Positions 1-64,000 are shown, counted from the stretch's first letter. The stretch is 64,000 nt of DNA from an uncultured archaeon (GCA_964342815.1 CAYFHS010000013.1:32001-96000), one strand, 5' to 3'. Made by a program: numbers and translations. Notes: generated by a model from the sequence alone, not told the origin.

Positions 1-1
1 A

Positions 2-328
2 GTAAAAAATAAGATTGAATATGAAAAATTGTATGGGACAATTGGTAAATCTCAAAATAATAAAAGGGAAAAATCGAGTGAACGCCTTAAAGAATTAGCC
101 CGGTATAGAAATGAACGAGAAGCGCGTGAAAGAAAAGAAAGTGCCGAATTAGAAAATATGGATAATTTACAGGAACAGTTGATTGAATTTGAGACGGATA
201 AAAGTTGTTCGGAAAAACAAGCCGATGAAAACATGTCCGATCAACAATTTAATGGGTCGAAAACTGACGAGCCGAAAATTAAAGAGCTAAGTGATGATAC
301 GTGGGATTGGTTGGATGAACCGGATTAA
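2..328 (+). CDS. C-terminal fragment of a hypothetical protein (open from the window edge), charged low-complexity tail
   Basis: Frame +2 is open from base 2 (VKNKIEYEKLYG...) to TAA at 326-328; AT-rich, Glu/Lys-rich; no motif recognised. Confidence 0.55.
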   Translation, partial: VKNKIEYEKLYGTIGKSQNNKREKSSERLKELARYRNEREARERKESAELENMDNLQEQLIEFETDKSCSEKQADENMSDQQFNGSKTDEPKIKELSDDTWDWLDEPD

Positions 329-446
329 GGACAAAATTCGAAGTCCCCACTTTGAATAATGTAACCATCGAGCCCCTTAGATTTTTTTTTTACTTTTTAT
401 CTTTAAACCGCAAAGAATAAATTGTATATCTCAGGTAGCGCAAACC

Positions 447-1040
447 ATGGAAAGAAAGAACGTCAGGATCCACGAGACCGCGGAAGTATCCGACGAGGCC
501 GTTATCGGCGAGGGGACCAGCATATGGCATTACTGCCAGATACGCGAGAGGGTTTCCATCGGTAAGAACTGCAATTTCGGTAAAGGAGTGTATGTGGATT
601 TTGACGTCGTCATGGGAGATAACGTGAAAGCCCAGAACCGGGTGAACATCTACCACGGCGTCGTCATCGAGGACGACGTTTTCCTGGGACCTTCCATGAC
701 CTTCACCAATGATATGTTTCCAAGATCATTCATAGACGATTTCGCAGTTTACAAGACACTGGTGAAAAAGGGGGCTTCAATTGGAGCCAACGCAACCATC
801 ATCTGCGGGATCACAATTGGTAGATACGCAATGGTGGGTGCCGGAGCGGTGGTAACGAAGGACGTGCCCGATCACGCTCTGGTTCTGGGCAATCCCGCGC
901 GGATAGTAGGATTCGTATGCACCTGCGGCAGGAAAGCCGAATTTTCCCGAGACATAAATGATGGAAAGGTAGAAATGAAATGCGGCAAATGCGGCAAGAT
1001 AATCGAAATCGAGAAACCTGCGTACGAAAACCGAAAATAG
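447..1040 (+). CDS. Hexapeptide-repeat (LbH) NDP-sugar N-acetyltransferase, WbpD/WlbB-like, with C-terminal Zn ribbon
   Basis: IHETAEV...IGEGTSIWH, FTNDMFPRS, GASIGANATIICGITIG...VGAGAVVTKDVP...GNPAR; CTCG...CGKCG tail; directly upstream of a DegT aminotransferase. Confidence 0.87.
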   Translation: MERKNVRIHETAEVSDEAVIGEGTSIWHYCQIRERVSIGKNCNFGKGVYVDFDVVMGDNVKAQNRVNIYHGVVIEDDVFLGPSMTFTNDMFPRSFIDDFAVYKTLVKKGASIGANATIICGITIGRYAMVGAGAVVTKDVPDHALVLGNPARIVGFVCTCGRKAEFSRDINDGKVEMKCGKCGKIIEIEKPAYENRK

Positions 1041-1054
1041 TTTGAGGAATGTGA

Positions 1055-2122
1055 ATGATAAGCAATGTAAGCATCAAGATCAACGAGGCTGCGGTGGCTG
1101 CCGTGGTGGAAGTACTGCGTTCAGGGTATCTGGTCCAGGGACCGAAGGTAAAGCAGTTCGAGGAGGATTTTGCGGCATACTGCGGTGCGAAATATGCAGT
1201 GGCGGTTTCGAACGGGACCACCGGGCTTCACCTAGCCCTTTTGGCTCTAGGGGTCGAGCGGGGCGACGAGGTGATTACCACACCGTTCACCTTCATAGCT
1301 TCCGGGACCTCGATACTGTTCGTTGACGCAAAACCGGTGTTCGTGGACATCGATCCGAAGACCTTCAATCTCGATCCCGAACTGATAGAGGCGGCCATCA
1401 CCGATCGGACCAAAGCCATCATGCCGATTCACCTTTACGGACAAAGTGCCGAGATGGGCCGCATAATGGAGATCGCGGAGAAGCATGATCTTGCGGTACT
1501 GGAAGATGCCTGCCAGTCGCACGGCGCCGAGTACAATGGGAAAAAGGTGGGTGCCATTGGCGATGCAGGTGTTTTCAGTTTTTATCCGACAAAGAACATG
1601 ACCACGGGAGAGGGGGGAATGATCACCACCAATGACCAGCATGTGATGGAAATCCTTAAATTACTTCGCAACCACGGACAGGAATCACGTTATTCCCACG
1701 TACTGCGGGGCTTCAACTTCAGACTTACGGACATCGGTGCGGCCATCGGCATCGAGGAACTTAAACTGCTGGAAGGGAGAAGCAAAAAGAGGATAGCGAA
1801 CGCGAAATACCTCTCGGAGCGCCTGGCTGATGTGGTGGAAATTCCATACATAGCGCCCGGAAGACGCCACGTGTTTCACCAGTACACAATTATGACGGAC
1901 AGACGGGATGATCTGATCAAATCGCTCCAAGAGCATGAAGTGGGTCACGGGATATATTATCCGAAGCCTCTGTATGCTTTCAAACCCTTTGAGAACTTTG
2001 ATACTACGAAGCTACCCGTGACCGAGGAACTTATCAAAAAGGTTTTATCACTGCCGGTTCACCAGGACCTGACACGGGAAGACCTCGATACCATTGTTAA
2101 AGCGGTAAGGAACGCTTTTTAG
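1055..2122 (+). CDS. DegT/DnrJ/EryC1/StrS family PLP-dependent sugar aminotransferase
   Basis: GPKVKQFE, AVSNGTTGLHLAL, VITTPFTFIAS, PIHLYGQ, EDACQSHGA, FSFYPTKNMTTGEGGM (PLP lysine), GFNFRLTD. Confidence 0.93.
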   Translation: MISNVSIKINEAAVAAVVEVLRSGYLVQGPKVKQFEEDFAAYCGAKYAVAVSNGTTGLHLALLALGVERGDEVITTPFTFIASGTSILFVDAKPVFVDIDPKTFNLDPELIEAAITDRTKAIMPIHLYGQSAEMGRIMEIAEKHDLAVLEDACQSHGAEYNGKKVGAIGDAGVFSFYPTKNMTTGEGGMITTNDQHVMEILKLLRNHGQESRYSHVLRGFNFRLTDIGAAIGIEELKLLEGRSKKRIANAKYLSERLADVVEIPYIAPGRRHVFHQYTIMTDRRDDLIKSLQEHEVGHGIYYPKPLYAFKPFENFDTTKLPVTEELIKKVLSLPVHQDLTREDLDTIVKAVRNAF

Positions 2123-2144
2123 TTACTAAGGAATTCTTACTATA

Positions 2145-2243
2145 GAGGGCCGGGGGCCGTAAGGCGTGCACCGGCCCGATATAAAAATATTAAACATAAT
2201 TAAAAAGGAGGCCGACGGCCTCCGGGTCGGTATTTCGCCGACC
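2145..2243 (+). repeat. Three-hairpin intergenic element, copy 1 (HP1 GAGGGCC..GGCCCG, A-tract, HP2 GGAGGC..GCCTCC, HP3 GGTCGG..CCGACC)
   Basis: Read directly; same layout at 8432-8528 (-), 33150-33240 (+) and partly at 28610-28702 (+). Confidence 0.8.
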
Positions 2244-2281
2244 AATATTTTTCAGAATGTTAATTTTATAGGGTCGTAGAC

Positions 2282-2317
2282 GAGACCGATGCATGCCCTG
2301 TACGGGCCCTCGGTCTC
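2282..2317. repeat. Additional GC-rich inverted repeat (GAGACCGA...TCGGTCTC with inner GCCC/GGGC stem)
   Basis: Perfect 8-bp outer arms and a 4-bp inner stem in the intergenic region. Confidence 0.6.
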
Positions 2318-2443
2318 TTTGGAGAAGATTATGGTGCCGAATCCCATCGAATTGTCTACATGTACCGCATACCTTTTTTCACCCATCCGCTCAGTCCTTT
2401 CGGTAAATATAAATAACCGCTAATTAATAGTCCCCCTGATAGC

Positions 2444-3538
2444 ATGCAGATAGGATTTCTTTTCAGCAAGATATGGAAATTCCTTGCGATTTTCATATTC
2501 GTCCTGCTTATAAGTTCTCTACTATTCTATCAGTTCGAGTACGTTCCGGAAGATGAGCGTGGAGACAGCTACAGCGGTCCCGAAGACATATACGATTCGT
2601 TCTGGTACGGGATAGTTACTCTATCAACTGTAGGTTATGGAGACCGCTTTCCCGTGACCTCCGAGGGAAAGATAGCGGCATTGTTCCTGGTAATCTTCAC
2701 CTTCACATTTCTGGGAGCCATGATAGGCATGGTCAGCGATGCGGTGATGGAGGCTCGTAAAAGGGAGGAGTTAGGCATGGAAGGCACTAAGTTCAAAAAG
2801 CACATAGTGATATGCGGCTGGACTAGCATTTCGAGGGTCAGCCTCGAGGAACTGCTGGTGGCCGATCAGAACGTGGTAGTGATAACGAACGATCAGAACG
2901 AGATTCCCAAGGTACGGGATATGGGCAGCAAAAAGAACCTCTTCGTGGTCTTCGGACAGTACAGCAACAGGAAAGTCCTCAACCGGGCCAACGTTAAATA
3001 TGCGAGAACGGTGATAGTTGCCACCGGGGACGACACGGAAACGCTGATCGCTTCACTCACAATCAAGAGCCTGAATCCCAATGTCCGATTGATCGTATCC
3101 ATATCCGAGGAGGAGTTGAAAAAGACCCTGTACTCGGCTGGCGTCACCTACGTCAGCTCACCATCCGAGCTCACCGGAAGGTTAGTTGCAAGCGCGGCTT
3201 TCGAGCCGGAAGTGGCCCTGTTCGTGGAGGATATAACATCTGCCACGGCGGGTTATGATCTCCAGCAGTACACCGTGGCTGAAGGTTCGTTCGCCAAGGG
3301 TATGACGGTAAAAAAATTCAGGGAAAAGATGGCGGGTATTGCCGGGCCGCTTCTGGTGGGTGTCGCGATTTATAAGCCAAAAACGGGAGAGAAAGCCGAA
3401 AGTCCAAGTAACTGGGCTTTGAGGCCCAATCCGGACAGCGATCTGAAGCTGAAGAAGAACGATATTATCATAGTTCTTGGCGATGACGATCAGAATGACA
3501 AATTGTTCAAAATGATCAAAACACCGCAGGGACGATGA
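2444..3538 (+). CDS. Two-TM potassium channel with RCK (TrkA-N) gating domain, MthK-like
   Basis: Pore helix and filter SFWYGIVTLSTVGYGD flanked by two TM helices; HIVICGW Rossmann start; RANVKYARTVIV; YVSSPSELTGRLVA. Confidence 0.93.
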   Translation: MQIGFLFSKIWKFLAIFIFVLLISSLLFYQFEYVPEDERGDSYSGPEDIYDSFWYGIVTLSTVGYGDRFPVTSEGKIAALFLVIFTFTFLGAMIGMVSDAVMEARKREELGMEGTKFKKHIVICGWTSISRVSLEELLVADQNVVVITNDQNEIPKVRDMGSKKNLFVVFGQYSNRKVLNRANVKYARTVIVATGDDTETLIASLTIKSLNPNVRLIVSISEEELKKTLYSAGVTYVSSPSELTGRLVASAAFEPEVALFVEDITSATAGYDLQQYTVAEGSFAKGMTVKKFREKMAGIAGPLLVGVAIYKPKTGEKAESPSNWALRPNPDSDLKLKKNDIIIVLGDDDQNDKLFKMIKTPQGR

Positions 3539-3573
3539 AGCTGCTGCCACACCACTAAGGGATTTTTTTACTA

Positions 3574-3783
3574 CTAATATCGGTCATTCTCATCCCTTAT
3601 CCCTTCCTTCGATATCTCGCCGTACCTGCCCTTCATTTCTCTGATATTCCCGACAGGAATGATGTGAATGATACCGTTCTTCTCTCCTATGACCACCTTT
3701 TCACCAGGATGAATGCTGATACGTTCACGTATTGCTGCGGGGATGACGACCTGATATTTGGGTGAAACAGTTGCAGTTTCCAT
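3574..3783 (-). CDS. AbrB/MazE/SpoVT-family DNA-binding protein (VapB-type antitoxin), no adjacent toxin
   Basis: TVSPKYQVVIPAAIRERISIHPGEKV swapped-hairpin signature; C-terminal IRDENDR typical of archaeal VapB. Confidence 0.85.
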   Translation of the reverse strand: METATVSPKYQVVIPAAIRERISIHPGEKVVIGEKNGIIHIIPVGNIREMKGRYGEISKEGIRDENDRY

Positions 3784-3984
3784 TTCATTACCGTTAAAGA
3801 TAATTGTAATCGATATTAGTTTAATTTTCCGAATGATTCTCGGAAATTGTTAGAATCGATGTTATAAAGATTCATACAGACTAAATTATTCGTGTAGGAT
3901 ATTCGAGTATACTCTCTATGTTTTATCCCAAATATTACTACTATACTCGAAACCTATATAAAGAACAAACAATATATCTATAAT

Positions 3985-5283
3985 ATGCTTCTCGTAAAGG
4001 AGACTGTAGGACATATAATAATGGAAATGAACCATTGGTGGATACGGGGGTCGGTATCGAGTGATTTTACCGGGATTCCAAGAAAAATGTATTCCAGTCA
4101 GTTACAGGAATCATTGAACATACAAGAAATTATCATACTTACGGGGATGCGCCGAACAGGCAAGACAACAATGATGTACCAGCTAATCCAACATCTCATT
4201 CAAATGAATGTAGATCCATTTAGGATTTTATATGTCCAATTCGACCACCCTTTACTGAAAAACCTGGATATATCCGATCTAATAAGGCAGCACAGAGTAG
4301 ATCACGGCATATCGAAAAAGGAGATCCTCTATGTATTTTTCGATGAGATTCATTACCTGGAGGATTGGGCTCAATGGGTAAAGGTTATCTATGATCAAAA
4401 ACAGGTGAAGATGTTCATAAGCGGTTCTTCAAAGGCCTTGCTGCTCCCAAAGGCCATGACCCATCTGTCCGGCAGATATCTCACCTACAATATATGGCCT
4501 CTTTTCTTTCCGGAATTCCTGGATTTTCGCAAATCGGAGCCTGAACCGGGGGATGAACACAGATACGTTTCCCTGGCGGAAGAATATCTCTCGACCGGAG
4601 GCTTTCCCCGCATCGTATTGGAGAAGAACGTGGAATTCCGGGGCCGACTAATGAGAGAATACTTCGACGGCATCGTATTCAAGGATATTGCAGCGGTTCA
4701 TGAGATAAGGGACATACGAACTCTCAGGGATCTGGCAGCATTCCTGGTTACGTCCTCGGGAAAACCCGTAAGTTTCAATAAACTGAAGAAGTCTTTCAAA
4801 TTATCCATCGATACCATAAGAGAATATATCTCGTATATAGAAGAATCTCATTTGATTGAAGAATTACCTGTGGCTTCCAGATCCAAGAACGAACGGGTGT
4901 ATAATCCGAAAAAATACTATGTGCTCGATCCCGGTATGCGGACGGCCCTGACCGGGGAAAAAGAAACCGGTCCGAGAGCGGAAACGGCACTGCATCTTCA
5001 TCTGAAACAATTGAAATTACCTCTCGGATACTGGAAACAGGTCCACGAGGTGGATTTTATCATTCAGGGAAAACCACTTATTGCGGTAGAGTGTAAATAC
5101 AAAAACGAGATAACAAAAAAGGATCTGAAATCTCTCGAAAAATGGCTGGCGAAGGAGAAAAAAGGAAAGGGCATCATCGTCACACGCGATCTGGAAGAGA
5201 CCATCGAGTTGGGCAAAAACACAGTGAGAGCATTACCCTTGTGGAAAGTTCTTCTTGATCCAAAGATACTATTACTCGACTAA
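3985..5283 (+). CDS. AAA+ ATP-binding protein (AAA_14 plus DUF4143, COG1373-like)
   Basis: Walker A GMRRTGKT, Walker B VFFDEIH, ISGSS, LSGR, GGFPRIV, KKYYVLDPG, EVDFII...AVECK; true start may be 4021. Confidence 0.88.
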   Translation: MLLVKETVGHIIMEMNHWWIRGSVSSDFTGIPRKMYSSQLQESLNIQEIIILTGMRRTGKTTMMYQLIQHLIQMNVDPFRILYVQFDHPLLKNLDISDLIRQHRVDHGISKKEILYVFFDEIHYLEDWAQWVKVIYDQKQVKMFISGSSKALLLPKAMTHLSGRYLTYNIWPLFFPEFLDFRKSEPEPGDEHRYVSLAEEYLSTGGFPRIVLEKNVEFRGRLMREYFDGIVFKDIAAVHEIRDIRTLRDLAAFLVTSSGKPVSFNKLKKSFKLSIDTIREYISYIEESHLIEELPVASRSKNERVYNPKKYYVLDPGMRTALTGEKETGPRAETALHLHLKQLKLPLGYWKQVHEVDFIIQGKPLIAVECKYKNEITKKDLKSLEKWLAKEKKGKGIIVTRDLEETIELGKNTVRALPLWKVLLDPKILLLD

Positions 5284-5328
5284 AAAAGGAAAAGATTGTT
5301 CTAAAATTATATATAATCTTACTCTCAT

Positions 5329-8300
5329 ATGTTCTTTTACTCGGAGTTGTTTCCAATGTCCCCTCCAAGAGCTATGGTGATAAGTCTTTTTCTTATTTTC
5401 ACATTCGTTTGTGGGATATTACCTCCCATGGGCGGGGAGCCTACCCCCCCGCAGAGTGATGGGGGGCGCTCCAGAGGGACTATAGTCGTAAATGCGTCAG
5501 GGGGCGGGGATTACACGCATATACAATGGGCGATTGATAATGCCAGTGACGGGGATACAATTAAGATCCACCCTGGCATCTATTATGAGAATCTTGTTAT
5601 AGATGTCAGTATCCAACTTGTCGGAACTTCAAAATTAAATACGATCATAGATGGTCAAGAACAAGATACATGCATTTTAGTACTGAATGATAGTGTAACA
5701 ATTATGAATGTTAACGTAATTAATAGCGGTAAAAATCGGGAGGATTCAGGCATAATGGTCTCAAAAAATGGGAAATGTATAGTTCGAAATTGTACAATAA
5801 ATAATCACCTTAGGGGAATTTGGTTGGGAGGTTGGAGGGGGGTTCACTTTCCCAAAATTAATAATACGATTGAAAATAATATCATTTCAAACAATAGTTT
5901 TGGCATTCTCTCTGAATACTCCGACTACAATCAAATAAATAACAATTCATGTTTCAATAATGGGATTGGAATATCATTGAATGATTCGAATAGGAATATT
6001 GTTGTAAATAATTCATGCTATCAAAATCGTTGGTATGGGATTTCGGCATTGGCGTCGAGTAATAATAATATTGTCAGAAATTTAGTTTATCAAAATAATA
6101 ACACTGGAATCAGTTCGTACTGGTCAAATAGTAATAGTCTCATTAACAATACTTTATCAAACAATGGTAATGGAATCCGTCTTGGTGGGACGAAGTTTCA
6201 CACTTTATACAATAATAAACTTGAAAATAATGGTATTACTCTCTCAGATAATGATGATCTAAATGAATTGCTTACACATACGATGGATGTTTCAAATTTG
6301 ATAAATGGGAAACCACTTTATTATTGGAAAAATGTAACTGGGGGATCGATTCCCAGCGGAGCAGGCCAAATAATCCTTGTAAACTGTTCGGAAGTGCTTG
6401 TAGAAAATCAAGAAATAAAAAACAGTTCGATAGGTATTTTCCTTGGTTACTCTTCAAGAAATACTATTTCACGTAACAAATGTTCCGATAATTCAAATGG
6501 AATTGAAAATTGTGGAATTCAACTTTGGTATTCAGATTATAACGTTGTTACAGAGAATACATTCAATTCGAATGCAGGTGATTATGCGGGGCATGGGATT
6601 CAATTGTTTTTTTCAAATAAAAACGACATCTCTAAAAACATATGTAATGAAAATGACATCAACGGTATCTCAATTCAATACTCAAATTACAACAACGTGA
6701 CAAACAACACTTGTAACAAAAATGGTTTTGAAGGCATTTATCTTTATAGTTCCATTATTAACACAATCTCTAACAGTACTTTTTTTTCAAATGAGCTATA
6801 TGCCATTTCGATAAATTATTTGTCAGAAGAGAATACAATTTTTTTAAATTCATTTATCGATAATAACAATGGTGGCGATCAAGCCTATGACAATGGTATC
6901 GGTAACAAATGGAACAGCTCGGATAAAGGAAATTATTGGTCTGATTGGAATAAACCGGATACGGATTCCGATGGCATTATTGATACCCCCTATATAATTG
7001 ATAGTAATTTAAACTCGAAAGATTATTACCCGCTTGTAGCACCACCACGGAATATCACGCCTATTGCAGACGCAGGGCATAGTGTAATAATAAACCAGCA
7101 TGAGGATGTGAGATTTAATAGTTCAAATACTATACACAGAAGACTGGTTATCAATTATACGTGGAGTTTTATTTATGACAATATCAATCAATCTCTCTAC
7201 GGACCATCACCATCGTTCACGTTTCACACCGCCGGGACATATGAAGTTCTACTTACGGTAATTGGCTGTTTTAGGCAAAACTCAAATGACACAGTTATCG
7301 TTAAGGTGTTGGACATTACATATCCCATAGCCAACGCTGGAAACGATACCATTATCGAAGTGTTCGGATCAATGCTTTTCAACGCCTCGAACAGTTCGGA
7401 TAATGTAGGGATTAGCGTATACCAGTGGAGATTCAGTTATGACAATGAAGAAAGGATTCTCTTTGGTGAAACAGTCTCCTTCGGTTTCGATAAATGCGGA
7501 GTTTATGTAGTAACACTGAATGTCAGAGATGAAGAGGGGAATTCAGCTTCAGATATCATAAACATAACAGTTATAGACGCAACAGCTCCCATTGCTGATG
7601 CTGGAGAAAATATTTCTATTCGCACAGGTGAAACAATTATTTTTGATGGAACCGATAGTACAGACAATGTAGGGATAATAAATTACACCTGGTCCTTTTA
7701 TTACAATCGAACGGATCAAAACCTTTATGGTTCTAAATCACAATTCAAATTTGAGATAGCTGGAAATTTTTCAGTTACTTTGCATGTAAGAGACGCAATA
7801 GGTCTGTGGGACGTTGATTCCATAGGGATAAATGTGATTGATAACGAGAAACCTAATGCAGATGCCGGAGAAGATGTTAACATAAATTCCAATGGTTCAG
7901 TCCATTTCCAGGGTAATGGAAGCTGGGACAATGAAGGTATTAAAAATTTCACCTGGACCTTTGAATACAATAATAGTATAATCACGTTATACGGCTCAAC
8001 TCCAAATTTCAGATTCGAGATACCTGGGAAATACAATGTAACATTAAGAGTAACAGATATTGAAGGGAATATGGGAACCGATTCATTAATTGTAATCGTC
8101 CACCCAGATAAGGTTATTCCTTCTGATGATGATGATGACGTTAGTCCGACAGATGATGATATTGATCCTACTAATGATGATGTTGATCCGAACGACGGTT
8201 CTGATGCCAGAGAGTCGGGTTCCGGAATTCCCGTATGGGTCTGGATACTCCTGTTCTTTTTTATAGTCGCTATCATTACTGTATTAGTCTTTCTTATCAG

Positions 8301-8388
8301 GAACCCGAATGTGATAGAGAATGAAAAATCTTCAGAAGATTATTTGGGAAGGGTTGAGAAATCCGAAGAATCGGAAATAGAAAAATGA
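5329..8388 (+). CDS. Membrane-anchored surface protein: right-handed beta-helix (NosD/CASH), about 4 PKD domains, acidic linker, C-terminal TM
   Basis: Signal peptide; IVVNASGGGDYTHIQWAIDNA; Asn-rich NNxIxxN repeats; GNYWSDW..PDTDSDGIIDTPY; PIADAG...SxDNVGI..YxW repeats; TM near C-terminus; AT-rich. Confidence 0.87.
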   Translation: MFFYSELFPMSPPRAMVISLFLIFTFVCGILPPMGGEPTPPQSDGGRSRGTIVVNASGGGDYTHIQWAIDNASDGDTIKIHPGIYYENLVIDVSIQLVGTSKLNTIIDGQEQDTCILVLNDSVTIMNVNVINSGKNREDSGIMVSKNGKCIVRNCTINNHLRGIWLGGWRGVHFPKINNTIENNIISNNSFGILSEYSDYNQINNNSCFNNGIGISLNDSNRNIVVNNSCYQNRWYGISALASSNNNIVRNLVYQNNNTGISSYWSNSNSLINNTLSNNGNGIRLGGTKFHTLYNNKLENNGITLSDNDDLNELLTHTMDVSNLINGKPLYYWKNVTGGSIPSGAGQIILVNCSEVLVENQEIKNSSIGIFLGYSSRNTISRNKCSDNSNGIENCGIQLWYSDYNVVTENTFNSNAGDYAGHGIQLFFSNKNDISKNICNENDINGISIQYSNYNNVTNNTCNKNGFEGIYLYSSIINTISNSTFFSNELYAISINYLSEENTIFLNSFIDNNNGGDQAYDNGIGNKWNSSDKGNYWSDWNKPDTDSDGIIDTPYIIDSNLNSKDYYPLVAPPRNITPIADAGHSVIINQHEDVRFNSSNTIHRRLVINYTWSFIYDNINQSLYGPSPSFTFHTAGTYEVLLTVIGCFRQNSNDTVIVKVLDITYPIANAGNDTIIEVFGSMLFNASNSSDNVGISVYQWRFSYDNEERILFGETVSFGFDKCGVYVVTLNVRDEEGNSASDIINITVIDATAPIADAGENISIRTGETIIFDGTDSTDNVGIINYTWSFYYNRTDQNLYGSKSQFKFEIAGNFSVTLHVRDAIGLWDVDSIGINVIDNEKPNADAGEDVNINSNGSVHFQGNGSWDNEGIKNFTWTFEYNNSIITLYGSTPNFRFEIPGKYNVTLRVTDIEGNMGTDSLIVIVHPDKVIPSDDDDDVSPTDDDIDPTNDDVDPNDGSDARESGSGIPVWVWILLFFFIVAIITVLVFLIRNPNVIENEKSSEDYLGRVEKSEESEIEK

Positions 8389-8431
8389 TTTACGGCATCA
8401 TCCCAATCTATGGTCGGCATCTTCCTAAGAT

Positions 8432-8528
8432 GGTCGGTGTGTACCGACCTTGGAGGCAAAGCCTCCTTTATTACATTTTTTTTTATTTTGGGCTCGGGCC
8501 GCCGTTTGCCTGGGGGTCGGCGGCCCTC
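8432..8528 (-). repeat. Three-hairpin intergenic element, copy 2 (reverse orientation), between convergent genes
   Basis: Reverse complement reads GAGGGCCGCCG-N13-CGGCGGCCCG, A-tract, GGAGGC-TTT-GCCTCC, GGTCGG-N6-CCGACC. Confidence 0.82.
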
Positions 8529-8564
8529 TTTAGTTATTTTCAAATTCTAATATATTACAAAAGA

Positions 8565-11500
8565 TCATTCCCATTCCACCTTCTCCAACCCCTCCACCAG
8601 TGCATTGTATATCCTCTCTCTTGCTTTTCCCGTAGATACCACCTCATGGGCCGTACCCACTATCTTCATTCGCTCCGCCGTGTTGTGTTTCCTGAATATT
8701 CGAATCCATTTCTTGACGTATTTGGGATACAATTCCTTTTCCCGTTCATCCAGCTTCTCATCTATATCCCTTACACGGTCCAGCTGGCCGGGATAGCGCT
8801 TCCTCTCATCATAGAGCTTGGCGAGAGCCGGGTCGTTTTTCCTCATATCCTTTCTTATCTCCCTCTCCACCAATGGTACCGATTCCATTCCCGACGGTTC
8901 CAGCACCGAGCCAGTGGCGTGCTCGTCCACGAGAAACTTTATATGATCGGGATTTATCTGGCTGTCCACCACCACCCACGCGCCGCCCCTGATCTCTGCG
9001 TAAGGCGGCATGTACAGTACAACTGGAAGATCATATTTCGACAGCTCGTCAACTATCATGGCTCCGTATTTCAGCACTTCCTCGAACAATTCCAGTTTGC
9101 CTCCCGCAAAACCCCGCCAGTTCGGCATTATGACAAGGGGCCGCCTCTCCCGCCTCATGAATTCGATCCACTGGGCCGTCTTGAAGGCCGAGTCGGGGTA
9201 CCAGACCTGCCCGAACTCCATTTTGTCCTTTGTTGCGGTGTCTGGGTCCGCCGGGTCGGCGGGAACGTGCTTGATCGAGGTTCCCGTTTCCACCGCTATG
9301 AAACCTATGGGCAGACCGCCCATGGTTGCCCGTCCCACGCGGACACCTCCGCCCCATTCAGCCATTTCTTCCTCTGCGCTGCCGCTGTCGAAGAGTATCT
9401 CCGCCAGCCTGAGGCCGTCATAGGATTTTGGCCGCTCCGCATCGGGGGCAGGTGGGCTGATAAGGCCGTTTGGCCCGATGAGAGCCTCCCCGATATCCCT
9501 TTCGATGGTATCATCGCAGCGGATCGACGGAGTTTTCTTTCCAACTACAGGCGGCAAACCCCGGATCCACCTCAGAAGGAGCCTGCATGCATCTCGCTCA
9601 TCCTCAGCTATGCGGTGACTGACACCGTTGGGACCCATAATCTCGGGACCTCCCAGTTCCCGGTTAGACGAAAATATCTTCTCACCGCCGTAAAGAGCAT
9701 TTAGAGCCCTGTAGCCGGTGAGGATTATTTCCGATTGCCTCGTCTGTATGACTCGCTTTAAAAGCCGAACGTTATAGGATATGATACCAGTACAGGTGTC
9801 GGTTATGATAGCCATGGTTGGCACGGAGTGGAATGCCATGGATGAAGCACGGGCCGTTCTTGCCGAGCCCGAAAGGTTCTCCTGGTTCAATTCAGGGGAG
9901 CTTTTTATTATCGAGCTTATTACCCACCGCCGCTGTTCAGTGCCGTTGATGATAACCTTTCTTTCATGGGCCTCGACATTATCGCCGTGTATACGGTAAT
10001 CCGGCTCAGTAAGATACAAATATTCTCCGTCAATATCCGCACGTATCCCCGGGACTCCTCCGATGATACTCGTGACAACATAACTTTCCTCGCCCCCTGT
10101 CTTTCCGCCAATCCGCGGGCGGGCCATTACCAGTGGTTTTAATAGCTTGTAATCAGAAGCGCTAAGGTACAGTTCATCGGATTCGTCATCATAGTTCAGG
10201 CTGTGGCTGACGAGACGATCCAACCCTATTCTAGCCCCGCTGCCCTCTGCAAAATAGACAAATGGAATTCCCTCGGCGGTGGCCAGCTCCGACGCAGCAG
10301 CGTAGGTCATATCTTCACGTATGGCCACGGAACCGCCACGAATGGTCATGTCTCCCGAAACTATTACAATATTCCGTCCTTTCGGAGCTTCAGGTGTTTT
10401 TATGTGGACCTTCCATACTACTATGGAAAGAATACTTCTCTCAGGAGCCCGCTCGATGGGGACGAGATGACACGAACGGTCAAGTATCAGTTCATTTGCA
10501 CTGAAGATATTGTCCGGTTTTGCCATACCGGATTCACCCCATATCTTTTCCAGCTCACCCTCTATGAGGGCAGGCCGGTCATACACGTAGACCTTCCCTC
10601 TGCTTCGGCGCGCCTGCCTCTTTCGATCCAGACGGTCCAGGTCGCGGTATAGCTCGTCAAGTTTCTGCCAAGCTTCTTCCGGAGGTGAGTAGTCAGCATC
10701 TTTCAGGCTGTGCTCAAATTCCTCATTGGGTATGATCGCTCTGGTAGGCTCGGACTCCCCGGGAAATGTGTGTTCCATGATAACATAAGGTTTGAATTGC
10801 AGCATCTGACCTGTGGGATTGTCCACAACTATCAAAATCTCCACGGATTTTTCCGGGCGATACGATGAATAAGCCCAGCCGTGTATCTCAGTACGGGTCA
10901 GGTCCACGTCTGCATAATCTCTTAGATGGTGCTGCATCTTCACAAGGATTCTCCGCGTCTCTGTCCAGGACAATCGTATGGGCCTCACGAACCTGAGGTA
11001 TATCTGATTATTATGTGTCTTAGCCCCCGTAGCCGCATAGGATATGCGGAGATGGCGGAGCGAAGCCCGGAACGCCTCCTTGGCTGCAGGGAACGTGGGT
11101 CCATCCTCCCCCATGACAATGCGGGAATTGCGGATCATGGTCCTAACGTAAATTCGATTCTCTATTTCCGGATAATCCCGACCCCTTGGATTTTGTTTCA
11201 AGTAATGATAAAGGTGTACGTTCATATCGCTGGACGGTAGTTTAGCCATGTAATTCGCAAATGGTTCAAGCTGCCTTATGTTTAGAACATGACCCAGTGA
11301 CGGGTGAAGGTCCCTATAAAGCCGGTCTTCAACATATTCCCCATCCTTGCCAAGGGGTCGGAATGTATAAAGACCGGGATAGTTCTCGTTGCTGTCCCGC
11401 ACCACAAAGGTTATCCTTCGTAGCATTGCGTGCCCCAGAGAGTTATTTATCGTATCTCTGAGAATGGCGGATAACTGGTCGCTGTCGGCAGCATCCGATG

Positions 11501-14500
11501 GTCTCGAGATAAGCAACTCTATTACGTCGTCGAGATGTGGTGAGTCCGGTTCGCTTAACCACATGCTTTCCAGTTTTGAGTATAATCGGAGTAATAGCTC
11601 TTCCATGGTTTCCCCAGGCAGTACCAAGCTCACCAATCCAATCCTGAAATGATTCGACCTCTCATCCCGGAACCTCCAAATATACGTCCTTTTACCTTCT
11701 GGCGATTTCTCATAAACGCAGCTAAGGTCCGGGTGCCGCCTGTAAGCTCTGAGAATTATTAGCTTTCCTGCCAACCTCCTCAATCCGGTCCTGCCGGTGA
11801 GCAGGTATCCGATTAGCCGTCCCATAAATGATTCGGAGGCCTCCATGAGAGCGCCGATGATCCGCTCCTTAGCTTCCTTATCCCCCGACTCTTCCGCTTC
11901 GAGGATCTGCTCCATCATTTCATCAAGGTCCTGAGAGGTTCCCGATTTAAGGGAAAGAAGATAAAGAAGTTCTTCCGCCTTTGCCACTATCTCTCGATAC
12001 TGGTCGTTGTAACCCAAGGATACAACTGCTTTAAGATCGTCGGCAATGCTCCGATAATCCATCACCGACAAACCGTCGAGGAGGCGAGAGAGGACATAAC
12101 GCTTCAAATCGAGCTGGGCGTGGGAGCGAGCTAACGTGTGAAAATCCACTGGATCATTGATAATATCGATGGCCTCGAGCGCAGCGGCAACATTCACACC
12201 GCCGCTGAAATGCCTCTCGTCCCGATAGAAACGTTCGCTCAGTGTAGAAAGAAATGAAATCCATTCACTCTCGTTAACAACCTCTCTGAGTCGGAGCGAC
12301 TCTTCCAAGAGAAGCTCGACAATTGCCGCAGGATATGAATACCCGCTCAGGATGAACTCCAGCGGTTCACGAAGTGAATTAAGAGCTATAGGTGGAGAAA
12401 TGGAACGGAATTGAGCAAGGGTTACTTCCTTGTTTTCGCCTAACAGAGAATACCACAAATCCTCTATTCGTTTATCCGGTACTACCTTTGTTTCCTCCCT
12501 GCATATCTCATTATCCGTCTCCCCTTCGAAGCGGACAAGTATGGCACCGGCTTCCACACTGTCCCCTGTCTTAACAAGGATCTCTGAAACCATTCCTTCG
12601 AGTGGGGTTTCGAGAGATGTGATCATTTTCATCGCTTCGAGGCTCAGAAGAGTGTCGCCTTCCTCCACTCTAGATCCGGCTTCCACAAGAATTTCGGTAA
12701 CTGTCCCACTGAGCGGAGCTCTAAAAGTCGTTGGATCAAGGTCTGTGGTGAATGTTGTTGTACGTCCCCCTATCTCGATATGACTTTCTACCACCTCATC
12801 TGTGCGATATACTCTGAGAATCTCACCGCCGGCCTCGAAGAGATAACTTCCAAACGGGTCATTCTCCCAGAAACGCACAGATGCGGTCATACCGCACAAT
12901 GTAACGTTATACAGATCCACCCCCGCCTCGCGGACGTAGATCTCATAGATATTGCCTCTGTACCGGACTCTCGTAATGGAAGTATTGGCCATTAGCGTAG
13001 GTCGAATCGTCTGACCGGTTTTAATACAAGAAAGAAACTGCATCCTCAGGTCCGCTTTCCTCACGTTCAGGTCAATAAGTGCCATTGCCATAAGTGCAAG
13101 ATCAGGCCTTTCAGTAACACTACCCACGGCGGAATCTCTCTTCTTTATGATTTCCGGGACCCAGCCCGTATGTATATTTTTACCGTCAATGTATTCGGGA
13201 TCTCGCAACAGGTCCATGGCGAAACCCGTGGACGTAAGTATTCCCCTGTATCGGAGTCGATCCAGGAAGGAGATCATGTGCAGTCTTGCTTCCTCCCGGT
13301 TCTTTCCTTTGGATACCACATGGCCGATCTGACTGTCGGCAAAAGAATGAACCATTCCTCCCGGCCCATGACTGAAATAATAGCGAGGAGTATTGGGATC
13401 CGTGGGCGGTATTTCAATATCCTTCACAGTTCCTGACTGAGGGCTGAATCCCGCGTCGGGATTTTCCGCTAATAACCGGACCGATAGGCTGTGCCCGTAG
13501 GAGGTAAAATCCAAGCCGCGGTTCCTCAATTCGGGGGACAGCGGAATTCCCATGGCTACCTTCAACTGTTCGACCACCAGGTCAAGACCCGGAATGAGTG
13601 CTTCCGTTGCGATGTGTTCCACCTGCAGACGTGTATTCATTTCCATGAAATACGGATTTCCTCGGTCGTCCACCAGGAACTCCACCGTTCCAGCACCCTG
13701 GTATCCAACCGAAATAGCGGCGGACACGGATGCTTTACGAATACGTTGGCGGGTTTCTTCTGAAATGGGTATGCCGACCCCTGCTTCCTCGATCAGTTTC
13801 TGATTATGCCGCTGTATGGAGCATTCGCGTTCACCTAGTGCCACCACGTTCCCATGACAGTCCGCCAGTATCTGTTCCTCCACGTGGCGGATTCCTCCGA
13901 TTGCAGCTTTTTCCATAAAGACTACTTCGTTTCCGAAGGCTGCCCTGGATTCCGCACGAGCCGCGTTGAAGCCGCTTTCAAGCTCGCCCCTATTATTAAC
14001 GAAGCGGATACCACGCCCACCCCCGCCAGCGGTGGCTTTTATTGCCACGGGAAACCCGATCCTCCTTGAAATCTCTGCTGCTCTACCGAAGGTATGCACG
14101 CCGAAATTATCGTATGCAATCCGGTACAGGTCCCCCTTCATCTCGAGTATTTTTTCCCCGCCCCTTGTGAATAATAACTTTTCGATTTCATCAATCTTGT
14201 TTATATTATCCTGGATGACGTCGTAGCTCCCGCTCCACCTCAGCATGGGAACCCCTGCAGCCTGCATGATCAATTTTGACATGATCTTGTCGCCCATGGC
14301 TCTCATGGCGTTGACCGGCGGACCGATGAAAACGAGACCTCTATCATGAACTTTCTTGGCGAACTCAACATTCTCGGCAAGATGACCCCAACCAACGGCA
14401 ACTGAGTCGCATCGGTACTCTTGGGCGATTCGAAGCACCTTGTCCTGGTTCTGGTATGTATCCGTAGGACGGGTCCCGTCCAGTCGTGCGATCTCGATAC

Positions 14501-14891
14501 CGAATTGTTTCAGATACCCGGGTCGTCCCACTGCATCTTCGTTGCTATCACCGATCCAATCGGCATCGGAGGCCAGGGCTACGATCTGGATGAGATTTGA
14601 GTTTGTGCCCCCGGATATAATATAGGAAAGTGATTTTATACCCTGGATGAGACGCAGGGCGGACAAGCCGTTATTAACGATAAGAATTCGGCAGAAAGTT
14701 CTTTCCGGCATGCCGCTTTGTTCCTCAATAAAATTTCTAATAACAGAAATACTATTTTTTGTCTTATGAGAAAGTGTATTGGAAGATCCCGTCTTTCCTT
14801 TGATTTTTTTTTCCAGAACTGCGTTCATTTTATCACACGGATGCGGGATGACATCTCGGCATTTACTTGCCGTATTAAAGCTTTGCCTCAC
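8565..14891 (-). CDS. acc: Single-chain, eukaryotic-type acetyl-CoA carboxylase (BC-BT-BCCP-ACC central-CT), 2108 aa
   Basis: BC: ILIVNNG, GWGHLAEN, GDKIMSK, IKATAGGGGRGIR, RECSIQRHNQKLIEEA, EMNTRLQVEH, FADSQIGH. Biotinyl motif EAMKM. Central domain: RAYRR, RRITFV, YPGLYTF, EDRLYRDLHPSL. CT: KTPEAPKGR, SGARIGL, ENLSGS, LGGPEIMGPNGVSH, GQVWYPDSAFKTAQ, NWRGFAGG, AEIRGGAWVVVDSQINPD, VLEPSG. Start could be GTG 14891 or ATG 14828. Confidence 0.95.
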   Translation of the reverse strand: MRQSFNTASKCRDVIPHPCDKMNAVLEKKIKGKTGSSNTLSHKTKNSISVIRNFIEEQSGMPERTFCRILIVNNGLSALRLIQGIKSLSYIISGGTNSNLIQIVALASDADWIGDSNEDAVGRPGYLKQFGIEIARLDGTRPTDTYQNQDKVLRIAQEYRCDSVAVGWGHLAENVEFAKKVHDRGLVFIGPPVNAMRAMGDKIMSKLIMQAAGVPMLRWSGSYDVIQDNINKIDEIEKLLFTRGGEKILEMKGDLYRIAYDNFGVHTFGRAAEISRRIGFPVAIKATAGGGGRGIRFVNNRGELESGFNAARAESRAAFGNEVVFMEKAAIGGIRHVEEQILADCHGNVVALGERECSIQRHNQKLIEEAGVGIPISEETRQRIRKASVSAAISVGYQGAGTVEFLVDDRGNPYFMEMNTRLQVEHIATEALIPGLDLVVEQLKVAMGIPLSPELRNRGLDFTSYGHSLSVRLLAENPDAGFSPQSGTVKDIEIPPTDPNTPRYYFSHGPGGMVHSFADSQIGHVVSKGKNREEARLHMISFLDRLRYRGILTSTGFAMDLLRDPEYIDGKNIHTGWVPEIIKKRDSAVGSVTERPDLALMAMALIDLNVRKADLRMQFLSCIKTGQTIRPTLMANTSITRVRYRGNIYEIYVREAGVDLYNVTLCGMTASVRFWENDPFGSYLFEAGGEILRVYRTDEVVESHIEIGGRTTTFTTDLDPTTFRAPLSGTVTEILVEAGSRVEEGDTLLSLEAMKMITSLETPLEGMVSEILVKTGDSVEAGAILVRFEGETDNEICREETKVVPDKRIEDLWYSLLGENKEVTLAQFRSISPPIALNSLREPLEFILSGYSYPAAIVELLLEESLRLREVVNESEWISFLSTLSERFYRDERHFSGGVNVAAALEAIDIINDPVDFHTLARSHAQLDLKRYVLSRLLDGLSVMDYRSIADDLKAVVSLGYNDQYREIVAKAEELLYLLSLKSGTSQDLDEMMEQILEAEESGDKEAKERIIGALMEASESFMGRLIGYLLTGRTGLRRLAGKLIILRAYRRHPDLSCVYEKSPEGKRTYIWRFRDERSNHFRIGLVSLVLPGETMEELLLRLYSKLESMWLSEPDSPHLDDVIELLISRPSDAADSDQLSAILRDTINNSLGHAMLRRITFVVRDSNENYPGLYTFRPLGKDGEYVEDRLYRDLHPSLGHVLNIRQLEPFANYMAKLPSSDMNVHLYHYLKQNPRGRDYPEIENRIYVRTMIRNSRIVMGEDGPTFPAAKEAFRASLRHLRISYAATGAKTHNNQIYLRFVRPIRLSWTETRRILVKMQHHLRDYADVDLTRTEIHGWAYSSYRPEKSVEILIVVDNPTGQMLQFKPYVIMEHTFPGESEPTRAIIPNEEFEHSLKDADYSPPEEAWQKLDELYRDLDRLDRKRQARRSRGKVYVYDRPALIEGELEKIWGESGMAKPDNIFSANELILDRSCHLVPIERAPERSILSIVVWKVHIKTPEAPKGRNIVIVSGDMTIRGGSVAIREDMTYAAASELATAEGIPFVYFAEGSGARIGLDRLVSHSLNYDDESDELYLSASDYKLLKPLVMARPRIGGKTGGEESYVVTSIIGGVPGIRADIDGEYLYLTEPDYRIHGDNVEAHERKVIINGTEQRRWVISSIIKSSPELNQENLSGSARTARASSMAFHSVPTMAIITDTCTGIISYNVRLLKRVIQTRQSEIILTGYRALNALYGGEKIFSSNRELGGPEIMGPNGVSHRIAEDERDACRLLLRWIRGLPPVVGKKTPSIRCDDTIERDIGEALIGPNGLISPPAPDAERPKSYDGLRLAEILFDSGSAEEEMAEWGGGVRVGRATMGGLPIGFIAVETGTSIKHVPADPADPDTATKDKMEFGQVWYPDSAFKTAQWIEFMRRERRPLVIMPNWRGFAGGKLELFEEVLKYGAMIVDELSKYDLPVVLYMPPYAEIRGGAWVVVDSQINPDHIKFLVDEHATGSVLEPSGMESVPLVEREIRKDMRKNDPALAKLYDERKRYPGQLDRVRDIDEKLDEREKELYPKYVKKWIRIFRKHNTAERMKIVGTAHEVVSTGKARERIYNALVEGLEKVEWE

Positions 14892-15016
14892 TATTAACCA
14901 AGCTGTTCAGTAAAATGAGTAATTTCAACCATTAAATGAAACCGATAAAAAAAGATAATAGGAAGGTCCGTATCACGTGGTACAGTAGTCGTTAACAATA
15001 ACTAGAAGGTGTACTG

Positions 15017-16249
15017 ATGGATCTGAATGATGTATTTCAAAGGATAGACGATTATTCGCAACAGATGTATGACACGTTGATGGACGTGTGCAAAATAAAG
15101 GCTCTGGCTCCCGAGAATGAGGGTGACGGAGAACTCGATAAAGCCGAATTCCTGATCAAAGTGCTCAAGGATTCCGGGATCGAAGACGCTAGGATAATTA
15201 AAGCACCGGACGCAAGGGTGACCTGTGGATTCAGACCAAACGTCATCGCAGTTCTCGAAGGCAGCAGGCCGGAGCTGGGTACCATATGGTCCGTTGCTCA
15301 TATCGATGTGGTGCCGCCGGGGGACCTGGGGCTCTGGAACACGGAGCCATATGAGCCGGTGGAAACAGACGAAAAGATAATCGGAAGAGGGGTGGAGGAC
15401 AACACCCAGTCATTGATCGCCTCGCTATTTGCCGCCCGTGCGGTCAGGGATTCCGGGATAGGTCATGAATACAATATCGGGCTCGCCTTTGTGGCAGACG
15501 AGGAAGTCGGCTCAAAGTACGGCATCAAATATCTGGTGGAGAACACCGAGCTATTCGACCGGGAGAAGGACCTCATCGTGGTCCCCGATTCGGGAAATCC
15601 GGAAAGCGATTTCGTGGAGGTTTCCGAGAAGAGCATCATGTGGTTAAAGGTCACCACCACGGGAAAACAATGTCACGCATCAAGCCCCGAGCGGGGCAAT
15701 AACGCTTACCGTGCCGCAATGAAATTCTTGCTGAAGGCTGACGAGTATCTACACGAAAGATACGGACTTTCCGATCCGCTATTCGATCCTCCGATCTCCA
15801 CCTTCGAGCCAACGAAGAAGCTGGCTAACGTCGGAAACGTGAACACAATACCCGGTGAGGATGTTTCCTATTTCGATATGAGGATCCTTCCCGATTACGA
15901 TCCCGATGCGATCCTTGCGGACATGGAGGAGATCGCCCGTGAGATTGAACAGGAGACCGGAGTAACGATAAATTTCGAAAAGGAGAATTACGACCGGGCG
16001 GCACCGCCGACGCCTCCGGATGCCCCGGTGGTGAAAAAGCTCATGAAGGCGATAAAGAGGGTATATGACAATCAGCCGAAACCGGGGGGGATCGGCGGAG
16101 GCACTTGCGCAGCCATCTTCAGAAGGGCGGGGTACAATGCCGTGGTCTGGAGCACCATTGACGAACAGGCTCACGCGCCCAACGAGTACATCTACAAGAA
16201 GAATCTTATCAATGACAGTAAGGTATTCGCTACGCTTTTTACCGAATGA
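15017..16249 (+). CDS. M20 family metallopeptidase (DapE/ArgE-like)
   Basis: AHIDVVPPG, GRGVEDN, ADEEVGS, EKSIMW...GKQCHAS, NVNTIPG, GGGTCA, QAHAPNEY metal-ligand pattern. Confidence 0.9.
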   Translation: MDLNDVFQRIDDYSQQMYDTLMDVCKIKALAPENEGDGELDKAEFLIKVLKDSGIEDARIIKAPDARVTCGFRPNVIAVLEGSRPELGTIWSVAHIDVVPPGDLGLWNTEPYEPVETDEKIIGRGVEDNTQSLIASLFAARAVRDSGIGHEYNIGLAFVADEEVGSKYGIKYLVENTELFDREKDLIVVPDSGNPESDFVEVSEKSIMWLKVTTTGKQCHASSPERGNNAYRAAMKFLLKADEYLHERYGLSDPLFDPPISTFEPTKKLANVGNVNTIPGEDVSYFDMRILPDYDPDAILADMEEIAREIEQETGVTINFEKENYDRAAPPTPPDAPVVKKLMKAIKRVYDNQPKPGGIGGGTCAAIFRRAGYNAVVWSTIDEQAHAPNEYIYKKNLINDSKVFATLFTE

Positions 16250-16338
16250 GTTAAGGAAATTATGATTCGATGTTCACAACTATAGAGAATGCTATCTTCG
16301 GAGTAAAATTCACGGAGACGTAGAATCCGGATCAACGC

Positions 16339-16809
16339 TCAAAGGAAGACGTTTTTCTTGATCTCCGACCTTGTTATGGTGCCGTCTTCACCGATAGCTA
16401 TGATATATGACCAATCATCTTTTCTTTTAAAAAAACGTGAAGAATCGGTTAGGTTATCCGTCTTCGAAAATCGGACATCTCCGCTGGGATGAAAATGTAT
16501 GACCACCTGTATAATATTGGGTTTCAAATATTTTCTATAACTTATGGGAGCGTCACAACTATTAAACGTACCAACATCCCCAATTTCGTAATCGATCAGT
16601 TGATTGGTACCTCTATCGATAAAAGCTATAGCACATGCCTCTCTCCATTGATTCATCCTGCAGAATTCAATTAATTTTTTTTCCACCTTAAAAAGGCTTC
16701 TCAATTTCTCCGAGTTGAAAAAATCCTTAATCGATTTTCTAACTCCTACCGGATTTAATACGGGGTCCCTGTTCTCTATTTGGTTTAGTATTTTATACAA
16801 TACCTTCAC
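16339..16809 (-). CDS. JAB/MPN+ (RadC-like) domain protein
   Basis: REAC (catalytic Glu) followed by IHFHPSGDVRFSKTD, matching HxHPSx(5)SxxD. Confidence 0.72.
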   Translation of the reverse strand: MKVLYKILNQIENRDPVLNPVGVRKSIKDFFNSEKLRSLFKVEKKLIEFCRMNQWREACAIAFIDRGTNQLIDYEIGDVGTFNSCDAPISYRKYLKPNIIQVVIHFHPSGDVRFSKTDNLTDSSRFFKRKDDWSYIIAIGEDGTITRSEIKKNVFL

Positions 16810-17035
16810 CTGCTGTGAATTCCAATTTTATCAAATGGTGGACTGTGGCCATTATGCGATTTACTTCGATGTTAATTCATTTACTACTATAAAATTGTAT
16901 GGGTTTTGAGTTAAAAAGAGAAGGTGCACAAACAGGTCCGATGCTGTAACAAGGATTTACGCTCGGGGTAAATGATTCATTGATCGTAGATATCCGAACA
17001 AGTTCTTAAGGATTCATCAGGTGTGGATTTGATAG

Positions 17036-17695
17036 TTATTCTAGATCACCCCCATAACCGCAAAATGGACAAACCAAATCTGCCAAACCAAGATCACTAT
17101 CCTCTTTTTCAAAATCCTTATTACAATTTGGGCAGGTAAGTTCAAATTTCTCATCTTCTACTACTTCAAATTCAATGGGTTCTACTTCGGTTGACATCAT
17201 TTGCTCATTAATTGCAGATTCTTTTTCTTTTAAAAATGCATTTTTCACCCGATCACTTGACAGATATAACATAATAATACCGTTAATCGCCAAGGCGATA
17301 ATACTTGAAAAACAATCACTCGTGAAAGGTATTTCATCGGATCTATTTTGAAAGGCTCCAACCAGTACGCTAGTGAATAAATTATATATTATTCCAATTA
17401 TTGAAAGAATTAATAGGCTTATTGTCGCAATTCTCGCCCATTCCTTTCCTTTCCATAAATAAATTGCAGAAATAAATCCAAATACCAACAAAAGAAAGCT
17501 TATGAACAAAAACGCGGCAATTGATAAAGTTAGATCAATTGATGGTACATAATCAGATAGCGATAAGACAAAGTTGATGAAAATAAATATAAATGCTAAA
17601 TAAAGGAGAGATAGCGAATACATGATGCACAATAATACAGATACTACTTTTACACCAGTTGGGAAAGTTCGTCTCATGTCATCTCCATACATCAT
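17036..17695 (-). CDS. Hypothetical 4-TM membrane protein with C-terminal Zn ribbon
   Basis: Four hydrophobic segments; CPNC...CPFC at the C-terminus. Confidence 0.75.
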   Translation of the reverse strand: MMYGDDMRRTFPTGVKVVSVLLCIMYSLSLLYLAFIFIFINFVLSLSDYVPSIDLTLSIAAFLFISFLLLVFGFISAIYLWKGKEWARIATISLLILSIIGIIYNLFTSVLVGAFQNRSDEIPFTSDCFSSIIALAINGIIMLYLSSDRVKNAFLKEKESAINEQMMSTEVEPIEFEVVEDEKFELTCPNCNKDFEKEDSDLGLADLVCPFCGYGGDLE

Positions 17696-17794
17696 TCCTT
17701 ATCTTATATATTATTTCCATTCTGTGACACAAAAATAATCACGTGTCAGGTGTGAAACTAATGTTTTCAATACCCATCTTGCAATTGGAAATTA

Positions 17795-18460
17795 TTATTT
17801 AGAATTAACAAAAGACAATATCTTTCGAGCAACGGTTGGGCTAATGCCCTCAATTTTAATTAACGATTCAGTGTCCATTTCCTTAAAGTCAGTTATATGA
17901 TGATAACCAGCGTCCTTTAAGGTTTTGATGAGTTCTTTTCTAATGTCCAGTTCATCGATAATATCATCAATTGACATTGTATTAGAATCTTCGATTTCTT
18001 CTGTTGGATCAATGTTTTTATTTTCCAGCGTTTCGGTTTGTTTATCAGGAAATTCCATTTTACATATAGGGCAGTATAGTTCTTTTTCATACAGTGCTTC
18101 ACCACACTCCGGGCATTCCACTAAGAGTTTCTTTACCTCTTCACCCGTTATCTTTTCCTCTGTTTCTATTTTGGATTTTTCCTTAACATGGACGTAATAT
18201 ATTATAGCACCAAAAATCAATAGAAAGAATATCAAAAAGCACCAGTTTCTACTCAATCCACGTCTTTTCGCATCTTTGTACACTACTGCAACAAACCAAA
18301 GACTAACAATATAGTAGATAATGATGGTAATCTTAAATAGAGTTTTTGGCCTCAAAAAAAAACTGTCAAATATTTGTAGTAATATGCCACCAAATACTAG
18401 TACTATCATATAAACGATACTACAAACGGAATAAATTTCTAATTTTTTTGAAAATCCCAT
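17795..18460 (-). CDS. Membrane protein with Zn ribbon and C-terminal helix-hairpin-helix module
   Basis: Three TM segments; CPEC...CPIC; LKDAGYHHITDF...LIKIEGISPTVARKI (HhH_5-like). Confidence 0.75.
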   Translation of the reverse strand: MGFSKKLEIYSVCSIVYMIVLVFGGILLQIFDSFFLRPKTLFKITIIIYYIVSLWFVAVVYKDAKRRGLSRNWCFLIFFLLIFGAIIYYVHVKEKSKIETEEKITGEEVKKLLVECPECGEALYEKELYCPICKMEFPDKQTETLENKNIDPTEEIEDSNTMSIDDIIDELDIRKELIKTLKDAGYHHITDFKEMDTESLIKIEGISPTVARKILSFVNSK

Positions 18461-18572
18461 GATTACACACTTTTGAATAATGTCAATTTATTATTTAAGG
18501 ATTGGTTTTATTAACCACTTATGTGAAGGCACTGGGCTAGTGATCTGGAGCATAGACGGTTCTTAGAGGTCG

Positions 18573-18609
18573 CTTTTCAAGTCAGGAATACCTGGACGGA
18601 CTTGATAAG
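18573..18609 (+). repeat. Imperfect palindrome CTTTTCAAGT-N17-ACTTGATAAG (copy B of an inverted pair)
   Basis: Arms, spacer and the nearby GTTCTTAG (18559-18566) match the reverse complement of 22988-23038. Confidence 0.65.
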
Positions 18610-18752
18610 TTAGAGTAGCACGCGGGGGTACTCGTTATCTGATGCCTCTGGAGTCCACCCCATGCCAAACACGCTGTAGAGGGATTATCCTATATTGTAA
18701 ACATACCTTTTATATATGTGAAACATTATTTTTGAAAAAAGCAAGTTTATAA

Positions 18753-20066
18753 ATGAGACGGAGTGATAGGATGAAAAAAGGAATGAAGATAGGAATAGGG
18801 CTGATCCTAGGAGTCATGCTAATAAGTATAGTAATACCGTTGAATGCAAGAGCTGGATCTGTATCTAATATTAAGGTCTATAGTGAAGTGTCTGGTAATA
18901 GATTTTCTGTAAATGCAAAATGGGATGAAGATGGTTATATTGACGTCGAGGGTAAATTATACCACAACAGTATTATTATAATAGAATCGGAAGCTAATTA
19001 TTACATTGGAGACACGAATTATCTCACTTTATATGATAATACTTTAGAATCGGGAACCTATAGGTTTCAGCTATGGTCTAACACCGATGATAAGGAACTA
19101 TTTGCAAAATCGTGGGATGTTCCAAAACTTGCCATTCGCCAAACTATTACTAACCAAAATGGTGATGTAGTAGAAGGAGGAAGTTCAGTAACAATGGATG
19201 GACAGATTGGGAGTATGTTCATATCCACCACAGAATTGTCTATAGAAAGTGGTGGGCCAGACTCATACAGGGTTGATGGCGTTTTAACATTGAATTTTAA
19301 TGATGTTTCTATAGAGCAAAACATCAATAACTGGATTAGTAATCGAGGTTATTATGAATATTATGGGATCGATGATTATACAATTGAACCGGTATTCGCC
19401 TCTACAATATTCGGTCTTCCGGGAGGAAGTTACGCTATTCAATCGGAATATTCAAATCAGTACATCCAGTTAACTTCGGGCTCAATAAATGTTTATGTAA
19501 ACGACCAATATCAACCTATAATTGATGATTTAGAAGACGATGTCGACTCTCTTGAAAAGGACTTATCAGATACGAATAAGGAATTGAATACAACTAATGA
19601 GGAACTAGTAAAAGCAAAATCAGATGTCGCAAGTCTTTTAAGTAAGATTAATTCTCTATGGAATGAAATATCTAATTTAAAAAATTCGGACAATTCAACA
19701 GGTGAAAAGATTGATGATAATCAAAATGTGGTTTCTCAAGATATTAAAAGCGTTAAAGAAGATTCAGAAGGATACACAGGCAATGTCATGTATATGGCGA
19801 TAGGTGGCATAGTGTTGGCATTGATCGGAATAATTGTGGGATTTATTGCCATTTCAAAAGCGAAAAAGGGAAAGAAACCTCCTGTATCTGACCAACATTT
19901 CTCCGCTGAACCCAAAACACATTCTTACCCTGAACCAAGCCATGAACCTCAACAACAGCATACTCACTCACCACCTTCACCACATCAACGACCTGAGCAA
20001 AAGCATTCACCCCTTTCTGATTCAGGCAGACCTCCACCAAGACCCCCTATGATGAAACCAATGTAA
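18753..20066 (+). CDS. Hypothetical membrane-anchored protein: signal peptide, beta-rich ectodomain, coiled coil, TM, Pro/His/Gln-rich tail
   Basis: N-terminal hydrophobic signal; heptads LEDDVDSLEKDLSDTNKEL; TM; PPSPHQRP tail; start may be 18771. Confidence 0.78.
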   Translation: MRRSDRMKKGMKIGIGLILGVMLISIVIPLNARAGSVSNIKVYSEVSGNRFSVNAKWDEDGYIDVEGKLYHNSIIIIESEANYYIGDTNYLTLYDNTLESGTYRFQLWSNTDDKELFAKSWDVPKLAIRQTITNQNGDVVEGGSSVTMDGQIGSMFISTTELSIESGGPDSYRVDGVLTLNFNDVSIEQNINNWISNRGYYEYYGIDDYTIEPVFASTIFGLPGGSYAIQSEYSNQYIQLTSGSINVYVNDQYQPIIDDLEDDVDSLEKDLSDTNKELNTTNEELVKAKSDVASLLSKINSLWNEISNLKNSDNSTGEKIDDNQNVVSQDIKSVKEDSEGYTGNVMYMAIGGIVLALIGIIVGFIAISKAKKGKKPPVSDQHFSAEPKTHSYPEPSHEPQQQHTHSPPSPHQRPEQKHSPLSDSGRPPPRPPMMKPM

Positions 20067-20101
20067 AGATAACTTTTTTCAGAAACGCGCTATAGGACAC
20101 C

Positions 20102-20143
20102 GAACAGAAAGCATTACCAGAGCATCAATTCACGCCGTGAGAA
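20102..20143 (+). repeat. Orphan 42-bp copy of the 3' end of gene 20913..22223 (EQKALPEHQFTP*)
   Basis: 41/42 identical to 22185..22226 but lies intergenically. Confidence 0.85.
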
Positions 20144-20288
20144 TCATTTCACCCGATAATATCCCGATCTCCTTTAACTTCTGTCCTGCAGTCCTCCAAT
20201 TCTTAACGATAGTGTTAAATATCCTTTGAATCTATCAGCACAACCACAAAGATTTTACATCTATGGAATGGAATATGAGGGATGGAAT

Positions 20289-20894
20289 ATGAAAACGAAA
20301 TGGAAGGTTGTAATTTGCATTTCTGCAATAATTGCTCATGTTGTAACTGCCTATGTTGTATATCCGTTTATTGAATACGAGACAGTAGATGATTTTTTCG
20401 GATGGGATCGGAGTGATAATGAGCCGAAAATTGAGTATGTAGATAGAATAGAATATATCAACAATACGGAATATGTAGATACAATTCATTATGTGGACAA
20501 GATTGAATATGTCGATAGGGTTGTCTATATTGATCAACCGAGAACAAATATCAATTCTGTAAAGGTGACAATTAAGAAGGCAGATTGTAATCATGATACC
20601 GATGAGGGAGACACTGGAACTTCCCGTTATCCCGATTTGTTTGTAGGAGTTACCGTGTATGATATTACTGAATACACGACAACAATGAACAATGACCGAG
20701 ATCCATATTTTGGTTGGTTCAAAACTTTCATTGCACATGAGATAACTGACATTTATATCGAATTATACGATGAGGATGCTAATGACAATGAGTTAATCGG
20801 TAACTTTGTAGCCGATCCGGGGAATGTAACAGATAGGATGTATCGTGGTGATGGGTGGAGTGTAACTTATTCGGTTAGTTACAAATACGAATAG
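20289..20894 (+). CDS. Membrane-anchored protein with short EY[VI] repeats and a C2-like C-terminal domain
   Basis: N-terminal TM; IEYVDRIEYINNTEYVDTIHYVDKIEYVDRVVYI; YPDLFVGV...TTTMNNDRDPYF...IYIELYDEDANDNELIG. ORF track starts at TTG 20226; ATG 20289 is more plausible. Confidence 0.72.
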   Translation: MKTKWKVVICISAIIAHVVTAYVVYPFIEYETVDDFFGWDRSDNEPKIEYVDRIEYINNTEYVDTIHYVDKIEYVDRVVYIDQPRTNINSVKVTIKKADCNHDTDEGDTGTSRYPDLFVGVTVYDITEYTTTMNNDRDPYFGWFKTFIAHEITDIYIELYDEDANDNELIGNFVADPGNVTDRMYRGDGWSVTYSVSYKYE

Positions 20895-20912
20895 GGATAG
20901 AGAATAAGAGGT

Positions 20913-22223
20913 ATGGACATGAAAAAGATAGTCTCGATAGGAATCGTTGTGTTATTGTGCTTAGTGATCTTGAACACCATGGGTAACGCCCGAGGGGATA
21001 ACCTCGCCGGTGATCTGGACCAACTACTCGAGAATGAAAAGATGTTGAATATGAAGGATGGGGATTTCAATGAATCAACATACACCTATGGTATGAACAA
21101 TACTTATGTATGGGGGATTTGGCATGATGGGAATAATCTATTTGATGGAACCCATCAAAGTGCTGAGATGACGAGCCTTAATTATTTGCCTTTCTTTTTC
21201 CCTCATAGCCTAAAGATAACCCGGATTAGAGTTTATCCGATGGATGAAAACGGAGTAAAGGAAATAGAAAATATTTACATTCATCAATATCTTGAAATGA
21301 TGATTTCTGGCTCATATATTTTTTGGGATTTCCCTATATCAGAGTCAAACACCATAGGAGTGGTCTACAAAACGGACTATGTCGAATTTACTTTTCCAAA
21401 TTTTATAAGCTCCAGTCTAGCTATTAAATGTTCCGGTGTGATGTATTCACATATCAACGAAATAGAAATCTATTATGACAAGTACTATAACCCGTATCAT
21501 TACACCTCAGAGATCAACAACAATTATACCAACATCACCAACGAATACAACAATGATACCTATCTCAGTTACCAGAACGATACATACATCAATAACACCT
21601 ATCTTAACAGCACCTATCAGAACGATACATACATCAACCAGACCAATGCAACAACCAGAGTGATCCATGAGAACAACACCAATCTCAATAATACATATCT
21701 CAATGAAACCATCCTTTCAGACAACCAACGACTAGAGCAGAAGTTAAACGAGGTATGGGAACAGCTGAACGATACCAAAGGAGGCGGCGAAGCGGTTAAG
21801 GAATCCAAATCACTTGCAGATAGTACCTATTCCGACCCTATCCTTATCATTCTCCTACTGGTCATTATCGTACTCCAGATAATAATATTCCTGAGAAGGA
21901 AGAAAGGACAAGGGGAAATGATGACGGGTAATAATGCTATAGAACCGGAGGTAGAGCATACACCTAAACCGGGATTCAGCAGAGAAACAGAGGTAGACAT
22001 CATATCAAGGAAGGTTCAACAAGAGAAGCTAACCGAACATCAACCACCACCTACTCAACAAACCCAATATCAACATAGACAACCGAAACCGCAATCATCC
22101 GCACCTATCCCACCAGGGCAATCTATGACACCTCAACACATGGTAACAAACCCACAGGTTCAGACACCACCCCCACAACCACAAGAACAGAAAGCCTTAC
22201 CAGAGCATCAATTCACGCCGTGA
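20913..22223 (+). CDS. Membrane-anchored surface protein with discoidin-like head, sequon-dense stalk, TM, Pro/Gln tail
   Basis: Signal peptide; LKITRIRVYP...INEIEIY; 12 NxS/T sequons in about 66 aa; TM PILIILLLVIIVLQIIIFL. Confidence 0.75.
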   Translation: MDMKKIVSIGIVVLLCLVILNTMGNARGDNLAGDLDQLLENEKMLNMKDGDFNESTYTYGMNNTYVWGIWHDGNNLFDGTHQSAEMTSLNYLPFFFPHSLKITRIRVYPMDENGVKEIENIYIHQYLEMMISGSYIFWDFPISESNTIGVVYKTDYVEFTFPNFISSSLAIKCSGVMYSHINEIEIYYDKYYNPYHYTSEINNNYTNITNEYNNDTYLSYQNDTYINNTYLNSTYQNDTYINQTNATTRVIHENNTNLNNTYLNETILSDNQRLEQKLNEVWEQLNDTKGGGEAVKESKSLADSTYSDPILIILLLVIIVLQIIIFLRRKKGQGEMMTGNNAIEPEVEHTPKPGFSRETEVDIISRKVQQEKLTEHQPPPTQQTQYQHRQPKPQSSAPIPPGQSMTPQHMVTNPQVQTPPPQPQEQKALPEHQFTP

Positions 22224-22226
22224 GAA
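22185..22226 (+). repeat. Gene-terminal copy of the 42-bp direct repeat
   Basis: GAACAGAAAGCCTTACCAGAGCATCAATTCACGCCGTGAGAA. Confidence 0.85.
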
Positions 22227-22244
22227 ATGTATAATACCCTTGGA

Positions 22245-22781
22245 TTATTTTAGCTCAATTTCTCCAAACCAATCGTCTCCCTTCCCCCAATGGTCTCCCC
22301 CCCTTATTTCAAAATACATACCGGGCTCAGCATAGCCCGGTGATGGATTTCCATCATTATCTATATGATCTATGCTCTTTATTATAAAGAAATCACCCAT
22401 TGAGATATTTCCATTACCATCATTGTCTTGAAAAACTATGAAGGTTTCATTGTCTATTGATTTATTAGTAATTTCAGATACTTGATGCTGTCCGTTTGAC
22501 ATATCACGCCGATCCGCACTAAAAAGGGTGAATCTTGCATCCTCGATAGGGCATTCTTTATGGGGTTCGGTCTCGATAATTAACACGGTATAATCATTGT
22601 TTTCTGTCCGATTACCTAATTTCGTGTAAATGGAATGATATATTCCCGTGCCTTCGTGGTTTTCGCTAACCCAGAGCCAAAGAAAAGAGAATAGCACCAC
22701 TGTTATTACTAATACAATAGCTAAACTGGTGATGAAGTATAAAATAATTTTTTTGAATGAAATAACTTCGTTAGGTGACAT
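22245..22781 (-). CDS. Degenerate archaeal type IV pilin-like membrane-anchored protein
   Basis: AIVLVITVVLFSFLWLWVS resembles the pilin N-terminal helix; FQDNDGNGNISMGDFFII motif; no clear class III cleavage site. Confidence 0.5.
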   Translation of the reverse strand: MSPNEVISFKKIILYFITSLAIVLVITVVLFSFLWLWVSENHEGTGIYHSIYTKLGNRTENNDYTVLIIETEPHKECPIEDARFTLFSADRRDMSNGQHQVSEITNKSIDNETFIVFQDNDGNGNISMGDFFIIKSIDHIDNDGNPSPGYAEPGMYFEIRGGDHWGKGDDWFGEIELK

Positions 22782-22987
22782 AATATTGATAATATTCTTT
22801 TATTACCATATAGACTTTATCCCATTGGTTGTAAAATTTTCAATTTCTATGCTCTCTGATGGCCTCTAGAGGACGTTCTAGGGATCAGGTGAGTATGAGC
22901 CATGGGGAAGTATGCCTATAACCTAAGTATAGTCTAAAATTCTAGTATCCTATGCTCTGTAAAGGTGACCCTTACAGGTTCACCATA

Positions 22988-23025
22988 CTTGTCAAGTATC
23001 GTCCGGTTATTCCTAACTTGACAAG
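22988..23025 (-). repeat. Palindrome CTTGTCAAGT-N18-ACTTGACAAG (copy A of an inverted pair)
   Basis: Perfect 10-bp arms; reverse-complement spacer TAGGAATAACCGGACGAT resembles copy B spacer CAGGAATACCTGGACGG. Confidence 0.7.
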
Positions 23026-23080
23026 AGAGGCTAAGAACAGAGATGTAAAGATTTTATAGGATGAAGGGAATGTATAATCA

Positions 23081-23401
23081 ATGGAGAAAAAGGATAGATG
23101 TTGGATGGCATGGGTATGTCTTATAATATCACTCATTATTTTTATACTAAGTCTGATTGATATACGTATCCAACCTGAAACTAGTGATGATTTTTGGGAA
23201 ATTACTTTTAATGATACGATGGGATATCCTGATATAAATGACAGGAATCAAGCCCTTTGCTGCGGGCTCCCTTTGGGTTTTATGTTTATATTGTTAGCGA
23301 TAATTTTTAAAACTCACCATTCGAAAAAGTATCGAAAACGAAGCATGGTCGAATCCGAAATCGACACCGATACAGAAGTGAATCAAAAAGGACAAATATA
23401 A
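23081..23401 (+). CDS. Small hypothetical 2-TM protein
   Basis: Two hydrophobic segments and a charged tail; TATA-like TTTTATA upstream. Confidence 0.65.
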   Translation: MEKKDRCWMAWVCLIISLIIFILSLIDIRIQPETSDDFWEITFNDTMGYPDINDRNQALCCGLPLGFMFILLAIIFKTHHSKKYRKRSMVESEIDTDTEVNQKGQI

Positions 23402-23465
23402 ATACTCATTCTCTTCAACTATGTTCAACATATTATATAATGTGGGTTTTGAACCCAAAAGAATA

Positions 23466-23479
23466 TGGACCCGTCGGGA
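23466..23479 (-). repeat. 14-bp duplicate of the tRNA-Ala 3' end (att-like scar)
   Basis: TGGACCCGTCGGGA at 23466-23479 is identical to 23536-23549. Confidence 0.75.
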
Positions 23480-23535
23480 CCGCAGTAATTCATCAGAAAT
23501 GCGAGGACCGAGACGGGTACACGAGTAAAAGCGAG

Positions 23536-23657
23536 TGGACCCGTCGGGATTTGAACCCGAGGCCTCCTCCACTTCGGCCAACTGGTTGGCCTATGTCCTC
23601 GGTCTGGCCAACCTTCGGATGCCAAGGAGACGATCTTCCGGACTGATCTACGGGCCC
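23536..23657 (-). tRNA. tRNA-Ala(GGC) with a 48-nt intron at canonical position 37/38; CCA not encoded
   Basis: Acceptor GGGCCCG/CGGGTCC with G3:U70 and A73; D-stem GATC/GATC; anticodon stem TCTCC/GGAGG with loop TTGGCA^T; T-arm TCGGG-TTCAAAT-CCCGA. Confidence 0.93.
23572..23619 (-). other. tRNA intron with bulge-helix-bulge motif
   Basis: Central helix U32-U33-G34-G35 pairs with intron CCGA; 3-nt bulges CA^U and AG^U; inner stem GGTTGGCC/GGCCAACC. Confidence 0.88.
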
Positions 23658-23924
23658 ATACATGGGCGTGGGGGGTTTCTGGGATAATAGGGCATTGGGA
23701 CCGTCATCCGTGAACAACATGTTTACGGTGTGAAGGGTCCATTACCAACGAACGGAGCGAGTATTTTATTTCTATTTTATATTTTCCTTGCCAGTATGAG
23801 ATTATGTTCAAGCTTATGGGAATCACACAAATGCAAAGGTTCCGGGTATAAGGTAAAAACGGAGAATAGTATTAATTATTAGCATAGCAATATTGTCCCA
23901 TCAAACAAGTCCGCGTGATCACAC

Positions 23925-24902
23925 ATGAACATCATCAAGACGGAGAACCTGACCAAGCGTTTTGGTAAAGTGGAAGCCCTGCGGGGAGTAAGTCTCGAAG
24001 TGGGCGAGGGAGCCGTAGGTCTTCTGGGACCCAACGGCGCCGGCAAGACCACGCTTCTTCGGATACTGCTGGGACAGACCAAGAAAACCTCCGGGAACGC
24101 CATGCTGCTGAACACCTCCATCAGCGACAAGAATTTCGAGGTGCGCCGCAATTTCGGTTACATGCCGGAACACGAATGCCTGGTTCCCACCATGAACGCG
24201 GTCACTTTTATTTCGTATATGGCCATGATCAACGGCCTGCCCCGGGCCGATGCCGTTCAGAGAGCCCACGAATCACTCCATTACGTGGGTATCGGCGACG
24301 AGCGGTACCGCCATATCAAGACCTATTCCACGGGTATGAGGCAGAAGATCAAATTCGCCCAAGCCATCGCACACGACCCCACGGTGCTTTTTCTCGATGA
24401 ACCCACCAACGGCATGGACCCCGAAGGACGCAGGCAGATACTGGAGCTTATCAAGGACGTTCACGTTAATCACGGCAAATCCGTAGTCCTTTCGAGCCAC
24501 TTGCTGGCCGATGTGGAAGCCATATGCGACCACGTGATCGTGTTGAACGAGGGGAAGCTGGTTCTTGATGATCTTCTATCGGCACTGACCGGCAGCGATA
24601 AATATACTCTGGACATCAAGATCAAGGGTGATGGCGATCGGTTCATGTCCGTACTTCAAAAACAGGGCTTCAATGTAACCCGCGAGGAAAATCTGTTCAA
24701 GGTGGAACGCAAGGGCGATACTCTCGACATCATCATCAGGTTGTGCGCCGAGAACGACATCCAGCTCCGTTATGCCAACCAAAGTTTCAGATCATTGGAA
24801 GATATCTTTATCGACATAATATCCGCAAGTTCCGGGGAAAGAGACGGAAAAGGACAGAAAATTTCAAGCCCTGGTGCAGGGGGTGGTTCCGGTGCCAATT
24901 GA
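23925..24902 (+). CDS. ABC transporter ATP-binding protein (ABC-2/exporter type)
   Basis: GPNGAGKTT, YSTGMRQKI, LFLDEPTNGMDP, SSHLL. Confidence 0.93.
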   Translation: MNIIKTENLTKRFGKVEALRGVSLEVGEGAVGLLGPNGAGKTTLLRILLGQTKKTSGNAMLLNTSISDKNFEVRRNFGYMPEHECLVPTMNAVTFISYMAMINGLPRADAVQRAHESLHYVGIGDERYRHIKTYSTGMRQKIKFAQAIAHDPTVLFLDEPTNGMDPEGRRQILELIKDVHVNHGKSVVLSSHLLADVEAICDHVIVLNEGKLVLDDLLSALTGSDKYTLDIKIKGDGDRFMSVLQKQGFNVTREENLFKVERKGDTLDIIIRLCAENDIQLRYANQSFRSLEDIFIDIISASSGERDGKGQKISSPGAGGGSGAN

Positions 24903-26847
24903 GAAGGGGGGATACAGAGCCTGGAAGGGTAAATCCAGGGGACTCGTATACCGAATATTTTCCATAGCAAACTGCGAGCTGCGGTATCGGCTGAAAAGAC
25001 CGGCAATCATAGTGGTTCTGGCCATACTTGGGCTCTATACCCTGATAACCGGACTGGTGCCGGTTCTCGGCAGCATCTTTGGCGGAGAGAATATGTTTGT
25101 TTACGACCCCAATGTCGATTTCAACCAATATCAGGTGCCCGATGTTGTAATGAGCGGGGTGACCATCTCAAACACCAGTGATACACTAAAGCAAATCGAT
25201 GCCGGCCTTGAACTCTTCGACCTTGGGATTGAGCCCGGGCAAACGGCAGTTTACCAGCTGGAGATCACCAACGCGGGGACTCGTTCGGGTACGTTTAACG
25301 TAATGCTCGAAGGATATTCGGGCAGCAGTTCTTGGGATGTGCGACTAATAGAAGGGAGCATTTCATTTGACACGCGAAGTTATACCCAACCGGATGCGGA
25401 AGTTTATGAAAATGACTCTCGAACCAGACAATTCGATGAAAAAAGACCGGGCTCCGAAAGCAACCGGGACATATCCGATAACCAAAATTTCGGTACCCTT
25501 ACGTTGGACCTGGAGGCCGGTTCATCGAATACCGTATCTGTAAAAGTATACCTCAGCGAAAACAACATTGGCTTCGACACACTGGCTCTATCGATATCGG
25601 TTGAAAACATCATCGATTGGAACGATTATGATGTGGCCTCACCCACCTATTACCGGACGAAACTCAGATTCGATCTATTCACCAATATTACATGGCCTGC
25701 GTCATCCGAGAAACCATTCATGGAAATGAAATTGACCGGGCTCAAGGACTCCTCTGGGAAATGGTCCCAGGACCGAATAAATCAGCTCTACGATAAACCT
25801 CCGAAGGTGAAATGGGAGGATACTTTAGAATTTACGTTCAGCATTAAGAATACGGATGACGAGACCATTTACGTAAAACGCCTGCTGGACCCGGATTCAA
25901 ATAATTATGATTACTACTATGAAGATGATTTCGGCGATCCATTCAGGTCCGGCGGAAATTCCAACCAAGAGGAGACAAAGGAAATAAAGAGCGGCGGGAC
26001 CGAAGCTTTTACCGTGTATGTAACTCCTTATATCGGGAAAAAACCCGGCAACGGTTATCACCAACTTATCTTCGTTGCCAGCGATATAAATGGTATCTTT
26101 GACGAGGATATCATGCAATCGTATCAGGAACGCGGAGGCGGGGGGAAGAACCTGAGCTTTTCGTCTGTTCCCTACATTGTTAAAAGTTACCATCTTCCGG
26201 TGCAGGATGATACCGCAGAATACTTCTTCAACACCTTCTACACAGGCGGGATCAACATTTGGGTCATATTAATCGCCGTGCTCGGAGGATCAGGTTTGAT
26301 CGCTGACGACAGGGCCAACAAGACCCTGCCCCTGTACTACTCGAAAGCAATACCCAAATATGGTTATCTCGCAGGCAAGTTCCTGGGTTTGGCCTCGTTG
26401 ATCGCTCTGGTGACTATTGTCTGGAACAACCTGTGGTTCACCGCCATCATGTTAATGGGAGGGTTCAGCTGGCAGTTCTTCACCTCGCACATGTGGATAA
26501 TGGGAGCTTTTACCCTGTACGGCCTTATCATCACTTTCTTCATGTCGGCGCTTGTCCTGGGAGCCTCCTCTCTTGCAAAGAACCGTTATATCGTGGGCGC
26601 ATCGGTATTTGCATTGTTTCTCATAAGCGCTTTAATGGGTACGCTCATCTCGGTGGTAACAAGGGAGGATAACTATCTCATGTTATCGCCCTCTGCAGAT
26701 TTTATTTTTGTCGGATATGCTCTGTTCGATCTTGGAGCCACCCCGGTAGACTGGGTACACGCCCTGATGGCTCTCGCCGGGATTTTTGTCGTCTTTATTG
26801 GAGTTCTATACTGGCAGCTCGTACAAAGGGAGGTGAGCACCGAATGA
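24874..26847 (+). CDS. ABC-2 type permease with a large extracellular Ig-like insert
   Basis: TM1, then about 400 aa soluble region (YQLEITNAG..., FTFSIKNTD), then IADDRANKTLPLYYSKAI...YLAGKF and five more TMs. Confidence 0.85.
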   Translation: MQGVVPVPIEKGGYRAWKGKSRGLVYRIFSIANCELRYRLKRPAIIVVLAILGLYTLITGLVPVLGSIFGGENMFVYDPNVDFNQYQVPDVVMSGVTISNTSDTLKQIDAGLELFDLGIEPGQTAVYQLEITNAGTRSGTFNVMLEGYSGSSSWDVRLIEGSISFDTRSYTQPDAEVYENDSRTRQFDEKRPGSESNRDISDNQNFGTLTLDLEAGSSNTVSVKVYLSENNIGFDTLALSISVENIIDWNDYDVASPTYYRTKLRFDLFTNITWPASSEKPFMEMKLTGLKDSSGKWSQDRINQLYDKPPKVKWEDTLEFTFSIKNTDDETIYVKRLLDPDSNNYDYYYEDDFGDPFRSGGNSNQEETKEIKSGGTEAFTVYVTPYIGKKPGNGYHQLIFVASDINGIFDEDIMQSYQERGGGGKNLSFSSVPYIVKSYHLPVQDDTAEYFFNTFYTGGINIWVILIAVLGGSGLIADDRANKTLPLYYSKAIPKYGYLAGKFLGLASLIALVTIVWNNLWFTAIMLMGGFSWQFFTSHMWIMGAFTLYGLIITFFMSALVLGASSLAKNRYIVGASVFALFLISALMGTLISVVTREDNYLMLSPSADFIFVGYALFDLGATPVDWVHALMALAGIFVVFIGVLYWQLVQREVSTE

Positions 26848-27824
26848 AACGGGGCAGCGCCAGTACTACGGATAAAGAGAAACTGCAGGAGGGCATCTTT
26901 CTCAACAACGTATCGAAATGGTACGGTCAGGTTATGGGTCTCATCGACGTGACGGCATTCATAGGTAAGGGAGTGACCGGCCTTCTGGGCCCAAACGGCG
27001 CGGGAAAGAGCACTCTAATCAAGCTCGTAACCGGTCAGATACGTCCAAACAAGGGAACCATCACAGCCTTTGGAATGCCGGTATGGAACAATCCACAGTA
27101 TTACCGAATGGTGGGTTACTGCCCGGAATTCGAGAACATGTACGAATGGCTTACCGGCCTCGATTTCGTAACGTACATGGTGAGATTGAACGGTTACGGA
27201 AAGAGCGAGGGGGAGAAACTTGCACGGCAGGCAATAGAGACCGTGGGAATGAAAAAGGAGTCGGGTCGTAAGATAGCCACGTACAGCAAGGGAATGCGGC
27301 AGAGGATCAAACTGGCCCAGGCCATAGCTCACAAACCGAAGATACTCTTTCTGGATGAGCCCTTGGCAGGGACCGACCCGGTAGGCAGGGTGGAGATAAT
27401 CAATCTGATCAGGCAGCTTGGAGACAAAAAAAGCGGTATTTCGGTGGTGGTTTCCAGTCATATCTTACACGAGATCGAGCGTATGACGAAACGGGTTTTA
27501 ATGGTACACAAGGGGCGGCTGCTCGCCTGGGGGGATATGAACGAGATCCGGGACAAGCTGGATCGCTTCCCACACACACTCTCCATCAGCTCCGCCGAGG
27601 ATCGGAGACTGGCAAGGCACCTTATCAATATGCCCGAGGTCAGTTCCGTCAAGGTGGATGATAAAGAATCCGTATTGAGAGTTAAGATATTGAAGCCGGA
27701 TAATTTTTACTCGAAACTACCGAAAATCCTTGTGAAGGAGAAGATATCAATCGACCAGCTAGGCAGCCTCGACGAGGACCTGGAATCAATCTTTGCATAT
27801 CTTACGGGAGGTGTTGGAAAATGA
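26844..27824 (+). CDS. ABC transporter ATP-binding protein
   Basis: GPNGAGKST, YSKGMRQRI, LFLDEPLAGTDP, SSHIL; ATGA overlap with the upstream gene; GGAGG SD. Confidence 0.93.
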   Translation: MKRGSASTTDKEKLQEGIFLNNVSKWYGQVMGLIDVTAFIGKGVTGLLGPNGAGKSTLIKLVTGQIRPNKGTITAFGMPVWNNPQYYRMVGYCPEFENMYEWLTGLDFVTYMVRLNGYGKSEGEKLARQAIETVGMKKESGRKIATYSKGMRQRIKLAQAIAHKPKILFLDEPLAGTDPVGRVEIINLIRQLGDKKSGISVVVSSHILHEIERMTKRVLMVHKGRLLAWGDMNEIRDKLDRFPHTLSISSAEDRRLARHLINMPEVSSVKVDDKESVLRVKILKPDNFYSKLPKILVKEKISIDQLGSLDEDLESIFAYLTGGVGK

Positions 27825-28591
27825 ACGGTGAGAATCGTGGAAGTTCCGGCTCGATCCTACCGGTGATCGTGTCTACCACCTTTCGGCAGCTTCTTTTCCG
27901 AAAGCAGATATTTTTGCTGATATTTTTCATGCTTCTTCCAGTGGTTGTGGCTCTGGTATGGCTTGGGAACGTGGAAGATCCCGAACCCATGGTTTTTTTC
28001 TCCGAGCTCTACAACAACCTGTACCTTCACATCCTCCTTCTTCTGGTATCGTTGATACTGAGCGTAAATATATTCAATTCGGAGTTCAAGGACCGCACAA
28101 TGGCCTATCTCTTCACCCGGCCGGTTCCCAGATGGAATATATATGTCGGGAAATTCATTGCCGTCCTGCTGGTTCAGTTCGTGGTTGTTCTGCCCTCGGT
28201 GCTTATTACGTTCTGGATAATATTTGCAAAAGGGGGGCCCGCAGGTTACTGGGATGACCTGGGCGGATTTCTAGTAGTTTCCATGATGGCTATTTTAGTA
28301 TACTCCTCCTTCTTTGTCATGCTGGGCATCAAGCTCAAGTATCCGCTTCTGATAGGGCTTTTCGTGGCTTTCATATGGGAGATAGTGATCTCGGCCCGCA
28401 GTACCACAATAGCAAAATTGACGGCAATGTATCACCTACAGTCCATAGCACATGGGGTGACCGACGAAGGGTATTTCGCGTACTTGCTCAATTATGGCGA
28501 AACGGGATCCGCCTTTATTGTGTTATACTGTATTACCGGAGTGATGGCTGGAATTTCCATTTATTTTCTGTACACGAAAGAATTGGAATAA
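27821..28591 (+). CDS. ABC-2 type permease
   Basis: Six TMs; SEFKDRTMAYLFTRPVPRWNIYVGKF. Confidence 0.88.
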   Translation: MNGENRGSSGSILPVIVSTTFRQLLFRKQIFLLIFFMLLPVVVALVWLGNVEDPEPMVFFSELYNNLYLHILLLLVSLILSVNIFNSEFKDRTMAYLFTRPVPRWNIYVGKFIAVLLVQFVVVLPSVLITFWIIFAKGGPAGYWDDLGGFLVVSMMAILVYSSFFVMLGIKLKYPLLIGLFVAFIWEIVISARSTTIAKLTAMYHLQSIAHGVTDEGYFAYLLNYGETGSAFIVLYCITGVMAGISIYFLYTKELE

Positions 28592-28609
28592 TTTTAGATT
28601 AAAACTAAA

Positions 28610-28702
28610 GAGGGCCTGCGACGTAAGAAACGCAGGCCCGACCGCAAATTAAAAAGAAAAATGGGATACTGCGTAATATGAATTGAGGCCCGGCGGCCTC
28701 AA
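28610..28702 (+). repeat. Three-hairpin element, copy 3 (HP1, A-tract and HP2; HP3 absent)
   Basis: GAGGGCCTGCG-N10-CGCAGGCCCG, A-tract, TTGAGGCC-CGGC-GGCCTCAA; preceded by ACTAAA as in copy 2. Confidence 0.72.
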
Positions 28703-28755
28703 AGTGTTCGAAATCCTAAGCAAGCACTATACCCGACACCTGCGCTATTCCAGCA

Positions 28756-30321
28756 TTATCCTTTTATTTCATCCCGGATATAAACAAACATCTTTTTTGG
28801 ATTGAAAACGTCAAGAAAATATCTAAGATCGTTTTTTGTAATCTCCCGAATTATATACAATATTAAAAAGTGCGCGGCCAGGCCAACAAGAAAATAAATT
28901 GGAACCGCAAATAAATATCCAAATTCAGATATCACAGGGGAGATCCATGACAAAACTGCGTCTATTGCCTCCGGTAAAACTCTCAATGGGAATATCAGAT
29001 TTAGAATTAAAAAGAAAACGGCCAATATTGTTCCTGACAATACAAACCGGATCATTCGCCAGTTTGGTTTTGTCCTTGTAACAATATATTTCCTCACAAT
29101 AAATCGAACGAGTATAAAAATGGCTACAGACGAGATCAATGTGGCCGCTGCTGCGCCAGTACCTTTCATACCCGGCAAATTAATTCCAAATAACGAATTG
29201 GGTATTAATAGTACCAAAAAAAGTCCGTTTAAAATGCCTTGAATAATTCCAACAAAAGCATAGATCCATGGCCGATCAGTACCCAGTATTTGAGATATAT
29301 AGGGTACGTTCAAAGCAGTGAACAGGGCCGATATAGCCATAATTCTTATCATGGGAACCGCTGGATGAAAAGAGTCACTTAGAAAGATGATTACAAGGTC
29401 TTTTGGGAATAGTATGAGAATGACAATGGCGGGTAATAAAAAGAGGGCGATGTATTTTTCTGCCTTGTAGGTGTACTCAGAGATACGAGAGTATAATTTT
29501 TCGGAATGAAATTTAGAGAATGTTGGAAATAATAATATTCCCACCACGAAAATTAAATTCGTAGATGAAATCATTCTCCAGGCGGCAAAATAATTACCAA
29601 CATCTTCTGGAGACCAGAAAAATCCAATAATTACCCGATTAATACTTACGGATGCCGCTAATCCCACAATAGTTGCAATAAAAAGTGGAATAGCAAATCG
29701 AATATAGCTCTTCATGAGAGGCCACGAAGGTCTTTTGATCCTGTATCCTTTGAACATGAGCAGGTAGAAAATAGTTTGAAACAAAATACTGAAGAGATAG
29801 GTCCCCGCTAGTCCGTATATCCCAAGTTGATTAATTACTACAAATACCACCGCACCCATCCTGACCACATTGAAAATCAGTTTCCCGATCTCGATCTTGG
29901 CGATCTCCAATCTTGCTTCGAAGGTGCTGATGAAAATGTCATTCAAATTTTCCAATATCAGAAATATGATTAGGAAGTATATGACATTGCGATGTTCAGG
30001 AGATTCAAAACCACTTCCAAATACTAATAATGTTATGAAAAGAAAAATCAAGGATATTACAGTCAACAATATCTTTCCAGCAATATAAGTTCCAATGCAT
30101 TTCCCCAGATCTTTTCCCTCGGAAATTCGTTTAATATGAGCACTTTTTAAAAGTTTGGTAATTCCAAGCCACATGCCAATAAATGCTAAGCTAAATGCCA
30201 CTATACCATATGAAAAATCGGCATCATCCAGGCCTCTCACGATATAGAAAATCATCAGAGAAGATAGAACTCCGATGATAATTGCATTCAATACCATTAA
30301 TAGCATCTTTCGTCCTATCAA
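28756..30321 (-). CDS. Polysaccharide/oligosaccharide flippase (Wzx/RfbX, MOP superfamily)
   Basis: About 14 TMs; YIRFAIPLFIA, RVIIGFFWSPEDVGNYFAAWR, LFPTFSK; AT-rich. Confidence 0.88.
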   Translation of the reverse strand: MIGRKMLLMVLNAIIIGVLSSLMIFYIVRGLDDADFSYGIVAFSLAFIGMWLGITKLLKSAHIKRISEGKDLGKCIGTYIAGKILLTVISLIFLFITLLVFGSGFESPEHRNVIYFLIIFLILENLNDIFISTFEARLEIAKIEIGKLIFNVVRMGAVVFVVINQLGIYGLAGTYLFSILFQTIFYLLMFKGYRIKRPSWPLMKSYIRFAIPLFIATIVGLAASVSINRVIIGFFWSPEDVGNYFAAWRMISSTNLIFVVGILLFPTFSKFHSEKLYSRISEYTYKAEKYIALFLLPAIVILILFPKDLVIIFLSDSFHPAVPMIRIMAISALFTALNVPYISQILGTDRPWIYAFVGIIQGILNGLFLVLLIPNSLFGINLPGMKGTGAAAATLISSVAIFILVRFIVRKYIVTRTKPNWRMIRFVLSGTILAVFFLILNLIFPLRVLPEAIDAVLSWISPVISEFGYLFAVPIYFLVGLAAHFLILYIIREITKNDLRYFLDVFNPKKMFVYIRDEIKG

Positions 30322-30490
30322 GTATTCACCGTCGTGGATTTGCTATGAAACCTGTTATGGATTTACACAATATCAAACTTTCGAAGGATTTACTATAAAT
30401 CATATTTTTACAAAATAATTGTATTAAACTGAAGGCATTACTCCGTAAAATATAACCGTGTGTACGTTCATCGAGATTTTAGGTAGAAAA

Positions 30491-30727
30491 ATGGCTGTTA
30501 AAACCATCACTATCGATATGAAAGCCTACGATCTGCTTGTGAGCCTGATGGACGAGGGAGATTCCTTCAGCAATGTAATCAAGAAGCACTACAACCGTCC
30601 ACGATCCATGGAGGCGTTCGAGCGGGCGCTAGAGAAAAATATACTGTCTGGGGATTGTATAGGATATATCGAGGGCATATCCGAAAAACTCCGTGCAGGA
30701 AGGCCTAGTTTTGAGAAAATTCCGTGA
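30491..30727 (+). CDS. Archaeal VapB-type antitoxin (DUF217/COG1753-like), no adjacent toxin
   Basis: MAVKTITIDMKAYDLLVSLMDEGDSFSNVI matches the KTITI...AY..L......ESFS.VI family pattern. Confidence 0.8.
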   Translation: MAVKTITIDMKAYDLLVSLMDEGDSFSNVIKKHYNRPRSMEAFERALEKNILSGDCIGYIEGISEKLRAGRPSFEKIP

Positions 30728-30838
30728 ACGAGATTGGAAACTTATTGAGATACCATTTAGAACAATAAAAAAGGGTCTCGGTGTGCCTCACGACACACCA
30801 AACGACCATGGGCCTCGAATAGTTTTTCGAATATTAAA

Positions 30839-31249
30839 TCACAGCTTTCCCAGGTTCTTGTGAAGTTTAACAACAGCTTCAACTGCCGATTTAGCCCTAT
30901 CGATCCTCTCCTCCGCTTGAAGCCTGCTCATTCCCGGACCGGTTATACCAAGACCCACCGGCTTGTTCATATCAAGCGACAGGTCGATAAGCTTCCGGGA
31001 CGCGTGTCCCATAACCACCTCGTCATGACCGGTTTCTCCCTCGAGCACGGCTCCAAGTGCCACCACGCCGTCAATGTCCTTCAAACTCAGTAGCTTCTTA
31101 GCTGCAAGGGGTATGTCGTAACAACCGGGTACGGTAACAAGTTCGGTCACCTCGGCCCCCAAGAATTCCGCATGCGCCTTGGCCCTTTCCACCATCATGG
31201 ATGTTATCTCATAGTGGAACTCTGCCACAACTATTCCTATTTTCATCAT
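30839..31249 (-). CDS. ribH: 6,7-dimethyl-8-ribityllumazine synthase
   Basis: IGIVVAEFH, VPGCYDIP, ALGAVLEGETGHDE, PVGLGITGPG; GGAGG SD before ATG 31249 (ORF-track N-terminal extension is spurious). Confidence 0.93.
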   Translation of the reverse strand: MMKIGIVVAEFHYEITSMMVERAKAHAEFLGAEVTELVTVPGCYDIPLAAKKLLSLKDIDGVVALGAVLEGETGHDEVVMGHASRKLIDLSLDMNKPVGLGITGPGMSRLQAEERIDRAKSAVEAVVKLHKNLGKL

Positions 31250-31283
31250 TCTGCCTCCATTTTTTTGGTCGAATCGTAAATTA

Positions 31284-32233
<950 letters not shown>

Positions 32234-32269
32234 GTATCTCCCGCTCTTATTGATGCAAACAAGTATAAA

Positions 32270-33010
32270 TTACTTATCGATGGAATTTTTGTAGACTTCC
32301 CAACTGTCGATCACTTCGGCGCCCTCCAACCATACGAATCCGTTATCCGAAGCATATTTCCTTGCGGAATCCTTCGAACGGGCGTTACCGTCGTCACCCA
32401 TCATCTCGCAGATCGTTGATGAAGCTGTGAGACCGGCCATTACCATCATGGCCGTTGACAGCTCCGTGTGACCCTGCCTCTTGGTCAACAGTGATTCGGT
32501 ACAATTCAGAAGGTGGATGTGCCCGGGGGCCCGGAATGCTCGGCCCATGGCCTTGGGGGCCTCCTCGCCGTCCATGTTCTCCATTTTATCCAGCAGTTCG
32601 GCAAATCTCGTAACTGTAAGGGCCCTGTCATTATCCGTGATCCCCGTAAAGGTCTCCCGGTGATTTATGGTCAGGCTGAAAGATGATATTTCGTCGTATG
32701 GTATGTCATCGGGTATCATATATCCAAGCAGTGGAATATCCCTGCTCATCACCCCGAATATCTCACTTAGAAACGGCATTCCAAGCTTTCCCGCCGCCTG
32801 ATGGGTCAAAGTGGTACATATCAGCCCTCCTCCATCCTTTCTCATGCGGCGAATGTCCCCGGGCTTCACCAGTTGTGATGCAATCACGAAATCGGTCTCT
32901 TCTTCCCTGCCGTCCCTGTCGTAGATCAGTACGAATTTTCCTTCCCGTAACGAGGAAAGCGCTTCGTTCATCCGGGATGATATCTTTTCATGAAACATCA
33001 TTAACACCAA
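32270..33010 (-). CDS. ribB: 3,4-dihydroxy-2-butanone 4-phosphate synthase
   Basis: YDRDGREEETDF, MRKDGGGLIC, SFSLTINHRETFTGITDNDRA, FRAPGH, RQGHTELS, ICEMM. Confidence 0.93.
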   Translation of the reverse strand: MVLMMFHEKISSRMNEALSSLREGKFVLIYDRDGREEETDFVIASQLVKPGDIRRMRKDGGGLICTTLTHQAAGKLGMPFLSEIFGVMSRDIPLLGYMIPDDIPYDEISSFSLTINHRETFTGITDNDRALTVTRFAELLDKMENMDGEEAPKAMGRAFRAPGHIHLLNCTESLLTKRQGHTELSTAMMVMAGLTASSTICEMMGDDGNARSKDSARKYASDNGFVWLEGAEVIDSWEVYKNSIDK

Positions 33011-33149
33011 ATATATTTGGACATACCGAAGAGGTGAACTTCAACTTGATATAATATATTTTAGTAATTACCAATATTTTGGTACAAAATCCGAACTTAT
33101 CGGAAATATATATCTGAACTATTGCGTTTTTGCGTATGGTTTTCATGAG

Positions 33150-33240
33150 GAGGGCCGCCGAGCACCAGCACCCGGCGGCCCGTTCAAAAAAAAAAAAAAT
33201 TGAAGGAGGGCTTGCCCTCTGAGTCGGCGAAGAGCCGACC
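33150..33240 (+). repeat. Three-hairpin element, copy 4, between divergent genes
   Basis: GAGGGCCGCCG-N12-CGGCGGCCCG, poly-A, GAGGGC-TT-GCCCTC, GTCGGC-N5-GCCGACC. Confidence 0.82.
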
Positions 33241-33382
33241 ATAAATTTTATTCCTTCTTATTTCGAAATCCTGAAAGGTTATGCGAAGTTCGGGATAGAC
33301 ATCATTCGGTATCATTTTATATAACAAGAAAGATGTATTTGTTAATGTAATTTGATATTTTAGATGGAGCGTAGGCAGAAAG

Positions 33383-34030
33383 GTGAATTTTTTGGAAAAA
33401 AGATGGACTATCAAATGGTATTGGAATATTCTTATTATATTTGTTGGCTTTGTGATTTGTGGTTCTATGATTTGGTTCACCTTTCCATTTGATCCCGATC
33501 CAATAGAACCATGGTATCATTATCAATATAAGTTGTCAATTTCAACAAATCAATCCGGGAATTATTCAATAATTGTACCTGCGATAGTCCATAATCAGAT
33601 TTTTTATGATAATCAATTCAATTATTCCTCTTCTAGAAATCTTTTCAATCGATTGAATGAGTTTAACATAACGAATGGAGGTAAAGACACTTCAATCGAG
33701 AAAGTAATAACACCCGTGGGCCGTGGTTTGCGAATATCCGGTTCAAATAATATAAGTTTAGAGATAAACATAACTGGTAATGATTGGGATTCACATAGAG
33801 ATGCAGAAAAAATAATGTTGGGTACAACATATAATAACAATTCTATCAATCGTTATGATTATAAATGCTGGATATTCTTTGACAATAAATCTGAAGTCCA
33901 AGAACTTAACTTTCGATTACGTTTATATGTGGACCATTATTTTGAGAATCGCACGATAATCATAAACACGGATTTTTATGAACATGGTTGGCTTTTAATC
34001 CCTGGTGAATATTCGGTACTATATATTTGA
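33383..34030 (+). CDS. Hypothetical AT-rich membrane-anchored protein
   Basis: 215-aa ORF with N-terminal TM and an Asn-rich beta-type ectodomain. Confidence 0.7.
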   Translation: MNFLEKRWTIKWYWNILIIFVGFVICGSMIWFTFPFDPDPIEPWYHYQYKLSISTNQSGNYSIIVPAIVHNQIFYDNQFNYSSSRNLFNRLNEFNITNGGKDTSIEKVITPVGRGLRISGSNNISLEINITGNDWDSHRDAEKIMLGTTYNNNSINRYDYKCWIFFDNKSEVQELNFRLRLYVDHYFENRTIIINTDFYEHGWLLIPGEYSVLYI

Positions 34031-34108
34031 TAATATTTTCCAGTGTAAAACAAGTTTCTAACTACGCTTAAAGAGAGATGATGACAAAATCAAACACTCG
34101 CGCTTTTT

Positions 34109-34139
34109 GGGGGGGCCGCCCCCCCTGGTCGGCCGACCA
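34109..34139 (+). repeat. Truncated element copy (HP2-like G7/C7 hairpin plus perfect TGGTCGGCCGACCA palindrome)
   Basis: HP3 arms identical to other copies, loop deleted. Confidence 0.55.
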
Positions 34140-34427
34140 TTCGTTGTTTTGAGCTTCTCCTTTTTGTGTCGTATACGAGGGCGGTGCCCATTACATTCCG
34201 TAAATCCTTTCGGTCTTTACTGCATCCTCGGAAACCCAACGGGTTTCCTACAGATCCGGCTTTATTGCGCCCGGCCTCGGAAAAAAGAAATATATGAACG
34301 GTGTATGATTTCAGGATAACATAAATCCATCGAAAATTCGAATTGGAAATAATAAATGTCACGACCGAAAACTATAATTTCTTTCCATCAATAAACCTTG
34401 AACTATTAAACCTATAACGGTGCAGCC

Positions 34428-35171
34428 ATGAACCGTATAAGCGTCATCCTCGTCAGGCCCAAATACCCGGGCAATATCGGTGCAGTGGCAAGGGTAATGT
34501 CAAATTTCGATGTATCCGACCTCATTATGGTGGATCCCATCGTCATCGACCAGGAGGCGCGCAACAGGGCAAAACATGCCAATTTCATCCTCAATAACTC
34601 CCGTACGGTGGATACTCTGGATGCCGCCATTATGCAAACAGACCTGAATATAGGCACAACCGGTATAAAAAACACCCGTCAGACAGGACATATTCGCAAT
34701 CCACTGACCCCCGAACAGTTGTTCGAACGTTTCTCCGAGGACGCGGGCCGGATAGGGCTGGTCTTCGGTAGAGAGGATACGGGTCTGCTGGACGAGGAAT
34801 TAAAAAAACTGGACCTGCTGATATCGTTGCCCACCAGCAAACAATATCCGGTGATGAACCTTTCTCACGCGGTAGCGGTGGTTCTCTGGGAGTTCTTCAG
34901 GAGGGGGGGTATACCGGGGAAATTTATCGACGGTCTCAGAGATACCAGCAGTTTCGAGCGGGAAAAAATGGTGGAGAGTTTCATGGAGCTGATGGAGGCC
35001 ATCAATTATCCCCCCCATCGGCGGGAGAATACAGGGATACTTTTCAGAAGGATGATCGGTCGCTCGATACCAACGAAATGGGAATTCCACACGCTTATGG
35101 GTGTGTTGACGGGGGCAGTGAGACAGATAAAAAGGAAAGAGGGGGGGGACTCCCGGGAAGAGGATCCTTGA
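34428..35171 (+). CDS. trmJ: SPOUT tRNA (C/U32)-2'-O-methyltransferase, TrmJ/TrmH group
   Basis: ILVRPKYPGNIGAVARVMSNF, IGLVFGREDTGL, YPVMNLSHAVAV. Confidence 0.88.
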   Translation: MNRISVILVRPKYPGNIGAVARVMSNFDVSDLIMVDPIVIDQEARNRAKHANFILNNSRTVDTLDAAIMQTDLNIGTTGIKNTRQTGHIRNPLTPEQLFERFSEDAGRIGLVFGREDTGLLDEELKKLDLLISLPTSKQYPVMNLSHAVAVVLWEFFRRGGIPGKFIDGLRDTSSFEREKMVESFMELMEAINYPPHRRENTGILFRRMIGRSIPTKWEFHTLMGVLTGAVRQIKRKEGGDSREEDP

Positions 35172-35296
35172 AAGAAATAGCCTTTCAAGAATTCGTGAAA
35201 CGAAAAATAATATTGGAAACAAAAGATATAAACACTATTTCATTAATTACACCGTCCTTCCCATTAAGTTCTAAATCGATAATTGAGATGGTTCGA

Positions 35297-35590
35297 ATGA
35301 AGATTGAGAAGATCATGAAGACAAAGAACGAGATACAGATAGCAGTCACCGATATCAACGAAACCATGTTGTACGCCTTGAGAGAAAGATTGATCTCCGA
35401 CAATATGGTGGAATTCACTAACTTCTTCAAGGGACACCCTCTTTTACAGGTCCCCAACATCTACGTTAAAGTATCCTCCGGGAAACCCCACACTGCCCTG
35501 AAAAGAGCCTCTAAGTCACTGGCAAACGATTACAAGAAATTACGCGACCGGTTTTTGAAGGCATGTGCCAAGTATGAATCGGAAAATTGA
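35297..35590 (+). CDS. rpoL: DNA-directed RNA polymerase subunit L (Rpo11)
   Basis: MKIEKIM...NETMLYALRERL...VEFTNFFKGHPLL...P.IYVKVSSGKPHTALKRA. Confidence 0.85.
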   Translation: MKIEKIMKTKNEIQIAVTDINETMLYALRERLISDNMVEFTNFFKGHPLLQVPNIYVKVSSGKPHTALKRASKSLANDYKKLRDRFLKACAKYESEN

Positions 35591-36869
35591 GAAAGAAATT
35601 GGCATTGGTTCTTACCTTACCGACACACCTGGGCTGGGAGGTCGGCTTAGATCGATGATCGACGATTTTATCGTTGTGGAGAATTTTATTAAACCTCCCA
35701 TGGATCAAGACGGAACAAATACCGTAGCAGTGGTGAAGGTCAGCAATTGGGAAACCAACCGACTTATTCGACACCTATCGCGCGAGCTGGGGCTCCATCC
35801 AAACAGCATAGGTTTTGCAGGTACCAAAGATAAAAGGGCCGTCACCACGCAGTTAATGTCATTTCCTGTACCGCCCAGTCGTCTGGAAAAACTTGATATC
35901 AAGGACATTTGGATAACGGATTTCTACCGTACTCGAAAGAAAATAACTCTCGGTGATCTTGTTGGGAATTCCTTCGAGATCGCCATAAGGGATTTCCAAG
36001 TGGATTTGGACGAGGTAACGGAAATAATCCAACGTAACATTGAGATCATCGAGAATAACGGCGGATTCCCAAATTTCTTCGGTATTCAACGGTTCGGAGC
36101 CATAAGACCCACGACTCACCTCATGGGGGAGAGGATCGTAAAAAAGGATTTCGAAGGGGCGGTGATGACCTACGTCGGGAATCCCATGGAAGGAGATGAA
36201 GCGCAATCTCGGGAAGCTCGGATACTGGCGGAGGAAACCCGGGATTGGAAAAAGCTCATTGAAGTTTATCCCGCATCATATACTTTTGAGAAAAGCATGA
36301 TAGGCCACCTGATAAAGCGTCCGGACGACTACCTTGGCGCCCTGCGAAAACTGCCATCAAACCTTCTTTTAATGTTTATACACGCGTATCAATCTCATTT
36401 TTTCAATGAGATGGTGACCCGCAGGATACTGCGGAAAATACCGCTTAACGAGGCACAGATTGGCGACATGGTACTGGCAGCTGATATTCGGGGGGTCCCC
36501 GACAGAAAACGTATCATACCGGTAAACGGGAAAAACATCCGAAAAATCCAGCGCCGCATCCATGAAGGAAAGGCATTCATCACCGCGCCGGCCATAGGAA
36601 CTGAGGTCGAACTTGCCGGCGGGGTTCAGGGCGAGATCGAACGCGAAGTACTGGCAGAAGGCAGAGTCGAAAGAAAAAACTTCAACATAACCGATATCTC
36701 ACGCATAAGCTCAAAGGGCATACGGAGAGAGATCGTTGCCCCGGTGAAAAATTTTAGCTGGGAGCTGGATGAAGAACGCATACTTCTGAAATTCGATCTC
36801 TATAAGGGGTGCTATGCTACTTCTCTGTTAAGGGAGTTCATGAAATCGGATAATGTGAGGGATTATTGA
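35565..36869 (+). CDS. truD: tRNA pseudouridine(13) synthase
   Basis: DDFIVVE, GFAGTKDKRAVTTQ, GDLVGNSF, PNFFGIQRFG, FIHAYQSHFFN, FDLYKGCYATSLLREFMK. Confidence 0.95.
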   Translation: MPSMNRKIEKEIGIGSYLTDTPGLGGRLRSMIDDFIVVENFIKPPMDQDGTNTVAVVKVSNWETNRLIRHLSRELGLHPNSIGFAGTKDKRAVTTQLMSFPVPPSRLEKLDIKDIWITDFYRTRKKITLGDLVGNSFEIAIRDFQVDLDEVTEIIQRNIEIIENNGGFPNFFGIQRFGAIRPTTHLMGERIVKKDFEGAVMTYVGNPMEGDEAQSREARILAEETRDWKKLIEVYPASYTFEKSMIGHLIKRPDDYLGALRKLPSNLLLMFIHAYQSHFFNEMVTRRILRKIPLNEAQIGDMVLAADIRGVPDRKRIIPVNGKNIRKIQRRIHEGKAFITAPAIGTEVELAGGVQGEIEREVLAEGRVERKNFNITDISRISSKGIRREIVAPVKNFSWELDEERILLKFDLYKGCYATSLLREFMKSDNVRDY

Positions 36870-36990
36870 ATATCTTTTTTCACCCTTGGCACCATTTGGA
36901 TACTCTCAGGTGATTAACGCGGCAATATTTATAATAGATAATCGGTATTAGCGCCCAGTATTTTAGCTTTAGTTTACCGGGGTTCCGTAA

Positions 36991-37515
36991 ATGGCAAGAA
37001 AACCCAATTCAATGTACAGGCAGGTCAAGAGTCAAGCATATACGCGCCGGAAATATATGGGCGGTGTACCAAACCTTCGGATAGTTCGATTCGAGACCGG
37101 GAACCGAAAGGCCACCTTTCCCATGACCATTACACTGGTTGCAAAGGAGATCTGCCATATAAGACATAATGCTCTCGAGGCTGCCCGTATCACTGCCACG
37201 AGGCACTTGACGAAAAGGATAGGAGCAAAGGCTTTCCACATGAAGATAAGGATTTATCCCCATATCGTGCTTCGTGAGAACAAGCAGGCCACAGGGGCCG
37301 GTGCGGATCGTATCTCACAGGGAATGAGAAGTGCCTTCGGAAAGAACGTGGGAACCGCTGCAAGGGTCAATATCGGGCAGAAACTGATATCGATCCATAC
37401 CGATCCCGCACATTTCTATCAGGCAAAGGATGCTCTCCGGAAAGCCAGCATGAAGTTTCCTACTCCCTGCAAGATTGAGGTAGACCGGGGTAGTGAACTT
37501 ATAAAAGGAATCTGA
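36991..37515 (+). CDS. rpl10e: 50S ribosomal protein L10e (uL16)
   Basis: MARKP..MYR....[54 protein letters not shown]. Confidence 0.96.
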
Positions 37516-37667
37516 AATCCCGTGTTGAAAAAAATTCTCAAAATACCTGAACAAAATACATAATCCACTCTATTATAATTAATAAATGTCATCCCATCGA
37601 TAAAAGGAAAAAATATCCCATGAGATGTAATGAAGGACGTCATTTCCGTCCCTGTTGAATTTTCAAT

Positions 37668-37961
37668 CTATTCATCGATTATCTGCATTTCTTCTACTTC
37701 TTCGATCTCGTCCGCTTCTTCTTTAATAACCTCGCCAAAGGCAACCCGTCGAGACACCTTTGTCACCCTGATCTTGATATTATCCCCAACTTGGGTGTTT
37801 GGGACGATAACAACGAAATTCTCGACCTTGGCAATCCCGTCCCCTTCGCGTCCCAGGCTCTCTATTCGTACATCGTACTGTTCGCCCTCCCTCACGGGGG
37901 GGGAGCGCTGCTGGTGCATATTCTGTTCATTCTCATAATACAAATTCTCACCTTTATTCAT
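37668..37961 (-). CDS. Single TRAM-domain RNA chaperone (archaeal cold-shock-like)
   Basis: PVREGEQYDVRIESLGREGDGIAKVENFVVIVPNTQVGD...VTKVSRRVAFGEV. Confidence 0.92.
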   Translation of the reverse strand: MNKGENLYYENEQNMHQQRSPPVREGEQYDVRIESLGREGDGIAKVENFVVIVPNTQVGDNIKIRVTKVSRRVAFGEVIKEEADEIEEVEEMQIIDE

Positions 37962-38164
37962 GTAATTGCCGAGATGACAGTGAAATATAGAAAGCTCGGC
38001 CTGCCATACTATACGGCGGAAAAACTTCCCCTTTCACACCGGACTACTCTGCGGCTATTATGGAAATACAGGAAATGATATTTAAAGGTTTCATTAATCG
38101 AAGCATGCATAGCAAGTATGCTGCAAAACCGTAATTTCCTGCTTATAATCTAGACCTGATGTGA

Positions 38165-41100
38165 TTACAAGGGCTTCTTGGCCACTCGTCGTCGAACCGC
38201 TGTTTTCTTCGCTACCGGGGCAGCTGGGGGCGTTTCTACGGCAGGTGTTTCCGACATTACGTAATCCTGGCAGGGTTCGCACCAGTAACAATCGTATTCT
38301 GAGAAGTATTCCGACGATTTACCACATTTGGGACATGCCGGAGCGCCGCTCGTCTCAGGGATAATGCTCTCGGTCACAACGGGTGGAACATCAGCCTCGG
38401 CCTTTGTTTCATCAGGGGAACCGTACAGGCTCTTGTATACGTCCTCTTCGGGGGATACACGACCCAGGTCCTCTCCTTCATCAGCTTCCTTGCCTCTTAG
38501 GACTAGAGCCAATACCAACCCGCCGATCCCCAAGATCAGGACTATGGCAACGATAATAACTACTATCCACGGAAATTCATTCTTGGATGCCGGTTCATCT
38601 CCACCGGTACCGCCAGTGGGTTCGGTATCATCATCATCCTCTTTCTCTACCTGATTCGGATTGTCCTTTTTGTTCGGATCATATCCCCCGTCGTACTCTT
38701 CAAGGTTTGTAAGATCGTCCCCGTCCGGATCTTCATCGGCGTCCGATTTCGAATTTGGGTCCAGGTCATGTTTCAGCTCCCATCCGTCCGGCATACCGTC
38801 GCGGTCCGAATCCGCCATGGATGGATCGAGGTCTTTCTTAAATTCCTCAAGATTGCTAACGTTATCATCATCCTTATCTTCACTGGCATCGGCGGAGTCT
38901 ACGGGATCGAAACCGTAATCCACTTCCCACCCGTCCGGCATCCCGTCAGAATCGCTGTCCAGCTTCTTGGGGTCGGTTCCAAGTGAATACTCCATCTCGT
39001 TCGAAAGCCCATCGGTGTCATTGTCCATCTTTGCATCATAGGCATATTGTGGATCGAGGCTGTTATTCACCTCCCATCCATCCGGCAGACCGTCTCCGTC
39101 CATGTCGGCATTTGTGGGATCCATATCCCGATTAAACTCCTCCATGTTGGATAAGCCATCCTGATCCTTGTCTCCGGTAGAGTCGAGAGGATCGAGGGGA
39201 TCAAGGTCGTAATTCACCTCCCAGCCGTCCGTCAGGGAGTCACCGTCAGTATCGCTGTCACGTGGATCGGTTCCCGACTCGTATTCCCTGAGATTGTTTA
39301 GCTCGTCCACGTCGGGATCGTCTTCTTCATCTGTGAAGTCCATGGGCGCCAGATTATGTTCCACCTCCCAACCATCCGGCATCCCGTCATGGTCGCTGTC
39401 GGCGGTATCCGGAAACGTTCCCTCCATGAACTCCTGAAGATTGGTCAGGCCGTCGCCGTCACCGTCCAGTCCAGGATCGGTATCTGACAGCGGATCCAAA
39501 CCCATCTCGATCTCCCATCCGTCATCCATGCCGTCGTTATCGGTATCCGCGTTCTTCGGGAGAGTTTGGTGCTGGTATTCTTCGAAGTTCTTCAGACCGT
39601 CATCATCGGGGTCCAGTGAACGGTCGCTGTCCGAATCCATATCCAAATCATGCTCGTCTTCCCACCAGTCAGGCATTCCGTCATCATCCGTATCCTCGTA
39701 AATACCATTGGAAAGTTCAAAGGCCAGTGGCGACATGGCCAAACTCTCCTGCCCCTTGGTATCACGGGCGGTTATCCTTACTTTGTAGGAATCATCATCA
39801 ACCATCCGGGTGGTATCCCATAAGTAGGTACCCGTGTTATCGTGGTTGGAATAAATGATGGAAAAGTCTGCATCATTCCTCGTATATTCGAGCTTGATGG
39901 TAAGATCAGCGTTGTCATCCTTGTCATCGGTGGCGGTCCAGGTGATGGTTTGGTTTCCGTCCCATACCTCCCCACCCACCGGTGAAAGCAAACTGACCAT
40001 GGGTGCAAAATCGTTCTTGATCTCGAAAGTGGGCCCCATGGTTGCCATACTCTCCTTTCCGGCAGAATCCCTGGCCAGTACCTTCAAACGATAATTGCTT
40101 CCATCATCAACGGTTGTAGTGTCCCAGACATAGGATCCTGAATTGGGAATATCCGATACTATGCTTGTCCAGCTGCCGCTTCCCTTTCGGTAATCGATGG
40201 AAATTTCGATGCTATCAGCATCAGGATCGCTAGCAGACCAGTTGATCTGAAGGTTTCCTGTTACAACCTCGGTGCCCACGGGATAATCAATGCTGACCAA
40301 TGGGGCTGCATTGCCGAGATTGATCTGTTGGGATTTTATCACTTTCCTCGCGTGATAGCGATATATTGCCTGACTGATATTTCCTCCCTGCCACGGGTCA
40401 TTATTCTTATCTACCCTGATATCCTCCACTATGACGAAATTAACTTTATAGAGCTCATCCGGTGGGATGGATTTGACCTCAATTGTCGCGTTGATCCAGC
40501 TGTTCGCACCCGCTTTCTTTCCAAACGTTTTAATACCAACGGGACTAGGATTTCCAGATCTGCCGTTTATGTAGCCCTTGTAGGTCGTATCGATGGACGT
40601 TTGATTGGGATTTGTACTACCGCCAATATGACCCACGACACCATCGAAAGTAGTGAATGGGATCGCCCCTCCCCAGTTGTAGAAGTTGAATCTTGCGGTT
40701 GCATCGGCATTGCCAAATCCGTGGGCGCTGCTGGCGGCGTGCCATTCTATCAGAGTATAATGGTCCGGAAAGTAATCGGGATCGCTGACCAATCGGTCAT
40801 GCGCACCGACGGAACCGGGGCAGTAGCCGCACCACGTTGCCGTGAAACACTCGCCCAGAACTCTTTTCTGGGCACCCGTGTCCTTGGTAGAAGTGTCCAG
40901 GAAATCAATGGTAGATTGGATCGCTTCATATGAGTCATACTGTCTCCCGGGGTCATTGTTCATGTTCTTCCTTACCTTGCTTATGCTTTGAACAAAAACA
41001 ACGACACTGACATCGTCGGCATTCCAGGCGGGATCTATGTTGAATGTCTCGTTGAAATAGAATTTCGATCCCACATTTGCCCGCGTGTCCGTGTTCGCAT

Positions 41101-41182
41101 CTTCACTGGCGCTGCTTATGCCAAATGAAGAAAATAATACAACCGTCGATATTATTATCGCCAATATTATCGTGTTTTTCAT
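38165..41182 (-). CDS. Surface protein: circularly permuted Omp28/thioredoxin-like CxxC domain, 2 Ig-like domains, Ca-binding DxDxDG repeats, TM, Zn ribbon
   Basis: Signal peptide; ECFTATWCGYCP; many DSDxDGMPDGWE repeats; TM; CPKC...CYWCEPC; basic tail. Confidence 0.85.
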   Translation of the reverse strand: MKNTIILAIIISTVVLFSSFGISSASEDANTDTRANVGSKFYFNETFNIDPAWNADDVSVVVFVQSISKVRKNMNNDPGRQYDSYEAIQSTIDFLDTSTKDTGAQKRVLGECFTATWCGYCPGSVGAHDRLVSDPDYFPDHYTLIEWHAASSAHGFGNADATARFNFYNWGGAIPFTTFDGVVGHIGGSTNPNQTSIDTTYKGYINGRSGNPSPVGIKTFGKKAGANSWINATIEVKSIPPDELYKVNFVIVEDIRVDKNNDPWQGGNISQAIYRYHARKVIKSQQINLGNAAPLVSIDYPVGTEVVTGNLQINWSASDPDADSIEISIDYRKGSGSWTSIVSDIPNSGSYVWDTTTVDDGSNYRLKVLARDSAGKESMATMGPTFEIKNDFAPMVSLLSPVGGEVWDGNQTITWTATDDKDDNADLTIKLEYTRNDADFSIIYSNHDNTGTYLWDTTRMVDDDSYKVRITARDTKGQESLAMSPLAFELSNGIYEDTDDDGMPDWWEDEHDLDMDSDSDRSLDPDDDGLKNFEEYQHQTLPKNADTDNDGMDDGWEIEMGLDPLSDTDPGLDGDGDGLTNLQEFMEGTFPDTADSDHDGMPDGWEVEHNLAPMDFTDEEDDPDVDELNNLREYESGTDPRDSDTDGDSLTDGWEVNYDLDPLDPLDSTGDKDQDGLSNMEEFNRDMDPTNADMDGDGLPDGWEVNNSLDPQYAYDAKMDNDTDGLSNEMEYSLGTDPKKLDSDSDGMPDGWEVDYGFDPVDSADASEDKDDDNVSNLEEFKKDLDPSMADSDRDGMPDGWELKHDLDPNSKSDADEDPDGDDLTNLEEYDGGYDPNKKDNPNQVEKEDDDDTEPTGGTGGDEPASKNEFPWIVVIIVAIVLILGIGGLVLALVLRGKEADEGEDLGRVSPEEDVYKSLYGSPDETKAEADVPPVVTESIIPETSGAPACPKCGKSSEYFSEYDCYWCEPCQDYVMSETPAVETPPAAPVAKKTAVRRRVAKKPL

Positions 41183-41531
41183 GGTTTCGCCACCGTTTTT
41201 CTTTCAGTATTATTGTTAGATACACAAAGATAAAGGGTCATAATTTCTTTGACCGAATATATATAGATGCACTAATATATTTTTTCATATATTAAATTAG
41301 CTTAATCATAATTTGGGCTAGCGCAAGAATATATTACTATCATTTACAACACATTTAAGACCGATGCCTGATAGAAGAATCCTCGGCCCAGAAACTATGA
41401 ACACCGTTTCCCAAACTCCCAATGAAGGCGCCACGTTCACTGTTATTTGGAAACTTATTTTTTGGCAATCCAATGGCCGGGAAAGTGCTCTCTTTCCATC
41501 AACATGGGTTGGTTCATCTCTCGTTATTCAC

Positions 41532-44492
41532 CTATCTTACCGCTCTCTTAACCACTTTGCGCCGAACGGCAGTAGCAGTTTTCACCGGAGGTAGCAATTC
41601 AAGGGTTTGGTCGTAAACATAATCCTGGCAGGGCCCACACCAATAACAATCATACTCTTGATAGTATTCCGAGGATTTGCCGCATTTGGGGCAAGCAGGT
41701 TTTCTCGGTACACTGCCGTAAATATCGTCCGAGATAACTTCTTCCGATCGCGAAGGTTCCGGTGAAGAACCATACAGATTTGCGTATTCGTCCTGCTGCT
41801 TTTGTTCAGGTGATATGCGGCCCATGTCGTCCCCTTCATCAGAATCTTTCCCCCTGAAAACGATCACTAATACCAGTCCCCCCACCCCCAGAATGAGAAT
41901 TACGACAACTATTATCACCACAACCCATGGGAATCCACTCCCGGAAGCTGGATTTTGGCCTTGTCCGCCGTTGTCCGGGACCGCACCATCATCAACATCA
42001 TCATCATCGTCAGTGGGTTTGTTGGGATTGTCAGCCTCATTAGGATCGAATCCAGCGTCGAATTCCGCGAGATTGGTCATTCCGTCTCCGTCGGCATCGT
42101 CGTCGGCATCGAATTTGGATTTCGGATCCAATCCCATCTGTATTTCCCAGCCGTCAGGCATCCCGTCGCCATCCGTATCTTTCAATGTTGGGTTGGTGTC
42201 TTTTATAAATTCCTCAAGGTTGGTGAGATTGTCCCCATCCGTATCCTCTTCAGCATCAGAGGCTTTAGTGGGATCGAGTGCGTATTTCACCTCCCACCAG
42301 TCCTCTATCTGATCCCCATCCGTATCTTTGTTGAATGGGTCGGTGTTGACCAGATATTCATCATGGTTCGTCAGCTTGTCCGAATCATTATCCATGCTGC
42401 CGTCATAGTAGTTATTGGGGTCCAGATTATATTCGACCTCCCAACCATCGGGGATACCGTCCTTGTCGATATCGGGGTCCGTGGGATCGGTTCCCTCATC
42501 ATATTCTTCCCTGTTGGTGAGACCGTCATCATCTCCATCAACGGTTCCATCCACCTCATCCGTGGGATCGAGCCCGAACTCCACTTCCCAACCATCGGGG
42601 AGACCATCACCATCCGTATCACTGTCGTGCGGGTCCGTATCAACCGTGTATTCTTCCAGGTTGCTGAGTCCGTCCACATCGGGATCAAGCTCTTCGTCCT
42701 CGAAATCCATCGGTAATAGATTATTAGCCACTTCCCAACCATCCGGCATCCCATCGTGATCGCTGTCAGGAGTATCGGAATACGTTCCATGAAGGAACTC
42801 GTCGATGTTCGTAAGATTGTCCCCGTCCGGGTCGAGAGTCGAATCCTGGCCATCCAGGGGAGCAAGGCCCATCTCAACTTCCCAACCATCATCCATACCA
42901 TCCCCGTCACTGTCTGCATTTTTAGGGTCCGTACTGTGCTGATATTCCTCGAAGTTTTTCAAACCATCGTCATCGGGATCCATGTTCCGATCGTTCTCCG
43001 ATGTCTCATCCAGATTATGTTCGTCCTCCCACCAATCGGGCATGCCATCCTCATCCGTGTCCTCGTAAATCCCATTAGCAAGTTCGAAGGTCTTTGGAGA
43101 GGTTACTGTGCTCTCCTGCCCCATGGAATCCCGAGCGGTTATCCTTACTTTATAGGAATCATCGTCAACCATCCGAGTGGTATCCCATGTGAAACCACCT
43201 GTGTTATCGAGATTGGAATAAATGATTGAATAATCTAGTTCATCCCTTGTATATTCGAGTTTTATGGTCAGATCAGCATCGTCATCCAGCTCATCTGTGG
43301 CGGTCCAGGTAATGGTCTGATTCCCGCTCCAGACCTCGTCCCCCAAAGGACTGGTCAAGACGACAACCGGAGGTAGATCGTTATCTATCTCGAAGGAGTC
43401 GGTCATGGTGAATGTCCCCTTCTTGCCCCCATCATCTTCCACTGTGGCTCTCAGAGTATATCCCACCGCATCCACCACCGCAGTGGTATCCCACACATAG
43501 CTGCCTGTGTTCTCGAGATTTGAGGCAATGGGCGTCCATCCGCCGCTGCGGCCATACTCAAGTGAGACAGTAAGAATGTTATCAACATCAACATCCGAAG
43601 CGCTCCACTGTATCGGAAGATCCCCGGCCACCACCTCGCCTCCGGTAGGATTATCTATTGTGATGACGGGAGCGGCGTTCAAACCAAAGAAATGGACCTT
43701 GGATTGCAGCACCTCCTTTGTGGTATCGGATTGTACGAAAACCACGGCGGTCATTTCCTCTTCTTTCCAGCTCCCTCCAATGTTGAAGTTCTTCGATATA
43801 TCGGCGGTATCCCCCTGATTTGAAAGGGAGACCGACACTCCGTTTGCGTTATCCACCATATCCCGGACCGTGAATCGATGATTTGTTTCCCCGTTCGGAG
43901 CATTATATGAGATATTGCTCTCAAGTATCAATATCCTGGCCCTGAGGTTCGAAGCGGATATGGTGTCCAGGGCTTCAATATGAACGTCTATGGATCCCGT
44001 CCCGGTTCCCAGCGATCCGGTAACGTCGATCTTCAATTTACTGGGAATAGCCAACCTGGCGTCCACCTCGGTTTTCAGATCCGTATAATAACTTGTTTGA
44101 AAATTGACCTTCTCACCATCGCAATATACACAGGGAACCGAATTAACCCCGTAATAACTTCTCCTGGCATCGTTCTCGGCTGAATTCGCCGTGTAGAAAG
44201 GATCATTTCCCGCTGGCCAGCTTACGTGATAGCGAACGAGGGAAACCTTTTCTTCCCCATACTCATCCGCTATTCTATCGAAACTGGGATTCGCACCTGC
44301 GCAGGGACCGCATCCCGTATTCGTAAAATCTTCCAGAAGAACAACGCGCTGGGTATTTCCCCTCTCACTTCTCGTATCCGGTTGTTCAGCTGAACCTCCC
44401 TCATCAATGGCTGAAATCGAACCAAATGACGAGAGAAGCATTATTAATCCCAAAATCATTATCAAATAGCGCTTTGGCATCATTTCTATCAC
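41532..44492 (-). CDS. Tandem paralog: Omp28/thioredoxin-like CxxC domain, 2 Ig-like domains, DxDxDG repeats, TM, Zn ribbon
   Basis: VVLLEDFTNTGCGPC, YHVSWPAGNDPF, YYGVNSVP, HRFTVRDM, AVVFVQS...EVLQS; architecture shared with 38165..41182. Confidence 0.87.
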   Translation of the reverse strand: MIEMMPKRYLIMILGLIMLLSSFGSISAIDEGGSAEQPDTRSERGNTQRVVLLEDFTNTGCGPCAGANPSFDRIADEYGEEKVSLVRYHVSWPAGNDPFYTANSAENDARRSYYGVNSVPCVYCDGEKVNFQTSYYTDLKTEVDARLAIPSKLKIDVTGSLGTGTGSIDVHIEALDTISASNLRARILILESNISYNAPNGETNHRFTVRDMVDNANGVSVSLSNQGDTADISKNFNIGGSWKEEEMTAVVFVQSDTTKEVLQSKVHFFGLNAAPVITIDNPTGGEVVAGDLPIQWSASDVDVDNILTVSLEYGRSGGWTPIASNLENTGSYVWDTTAVVDAVGYTLRATVEDDGGKKGTFTMTDSFEIDNDLPPVVVLTSPLGDEVWSGNQTITWTATDELDDDADLTIKLEYTRDELDYSIIYSNLDNTGGFTWDTTRMVDDDSYKVRITARDSMGQESTVTSPKTFELANGIYEDTDEDGMPDWWEDEHNLDETSENDRNMDPDDDGLKNFEEYQHSTDPKNADSDGDGMDDGWEVEMGLAPLDGQDSTLDPDGDNLTNIDEFLHGTYSDTPDSDHDGMPDGWEVANNLLPMDFEDEELDPDVDGLSNLEEYTVDTDPHDSDTDGDGLPDGWEVEFGLDPTDEVDGTVDGDDDGLTNREEYDEGTDPTDPDIDKDGIPDGWEVEYNLDPNNYYDGSMDNDSDKLTNHDEYLVNTDPFNKDTDGDQIEDWWEVKYALDPTKASDAEEDTDGDNLTNLEEFIKDTNPTLKDTDGDGMPDGWEIQMGLDPKSKFDADDDADGDGMTNLAEFDAGFDPNEADNPNKPTDDDDDVDDGAVPDNGGQGQNPASGSGFPWVVVIIVVVILILGVGGLVLVIVFRGKDSDEGDDMGRISPEQKQQDEYANLYGSSPEPSRSEEVISDDIYGSVPRKPACPKCGKSSEYYQEYDCYWCGPCQDYVYDQTLELLPPVKTATAVRRKVVKRAVR

Positions 44493-44749
44493 CTTTCCAA
44501 TAATTGGAATTTATTTTATTATAATAATGTTTGAATTCCGCCGTCGATTTGACGTGGTGAATATATCATTGTTATTATTGTATTTAAACATTCATTAATT
44601 ATTTAATCCCCTAATCCCCTAGCCCTATATGAAGCCTCCATTACGCCAAGTAACTTTGAAAATAATTCAAAAATATTAATAAACTTCAATAGCTTAAAGA
44701 GAAAAAGTGACATCTATTAATTCAAAGGGTATGTCCTCAATCTCGACCA

Positions 44750-46090
44750 TTGGTCACATGGAAATTTATGGGTGGTAATACCAAAATGAAAGGAGATTAC
44801 CTTTACAAGCAGGAGATGCTGCGAAAAGGAATAAAATCATGTATTATCTGGATGGTAATCATAATTGTTTTCACGGGGATCGTATACATGTTATCATTGT
44901 ATCTGATGCCCGATAGCGCAAGGGGTAAGCTTAGTGAAGGGGGGGTAAGCCGGCCTTTCAGCGTACCTTTCTATAAATGCCCGGTTGAGATAGAGATAGA
45001 GATAGTGGGTCTGGCAAATGCAACATTCCATTTGACATGGGAAAACAACGAGACGGATTATCAAAAAAAATTCATAGCCAGAAACGGAACCGGTGAAACA
45101 AGAACTTTTTCCTATGAAGGAGAACTTGAACGGGGAAATTACATTCTTCTGGTGAAACCCGTGAATTCCAAAGACCCGAACCTAACGGAAACTAAAGTAG
45201 ATTTCGGGAAGATCAATGTGTATATCCTAGAACCCCTGATGCTTTACATCTTCATAGGTGCCGGGATCATAGAAGGACTTCTTGCAATATGGCTCGTATC
45301 GATAATAATACGACGCAGGAATGTGGTCAAGGAGATGATCAAAGCAAATACCGGGAAAAAGAGCGGGGATGATTATTTTTCGAGGCTCAACGAAGACCGG
45401 AGTGCTTCCAAGCATACTGAATACGATGAGCTCTTTCCCAAGGACGACGGTATGACATCATTCGAAAAATCCAAAAGTAAGCAGTATACAAATGATGCGT
45501 CGGGACTCTATGCAAATGATTATGAGATGCGAAAACAGAGGAAATCATCTCCAAGAGGGGGAGCTCGCTCAATGCGAGACCGGGAATTTGAACGTGAAAT
45601 AGGGCATTCTTCAGCAGAAACCAGATCAGAGAGAGGGACGCATAGAAGGTCGGGCGAATCCAGACATTCCCATGGCGGCTGGGAGCGGAGCGATGACGGA
45701 AGTGCAGGAAGAAGAGGAGTAGGTGAACGGTCTCGAAAGGGATTAAGTGATAGAAGCCGAAAGGGATTGAGCGATAGAGGCCGAAGGGGAGAGGGAGATA
45801 GATCACGTAGAACGGGTAGGGAGAGGGATCGAAGTGGGCGTGAGGACAGGTCCCGAAAGAGGAGAGCTGAAAGAAGCGCTTCCTATGATATTGAATACAT
45901 ACCGCCATCACCCCGAGGTTCCCCCAGGGAAGATTACCCTTCTGAAAGGTCCTTTGACCATTTCTCTGAGCACAAACCCGTAAGGAGATACGAGCGAAGA
46001 GAAAAAGAGGAGGACGGCATAGACTGGGGTGGATCGGACGAAAACGATGATTATGACGACTATGATGACTACGATGACCCGTATTATTAG
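44750..46090 (+). CDS. Membrane protein (2 TMs flanking an ectodomain) with an Arg/Ser/Asp-rich disordered cytoplasmic tail
   Basis: TM, beta-rich loop, TM; tail RSRKGLSDRSRKGLSDRGRRGEGDRSRR ending in DDYDDYDDYDDPYY; start may be 44788. Confidence 0.78.
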   Translation: MVTWKFMGGNTKMKGDYLYKQEMLRKGIKSCIIWMVIIIVFTGIVYMLSLYLMPDSARGKLSEGGVSRPFSVPFYKCPVEIEIEIVGLANATFHLTWENNETDYQKKFIARNGTGETRTFSYEGELERGNYILLVKPVNSKDPNLTETKVDFGKINVYILEPLMLYIFIGAGIIEGLLAIWLVSIIIRRRNVVKEMIKANTGKKSGDDYFSRLNEDRSASKHTEYDELFPKDDGMTSFEKSKSKQYTNDASGLYANDYEMRKQRKSSPRGGARSMRDREFEREIGHSSAETRSERGTHRRSGESRHSHGGWERSDDGSAGRRGVGERSRKGLSDRSRKGLSDRGRRGEGDRSRRTGRERDRSGREDRSRKRRAERSASYDIEYIPPSPRGSPREDYPSERSFDHFSEHKPVRRYERREKEEDGIDWGGSDENDDYDDYDDYDDPYY

Positions 46091-46160
46091 ATTATGTTCA
46101 TATTAAAAACAATTCAATTTTAAATTTATTTTTTAGGTTTTTATTGAATATGCCAAAATT

Positions 46161-47822
46161 TTGGGAATGTCGCTGATGAATAATCCAAAAGAAATCGAAT
46201 ACAGGTTCAAGAAAACCTTGCCAATATTATCATGGGTTATCATGATATTTCTCTTATTTGCCCTATCATCCTTAATCATAATCCCAGAGATTTTATGTGA
46301 AAGTCCCCCGGTGGTGGGGAATGACGGAGCAAGATACGCAAAGACCGTGTTTACCGGGCACGAGGAAGCCGTCACATGTGTCGAGTGGTCCCCCGACGGG
46401 ACCATGATGGCGACAGGATCTTCTACGGACTATGCAGACCCGGACGGGGTATTGAAGATTTGGGATCCCGAGACCGGAGCGGAAATTGCGACGTTCTATA
46501 TGGATCATACCATAAGGGACATCTCCTGGTCCCCCGACAGCAGAAAGATCGCGGCCAGTTCCTCCACGGGATATCCTGAGCACAAGGGAATCCTGCGGAT
46601 TTGGAGAGTAGCCGACGGCAGCGAGACCTTGAGCTTCACCGCCCATGAAAGGCGAATCACGGCGGTTGCCTGGTCTCCGGACGGTAAGCTGATTGCCACC
46701 GGGGCAGAGGACGACTCCACGCTGATTTGGAATTCCGGGACCGGAGAAATTATTCATAATCTATCAGGGAATCACGGAGGGATCTACGATCTTGTATGGT
46801 CTCCCGACAGCTCAAAGCTGGCATCGGGAGATGGCAATGACACGGTGTTGATTTGGAAAGTCGACACTGAAAAGATCATAGGAACATTTGCGGGTCAGAG
46901 TGTTGCTTGGTCCCCCGACGGTTTTTACCTTGCCACAGGTTCTTCTAACTCGACCTGCGATATCTGGGACGTGGGTACCCACTTGCATATATCCACATTT
47001 TCCGGGCATCAATGGGAGGTGTCGAGTATAGATTTTTCCAGCAATGGGGAGCTTCTGGCCTCGGCGTCCTCAGAGGGAGATGTAAGGATATGGAGCCGTG
47101 ATGATGCAAGAGGGATATTCGTATTCAAGGGCCATACCGGCCCGGTATCCAAGGCGGCTTGGTCTCCGGACGGGAGCCTGATCGCGTCTGCCTCCGAGGA
47201 CATGACAGTGATGATATGGGACCCGGACCTGGACGGCGATGGTTCTATCAAAGATGATTTCCCCCTGAACCCCGCAGTGAGCCTCGACAGCGACCGTGAC
47301 GGGTATCCGGACGAATGGAACAAGGGGAAAGGAAAAGAGGATTCCACCACCAAAAGCATCTGGATAGACAAGTTTCCCCGGGATCCCGCGGCTTCCTTGG
47401 ATACCGATGACGACGGGTATCCCGACAGGTGGAACGATGGTATGGGATACGAGGATTCGATTACTGGCCTGGCAAGGGACGCCATACCCCTCGACCCTGC
47501 AGCAAGCGTGGACGGCGACGGGGACGGGTATCCGGATGAATGGAACCCTGGCATGGGAAAGGAGGATTCCACAACCGGCCTTTATATAGATGCATTTCCG
47601 GAGGACCATGCTGCCTCAATTGACAGTGATGGGGATGGGGCACCCGATGCATGGAATCCCCGGATGAGCGAGAGGAATTCCACAACCGGTCTGAAGCTCG
47701 ACGGTGCTCCCCATGATGAGAGCCGAATTGAAGCGGTAGGGGAGTCTCCCGGTTTTGGGATATCCCTACTGGTAATGGGATTCATGGCGGTTATCGCCAT
47801 AAAAATAAAGAAGTGCAAATGA
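46161..47822 (+). CDS. Secreted WD40 beta-propeller with Ca-binding repeats and a PGF-CTERM sorting signal
   Basis: About 7 GH...WSPDG...ATGS...D..v.iW repeats; DxFPxDPAASxDxDGDGYPDxW repeats; C-terminal SPGFG plus TM plus KIKKCK. Confidence 0.9.
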   Translation: MGMSLMNNPKEIEYRFKKTLPILSWVIMIFLLFALSSLIIIPEILCESPPVVGNDGARYAKTVFTGHEEAVTCVEWSPDGTMMATGSSTDYADPDGVLKIWDPETGAEIATFYMDHTIRDISWSPDSRKIAASSSTGYPEHKGILRIWRVADGSETLSFTAHERRITAVAWSPDGKLIATGAEDDSTLIWNSGTGEIIHNLSGNHGGIYDLVWSPDSSKLASGDGNDTVLIWKVDTEKIIGTFAGQSVAWSPDGFYLATGSSNSTCDIWDVGTHLHISTFSGHQWEVSSIDFSSNGELLASASSEGDVRIWSRDDARGIFVFKGHTGPVSKAAWSPDGSLIASASEDMTVMIWDPDLDGDGSIKDDFPLNPAVSLDSDRDGYPDEWNKGKGKEDSTTKSIWIDKFPRDPAASLDTDDDGYPDRWNDGMGYEDSITGLARDAIPLDPAASVDGDGDGYPDEWNPGMGKEDSTTGLYIDAFPEDHAASIDSDGDGAPDAWNPRMSERNSTTGLKLDGAPHDESRIEAVGESPGFGISLLVMGFMAVIAIKIKKCK

Positions 47823-47930
47823 TCTTTCTGAATCCCCGTTTATAAAATATGGTGGGAGAGCTCTTTCTATCCTGTAACCGATTGTAATAATATTTTCCGA
47901 AAATTTCTTTAAGTGAAACTATAATAGATT

Positions 47931-47973
47931 AGTTCGGCAGAATCGGTAAAAACGGGCCCCGATTCTGCGAACT
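47931..47973. repeat. 15-bp stem inverted repeat with one bulged G (possible terminator or operator)
   Basis: AGTTCG(G)CAGAATCGG-N12-CCGATTCTGCGAACT between tandem genes. Confidence 0.65.
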
Positions 47974-48032
47974 TTGTCAATTGGTCAAACTTAGACTATC
48001 GATCAAAGTTAGCCCATTTTACAATATACTAG

Positions 48033-51000
48033 GTGAAGCGAATGAACAAGTTCGATTATATCCCTGATACTAAAATTGGAATGGTCATAACCCTCAGACG
48101 GTTCCTCATATGGTCCTTCCTCCTTTTAGGCCTCATGATGATCGTATACATTGCTGTGAACGCTGCAGCCGCAACTCCACCCCCGGCTGACGGAGATTGG
48201 AATGTGAACGACATTACGGTCATCGAGAACCGGACCGTGGACCTGAACGGCAGCCTGAATGTCAATAACGGGGGCCATCTGACGCTTCGAAACGTCACCC
48301 TAACCATAAACTGCAGCTTCAATGGAGAATACAACATCACCATAAAGAGTGGCGGCACTTTGATATGTAACGACCTGGACCTGGATAAACTATCCACAGC
48401 TGACATGACCCTAATCCGCTCCAATGCCAGTGCCGGGAGTCACAGGTACGGTTTCAGAGCAGAGAATGGTTCTACTTTAAATATTACAGGAACAAAGATA
48501 ACGAACTGTGGATGGGAGAACATTGGCGGAAACAGAGGCGTCACCGTTATGTGTAATAATACCATTATACAGGAATCTATTTTTACTGGAAATTACATGG
48601 GAATAATCTACAACGGAAGTACCGGAGGAAGATTATCCAACTCGAACATATCGGGAAACTCATTGAACGGCGCTTATCTATTGAATGCGAGCAATACTAC
48701 AATCGAAAGATGCAACATCAGCGGCAGCAACGGTCACGGAGTGAATCTGTACCGATCTCATAATAACTACATCGAACTGAACCGGATATCGGGTTTTTTC
48801 CATAACCAGGTATTTTGGCCTTCCTATAACGGTTCCGCCGTCCTGCTGGACAACAGTGATCACAATACCGTGGATGAAAACTACGTCGATTCCCCCAGGG
48901 CAAGAGGTTTCTGGCTGAGGAGTGCAAATTACAACGAGATATCGAACAACTACCTTGAGGGGAATACTTATACGAACACCATGGTAAGCTTTGGCATCGG
49001 TTTGCTGAATTCCAATTCCAACTCGATCCATGACAACGAACTGCATCACCATTTCATGAGTATCTATATCAATTATTTTTCCCACTACAATAGAGTGGAA
49101 AACAATCTCATCAACTACACTATACGAGGATTGAGCCTGGGAGATCCCGTTTACGGTTTATGGGACGCTTACAGGGGAAAATGCGACTATAATTATTTCG
49201 GGAACAATACCGTGAACGACTCGGAGTTCCATGGTTTTATCGTCATAGAAGGCTCTTCATTCAATTATATATATAACACGACATTTTCGAATGCACGGCA
49301 GAGAAGCCAAGGCGGGACCATATTCGCTTTCTTGATCGATCACGCGGATAACAACACTTTCGAGGACAATCATTTCTATAACAATTCAATTTTCTCAGTG
49401 GGAATCGGACTTCAATCAAGTTCGGACTGCATTATAGCTAACAACACCATTGGCGCTGACGGGCTCAACCAGGAAGCGGTCAATCTTTACGGCAATTGTA
49501 ATCGAAATTTAATCTATAACAATACCATCCACGATCGGGAATGGACCATATCTATAGGATCGTCGAGCAACTATAACATCATCAGGAATAACAGCGTATA
49601 CAATAGCGATTACGGAATATGGGTATGGACGGGAAGCAGCAATAATCGGATATTCGGCAACAGGGTGAACAACACAACCTCACCCGGTATATCCATTAAT
49701 TACTGGTCGGGTTCGGGCGTAATGGAAAGAAACACCGCAGAGAACAACACTGTATGGGACTGCCCGGTGGGAATACACAGCGATGCCAACTCAAGGAACT
49801 TCACAATAATTAATAATACGATATTCAACTGCACAACGGGAATTCTGATAGAAGGTAAATGGGGCCACAATATTTCCGGCGGTGAAATATACCTTTGCCA
49901 CTTCGGAATAAAACTCGACAGTACGGCCAAAAGCTCAATATTTGGTTCCTTGATCCATGATTGCCAAAACAGCGCTGTCAACATCACCCAGTGCGATAAT
50001 ATATCTGTTATTAATTCGATATTCCATTCCAATGCCCTGGTAATGTTGATACGGAACAGCACTAACTTAACTGTCTTCTCGAACGATTTCCATAAGAACA
50101 AAATTAGCCTGGATCATGACGAACTGAGCGAAACAATGTTCCGGATCAACGATATACATCACCAGGATACCGGCTTGGTACTGGATGCTTCGGGAAACCT
50201 GTCCGTCGAGAACAATACTTTCCGTTCCAATTCCATCGGAGTGTCATATAAAGGTAGGAGGGGGTCGTTCAAAAATAATATCTTTTTCGGAAATACGGTT
50301 GGTATCAGCTATGAAGGAGGCCTAAGCGCTATAGCCAATAATACTTTACACAATAATACCAACGGAATATCCTTCTTGGAGGAAGGGGCTAACGTGGAAT
50401 ACTGCGATCTTAGGGACAATAACTATGGTCTTCATTTCTCGGCTGCTGGACGTGCCAAAATCACCCGCTGCATTATCATGAGAAACACTTTTGGTATTTA
50501 CGCGGAGTATGTCCAGGGCGTCCTTCTGGACCAATGTACCATTAGAGATAATATTGGATACGGCGTGTACTCCACAGATCTGGCAGGAGTGACCGTTAAG
50601 GATTCGCGGCTGGCATCGAACGGTGGGTGGGGGATATTCTGCATCATGGAGGGCAGGGTGGAGATCGAAGCCATGAACAATGCTTCCATAGAAAACGAAG
50701 ATATTTTCATATCTGGCTATATCACCGTCTACGACGGAGGTAGTCTATGGGTGAAGGGGTCGCACCTGCGCATTGCAGGGGCCGAAGGGCATTATTACAG
50801 CGTTGAGATTGGATCGGGTGGTTTCCTATCATTACGAGACAGCACAGTTTCTTCAGGGAACAAGCAGCCGTATCAATTCTTCGCCCGCAGGGATAGCACT
50901 CTGGAGTTGATAGACAGCAGCGTGACGGGATGCGGGATAAGAACGCGGAGCCAACCCAGTGATGGATGGGGGGTAAGCCTGGACAATTGCAGCGCAATCC

Positions 51001-54000
51001 TCGTACGGTCCAGTTTCAGGGATACGCCATGCGGCATCTTCATCCGTGACTGCAATTTATCCATATCCGAGATTACTTTTTCCGAAACGGAGCACTGGGC
51101 ATACATAACCTCGTCCTGGGTGACGTTTCGTAACTGCACATTCGTCCCATCACAATCGACCAATGTGTTCATCACATTTTATGACTCACAGGTTTCACTC
51201 GAGAACTGCTCAGTACCAAAATCCGGTTTTACCATGTCGGCGGAAAATAACGCCAGTGTGATCCTCACGGACACAGCTCTGGACCCTAAGCTGATGAGAA
51301 CTGACATCTCATCGACCGTCATTGTTCGATTCGGGTACGTCTTTCATTTCGTGGACCCGGATGGCAATCCCGCCCCCGAGGTAAGTTACTACATTACTGA
51401 CGGTACAGGTAAGGTGGTCCATACGGGGATATCTGATGATAACGCCACCTCCGGCATTAAGTATCTTGTTGCATTTCAAGGCAGCGTGGGAGATGTGTAC
51501 CATGACTGCAATCCCCACGAATTGACAGTGGGGGTGGTGTCTCCTAACGGTTATCAAATACATGAATTCAACGTGGACGGAAAAGGTGATCTAACAATCA
51601 CGGTGAACTTCTATCCCTTGGTCAATTTCTCAAAAGATCTTGAGCTTCCGGAAGGTGGAAATCTTTCAGGAGAATTCAACCTGAACGACTGGTTCTCGGA
51701 CCACGGAAACCTGGATTATCTTTGTAGCAACCAGGGAAATCTCTCCGTTACGATACATCCCAACGGTTCGGTGGACATAGATATCCCGGACCCCGACTGG
51801 TACGGCGTGCAGAGGATAAGTTTTACAGCCACAAATCGATTCCATCTACGGAGCACCATCACAATAAACGTAACAGTTCTTCCAGTGGACGACGCTCCAG
51901 TTATTCTGCCCATTGCGAACATAAGCATTGAACACGGAGACACAATAATCATTAACCTCACAATACTGATCCATGACGTGGACACGCCCTTCGCCTTTTT
52001 GAACATCACCCTCGATTCCGGTCTTTTCAATATCCAGGACCATCGATTGGTTATACCGTACCATGAATTGTCGGAACCAGTGCTTGTGACCATGTACGTG
52101 AATGATAATTTATCGGCTGTCAATTCCAGTTTCCGGGTCTTTTTCAGGCCCTATCAGAAACCGGTCTTTCACCCCCTGCCCAATACCACGGTGGAGATCG
52201 AAATTCTTTACCTCATAAACCTTAGTCACTATTTCAATCTCACCAATGATGACCTCTCAAACCTTACCGTAAGCACCAGCAGCGACCATATCTCGGTCCA
52301 GGGACACCTGCTCTCGTTATTGTACCCTGAAATTATGTACTTCGAAAATGTTTCCGTATACTTTTCAATAAACGAAAGAGAATTTACGAGAAAACTGAAT
52401 CTTACTGTGACAGGACACCCGGTATTCGGAGAACTGCCGGATACTACGGTTAGCAGCTGGACCGCGTATTATCTGGAACTGGATAACTATTTCGTGCTGT
52501 CCCAGCGGGACCTGACCCGCGTAAATATTTCAGTGATGAGTTCATTCGCTTCCATGGAAGGCCATACCCTAAAACTCTTCTATCCGGAAGATATCGGCTT
52601 CGAAAGAGTGGTGATCAACTATCAGCTGGGGACGAATTCATATCTTCGGATCATTAATATAACCATAGAAGATCCGAATCACGCTCCTGAAATGGTGGAT
52701 GAGTACGTTTCCAATGAAGGTATTTTTTATACCTTTACAGTATATACAAACGATCAGGACGGTCAGGAACTGTCGGTGAGATTGGTTTTGAACGGGAATA
52801 TTACTTTTATGGATATCGACGAGAACACATTGGGCAAGTTCATGGTCACTCTTCAGATGGATCCCGGCGAGCATTTCTATTATTACTCCCTGGACGACGG
52901 AGCTAACGAGACAAACAGTATGGTCAATACCAGTGTAAAGGTACTGGAAGTAAGGGGTGAGGAGAATGTTGAGGTAAATGAAAATACACTGACAGAGTTT
53001 TTGAAAAGCTGGCCCTCGACGCTCCTGATTATAATTATCATCATCATGGCAGCGATTCTTCTTTCGGTACTCGTTTTCAGAGCTAAGAAAAAAGAACGAA
53101 AGAAACCCTCTATCGAATCTGTGGAGGAGCCAGAGAGTGAAATGGATGATAGAATTATACCTGAACCGGAGGTGGTGATCAGGACCGAAGAGCTGGAAAC
53201 ACATGAAACGCCGGAACCGGAAATCCCCAAATTACCAATACTAGAAAGGGCCGACCCGGTATCAGCTCAGCCTCCATCATTGGAATCGGTTCCGCCGACT
53301 CAAATGGCACCAAAATCCATAGGTAGAGACAAAAGCCTGAAATGGCTTGAAAAAGGAATGAGATTTGCAGTAAAGGGGGAAAAATCCAAGGCGGAGAAAT
53401 CTTTCAACAAATCCATTTCGCTCGATCCATTCGACCCAAATCCATGGTACCAGAAATGCCTGCTGGACCAAGAAAACGGTAATACTGTAGAAGCCGAGGA
53501 ATGTATGGAAAAGCTTCTGGAACTTATTCCGGATTTGATCGAATTTGCTTCTGAAAACACGCCCCCGGTGCTCGATGCCATGGAAACGAGCACGGCAATG
53601 GTGGAAACGTTACCCGCCCCGATCTCATCAGATCCTCCGCTGAATGACAAATTCTCGGAACAGTTACCAAATGAAATTTTTTCGGTACCGCTGCCGAATG
53701 AATTTTTTTCGGTACCGCTGCCGAATGAAATATTCTCGGCACCGCTGCCGCCGCCCGATCTGGCGGCCGTTCTTCCCGATACCGGCATAAAAGTATCGAA
53801 TGAAGTGCTTCCGCCACCGGTGGATGTGCCCTTGCCGAGATCCGAGGAAGCTGAAGAACAAGCTCTGAGTACAGTAACGGAAACTAAATTCGAGGGTACC
53901 GAAGAAGCTCAAAATGTCGGCGGTGAAATAAATGTCGACACGCGGAATGTAGAAAACCAACTGACAGCTCCACCAAACACACCGGATATAATAGTGGAAA

Positions 54001-54281
54001 CGGGAGTCGAAGCTCTGGAAGCTCAACAGACAATATCCTCTCCAACAACGGAACCGGATAATACTGTGAAAAAGGAAATTGACCTTACGGAGCATGAATC
54101 CATGCCGGACGCTGATGCGGAGCTCGGCACTGCCGTCGCGGATGAACAAGAAAATACGGCATTGAATGTCCCGGGACCTGATCTTCCCACGGAAGGTCCC
54201 CTCAATTCAGAAACGGTAAAAACTGAAGAAACCGATGAGGACGAGGAACTGGACGCATTGCTTTCGGAGCTTAACGTGTAA
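48033..54281 (+). CDS. Giant membrane-anchored protein: long right-handed beta-helix, Ig/cadherin-like stalk, TM, cytoplasmic TPRs, Pro/acidic tail
   Basis: DGDWNV...LNGSLNV; many NNxIxxN beta-helix turns; PVDDAPVI; poly-Ile TM; WLEKG...AEKSFNKSISLDP..PWYQK TPR pair. Confidence 0.85.
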   Translation: MKRMNKFDYIPDTKIGMVITLRRFLIWSFLLLGLMMIVYIAVNAAAATPPPADGDWNVNDITVIENRTVDLNGSLNVNNGGHLTLRNVTLTINCSFNGEYNITIKSGGTLICNDLDLDKLSTADMTLIRSNASAGSHRYGFRAENGSTLNITGTKITNCGWENIGGNRGVTVMCNNTIIQESIFTGNYMGIIYNGSTGGRLSNSNISGNSLNGAYLLNASNTTIERCNISGSNGHGVNLYRSHNNYIELNRISGFFHNQVFWPSYNGSAVLLDNSDHNTVDENYVDSPRARGFWLRSANYNEISNNYLEGNTYTNTMVSFGIGLLNSNSNSIHDNELHHHFMSIYINYFSHYNRVENNLINYTIRGLSLGDPVYGLWDAYRGKCDYNYFGNNTVNDSEFHGFIVIEGSSFNYIYNTTFSNARQRSQGGTIFAFLIDHADNNTFEDNHFYNNSIFSVGIGLQSSSDCIIANNTIGADGLNQEAVNLYGNCNRNLIYNNTIHDREWTISIGSSSNYNIIRNNSVYNSDYGIWVWTGSSNNRIFGNRVNNTTSPGISINYWSGSGVMERNTAENNTVWDCPVGIHSDANSRNFTIINNTIFNCTTGILIEGKWGHNISGGEIYLCHFGIKLDSTAKSSIFGSLIHDCQNSAVNITQCDNISVINSIFHSNALVMLIRNSTNLTVFSNDFHKNKISLDHDELSETMFRINDIHHQDTGLVLDASGNLSVENNTFRSNSIGVSYKGRRGSFKNNIFFGNTVGISYEGGLSAIANNTLHNNTNGISFLEEGANVEYCDLRDNNYGLHFSAAGRAKITRCIIMRNTFGIYAEYVQGVLLDQCTIRDNIGYGVYSTDLAGVTVKDSRLASNGGWGIFCIMEGRVEIEAMNNASIENEDIFISGYITVYDGGSLWVKGSHLRIAGAEGHYYSVEIGSGGFLSLRDSTVSSGNKQPYQFFARRDSTLELIDSSVTGCGIRTRSQPSDGWGVSLDNCSAILVRSSFRDTPCGIFIRDCNLSISEITFSETEHWAYITSSWVTFRNCTFVPSQSTNVFITFYDSQVSLENCSVPKSGFTMSAENNASVILTDTALDPKLMRTDISSTVIVRFGYVFHFVDPDGNPAPEVSYYITDGTGKVVHTGISDDNATSGIKYLVAFQGSVGDVYHDCNPHELTVGVVSPNGYQIHEFNVDGKGDLTITVNFYPLVNFSKDLELPEGGNLSGEFNLNDWFSDHGNLDYLCSNQGNLSVTIHPNGSVDIDIPDPDWYGVQRISFTATNRFHLRSTITINVTVLPVDDAPVILPIANISIEHGDTIIINLTILIHDVDTPFAFLNITLDSGLFNIQDHRLVIPYHELSEPVLVTMYVNDNLSAVNSSFRVFFRPYQKPVFHPLPNTTVEIEILYLINLSHYFNLTNDDLSNLTVSTSSDHISVQGHLLSLLYPEIMYFENVSVYFSINEREFTRKLNLTVTGHPVFGELPDTTVSSWTAYYLELDNYFVLSQRDLTRVNISVMSSFASMEGHTLKLFYPEDIGFERVVINYQLGTNSYLRIINITIEDPNHAPEMVDEYVSNEGIFYTFTVYTNDQDGQELSVRLVLNGNITFMDIDENTLGKFMVTLQMDPGEHFYYYSLDDGANETNSMVNTSVKVLEVRGEENVEVNENTLTEFLKSWPSTLLIIIIIIMAAILLSVLVFRAKKKERKKPSIESVEEPESEMDDRIIPEPEVVIRTEELETHETPEPEIPKLPILERADPVSAQPPSLESVPPTQMAPKSIGRDKSLKWLEKGMRFAVKGEKSKAEKSFNKSISLDPFDPNPWYQKCLLDQENGNTVEAEECMEKLLELIPDLIEFASENTPPVLDAMETSTAMVETLPAPISSDPPLNDKFSEQLPNEIFSVPLPNEFFSVPLPNEIFSAPLPPPDLAAVLPDTGIKVSNEVLPPPVDVPLPRSEEAEEQALSTVTETKFEGTEEAQNVGGEINVDTRNVENQLTAPPNTPDIIVETGVEALEAQQTISSPTTEPDNTVKKEIDLTEHESMPDADAELGTAVADEQENTALNVPGPDLPTEGPLNSETVKTEETDEDEELDALLSELNV
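53664..53744 (+). repeat. Three 27-bp in-frame tandem repeats (LPNE[IF]FS[VA]P)
   Basis: TTACCAAATGAAATTTTTTCGGTACCG and two near-identical copies. Confidence 0.9.
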
Positions 54282-54580
54282 AGCCGTCCCTTTTTGGTAC
54301 GTCTTTACCAATAAGTCTGTCCAAATGTGCCTGACTTTACGTGTAAAGCCGTCCCATTCTGGCACCCGACATAGAATCGGAGATTCTATTAGGGTTAATA
54401 GAAACTTGTTTCTATGTCACCCGTAGGCATACTTGCCGATACTGGAATATTCCCTAGGGAACATTCCCGTCCTGGCCAACACGTAAGTTGACCAATGGTG
54501 CAGCAACACTTTAGAGTGTTGCGGAGCAAAGCGGGCACGTCTTTACCAAGAAGTCAGTCCAAATGTTCCGTTCTTTACGT
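54274..54580. repeat. X-Y-X'-[insert]-Y' repeat region with a hairpin-rich ~170-bp insert (MITE-like)
   Basis: X (ACGTGTAAAGCCGTCCC...) at 54274 and 54339; 44-bp Y at 54299-54342 and 54537-54580 (38/44 identical); insert flanked by GGCAC. Confidence 0.7.
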
Positions 54581-54589
54581 TTGAATCAA

Positions 54590-56446
54590 TCAGGATTCTT
54601 TTCGCGCCATGATAAAGAACAATACCATCACAGCGAAAATTAAAATTATTATTGCCACCACTATATATAATAATATTGAAGTGTCAGCAGTCTCAACATC
54701 ATCCCCGGTATCGATGATACTGCCGTCATCATCTCCCGGGATGGTGGCGTTCCAACCCACCGGTACCTGCGGGGTGCCTGGTTCCGTCCCATTAAGATAT
54801 TCCGCCAGATTTGTGATGTTGTCCCCGTCGGCGTCCTCATCAGCATCCAGGGAAGAACGGGGGTCGAGGCCGTATCTAACTTCCCATCCGTCGGGCATCT
54901 TGTCATTGTCGGAATCATCGCGAAGTGGGTCGGTTAAATACAACGTTATTTCCACTCCGTCGCCCAGCCGGTCCCCGTCCGTATCGATCCTCAGGGGGCT
55001 CGTATTGTAGGTGACGACCTCATCATAATCGCTCAAACCATCCCCGTCGGTATCGTTCAGCAAAGGCGACGTAAGATGATCAAACTTTTCCGGCCTATCG
55101 TCCAGGCCGTCCCCGTCCGTATCGTCCAATGCCGGGTTCGTTTTAATTTTATACTCGTATTCGTTGGCCAGGCCGTCGAAGTCCAGATCCCCTCTATTAT
55201 CTCTGTTAAGCGGATCAAGCCCGTATTCCGCTTCCCATCCGTCCGGCATTCCGTCTTCATCGGTGTCATTTGAGAACGGGCAGGTCCACCAAAGGTATTC
55301 TCCCGATTCCGTCAGGCCGTCGCCGTCACGATCCATGTTCGCGTCTGCCGGATCGTTCACAGAAAGGTTCATGTGATTTTCCCAGATATCCGGCATTCCG
55401 TCGCCATCTGCATCCGCTTCATCCGTTACGTAGCCGTCGCCGTTTATCTCATAGTGATCACCGGTAATCACGATCTCAATATCGCCATGAACCGTAATAA
55501 GGCTCTGGGCTGTCACATTCCCCGAACCCCTCTCCGTCATGTAAAGATGCTGGAACCATTCATCTCCACAGGGATTTTCCTGGTACTCCAGGTTATCAAC
55601 TACCTCCCGGTGAGGATGCCCGTATGAATTTGTGAGCCCCACGGACACAACGGCATTCTCGGGGCGGACGGTCTCCACGAATTCCCAGGTGCTGGAAGAA
55701 TAGCTGCCGTGATGGTTCAGGTGAAGAACATCGATACCGAAATCTCTCAATTCGGGAGCCAAAAGCTCTTCAACACCCCAGGTCAGGTCACCGCAGACGA
55801 GAAAATCGAATGTCCCGTAGCTAATGAGATAACCCAGGCTCTTGGCATTCTCCGCCAGATCCCAATCCGCCGTTCCACCTCCTAAGACTTTCCCGTTCAC
55901 AGTGACGCAGGTTGCACTTACACCGCCACCAAGGTCTATAATGTCACCGACCCCGGGAGTCGACCGCGGGATATTCTTTTCACCAAGGGTCCAGATATAA
56001 TCATCCACATAAGAATTATCCTTTTCTTCCTCGCGGCCCCGATCAATGGCATTCGATATCTCGATATCGTCATTTGTTTTCAGTTTTCCATCCTGACCTG
56101 CTGCGATCTCCCAGGTACCGCCGATATGATCCGAATCCCAGTGCGTCGACACCAGGTAATCGATCTTTTCGATGCCTTTGTCCTGCAGAACTCCCAGTAC
56201 CGGGGCTCCGTTAATAGCCGTATCCACAAGCATGGTTTTCCCCGAAGGCACAGTAATAAGGGTGGAGTCACCTTTCGATACGTTTATACAGGTTATGGTA
56301 AGCCCAATTGATTCAGGAATATTTCCATCTCCCATCGCACCTGAAATTGTTGTAACGGTCAATGATGTAAAATAGATCCCTAACAGAAATAATGTAATGA
56401 AAAGGATCAGGATATGAAGTTTAGTTTTTATCAGAAAACCATTCAT
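54590..56446 (-). CDS. Surface-anchored ComEC/Rec2-like metallo-beta-lactamase-fold hydrolase with DxDxDG repeats
   Basis: SKGDSTLI, MLVDT, STHWDSDHIGG, LVCGDL, LNHHGS, NSYGHPH; N-terminal signal, C-terminal TM. Confidence 0.87.
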   Translation of the reverse strand: MNGFLIKTKLHILILFITLFLLGIYFTSLTVTTISGAMGDGNIPESIGLTITCINVSKGDSTLITVPSGKTMLVDTAINGAPVLGVLQDKGIEKIDYLVSTHWDSDHIGGTWEIAAGQDGKLKTNDDIEISNAIDRGREEEKDNSYVDDYIWTLGEKNIPRSTPGVGDIIDLGGGVSATCVTVNGKVLGGGTADWDLAENAKSLGYLISYGTFDFLVCGDLTWGVEELLAPELRDFGIDVLHLNHHGSYSSSTWEFVETVRPENAVVSVGLTNSYGHPHREVVDNLEYQENPCGDEWFQHLYMTERGSGNVTAQSLITVHGDIEIVITGDHYEINGDGYVTDEADADGDGMPDIWENHMNLSVNDPADANMDRDGDGLTESGEYLWWTCPFSNDTDEDGMPDGWEAEYGLDPLNRDNRGDLDFDGLANEYEYKIKTNPALDDTDGDGLDDRPEKFDHLTSPLLNDTDGDGLSDYDEVVTYNTSPLRIDTDGDRLGDGVEITLYLTDPLRDDSDNDKMPDGWEVRYGLDPRSSLDADEDADGDNITNLAEYLNGTEPGTPQVPVGWNATIPGDDDGSIIDTGDDVETADTSILLYIVVAIIILIFAVMVLFFIMARKES

Positions 56447-56468
56447 TCAATTTCCCCTAACGACTTGA

Positions 56469-57251
56469 TTAAAAATTCACCTGGCACAGGTAAACGTAGT
56501 CTACGTTTATGCCACTTTTGGCGTTTATGGTCAATTTCCAGATATCGAATTCGGTTGCTGCAAGGTACTGGTATGGGATGGTTAGTACCTTAACCTGGGT
56601 GGAGCCCGTGGGGTCCTGTTCCAGGGTGCTGGCGTAGAGAGTCCCATTGGGATAGTAAATGGACATATCAAGCTGGTTCTGGTAGTGATCTCCCAGATTC
56701 TGCCCGCCGGAATAGCTCAGTTCCAGGGTAACGTCCGTGGCCATATCCTTAACGGGAATATCGTATTCCTCTTCTTCGGAGACCGACAGTGACGATACAA
56801 CTGACTCCCTGTAGCTGACGTGCAAAATAACTGATTTCGTGATATATTCGTGACCTGCAAACTCTGTTTCCACGCGGGCTTTATATCTGCCGGATACCGA
56901 GTATCTATGGACCACCGGTGACGCTGGATCGGAGTATGTTTTGGCCGAATCGTCACCGAAATCCCACCTGAAAGAACGGACCTGGCCGGTGATGTTAACA
57001 AATGCAAAGGTAACATCCATGGGAGCAAGCCCCTTGGTGCGGTTAACCTGTATCACAAAGCCGGGTTCCGGTTCCTCACCTTGGTTATCGTCATCTGGAT
57101 CCGTGCAGCCGGAAAGAAGCGTTGAAACCACGAGAATCGTGACCATCAGGAGACTAATTCTCCCTTTTACATGCCCTGCGACATCCATCATTGCATAAAT
57201 CCCGTTCGGACTATAAAACACTTTTGCAGCATTGTAAACCGACCTTACCAC
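56469..57251 (-). CDS. PKD-domain lipoprotein
   Basis: Lipobox LLSGC; GLAPMDVTF...WDFGD...VVHRY...G.Y PKD motif; real start probably downstream of 57251. Confidence 0.8.
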   Translation of the reverse strand: MVRSVYNAAKVFYSPNGIYAMMDVAGHVKGRISLLMVTILVVSTLLSGCTDPDDDNQGEEPEPGFVIQVNRTKGLAPMDVTFAFVNITGQVRSFRWDFGDDSAKTYSDPASPVVHRYSVSGRYKARVETEFAGHEYITKSVILHVSYRESVVSSLSVSEEEEYDIPVKDMATDVTLELSYSGGQNLGDHYQNQLDMSIYYPNGTLYASTLEQDPTGSTQVKVLTIPYQYLAATEFDIWKLTINAKSGINVDYVYLCQVNF

Positions 57252-57253
57252 CT

Positions 57254-57769
57254 TTATGAAAACATGTCGCGTATTTCCATTTCTTCCCTTATCCGCCTCC
57301 GTTTTCCTGTTCGAGTTATATAAAAAATAAGAATGATCAGAGAGATAAGGCCGCCGATACCCGCTCCCATGATACCGTTCACATATTTGGAATATATCTC
57401 CTCACGGTAGCCCTCGAAACCGGATTCGTACAACGGATGATATAATTCAAATTTTTCATCCAGCTCCCTTCTATGGCCCGAATCCTGCTCATGATAATTT
57501 TTTTCGGCTCTATAGCGAGTCTCGTTATGATAATATCCCATGATCAGACTTCCATCGACATCTCTTATATTATCGCCCGGGCTCACAGTGGGATAGATCT
57601 TTTTGAAAACTGCAAGGCAGGTAACGGCTGCCAGGATGACCACGGTGATGACCAGTAAAGCCATAATTGCCTTTGGCCTGCGTTTCAGAACCAGTATCAG
57701 CAGTATCGCAGGGACCATTACAAAGACCGTACCCAATCCCAACTGGGCCGGTTGAACCGATATCGACAT
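57254..57769 (-). CDS. Hypothetical membrane protein
   Basis: Two N-terminal TMs and one C-terminal TM; co-oriented between nadC and the lipoprotein gene. Confidence 0.7.
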   Translation of the reverse strand: MSISVQPAQLGLGTVFVMVPAILLILVLKRRPKAIMALLVITVVILAAVTCLAVFKKIYPTVSPGDNIRDVDGSLIMGYYHNETRYRAEKNYHEQDSGHRRELDEKFELYHPLYESGFEGYREEIYSKYVNGIMGAGIGGLISLIILIFYITRTGKRRRIREEMEIRDMFS

Positions 57770-57785
57770 CTTTCTCCACCATGTA

Positions 57786-58685
57786 CTATTGAAAGTCCAT
57801 CAACATAGTGAAATCGAGAGAACTGTAGGAATGAGTGAGCGATCCTATGGATATGATATCCCCGTAAGGTGCGTAATCGCCAATATTTTCTAATGAGATG
57901 TTCCCCGATATCTCAATTAGGGTGCGCCCGGACCGGGACAGCTTTATTTTTTCCAGGTGTTCCCTGCATTCCCTTACTTCGGAGGGTTTCATGTTATCCA
58001 GCATTATGATGTCGGGGGAAAAATCCACGGCTTCCTTGAACTGGTCCACCGTTTCCACCTCGATGTCGATCTTTTTCGAAAAAGATATTTTCTCGTTTGC
58101 CTGCTTGAGTATCTTCGTCACTCCCCCGCAGGCCCGGATATGATTCTCCTTGATGAGCGCCATGTCGTCCAGGGAATAACGGTGCGGGTCCCCGCCACCT
58201 ACTCGAACCGCCTTCTTTTCGAAATACCTGAATCCCGGGGTAGTCTTTCTCGTGGCCGCTATCTTGACGTTTTCGTTCACCGGGCGGACCCTCTCGACAA
58301 ATTTCCGGGTCTTGGTGGCGATCCCGCTCATTCGCGCCAGAATGTTCAATCCCACCCGTTCCGTTCGGAGGATATCCTTCACGTTCCCCTCCACGGTGCA
58401 TAACACAGTTCCGGGGGTTATTTGCGAACCGTCTTGAAGCGGATTTTTAATAACACAATTCGAAAGACTGAAAAGAGCAATCAGTTCTTCGAGCCCAGCC
58501 ACCACTCCCCCTTCTTTTGCAATTATACTTGCTCTTGCGTGCCGGTCTGGTAGAAGATTTTCCGAGGTAATATCCCCCGAACGTACATCCTCTTTCAGGT
58601 AACTGTTCAGCAATTCGGTTATTCCGTAAGTTCCAGCCCCATGACTTCCCCGCGGCATCGAACATTCACCCCTTGAACTTAGCAA
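57786..58685 (-). CDS. nadC: Nicotinate-nucleotide pyrophosphorylase (quinolinate phosphoribosyltransferase)
   Basis: EDVRSGDITS, ILRTERVGLN, ATRKTTPG, GGGDPHRYSLDDMALIKENH, IEVET, IMLDN, ISIGSLTHS. Confidence 0.95.
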   Translation of the reverse strand: MLSSRGECSMPRGSHGAGTYGITELLNSYLKEDVRSGDITSENLLPDRHARASIIAKEGGVVAGLEELIALFSLSNCVIKNPLQDGSQITPGTVLCTVEGNVKDILRTERVGLNILARMSGIATKTRKFVERVRPVNENVKIAATRKTTPGFRYFEKKAVRVGGGDPHRYSLDDMALIKENHIRACGGVTKILKQANEKISFSKKIDIEVETVDQFKEAVDFSPDIIMLDNMKPSEVRECREHLEKIKLSRSGRTLIEISGNISLENIGDYAPYGDIISIGSLTHSYSSLDFTMLMDFQ

Positions 58686-58688
58686 TTC

Positions 58689-61600
58689 TTACTCTTCTTC
58701 CTCCTCCTCTTCCTCCTCTCCCACCTGTTGAGATACCCATTCCTCCACCTCTTTAGCCCGATCATCTTCCCCTTCTCCATCCCCCAACATTATCTCTATA
58801 TCGTCCTCACTGATGGCGAATTCATCATCCTCTTCAGGCTCGTATTCCTCTTCGGGTTCCATATCTTCGTCTTCAAGCTCAATATCGTCGATATCTATAT
58901 CCAGATCATCTCCAACGCCAAGGTCCAGGTCCAGGAGATCGAAATCGAGATCCTCTTCTTCCTCGGGTTCCGGTTCCACGGGAATTTCCTCCGGTTTTTC
59001 TTCCACAGTGGGCGGCTCGGGGGGTTCCTCCGAGACTGCTTCTTCGGATGCACCCCAGGGCGGTGTTTCGGGTTCCGGCTCTTTCACTTTCTTCTTCCGT
59101 GGTTTCGCTTTTTTCTTTCTTTCTTTCTTTTTGAGCATCTCCTCCGGAAGCATCTCGTCAATGTCCAAAGCTTCCTCGGGTTCCTCATCATCGTCGAGTA
59201 TTACCTTTTTCCTCTTCTTTCTTTTCGGTTCTTCAGGGACCTCTTCTTCCTCGGGTTCGGGTTCTTCCTCTTCCTCCGGCTCCTCTATCTTTTCCGGTTC
59301 TTCATCCGGTTTCTTCTCCGGAAGCTCTGCTGCCGGACCCATCTTCTCCTCTTTCTTCTCCTTTTTCTTCCTCTTTTCCAGCTTTTTCTCCGGTTCCTCT
59401 TCTTCCTCTTCCTTCTTGTCCTTCTTTTCCTTGCCCTTTCCTTCCTTCTTGTCCTTCTCCCGCTTCTTGATAATGAGGAAAATGATGAGAAGCAGGAATA
59501 TCAGCCCTAAGATGATAAGAGCGATCAGGAGGAACAAATTCGGGTCTTTTTCATCCTCCTTTTCAGGAATGATGTCCTCCTGCTTCACCTCCCTTTCATC
59601 ATCGGGAAACTGATCCAGCTTCAATCCAGTGGTTGAATCTTCCGCTGACATACCTGGATTCCACCTATCCGGGGCCCCGTCCTCATCCGTGTCGACGCTT
59701 GCTGCGGGATCCTGTGGAAATGCGTCCGGGTAAGGTCTACCGTACACGTCCACGAGGGTGCTGTCGTTCCTGACCAGATATTCATCGTCACCATCCTTTA
59801 TCTTCCATCCCTCATCGTCTGCGGACCAAGCAATGGAAGTCTGGAGCTTGATACCATTATCTCCAAAAGCGTTCTTTAGGCGAAGGTCCACGGATCCATT
59901 CTTGAGATGCTCGCTGTAATCCTGCGGCAGCTGGAACAGCAGAACCCACGTGACGGAATTCTTCTGCGTCTTATTGGGCAGCCATTCGTCCGGAAGACCG
60001 TCGCCGTCCGTATCCATTGCTGCCGCTGGGTCTTCAGGTAAATTGTCGGCGTTATCGCCCACGCCGTCCCCATCAGTGTCTTTCCATTCGGTGGAATCGT
60101 TCAGGAATTGGGTACCATTAACACCACCCTTGGATGAACCGTTAGGGTTCAGGCTTTCATACTGAGGTTCATTATCATCAGTGATCCCGTCGCCATCCTG
60201 GTCATTGGTACTCACGTTCAGGAGATAGGGGGGGGACGTGAAAAAATTCCCCGAAGTATCGTTCAAAATGATACGGAGCCGCACGTATCCCACGGAAAAA
60301 TCAGGAGTGCTGAGGACGGCCATCCTGTTATTGAACATCATGGAATTTGCATAGTTGGTGTTATTCTCTGTTGCATTAACATTTGTGTATTCCAGTTTTG
60401 CTCCCACTAGTGATGAGGGATCGTCGACGTTGTCCTCTCGACTGATTGTAACTTTTATTTTCTTCCCTGCAACGATAGAGGTGGTTTCGTCGCTCTCAAT
60501 GGAAGTGAACCTGTCAGGTTTAAGCTCGAGTTCGATCCCAATAAGTGTCGCCGCGATTATGTCTTTGACATAAACCAATTGGACGGGGGTCAAGTTGAAG
60601 TTTCCCCTGGTATCGCTGACATTGAAATAATAGTACAATTCCTTGGCGTCCTCGGGAACATTCACCGTGACAAGGAAAGACCCGTCATCCCAGATCATCG
60701 GATTCAGTGTGATATCCGATGGCCAAGAGGGTTTAAAATCGTAGATTAGTGTCACTTTAAGCCTTTCCGGATCGTCCACGTTGTCATAGGCCTTGATCGA
60801 TAGAGTTAACTTTTCGTTGGTTTCAGGGGGATCCGGCGAAAAGGACGCGTTTCCCTCAATACGGGGGTACATGCTATCATTGACGGTGATCTTGTAATCG
60901 CCCAGGCGAAGGAACATGTCGTTCACGTCGAATATCTCCAGATAATAGGTAAGGTTCGAGCCGTTAAGCGTGGATATGCTTTTCCCGAAATGCTGCAGCA
61001 TCCGAGCATAGCTGATGTGAAAGTATCCCGACCTCCCGTCGCCGGATATTTCCGAATACAGCTCCATGGGTTCGGGCCATTCTTCCGTTCCTTCCTCCTT
61101 TATGTAGATCAGGGTCTTGTTCAGCCCAATGTTGTCCGTTGCATGGAGACTGACGGTAAAATCATCCCCCGTTCCCGCATCGAAATTTCCCGTAAAGTTA
61201 GCATCCGCAATAGGGGCATCATCATCAACGAATGAAATAACGTACGGGATCCCTCGACTTCCCAGAGCATCCATATTCCCCGCCGCGTCATATATATGAA
61301 TGTAATAATACAGTGATGTCCCGTCTGTGGTGTCAAAACCGTGGTCCGTGTAAAGCGTTATTGGATAGGAGAGATGAAACGATCCCTCGCCCGCCGAATA
61401 TTCCATCTCCAATTCCATCCATTCACCGTCCATTCCCTTCTTGATATGCAGGGTGGCTTCGGTGAGACCCACGTTATCCGTTGCCGAACATTGTATGGTG
61501 AAATCGTTGTTCGTTCCCCTGGTGACGTTGCCGGTAAGGTCGATAGCAACGGGAGCAATGGAATCTATCACGGAGAAATTATAGGCCCATCCAACGGGAA

Positions 61601-63998
61601 CCGTTATGGAATTTCCACTAAGATCGAACACGGTTACGTTAAACTCGACTCTCCCGACCCTGTCGAGGTCCGAAAATACCGTCAAGTTATACGTGGCACC
61701 CTGATGCATCATGGTAAGCTGTTTCGTACCCTTATCGTCATATATACCGGACAAGGTGATACTCACATTCTGGATCTGAAAAGTATTATCGAAGACGTTC
61801 ACGATTATATCGATCTCATCCCCCGTATTATATACCTTATCGAAAAGAGGATCGCCAACCAGTTCGGGGAGGTCATTGTCCGTGACATTGAAAACTATGA
61901 CATCATCTTCAGCAGCGGCCCGATCGAAAGCGATCCCGCCCTTGACGACATATGGGTGGTTAGTACCATCAGAGACGTGATAAAATACTTGAACATAAGC
62001 CGCATCACCAGGGACCTGAAGAGTATTGTTCCAGATTTCCGCTTCCAATGGCGAGCCGCCAGTTACCTTTTCCAGTACTACCCGTGAAAAGAGATTATCT
62101 TCCTGGTTGTTCGTATATACGAATTTGTAATAATAATATACAAATGCCACTGCGATGTTATCGTTGGCCCGGACACTCAGATTTACCACATCGCCGGTGG
62201 TGAAATTCTTATTCAAATCCACGGCGCTGGGATTTTCATCATCTATCATCTGACGGGTCCTGACAGCCGTACTCGTCCAGTTCCCTTCCCCATCCTTGGC
62301 GGAAAAGAAAAAATACAAGGTTCCCGCAAAATCGTTTCTGAGAGAAATGGTCCGATTGAAGGGATTGGGTGTCATTAATGTTTTGTTTAAGTGCTGCCCG
62401 GCGTTCCCATACCAATATTCCACAGTGGATAGATTGACCTCCACATTGTCGTATATGGAAATCGCGAAATTGAACAGATTGCCGGTAAATGCCGTGCCGG
62501 TGCTTTCATCATAACCGAAAACTGGATGTTGGTTGTCATATATTCTCACGGACCGGTTTGCCGTCTGATTCCAGTTACCTGACTGGTCCTTTACCAAGAA
62601 GGTATAGTTCAATACTCCAGAAATATTTGCCGAGAGTTGGATATCGTAGAAATACGGACCGTTCCCACTCATGCTGTTGTTGACAGGAATATCTCCTCTA
62701 CCCACAAATTCATACCGGACCCTTACTTCAACCACCAGGACGTTATCCGAAGCGTCTGTTGTGAAGTTCAGCCACCCGCCTGTGACGCTCCAGCCAGGCG
62801 TGTTGTCGTTCTCGATAACCGGCAGTTCATCGTCTGCGATATTTGCGGTCTGATTCCCCGAGGAATTCCAGTTCCCCTGGTCATCAACGGCCGAGATCAG
62901 ATAATTCAATACTCCTGTAAAATCATTTCGAAGGGTGATAGTACGCACGTAATATCCATTTACAAGATTCATGGACAGGTTCGTGTGTCCACCACCTGCA
63001 CCATACCAGTATTCAATGAAAACACCATTTATGTTGATATTGTCCGACCAGCTGCAGTTGAAAACGAACTCTTCGCCCGTGTAACCGGTATTCGGCACAC
63101 TCTTGTTCACGAGGCGGGGTAATATCAAATCGGTAACGGCCACCTGGGCAGGTGAAGTGACGTTCCAATTCCCGGATGTATCGTTCGACCAGAAATAGTA
63201 GGTCAAGGTCCCGTCGGCGTCCAAGGGCAATGTCACCGTCTTTGTATACGGGTTCGCACCACCGAGAGAAAGATTATATGAATAATTACCTATGGTATAG
63301 TTAACTCTCACCGAGTCGAGATTCGTATTATCCGTCACTGTGATATTGAAGGTCAGGTTTCCCCCGCAAACGCCCGAATTGGGTGTTGAATTCTGGCCGA
63401 AAACAGGTCCGTCATTATCCAATATACTGGAGTTCAGCAGGAGCAACTGTTCCCAATTACCTGCTGTATCATTTGCTGAGAAATTGTAATGCAAGGTACC
63501 TACAAAATCATTTCTGAGCTGGATAGTGTGCTCGTATGAATCTCCTCCAACGTTAACCATTGTGACATTCGTATGATTTCCATTCCCGTACCAGTATTCG
63601 ACCCATGCATTAAAAATTTCTATATTTTCCTTCCACGAACAATTGAACACAAAAGGATCGCCAGTGTAACCAAGTGCTGGCGTGTTGGTACCGTTATTTA
63701 CCGGAGGATCATCGTCCATGACGGAGACGTTGGAAACTCCCGTCTCATTCCAGTTTCCAGAAGAATCCACGCAAGATATATTGTAATGGAGGGTTGCATT
63801 GGAGTTTGCCGGAAGAGTTATGTTCCTGGTAAAATAGGAGGTGTTCTGGACATTGGACAGGGAGACATTGGTGCCGTTCTGAGGGGCATCATTCCCATAC
63901 CAGTAAAGGACCCGGGCCACGAGGTTTCCAGGCGAATCCAAATTATCTTGGGCGGATACGTTAAAAACAAAACTATCATTCGTGGTTCCGCTTGGGTT
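58689..63998 (-). CDS. Giant surface protein (5' end outside window): ~100-aa Ig-like repeats, Ca-binding repeats, TM, Lys/Glu then acidic tail
   Basis: Frame stays open to the window edge; repeated DN....v.v.YWYG...N.sM...Y...DxSGNWN.T...v.D.d.P units; DxFPxDPAAS; TM; about 270-aa charged tail. Confidence 0.85.
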   Translation of the reverse strand, partial: NPSGTTNDSFVFNVSAQDNLDSPGNLVARVLYWYGNDAPQNGTNVSLSNVQNTSYFTRNITLPANSNATLHYNISCVDSSGNWNETGVSNVSVMDDDPPVNNGTNTPALGYTGDPFVFNCSWKENIEIFNAWVEYWYGNGNHTNVTMVNVGGDSYEHTIQLRNDFVGTLHYNFSANDTAGNWEQLLLLNSSILDNDGPVFGQNSTPNSGVCGGNLTFNITVTDNTNLDSVRVNYTIGNYSYNLSLGGANPYTKTVTLPLDADGTLTYYFWSNDTSGNWNVTSPAQVAVTDLILPRLVNKSVPNTGYTGEEFVFNCSWSDNININGVFIEYWYGAGGGHTNLSMNLVNGYYVRTITLRNDFTGVLNYLISAVDDQGNWNSSGNQTANIADDELPVIENDNTPGWSVTGGWLNFTTDASDNVLVVEVRVRYEFVGRGDIPVNNSMSGNGPYFYDIQLSANISGVLNYTFLVKDQSGNWNQTANRSVRIYDNQHPVFGYDESTGTAFTGNLFNFAISIYDNVEVNLSTVEYWYGNAGQHLNKTLMTPNPFNRTISLRNDFAGTLYFFFSAKDGEGNWTSTAVRTRQMIDDENPSAVDLNKNFTTGDVVNLSVRANDNIAVAFVYYYYKFVYTNNQEDNLFSRVVLEKVTGGSPLEAEIWNNTLQVPGDAAYVQVFYHVSDGTNHPYVVKGGIAFDRAAAEDDVIVFNVTDNDLPELVGDPLFDKVYNTGDEIDIIVNVFDNTFQIQNVSITLSGIYDDKGTKQLTMMHQGATYNLTVFSDLDRVGRVEFNVTVFDLSGNSITVPVGWAYNFSVIDSIAPVAIDLTGNVTRGTNNDFTIQCSATDNVGLTEATLHIKKGMDGEWMELEMEYSAGEGSFHLSYPITLYTDHGFDTTDGTSLYYYIHIYDAAGNMDALGSRGIPYVISFVDDDAPIADANFTGNFDAGTGDDFTVSLHATDNIGLNKTLIYIKEEGTEEWPEPMELYSEISGDGRSGYFHISYARMLQHFGKSISTLNGSNLTYYLEIFDVNDMFLRLGDYKITVNDSMYPRIEGNASFSPDPPETNEKLTLSIKAYDNVDDPERLKVTLIYDFKPSWPSDITLNPMIWDDGSFLVTVNVPEDAKELYYYFNVSDTRGNFNLTPVQLVYVKDIIAATLIGIELELKPDRFTSIESDETTSIVAGKKIKVTISREDNVDDPSSLVGAKLEYTNVNATENNTNYANSMMFNNRMAVLSTPDFSVGYVRLRIILNDTSGNFFTSPPYLLNVSTNDQDGDGITDDNEPQYESLNPNGSSKGGVNGTQFLNDSTEWKDTDGDGVGDNADNLPEDPAAAMDTDGDGLPDEWLPNKTQKNSVTWVLLFQLPQDYSEHLKNGSVDLRLKNAFGDNGIKLQTSIAWSADDEGWKIKDGDDEYLVRNDSTLVDVYGRPYPDAFPQDPAASVDTDEDGAPDRWNPGMSAEDSTTGLKLDQFPDDEREVKQEDIIPEKEDEKDPNLFLLIALIILGLIFLLLIIFLIIKKREKDKKEGKGKEKKDKKEEEEEEPEKKLEKRKKKEKKEEKMGPAAELPEKKPDEEPEKIEEPEEEEEPEPEEEEVPEEPKRKKRKKVILDDDEEPEEALDIDEMLPEEMLKKKERKKKAKPRKKKVKEPEPETPPWGASEEAVSEEPPEPPTVEEKPEEIPVEPEPEEEEDLDFDLLDLDLGVGDDLDIDIDDIELEDEDMEPEEEYEPEEDDEFAISEDDIEIMLGDGEGEDDRAKEVEEWVSQQVGEEEEEEEEE

Positions 63999-64000
63999 TG

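Follow-up and report, generated by a model that had tools for sequence, protein, structure and literature searches.

The locus described here raises the question of whether an archaeon encodes a complete acetyl-CoA carboxylase (ACC) of the eukaryotic kind and where such a protein stands relative to eukaryotic cytosolic ACC, to the origin of which it is relevant. The window is a 64,000-nt stretch of DNA from an uncultured archaeon. Its host is a marine Thermoplasmatota archaeon with a complete ACC of the same build as that of animals, fungi and plants. Single-chain ACCs that include a central domain are already known from prokaryotes; of interest here is an archaeal clade lying just outside the sampled eukaryotic ACCs. 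Overall, the sequence data make it likely that the protein is a functional, biotin-dependent, single-chain ACC of the eukaryotic type, long resident in one class of Thermoplasmatota, that its malonyl-CoA goes, most likely, to a PfaA-type megasynthase and that its clade lies outside the sampled eukaryotes.

The gene occupies positions 8565–14891 on the minus strand (stop codon, 8565–8567) and, in the ORF listing, starts with GTG and encodes 2108 aa; neither the listing nor the translation contains an internal stop. The true start is probably the ATG at 14828–14826, giving 2087 aa; this is where the orthologue P0003 (86% identity) begins, with MNAV... The single polypeptide has the eukaryotic order BC-BT-BCCP-central-CT, all on the minus strand, and it matches human and yeast ACC over its whole length. 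The biotin carboxylase (BC) domain (13158–14693, residues 67–578) is covered by PF00289, PF02786 and PF02785 (Biotin_carb_N, 67–196; CPSase_L_D2, 265–452; Biotin_carb_C, 471–578). It contains the ATP-grasp glycine loop GGGGRGIR and the catalytic EMNTRLQVEH motif, and an insertion of ~50 aa follows PxxRWSGS between the N-terminal and ATP-grasp parts, at the site of the shorter eukaryotic insertion. The BT domain (12750–13100, residues 598–714) scores 24.3 bits with PF21385 (ACCA_BT), just below the 27-bit cut-off, and the PDB match to human ACC1 spans residues 65–800, across BT. It is followed by BCCP (12531–12728, residues 722–787; PF00364, Biotin_lipoyl, 59 bits), where a motif match identifies K755 (12627–12629) within EAMKM as the biotinyl-lysine.

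The ACC central domain (10410–12506, residues 796–1494; ~700 aa) opens at its N terminus with a helical part and continues into alpha/beta subdomains. It is matched by PF08326 in two stretches (108.5 bits, E 3.9e-31) and by the human ACC1 central domain in phmmer (E 8.6e-12). An AlphaFold model of this domain, for which the input alignment included eukaryotic ACCs, has pLDDT of 84.8 and pTM of 0.82 and retrieved only ACC structures (yeast/human) in Foldseek, with yeast 5csk at E 1.5e-28 and TMq 0.64–0.68 over ~730 columns. Both lobes of the CT domain (8613–10391, residues 1501–2093) are covered by PF01039 (Carboxyl_trans; 267 bits, model positions 2–485 of 493), and yeast and human CT structures are matched at E 1e-108 to 1e-124. 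The CT motifs GQVWYPDSAFKTAQ, NWRGFAGG and EIRGGAWVVVD (motif table) are of the eukaryotic type. For the whole protein, the top matches among solved structures are human ACC1 (E 5e-225) and yeast ACC (E 1.7e-209), and 68–80% of eukaryote-invariant columns are retained in BC, BCCP and CT (78% in CT).

The ORF listing, Pfam and structure matches thus agree with the first-pass annotation in describing a complete, uninterrupted 2108-aa frame with eukaryotic domain order. Matches were obtained with all three profiles it had proposed for checking (PF08326, PF01039 and PF02786), the gene is intronless as claimed, and every motif quoted was found in the translation. The description of these motifs as eukaryotic throughout is correct for CT, but BC and BCCP have EMNTRLQVEH, GGGGRGIR and EAMKM in their bacterial-type forms; GWGHLAEN, listed among the eukaryotic versions, reads GWGHASEN in eukaryotes.

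Conserved motifs together with known ACC chemistry suggest how the enzyme would work. K755 would be biotinylated by the biotin protein ligase, the gene of which is present in the genome. The BC domain would carboxylate biotin with ATP and bicarbonate, and BCCP would swing over to the active site of CT, the central domain acting as scaffold; there the carboxyl group would be passed to acetyl-CoA (possibly propionyl-CoA too), yielding malonyl-CoA. Malonyl-CoA would most likely go to an iterative type I megasynthase of the PfaA type; the ACP-dependent type II FAS-like cluster of the same genome may receive it as well. The host encodes a 3202-aa PfaA-type protein (TIGR02813, 1212 bits versus a cut-off of 1010), as well as a FabZ-KAS-FabG-ACP cluster and the biotin ligase gene. 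A PfaA-like gene is found in all 15 ACC-positive genomes and, in two sister genera, immediately precedes ACC in the same orientation (gaps of 88 bp in G059 and 119 bp in G053).

A real enzyme acting mainly on another acyl-CoA (e.g., propionyl-CoA to methylmalonyl-CoA), or serving a pathway besides megasynthase or FAS supply, is a rival explanation that we regard as unlikely. SACE_4237 of Saccharopolyspora erythraea, a characterised bacterial ACC in which a single chain includes a central region, makes malonyl-CoA for fatty-acid synthesis, and it carboxylates acetyl- and propionyl-CoA equally well (Livieri 2019, PMC6491548). The host genome carries ACC on one contig and the PfaA-like gene on another, and 13 PfaA-positive genomes of the class have no single-chain ACC of this kind; therefore, the megasynthase does not strictly require it. 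A classical PccB-AccC-BCCP operon, separate from ACC in the same genome (C1:182747–186361), could be an alternative source of malonyl-CoA. The ACC-positive relative G403 (= G071) has no PccB-type CT, so that its single-chain ACC may cover several duties. Against a different main substrate or pathway argue the CT motifs, which match those of eukaryotic ACCs, users of acetyl-CoA, the two genera in which the PfaA-like gene adjoins ACC, and the two nearest non-archaeal loci, where ACC is followed by a gene for ACPS (phosphopantetheinyl transferase) and, in L022, by FAS I.

We return to the ACC reading to consider its phylogenetic position. For both domain trees, sequences of archaeal multi-subunit carboxylases formed the outgroup. 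In the BC tree, obtained by a careful search with AccC as outgroup, eukaryotes are monophyletic (99/96) and are joined by P0128/P0135 (100/100), whereas archaea form a group of their own (100/100) outside. The bacterial ACC_central family (98/90) is sister to archaea, eukaryotes and P0128/P0135 combined. Full-length trees have the same topology, with long branches in or out, and place archaea outside eukaryotes with SH-aLRT of 95–99. Placement inside the eukaryotic ACC clade was rejected on these BC and full-length trees, the CT tree giving no resolution on this point: eukaryote monophyly is not resolved there, and archaea with P0141 fall in a weak basal cluster with long-branch eukaryotes (61/36). 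On the evidence of BC and of the full-length protein, the archaeal ACC clade is outside all sampled eukaryotes.

Acquisition of the gene by an archaeal ancestor from a crown-group eukaryote (a marine protist or alga, for example), with accelerated divergence mimicking a basal position, would account for the eukaryotic versions of the CT motifs and for the unresolved position of archaea among basal long-branch eukaryotes in the CT tree. It also agrees with the seawater habitat shared with eukaryotes and with the long archaeal stem branch (~0.7–1.1 substitutions per site). We nevertheless consider such a transfer improbable. Besides the support values of the BC tree, the AU test on BC rejects grouping of archaea with long-branch eukaryotes (p-AU 1e-12), while that on CT does not reject the topology with archaea outside (p-AU 0.27). 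An insertion of ~20 aa in BC is common to eukaryotes and P0128/P0135 but absent from archaea, the bacterial family and AccC. Archaea also keep the state of the bacterial family and AccC at 5 of the 11 BC columns where eukaryotes differ; EMNTRLQVEH, GGGGRGIR and EAMKM are ancestral forms of what in all sampled eukaryotes is ELNPRLQVEH, GGGGKGIR and EVMKM. Finally, a bacterial protein, P0141, encoded by MAG GCA_964645365.1, groups with the archaeal clade (99–100 in full-length and CT trees); it lacks the ~20-aa BC insertion and has a very long branch. Fast evolution after a transfer could, given the long stem branch, shift the archaeal clade outward artificially.

A similarly small probability attaches to the proposal that an ordinary bacterial ACC of the SACE_4237 type moved into archaea with no special tie to eukaryotic ACC. 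Proteins of ~1860 aa bearing ACC_central, presumably of this type, are common in Acidobacteriota and Myxococcota, and the genome's genes for PfaA-type and type II FAS-like proteins, which we take to be of kinds typical of bacteria, were counted in its favour. Actinobacterial multidomain ACCs are also reported to have the central region and to cluster with eukaryotic CTs (Livieri 2019, PMC6491548). SACE_4237 and the Acidobacteriota/Myxococcota family make dated the premise of the first-pass annotation that known bacterial single-chain carboxylases carry bacterial-type CTs. In our trees, however, the bacterial family, represented by the Acidobacteriota/Myxococcota proteins, is monophyletic to the exclusion of archaea (98/90 in BC, 100 at full length). 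The CT motifs of the family (NLSGFDGSPES, RYHGGAYVVFS) differ from those of archaea and eukaryotes, and the CT of the window's protein is 37–38% identical to eukaryotic ones versus 22–25% to those of the family. Among the 150 best representatives for a central+CT query, ~20 of which were named, there was no identified member of the family. Membership in the ~1860-aa family, as sampled in Acidobacteriota and Myxococcota, was thus rejected, and CT and central domains did not group with these bacterial fused carboxylases, a grouping that the annotation had named as its refutation.

The archaeal clade belongs, on this sequence evidence, to a handful of prokaryotic lineages at or close to the eukaryotic ACC stem, because it lies outside the sampled eukaryotes, yet its CT and central domains are far nearer to theirs than those of the bacterial family are. 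It is not uniquely the nearest prokaryotic kin, since P0141 groups with archaea and P0128 is nearer to eukaryotes. P0128, P0135 and P0421 are proteins of Logan contigs; the P0128 contig has bacterial-type ribosome-binding sites and the gene order ACC-AcpS-FAS I. Of the two origins suggested at first, an old transfer from eukaryotes or a prokaryotic sister lineage, either fits a position outside the sampled crown eukaryotes. Candidate directions of transfer are from bacteria to archaea, from a prokaryote to stem eukaryotes and from a stem eukaryote to prokaryotes. We tentatively raise the possibility, without considering it the likelier course, that the full BC-BT-BCCP-central-CT enzyme with a eukaryote-type CT pre-dated LECA in prokaryotes, with the Thermoplasmatota clade, P0141 and P0128 as stem survivors, that eukaryotes obtained cytosolic ACC ready-made from a prokaryote of this kind, perhaps with a fatty-acid megasynthase, and that these archaea make acyl lipids derived from malonyl-CoA. 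Such lipids, if real, would be a partial breach of the lipid divide between archaea and bacteria.

The ACC gene is a resident of the Thermoplasmatota genome, in which archaeal L31e is present and bacterial L28 absent. The class is probably GTDB EX4484-6, alias 'Ca. Penumbrarchaeia', a name that rests on one isolate label. A search for orthologues in related genomes, as had been advised, found ACC_central in 15 of the 37 species genomes of the class, confined to two families, f1 (4/4) and f3 (11/24). These orthologues are 50–93% identical along their whole length, and in the gene tree they form an f1 clade (99) and an f3 clade (100), in agreement with taxonomy. In codon usage, ACC is in keeping with the rest of the genome (GC3 0.552 versus a median of 0.517). 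On the 5' side, ACC is divergent from an M20/M28 peptidase gene (15017–16249, plus strand; Pfam), which is context and not part of the enzyme and which adjoins ACC in two other assemblies too, L004 (ETNP2_MAG_1) and L003. Contigs from other seawater metagenomes span both ACC ends at 100% identity: independent contigs cover the 5' junction over 14735–15075, and another joins the 3' end to the intergenic region (8404–8720). The residency proposed in the first-pass annotation holds on orthologues, codon usage, conserved neighbour and bridging contigs alike. An assembly or binning artefact, in which a contaminating eukaryotic gene was assembled or binned together with archaeal sequence, might be suspected in a MAG of 116 contigs with 3.2% estimated contamination and from the G+C content of ACC (0.509, 96th percentile among 2-kb windows), but is extremely improbable for an intronless gene ~40 kb inside a 116.7-kb contig, with genome-typical codons, a conserved upstream neighbour, independently spanned ends, orthologues from many studies that follow archaeal family structure, and only ~33% identity to the closest eukaryote.

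The convergent intergenic region beyond the 3' end (8389–8564; fold z -3.7) had been described as a three-hairpin element of the host. Several hairpins do fold, but only the G+C-rich one, with the stem GGGCCGCCG...CGGCGGCCC, recurs, as six partial copies elsewhere in the genome (76–90% identity). The region is probably a terminator or a repeat element.

Among known systems, the archaeal multi-subunit acetyl/propionyl-CoA carboxylase (AccC, BCCP, PccB) performs the same chemistry with three separate subunits and has neither BT nor a central domain. Membership in this group was rejected, since ACC is a single chain and the three-gene operon lies elsewhere. Single-chain carboxylases of the LCC/YCC type lack the ACC central domain, arrange their domains in another order and carry a CT resembling PccB. 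The archaeal ACC does not belong to this type: it has the central domain and a C-terminal CT, and PccB-type CTs are far removed, the outgroup being set apart from archaeal and eukaryotic CTs by branches of ~5.3 and 2.6 substitutions per site. SACE_4237 and the ~1860-aa family are, like the archaeal ACC, prokaryotic single chains with the order BC-BT-BCCP-central-CT; however, the family is ~250 residues shorter, and its CT is highly divergent, on a very long branch. P0141 and P0128/P0135/P0421 share the full eukaryote-type architecture with ACC_central, and the ACPS gene after ACC, with FAS I next in L022, parallels the archaeal pairing of ACC with a megasynthase. The P0128 group has the BC insertion specific to eukaryotes and branches as their sister. 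The eukaryotic homomeric ACCs (yeast Acc1, 5csl; human ACC1, 6g2i and 8xkz) have the same domain order and similar size, a common central fold over ~730 columns, the same versions of the CT motifs and a BC insertion at the same site, after PWSGS. Identity to the archaeal protein is nevertheless ~33% overall and 19–20% in the central domain. The archaeal enzyme lacks the ~20-aa eukaryotic insertion and has BC insertions of its own, of 8–10 aa (WIGDSNEDAV) and ~50 aa, along with bacterial-type residues in BC and BCCP, and it is encoded by an archaeon, adjoining a PfaA-type megasynthase in sister genera.

The single-chain acetyl-CoA carboxylase (ACC) gene is real and resident, of eukaryotic type, and located in a class of archaea. 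Its open reading frame (8565..14891, minus strand) is uninterrupted over 2108 codons, and ATG 14828 is the likely start because an orthologue of 86% identity opens with MNAV at this site. The Pfam domains follow one another in the eukaryotic order (Biotin_carb_N, ATP-grasp, Biotin_carb_C, BT, Biotin_lipoyl, ACC_central, Carboxyl_trans), with ACC_central scoring 108.5 bits and BT slightly under its cut-off, and among solved structures human ACC1 (E 5e-225) and yeast ACC (E 1.7e-209) are the nearest in sequence. These matches bear out the complete enzyme in eukaryotic domain order described in the first-pass annotation, and all motifs quoted there are found in the translation. The central region alone (796-1494) matches the central domain of human ACC1 (E 8.6e-12). 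When folded from an alignment of 37 relatives, it yielded a model with pLDDT 84.8 and pTM 0.82, which retrieved only ACC central domains from the PDB; the best match was yeast 5csk (E 1.5e-28, TMq at most 0.68 over ~730 columns), to be read with the caveat that eukaryotic ACCs were among the sequences in the folding alignment.

The window (C13:32001-96000) sits on a 116.7-kb contig of a 4.35-Mb MAG (116 contigs, 88.9% complete, 3.2% contamination). The genes around the ACC (M20 peptidase, NosD/PKD surface proteins, ABC transporters and TruD) point to no functional link with it and include no clear archaeal markers. The archaeal identity rests on genome-level evidence: archaeal ribosomal protein L31e is present and bacterial L28 absent, and the close relatives of the genome are labelled Thermoplasmatota, with ETNP2_MAG_1 belonging to the same genus. 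ACC_central was found in 15 of the 401 sampled Thermoplasmatota genomes, all of them in a single class, with 37 species genomes, where they are confined to two families, f1 (4/4) and f3 (11/24), the latter including a genome that bears the isolate label EX4484-6. The class is probably the one named 'Ca. Penumbrarchaeia' in the only study found to treat it as such, which mentions neither a carboxylase nor a polyketide synthase (PMC12220078).

Contamination or a chimeric join is effectively excluded by this distribution together with the gene tree, codon usage, a conserved flank and bridging contigs. In the archaeal ACC gene tree, the f1 clade (99) is separated from the f3 clade (100), mostly in line with genera, a pattern compatible with vertical descent accompanied by losses. 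The codon usage of the gene resembles that of the genome at large (GC3 of 0.552 versus a median of 0.517 among long ORFs, with a 5-95% range of 0.383-0.616), and the divergent M20 peptidase upstream remains adjacent to the ACC in two other assemblies. The stretch also recurs in marine/seawater metagenomes of several studies, whose contigs, at 100% identity, run across the gene boundaries at 8404-8720 and 14735-15075. The residency proposed from the sequence holds up, with orthologues in related MAGs and continuity at both junctions. A depth spike with loose ends at 13501-13781 was considered as an assembly joint and rejected; it is a conserved biotin carboxylase (BC) motif region that recruits from other organisms. 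One genome, G065, carries two ACC copies, on its contigs C92 and C132. The one on C92, a partial copy, differs hardly at all from the ACC of G142, a genome of another genus, and for this reason is probably due to a mis-binned contig rather than to duplication.

Across the window, G+C ranges from 0.35 to 0.51. Very large ORFs of about 990-2080 aa lie at 5329-8388, 38165-44492, 48033-54281 and 58689-63941; scans, which covered all but those of 2082 aa and 1750 aa, gave NosD/beta-helix and PKD domains or matches to repeat proteins, and the ORFs scanned are probably surface proteins. An Rfam match to tRNA at 23536-23657 (minus strand) spans 122 nt for a 71-position model, which makes an intron of the archaeal sort probable; ARAGORN reported no tRNA over the window, including at this site.

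An exhaustive search of 1.84 billion representatives with the central and carboxyltransferase (CT) regions returned, below the archaeal cluster, proteins at 297-434 bits. Of the 20 looked-up matches with a species or eukaryote-database label, 19 were eukaryotes from across the tree, including Cyanophora, Ancoracysta, Cymbomonas, Caenorhabditis, Mangifera, Cryptosporidium, Pythium, Galdieria, Naegleria, Andalucia and Rhizamoeba. Full-length phylogenies (LG+C20 PMSF, quick search, SH-aLRT supports) resolved three parts: the bacterial family of ~1860-aa proteins with ACC_central; the archaea with P0141, an ACC from a bacterial MAG; and eukaryotes with P0128 and P0135, two ACCs from Logan contigs. 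Eukaryotes were supported at 95 and their union with P0128/P0135 at 100, on a branch of 0.67; removal of long branches, again with a quick search and SH-aLRT, gave supports of 99, 100 and 100. All named members of the sampled bacterial family are Terriglobales or Myxococcota. Loci of Micavibrio, Vampirovibrionales and similar bacteria, also picked up by the genome scan, proved to be ordinary AccC subunits and served solely as outgroups.

The first-pass annotation had proposed either an old transfer from eukaryotes or a prokaryotic lineage sister or ancestral to eukaryotic ACC, with per-domain trees among the checks. In the BC tree, obtained by careful search and rooted on classical AccC, the single-chain family is supported at 100/99. 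The first split within it separates the bacterial family (98/90) from a 100/100 group uniting archaea (100/100), P0141 and a clade of eukaryotes with P0128/P0135 (100/100), within which eukaryotes alone receive 99/96. The BC domain places the archaea outside eukaryotes. The CT tree is not decisive on the archaeal placement: archaea and P0141 (100/100) join long-branch eukaryotes at a support of just 61/36, and the bacterial CT branch reaches ~4 substitutions per site. By AU tests, a clade of eukaryotes and P0128/P0135 with archaea outside is not rejected by the CT data (p 0.27), and a grouping of archaea with those long-branch eukaryotes is rejected by the BC data (p 1e-12).

Rare characters are in line with the trees. 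One BC insertion of ~20 aa (IPDIRRLYG...) is found in all sampled eukaryotes and P0128/P0135 and is absent from archaea, the bacterial family and AccC. Another insertion, after PWSGS, occurs in archaea, eukaryotes and P0128/P0135; the bacterial family, AccC and P0141 lack it. In 11 BC columns, eukaryotes depart from the state common to AccC and the bacterial family; of these, archaea match eukaryotes in four, keep the ancestral state in five and show another in two. In CT, the archaeal motifs match the eukaryotic versions, in contrast to NLSGFDGSPES and RYHGGAYVVFS of the bacterial family. Identity of the window ACC to eukaryotes is 36-38% in BC, 37-38% in CT and 19-20% in the central region, versus 35-38%, 22-25% and 14-18%, respectively, to the bacterial family.

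With the lineages of P0141 and P0128, the archaeal clade is one among several prokaryotic groups close to the stem of eukaryotes, and it is not the nearest of them. P0141, a very long branch that joins the archaeal clade, derives from a MAG of 1.6 Mb (GCA_964645365.1, contig CAZXZM010000007.1). Presence of L28, absence of L31e and a bacterial-looking SHMT identify this MAG, as judged from its genes, as bacterial. A 16S search of genome G401 gave no match, and its domain of life was assigned by ribosomal proteins L28 and L31e. At the P0141 locus (L021:6909-17289), genes for ACPS, a thiolase and a GPAT-like acyltransferase that contains a GPAT_C domain come after the eukaryote-type ACC. P0128 is sister to the sampled eukaryotic ACCs as a whole, and just two further Logan contigs are closely related to it. 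It is encoded on a 28-kb Logan contig of SRR22388166 in an operon-like array of ACC, AcpS and fungal-type FAS I (L022:250-17434), in which the FAS exceeds 4000 aa and has Fas1 helical, meander, MaoC, AT and Fas-alpha ACP domains. The contig looks bacterial, given the Shine-Dalgarno sequences ahead of the FAS start (AAGGAG, 8 nt before) and the ACC start (GGAG). Such a contig could shed light on how eukaryotic ACC and fungal-type FAS both arose.

The archaeal ACC is probably functional: its catalytic and biotinylation motifs are intact, and the window genome encodes a biotin protein ligase. The enzyme coexists there with a classical archaeal acyl-CoA carboxylase operon (G000:C1:182747-186361; PccB of 515 aa, AccC of 519 aa, BCCP of 176 aa); in an ACC-positive relative (G403, identical to G071), PccB-type CT is absent altogether. 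Two likely consumers of malonyl-CoA are encoded on other contigs. The first is a PfaA-type iterative megasynthase of 3202 aa (G000:C41, L038:6693-16301, minus strand) with the order ACP2-KS-AT-ACP4-KR-DH, which passes the NCBI PfaA model for polyunsaturated fatty acid synthase (1212 bits versus a cut-off of 1010); no PfaB, PfaC or PfaD genes were seen adjoining it. The second is an ACP-dependent type II FAS-like cluster (G000:C33, L039:7041-13398) consisting of FabZ-like, an ORF without family match, KAS, SDR, nitroreductase, ACP, SDR and a radical SAM enzyme with an HMPTM-type zinc ribbon. Of the 37 genomes of the class, 28 carry PfaA-like genes (f1 4/4, f3 23/24, f9 1/1), namely, all 15 that are ACC-positive and 13 without this ACC. 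In G059, from a sister genus, the PfaA-like gene, which has a C-terminal 4'-phosphopantetheinyl transferase (PPTase) domain fused on, ends 88 bp before the ACC on the same strand (L046:819-10745, contig C17); the gap in G053 is 119 bp. This adjacency is the best evidence that the ACC would supply malonyl-CoA to the megasynthase. An adenylate kinase gene follows the ACC in both genomes.

The archaeal and a few bacterial lineages, with eukaryote-type CT/central domains and ancestral BC states, break up the long branch of eukaryotic ACC; with them, the question of where the enzyme that commits carbon to fatty acids came from can be tested by phylogeny. Within one archaeal class, the ACC travels with a PfaA-type megasynthase and a type II FAS-like cluster, and this co-occurrence suggests that these archaea may make fatty-acyl or polyenoic products. 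The ACC and lipid genes thereby bear on the lipid divide and on the way in which eukaryotes acquired their bacterial-type membranes.

Eukaryotic ACC, so divergent that it resisted placement, was previously left aside as an isolated long branch (Lombard & Moreira 2011). The prokaryotic background that the first-pass annotation took as established, with multi-subunit archaeal enzymes and bacterial-type CT domains in bacterial single-chain ones, is out of date. A Kofleriaceae homologue used as query led to the large ~1860-aa bacterial family with precomputed ACC_central matches, the named members of which are Terriglobales, Sulfotelmatobacter, Acidoferrum and Myxococcota; a Kofleriaceae member of 1804 aa gave no ACC_central match in a Pfam search. 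Our literature search, partial in coverage, found eukaryote-type ACC in archaea nowhere described. The interest of the archaeal ACC is evolutionary, and its genome holds an unusual bacterial-type lipid toolkit. As an enzyme, the ACC belongs to a known kind. SACE_4237, from the actinobacterium Saccharopolyspora erythraea, is a multidomain ACC that is essential and homodimeric; its central region is present and its CT clusters with eukaryotic CTs, and an actinobacterial origin of eukaryotic ACC has been proposed (Livieri et al. 2019, PMC6491548).
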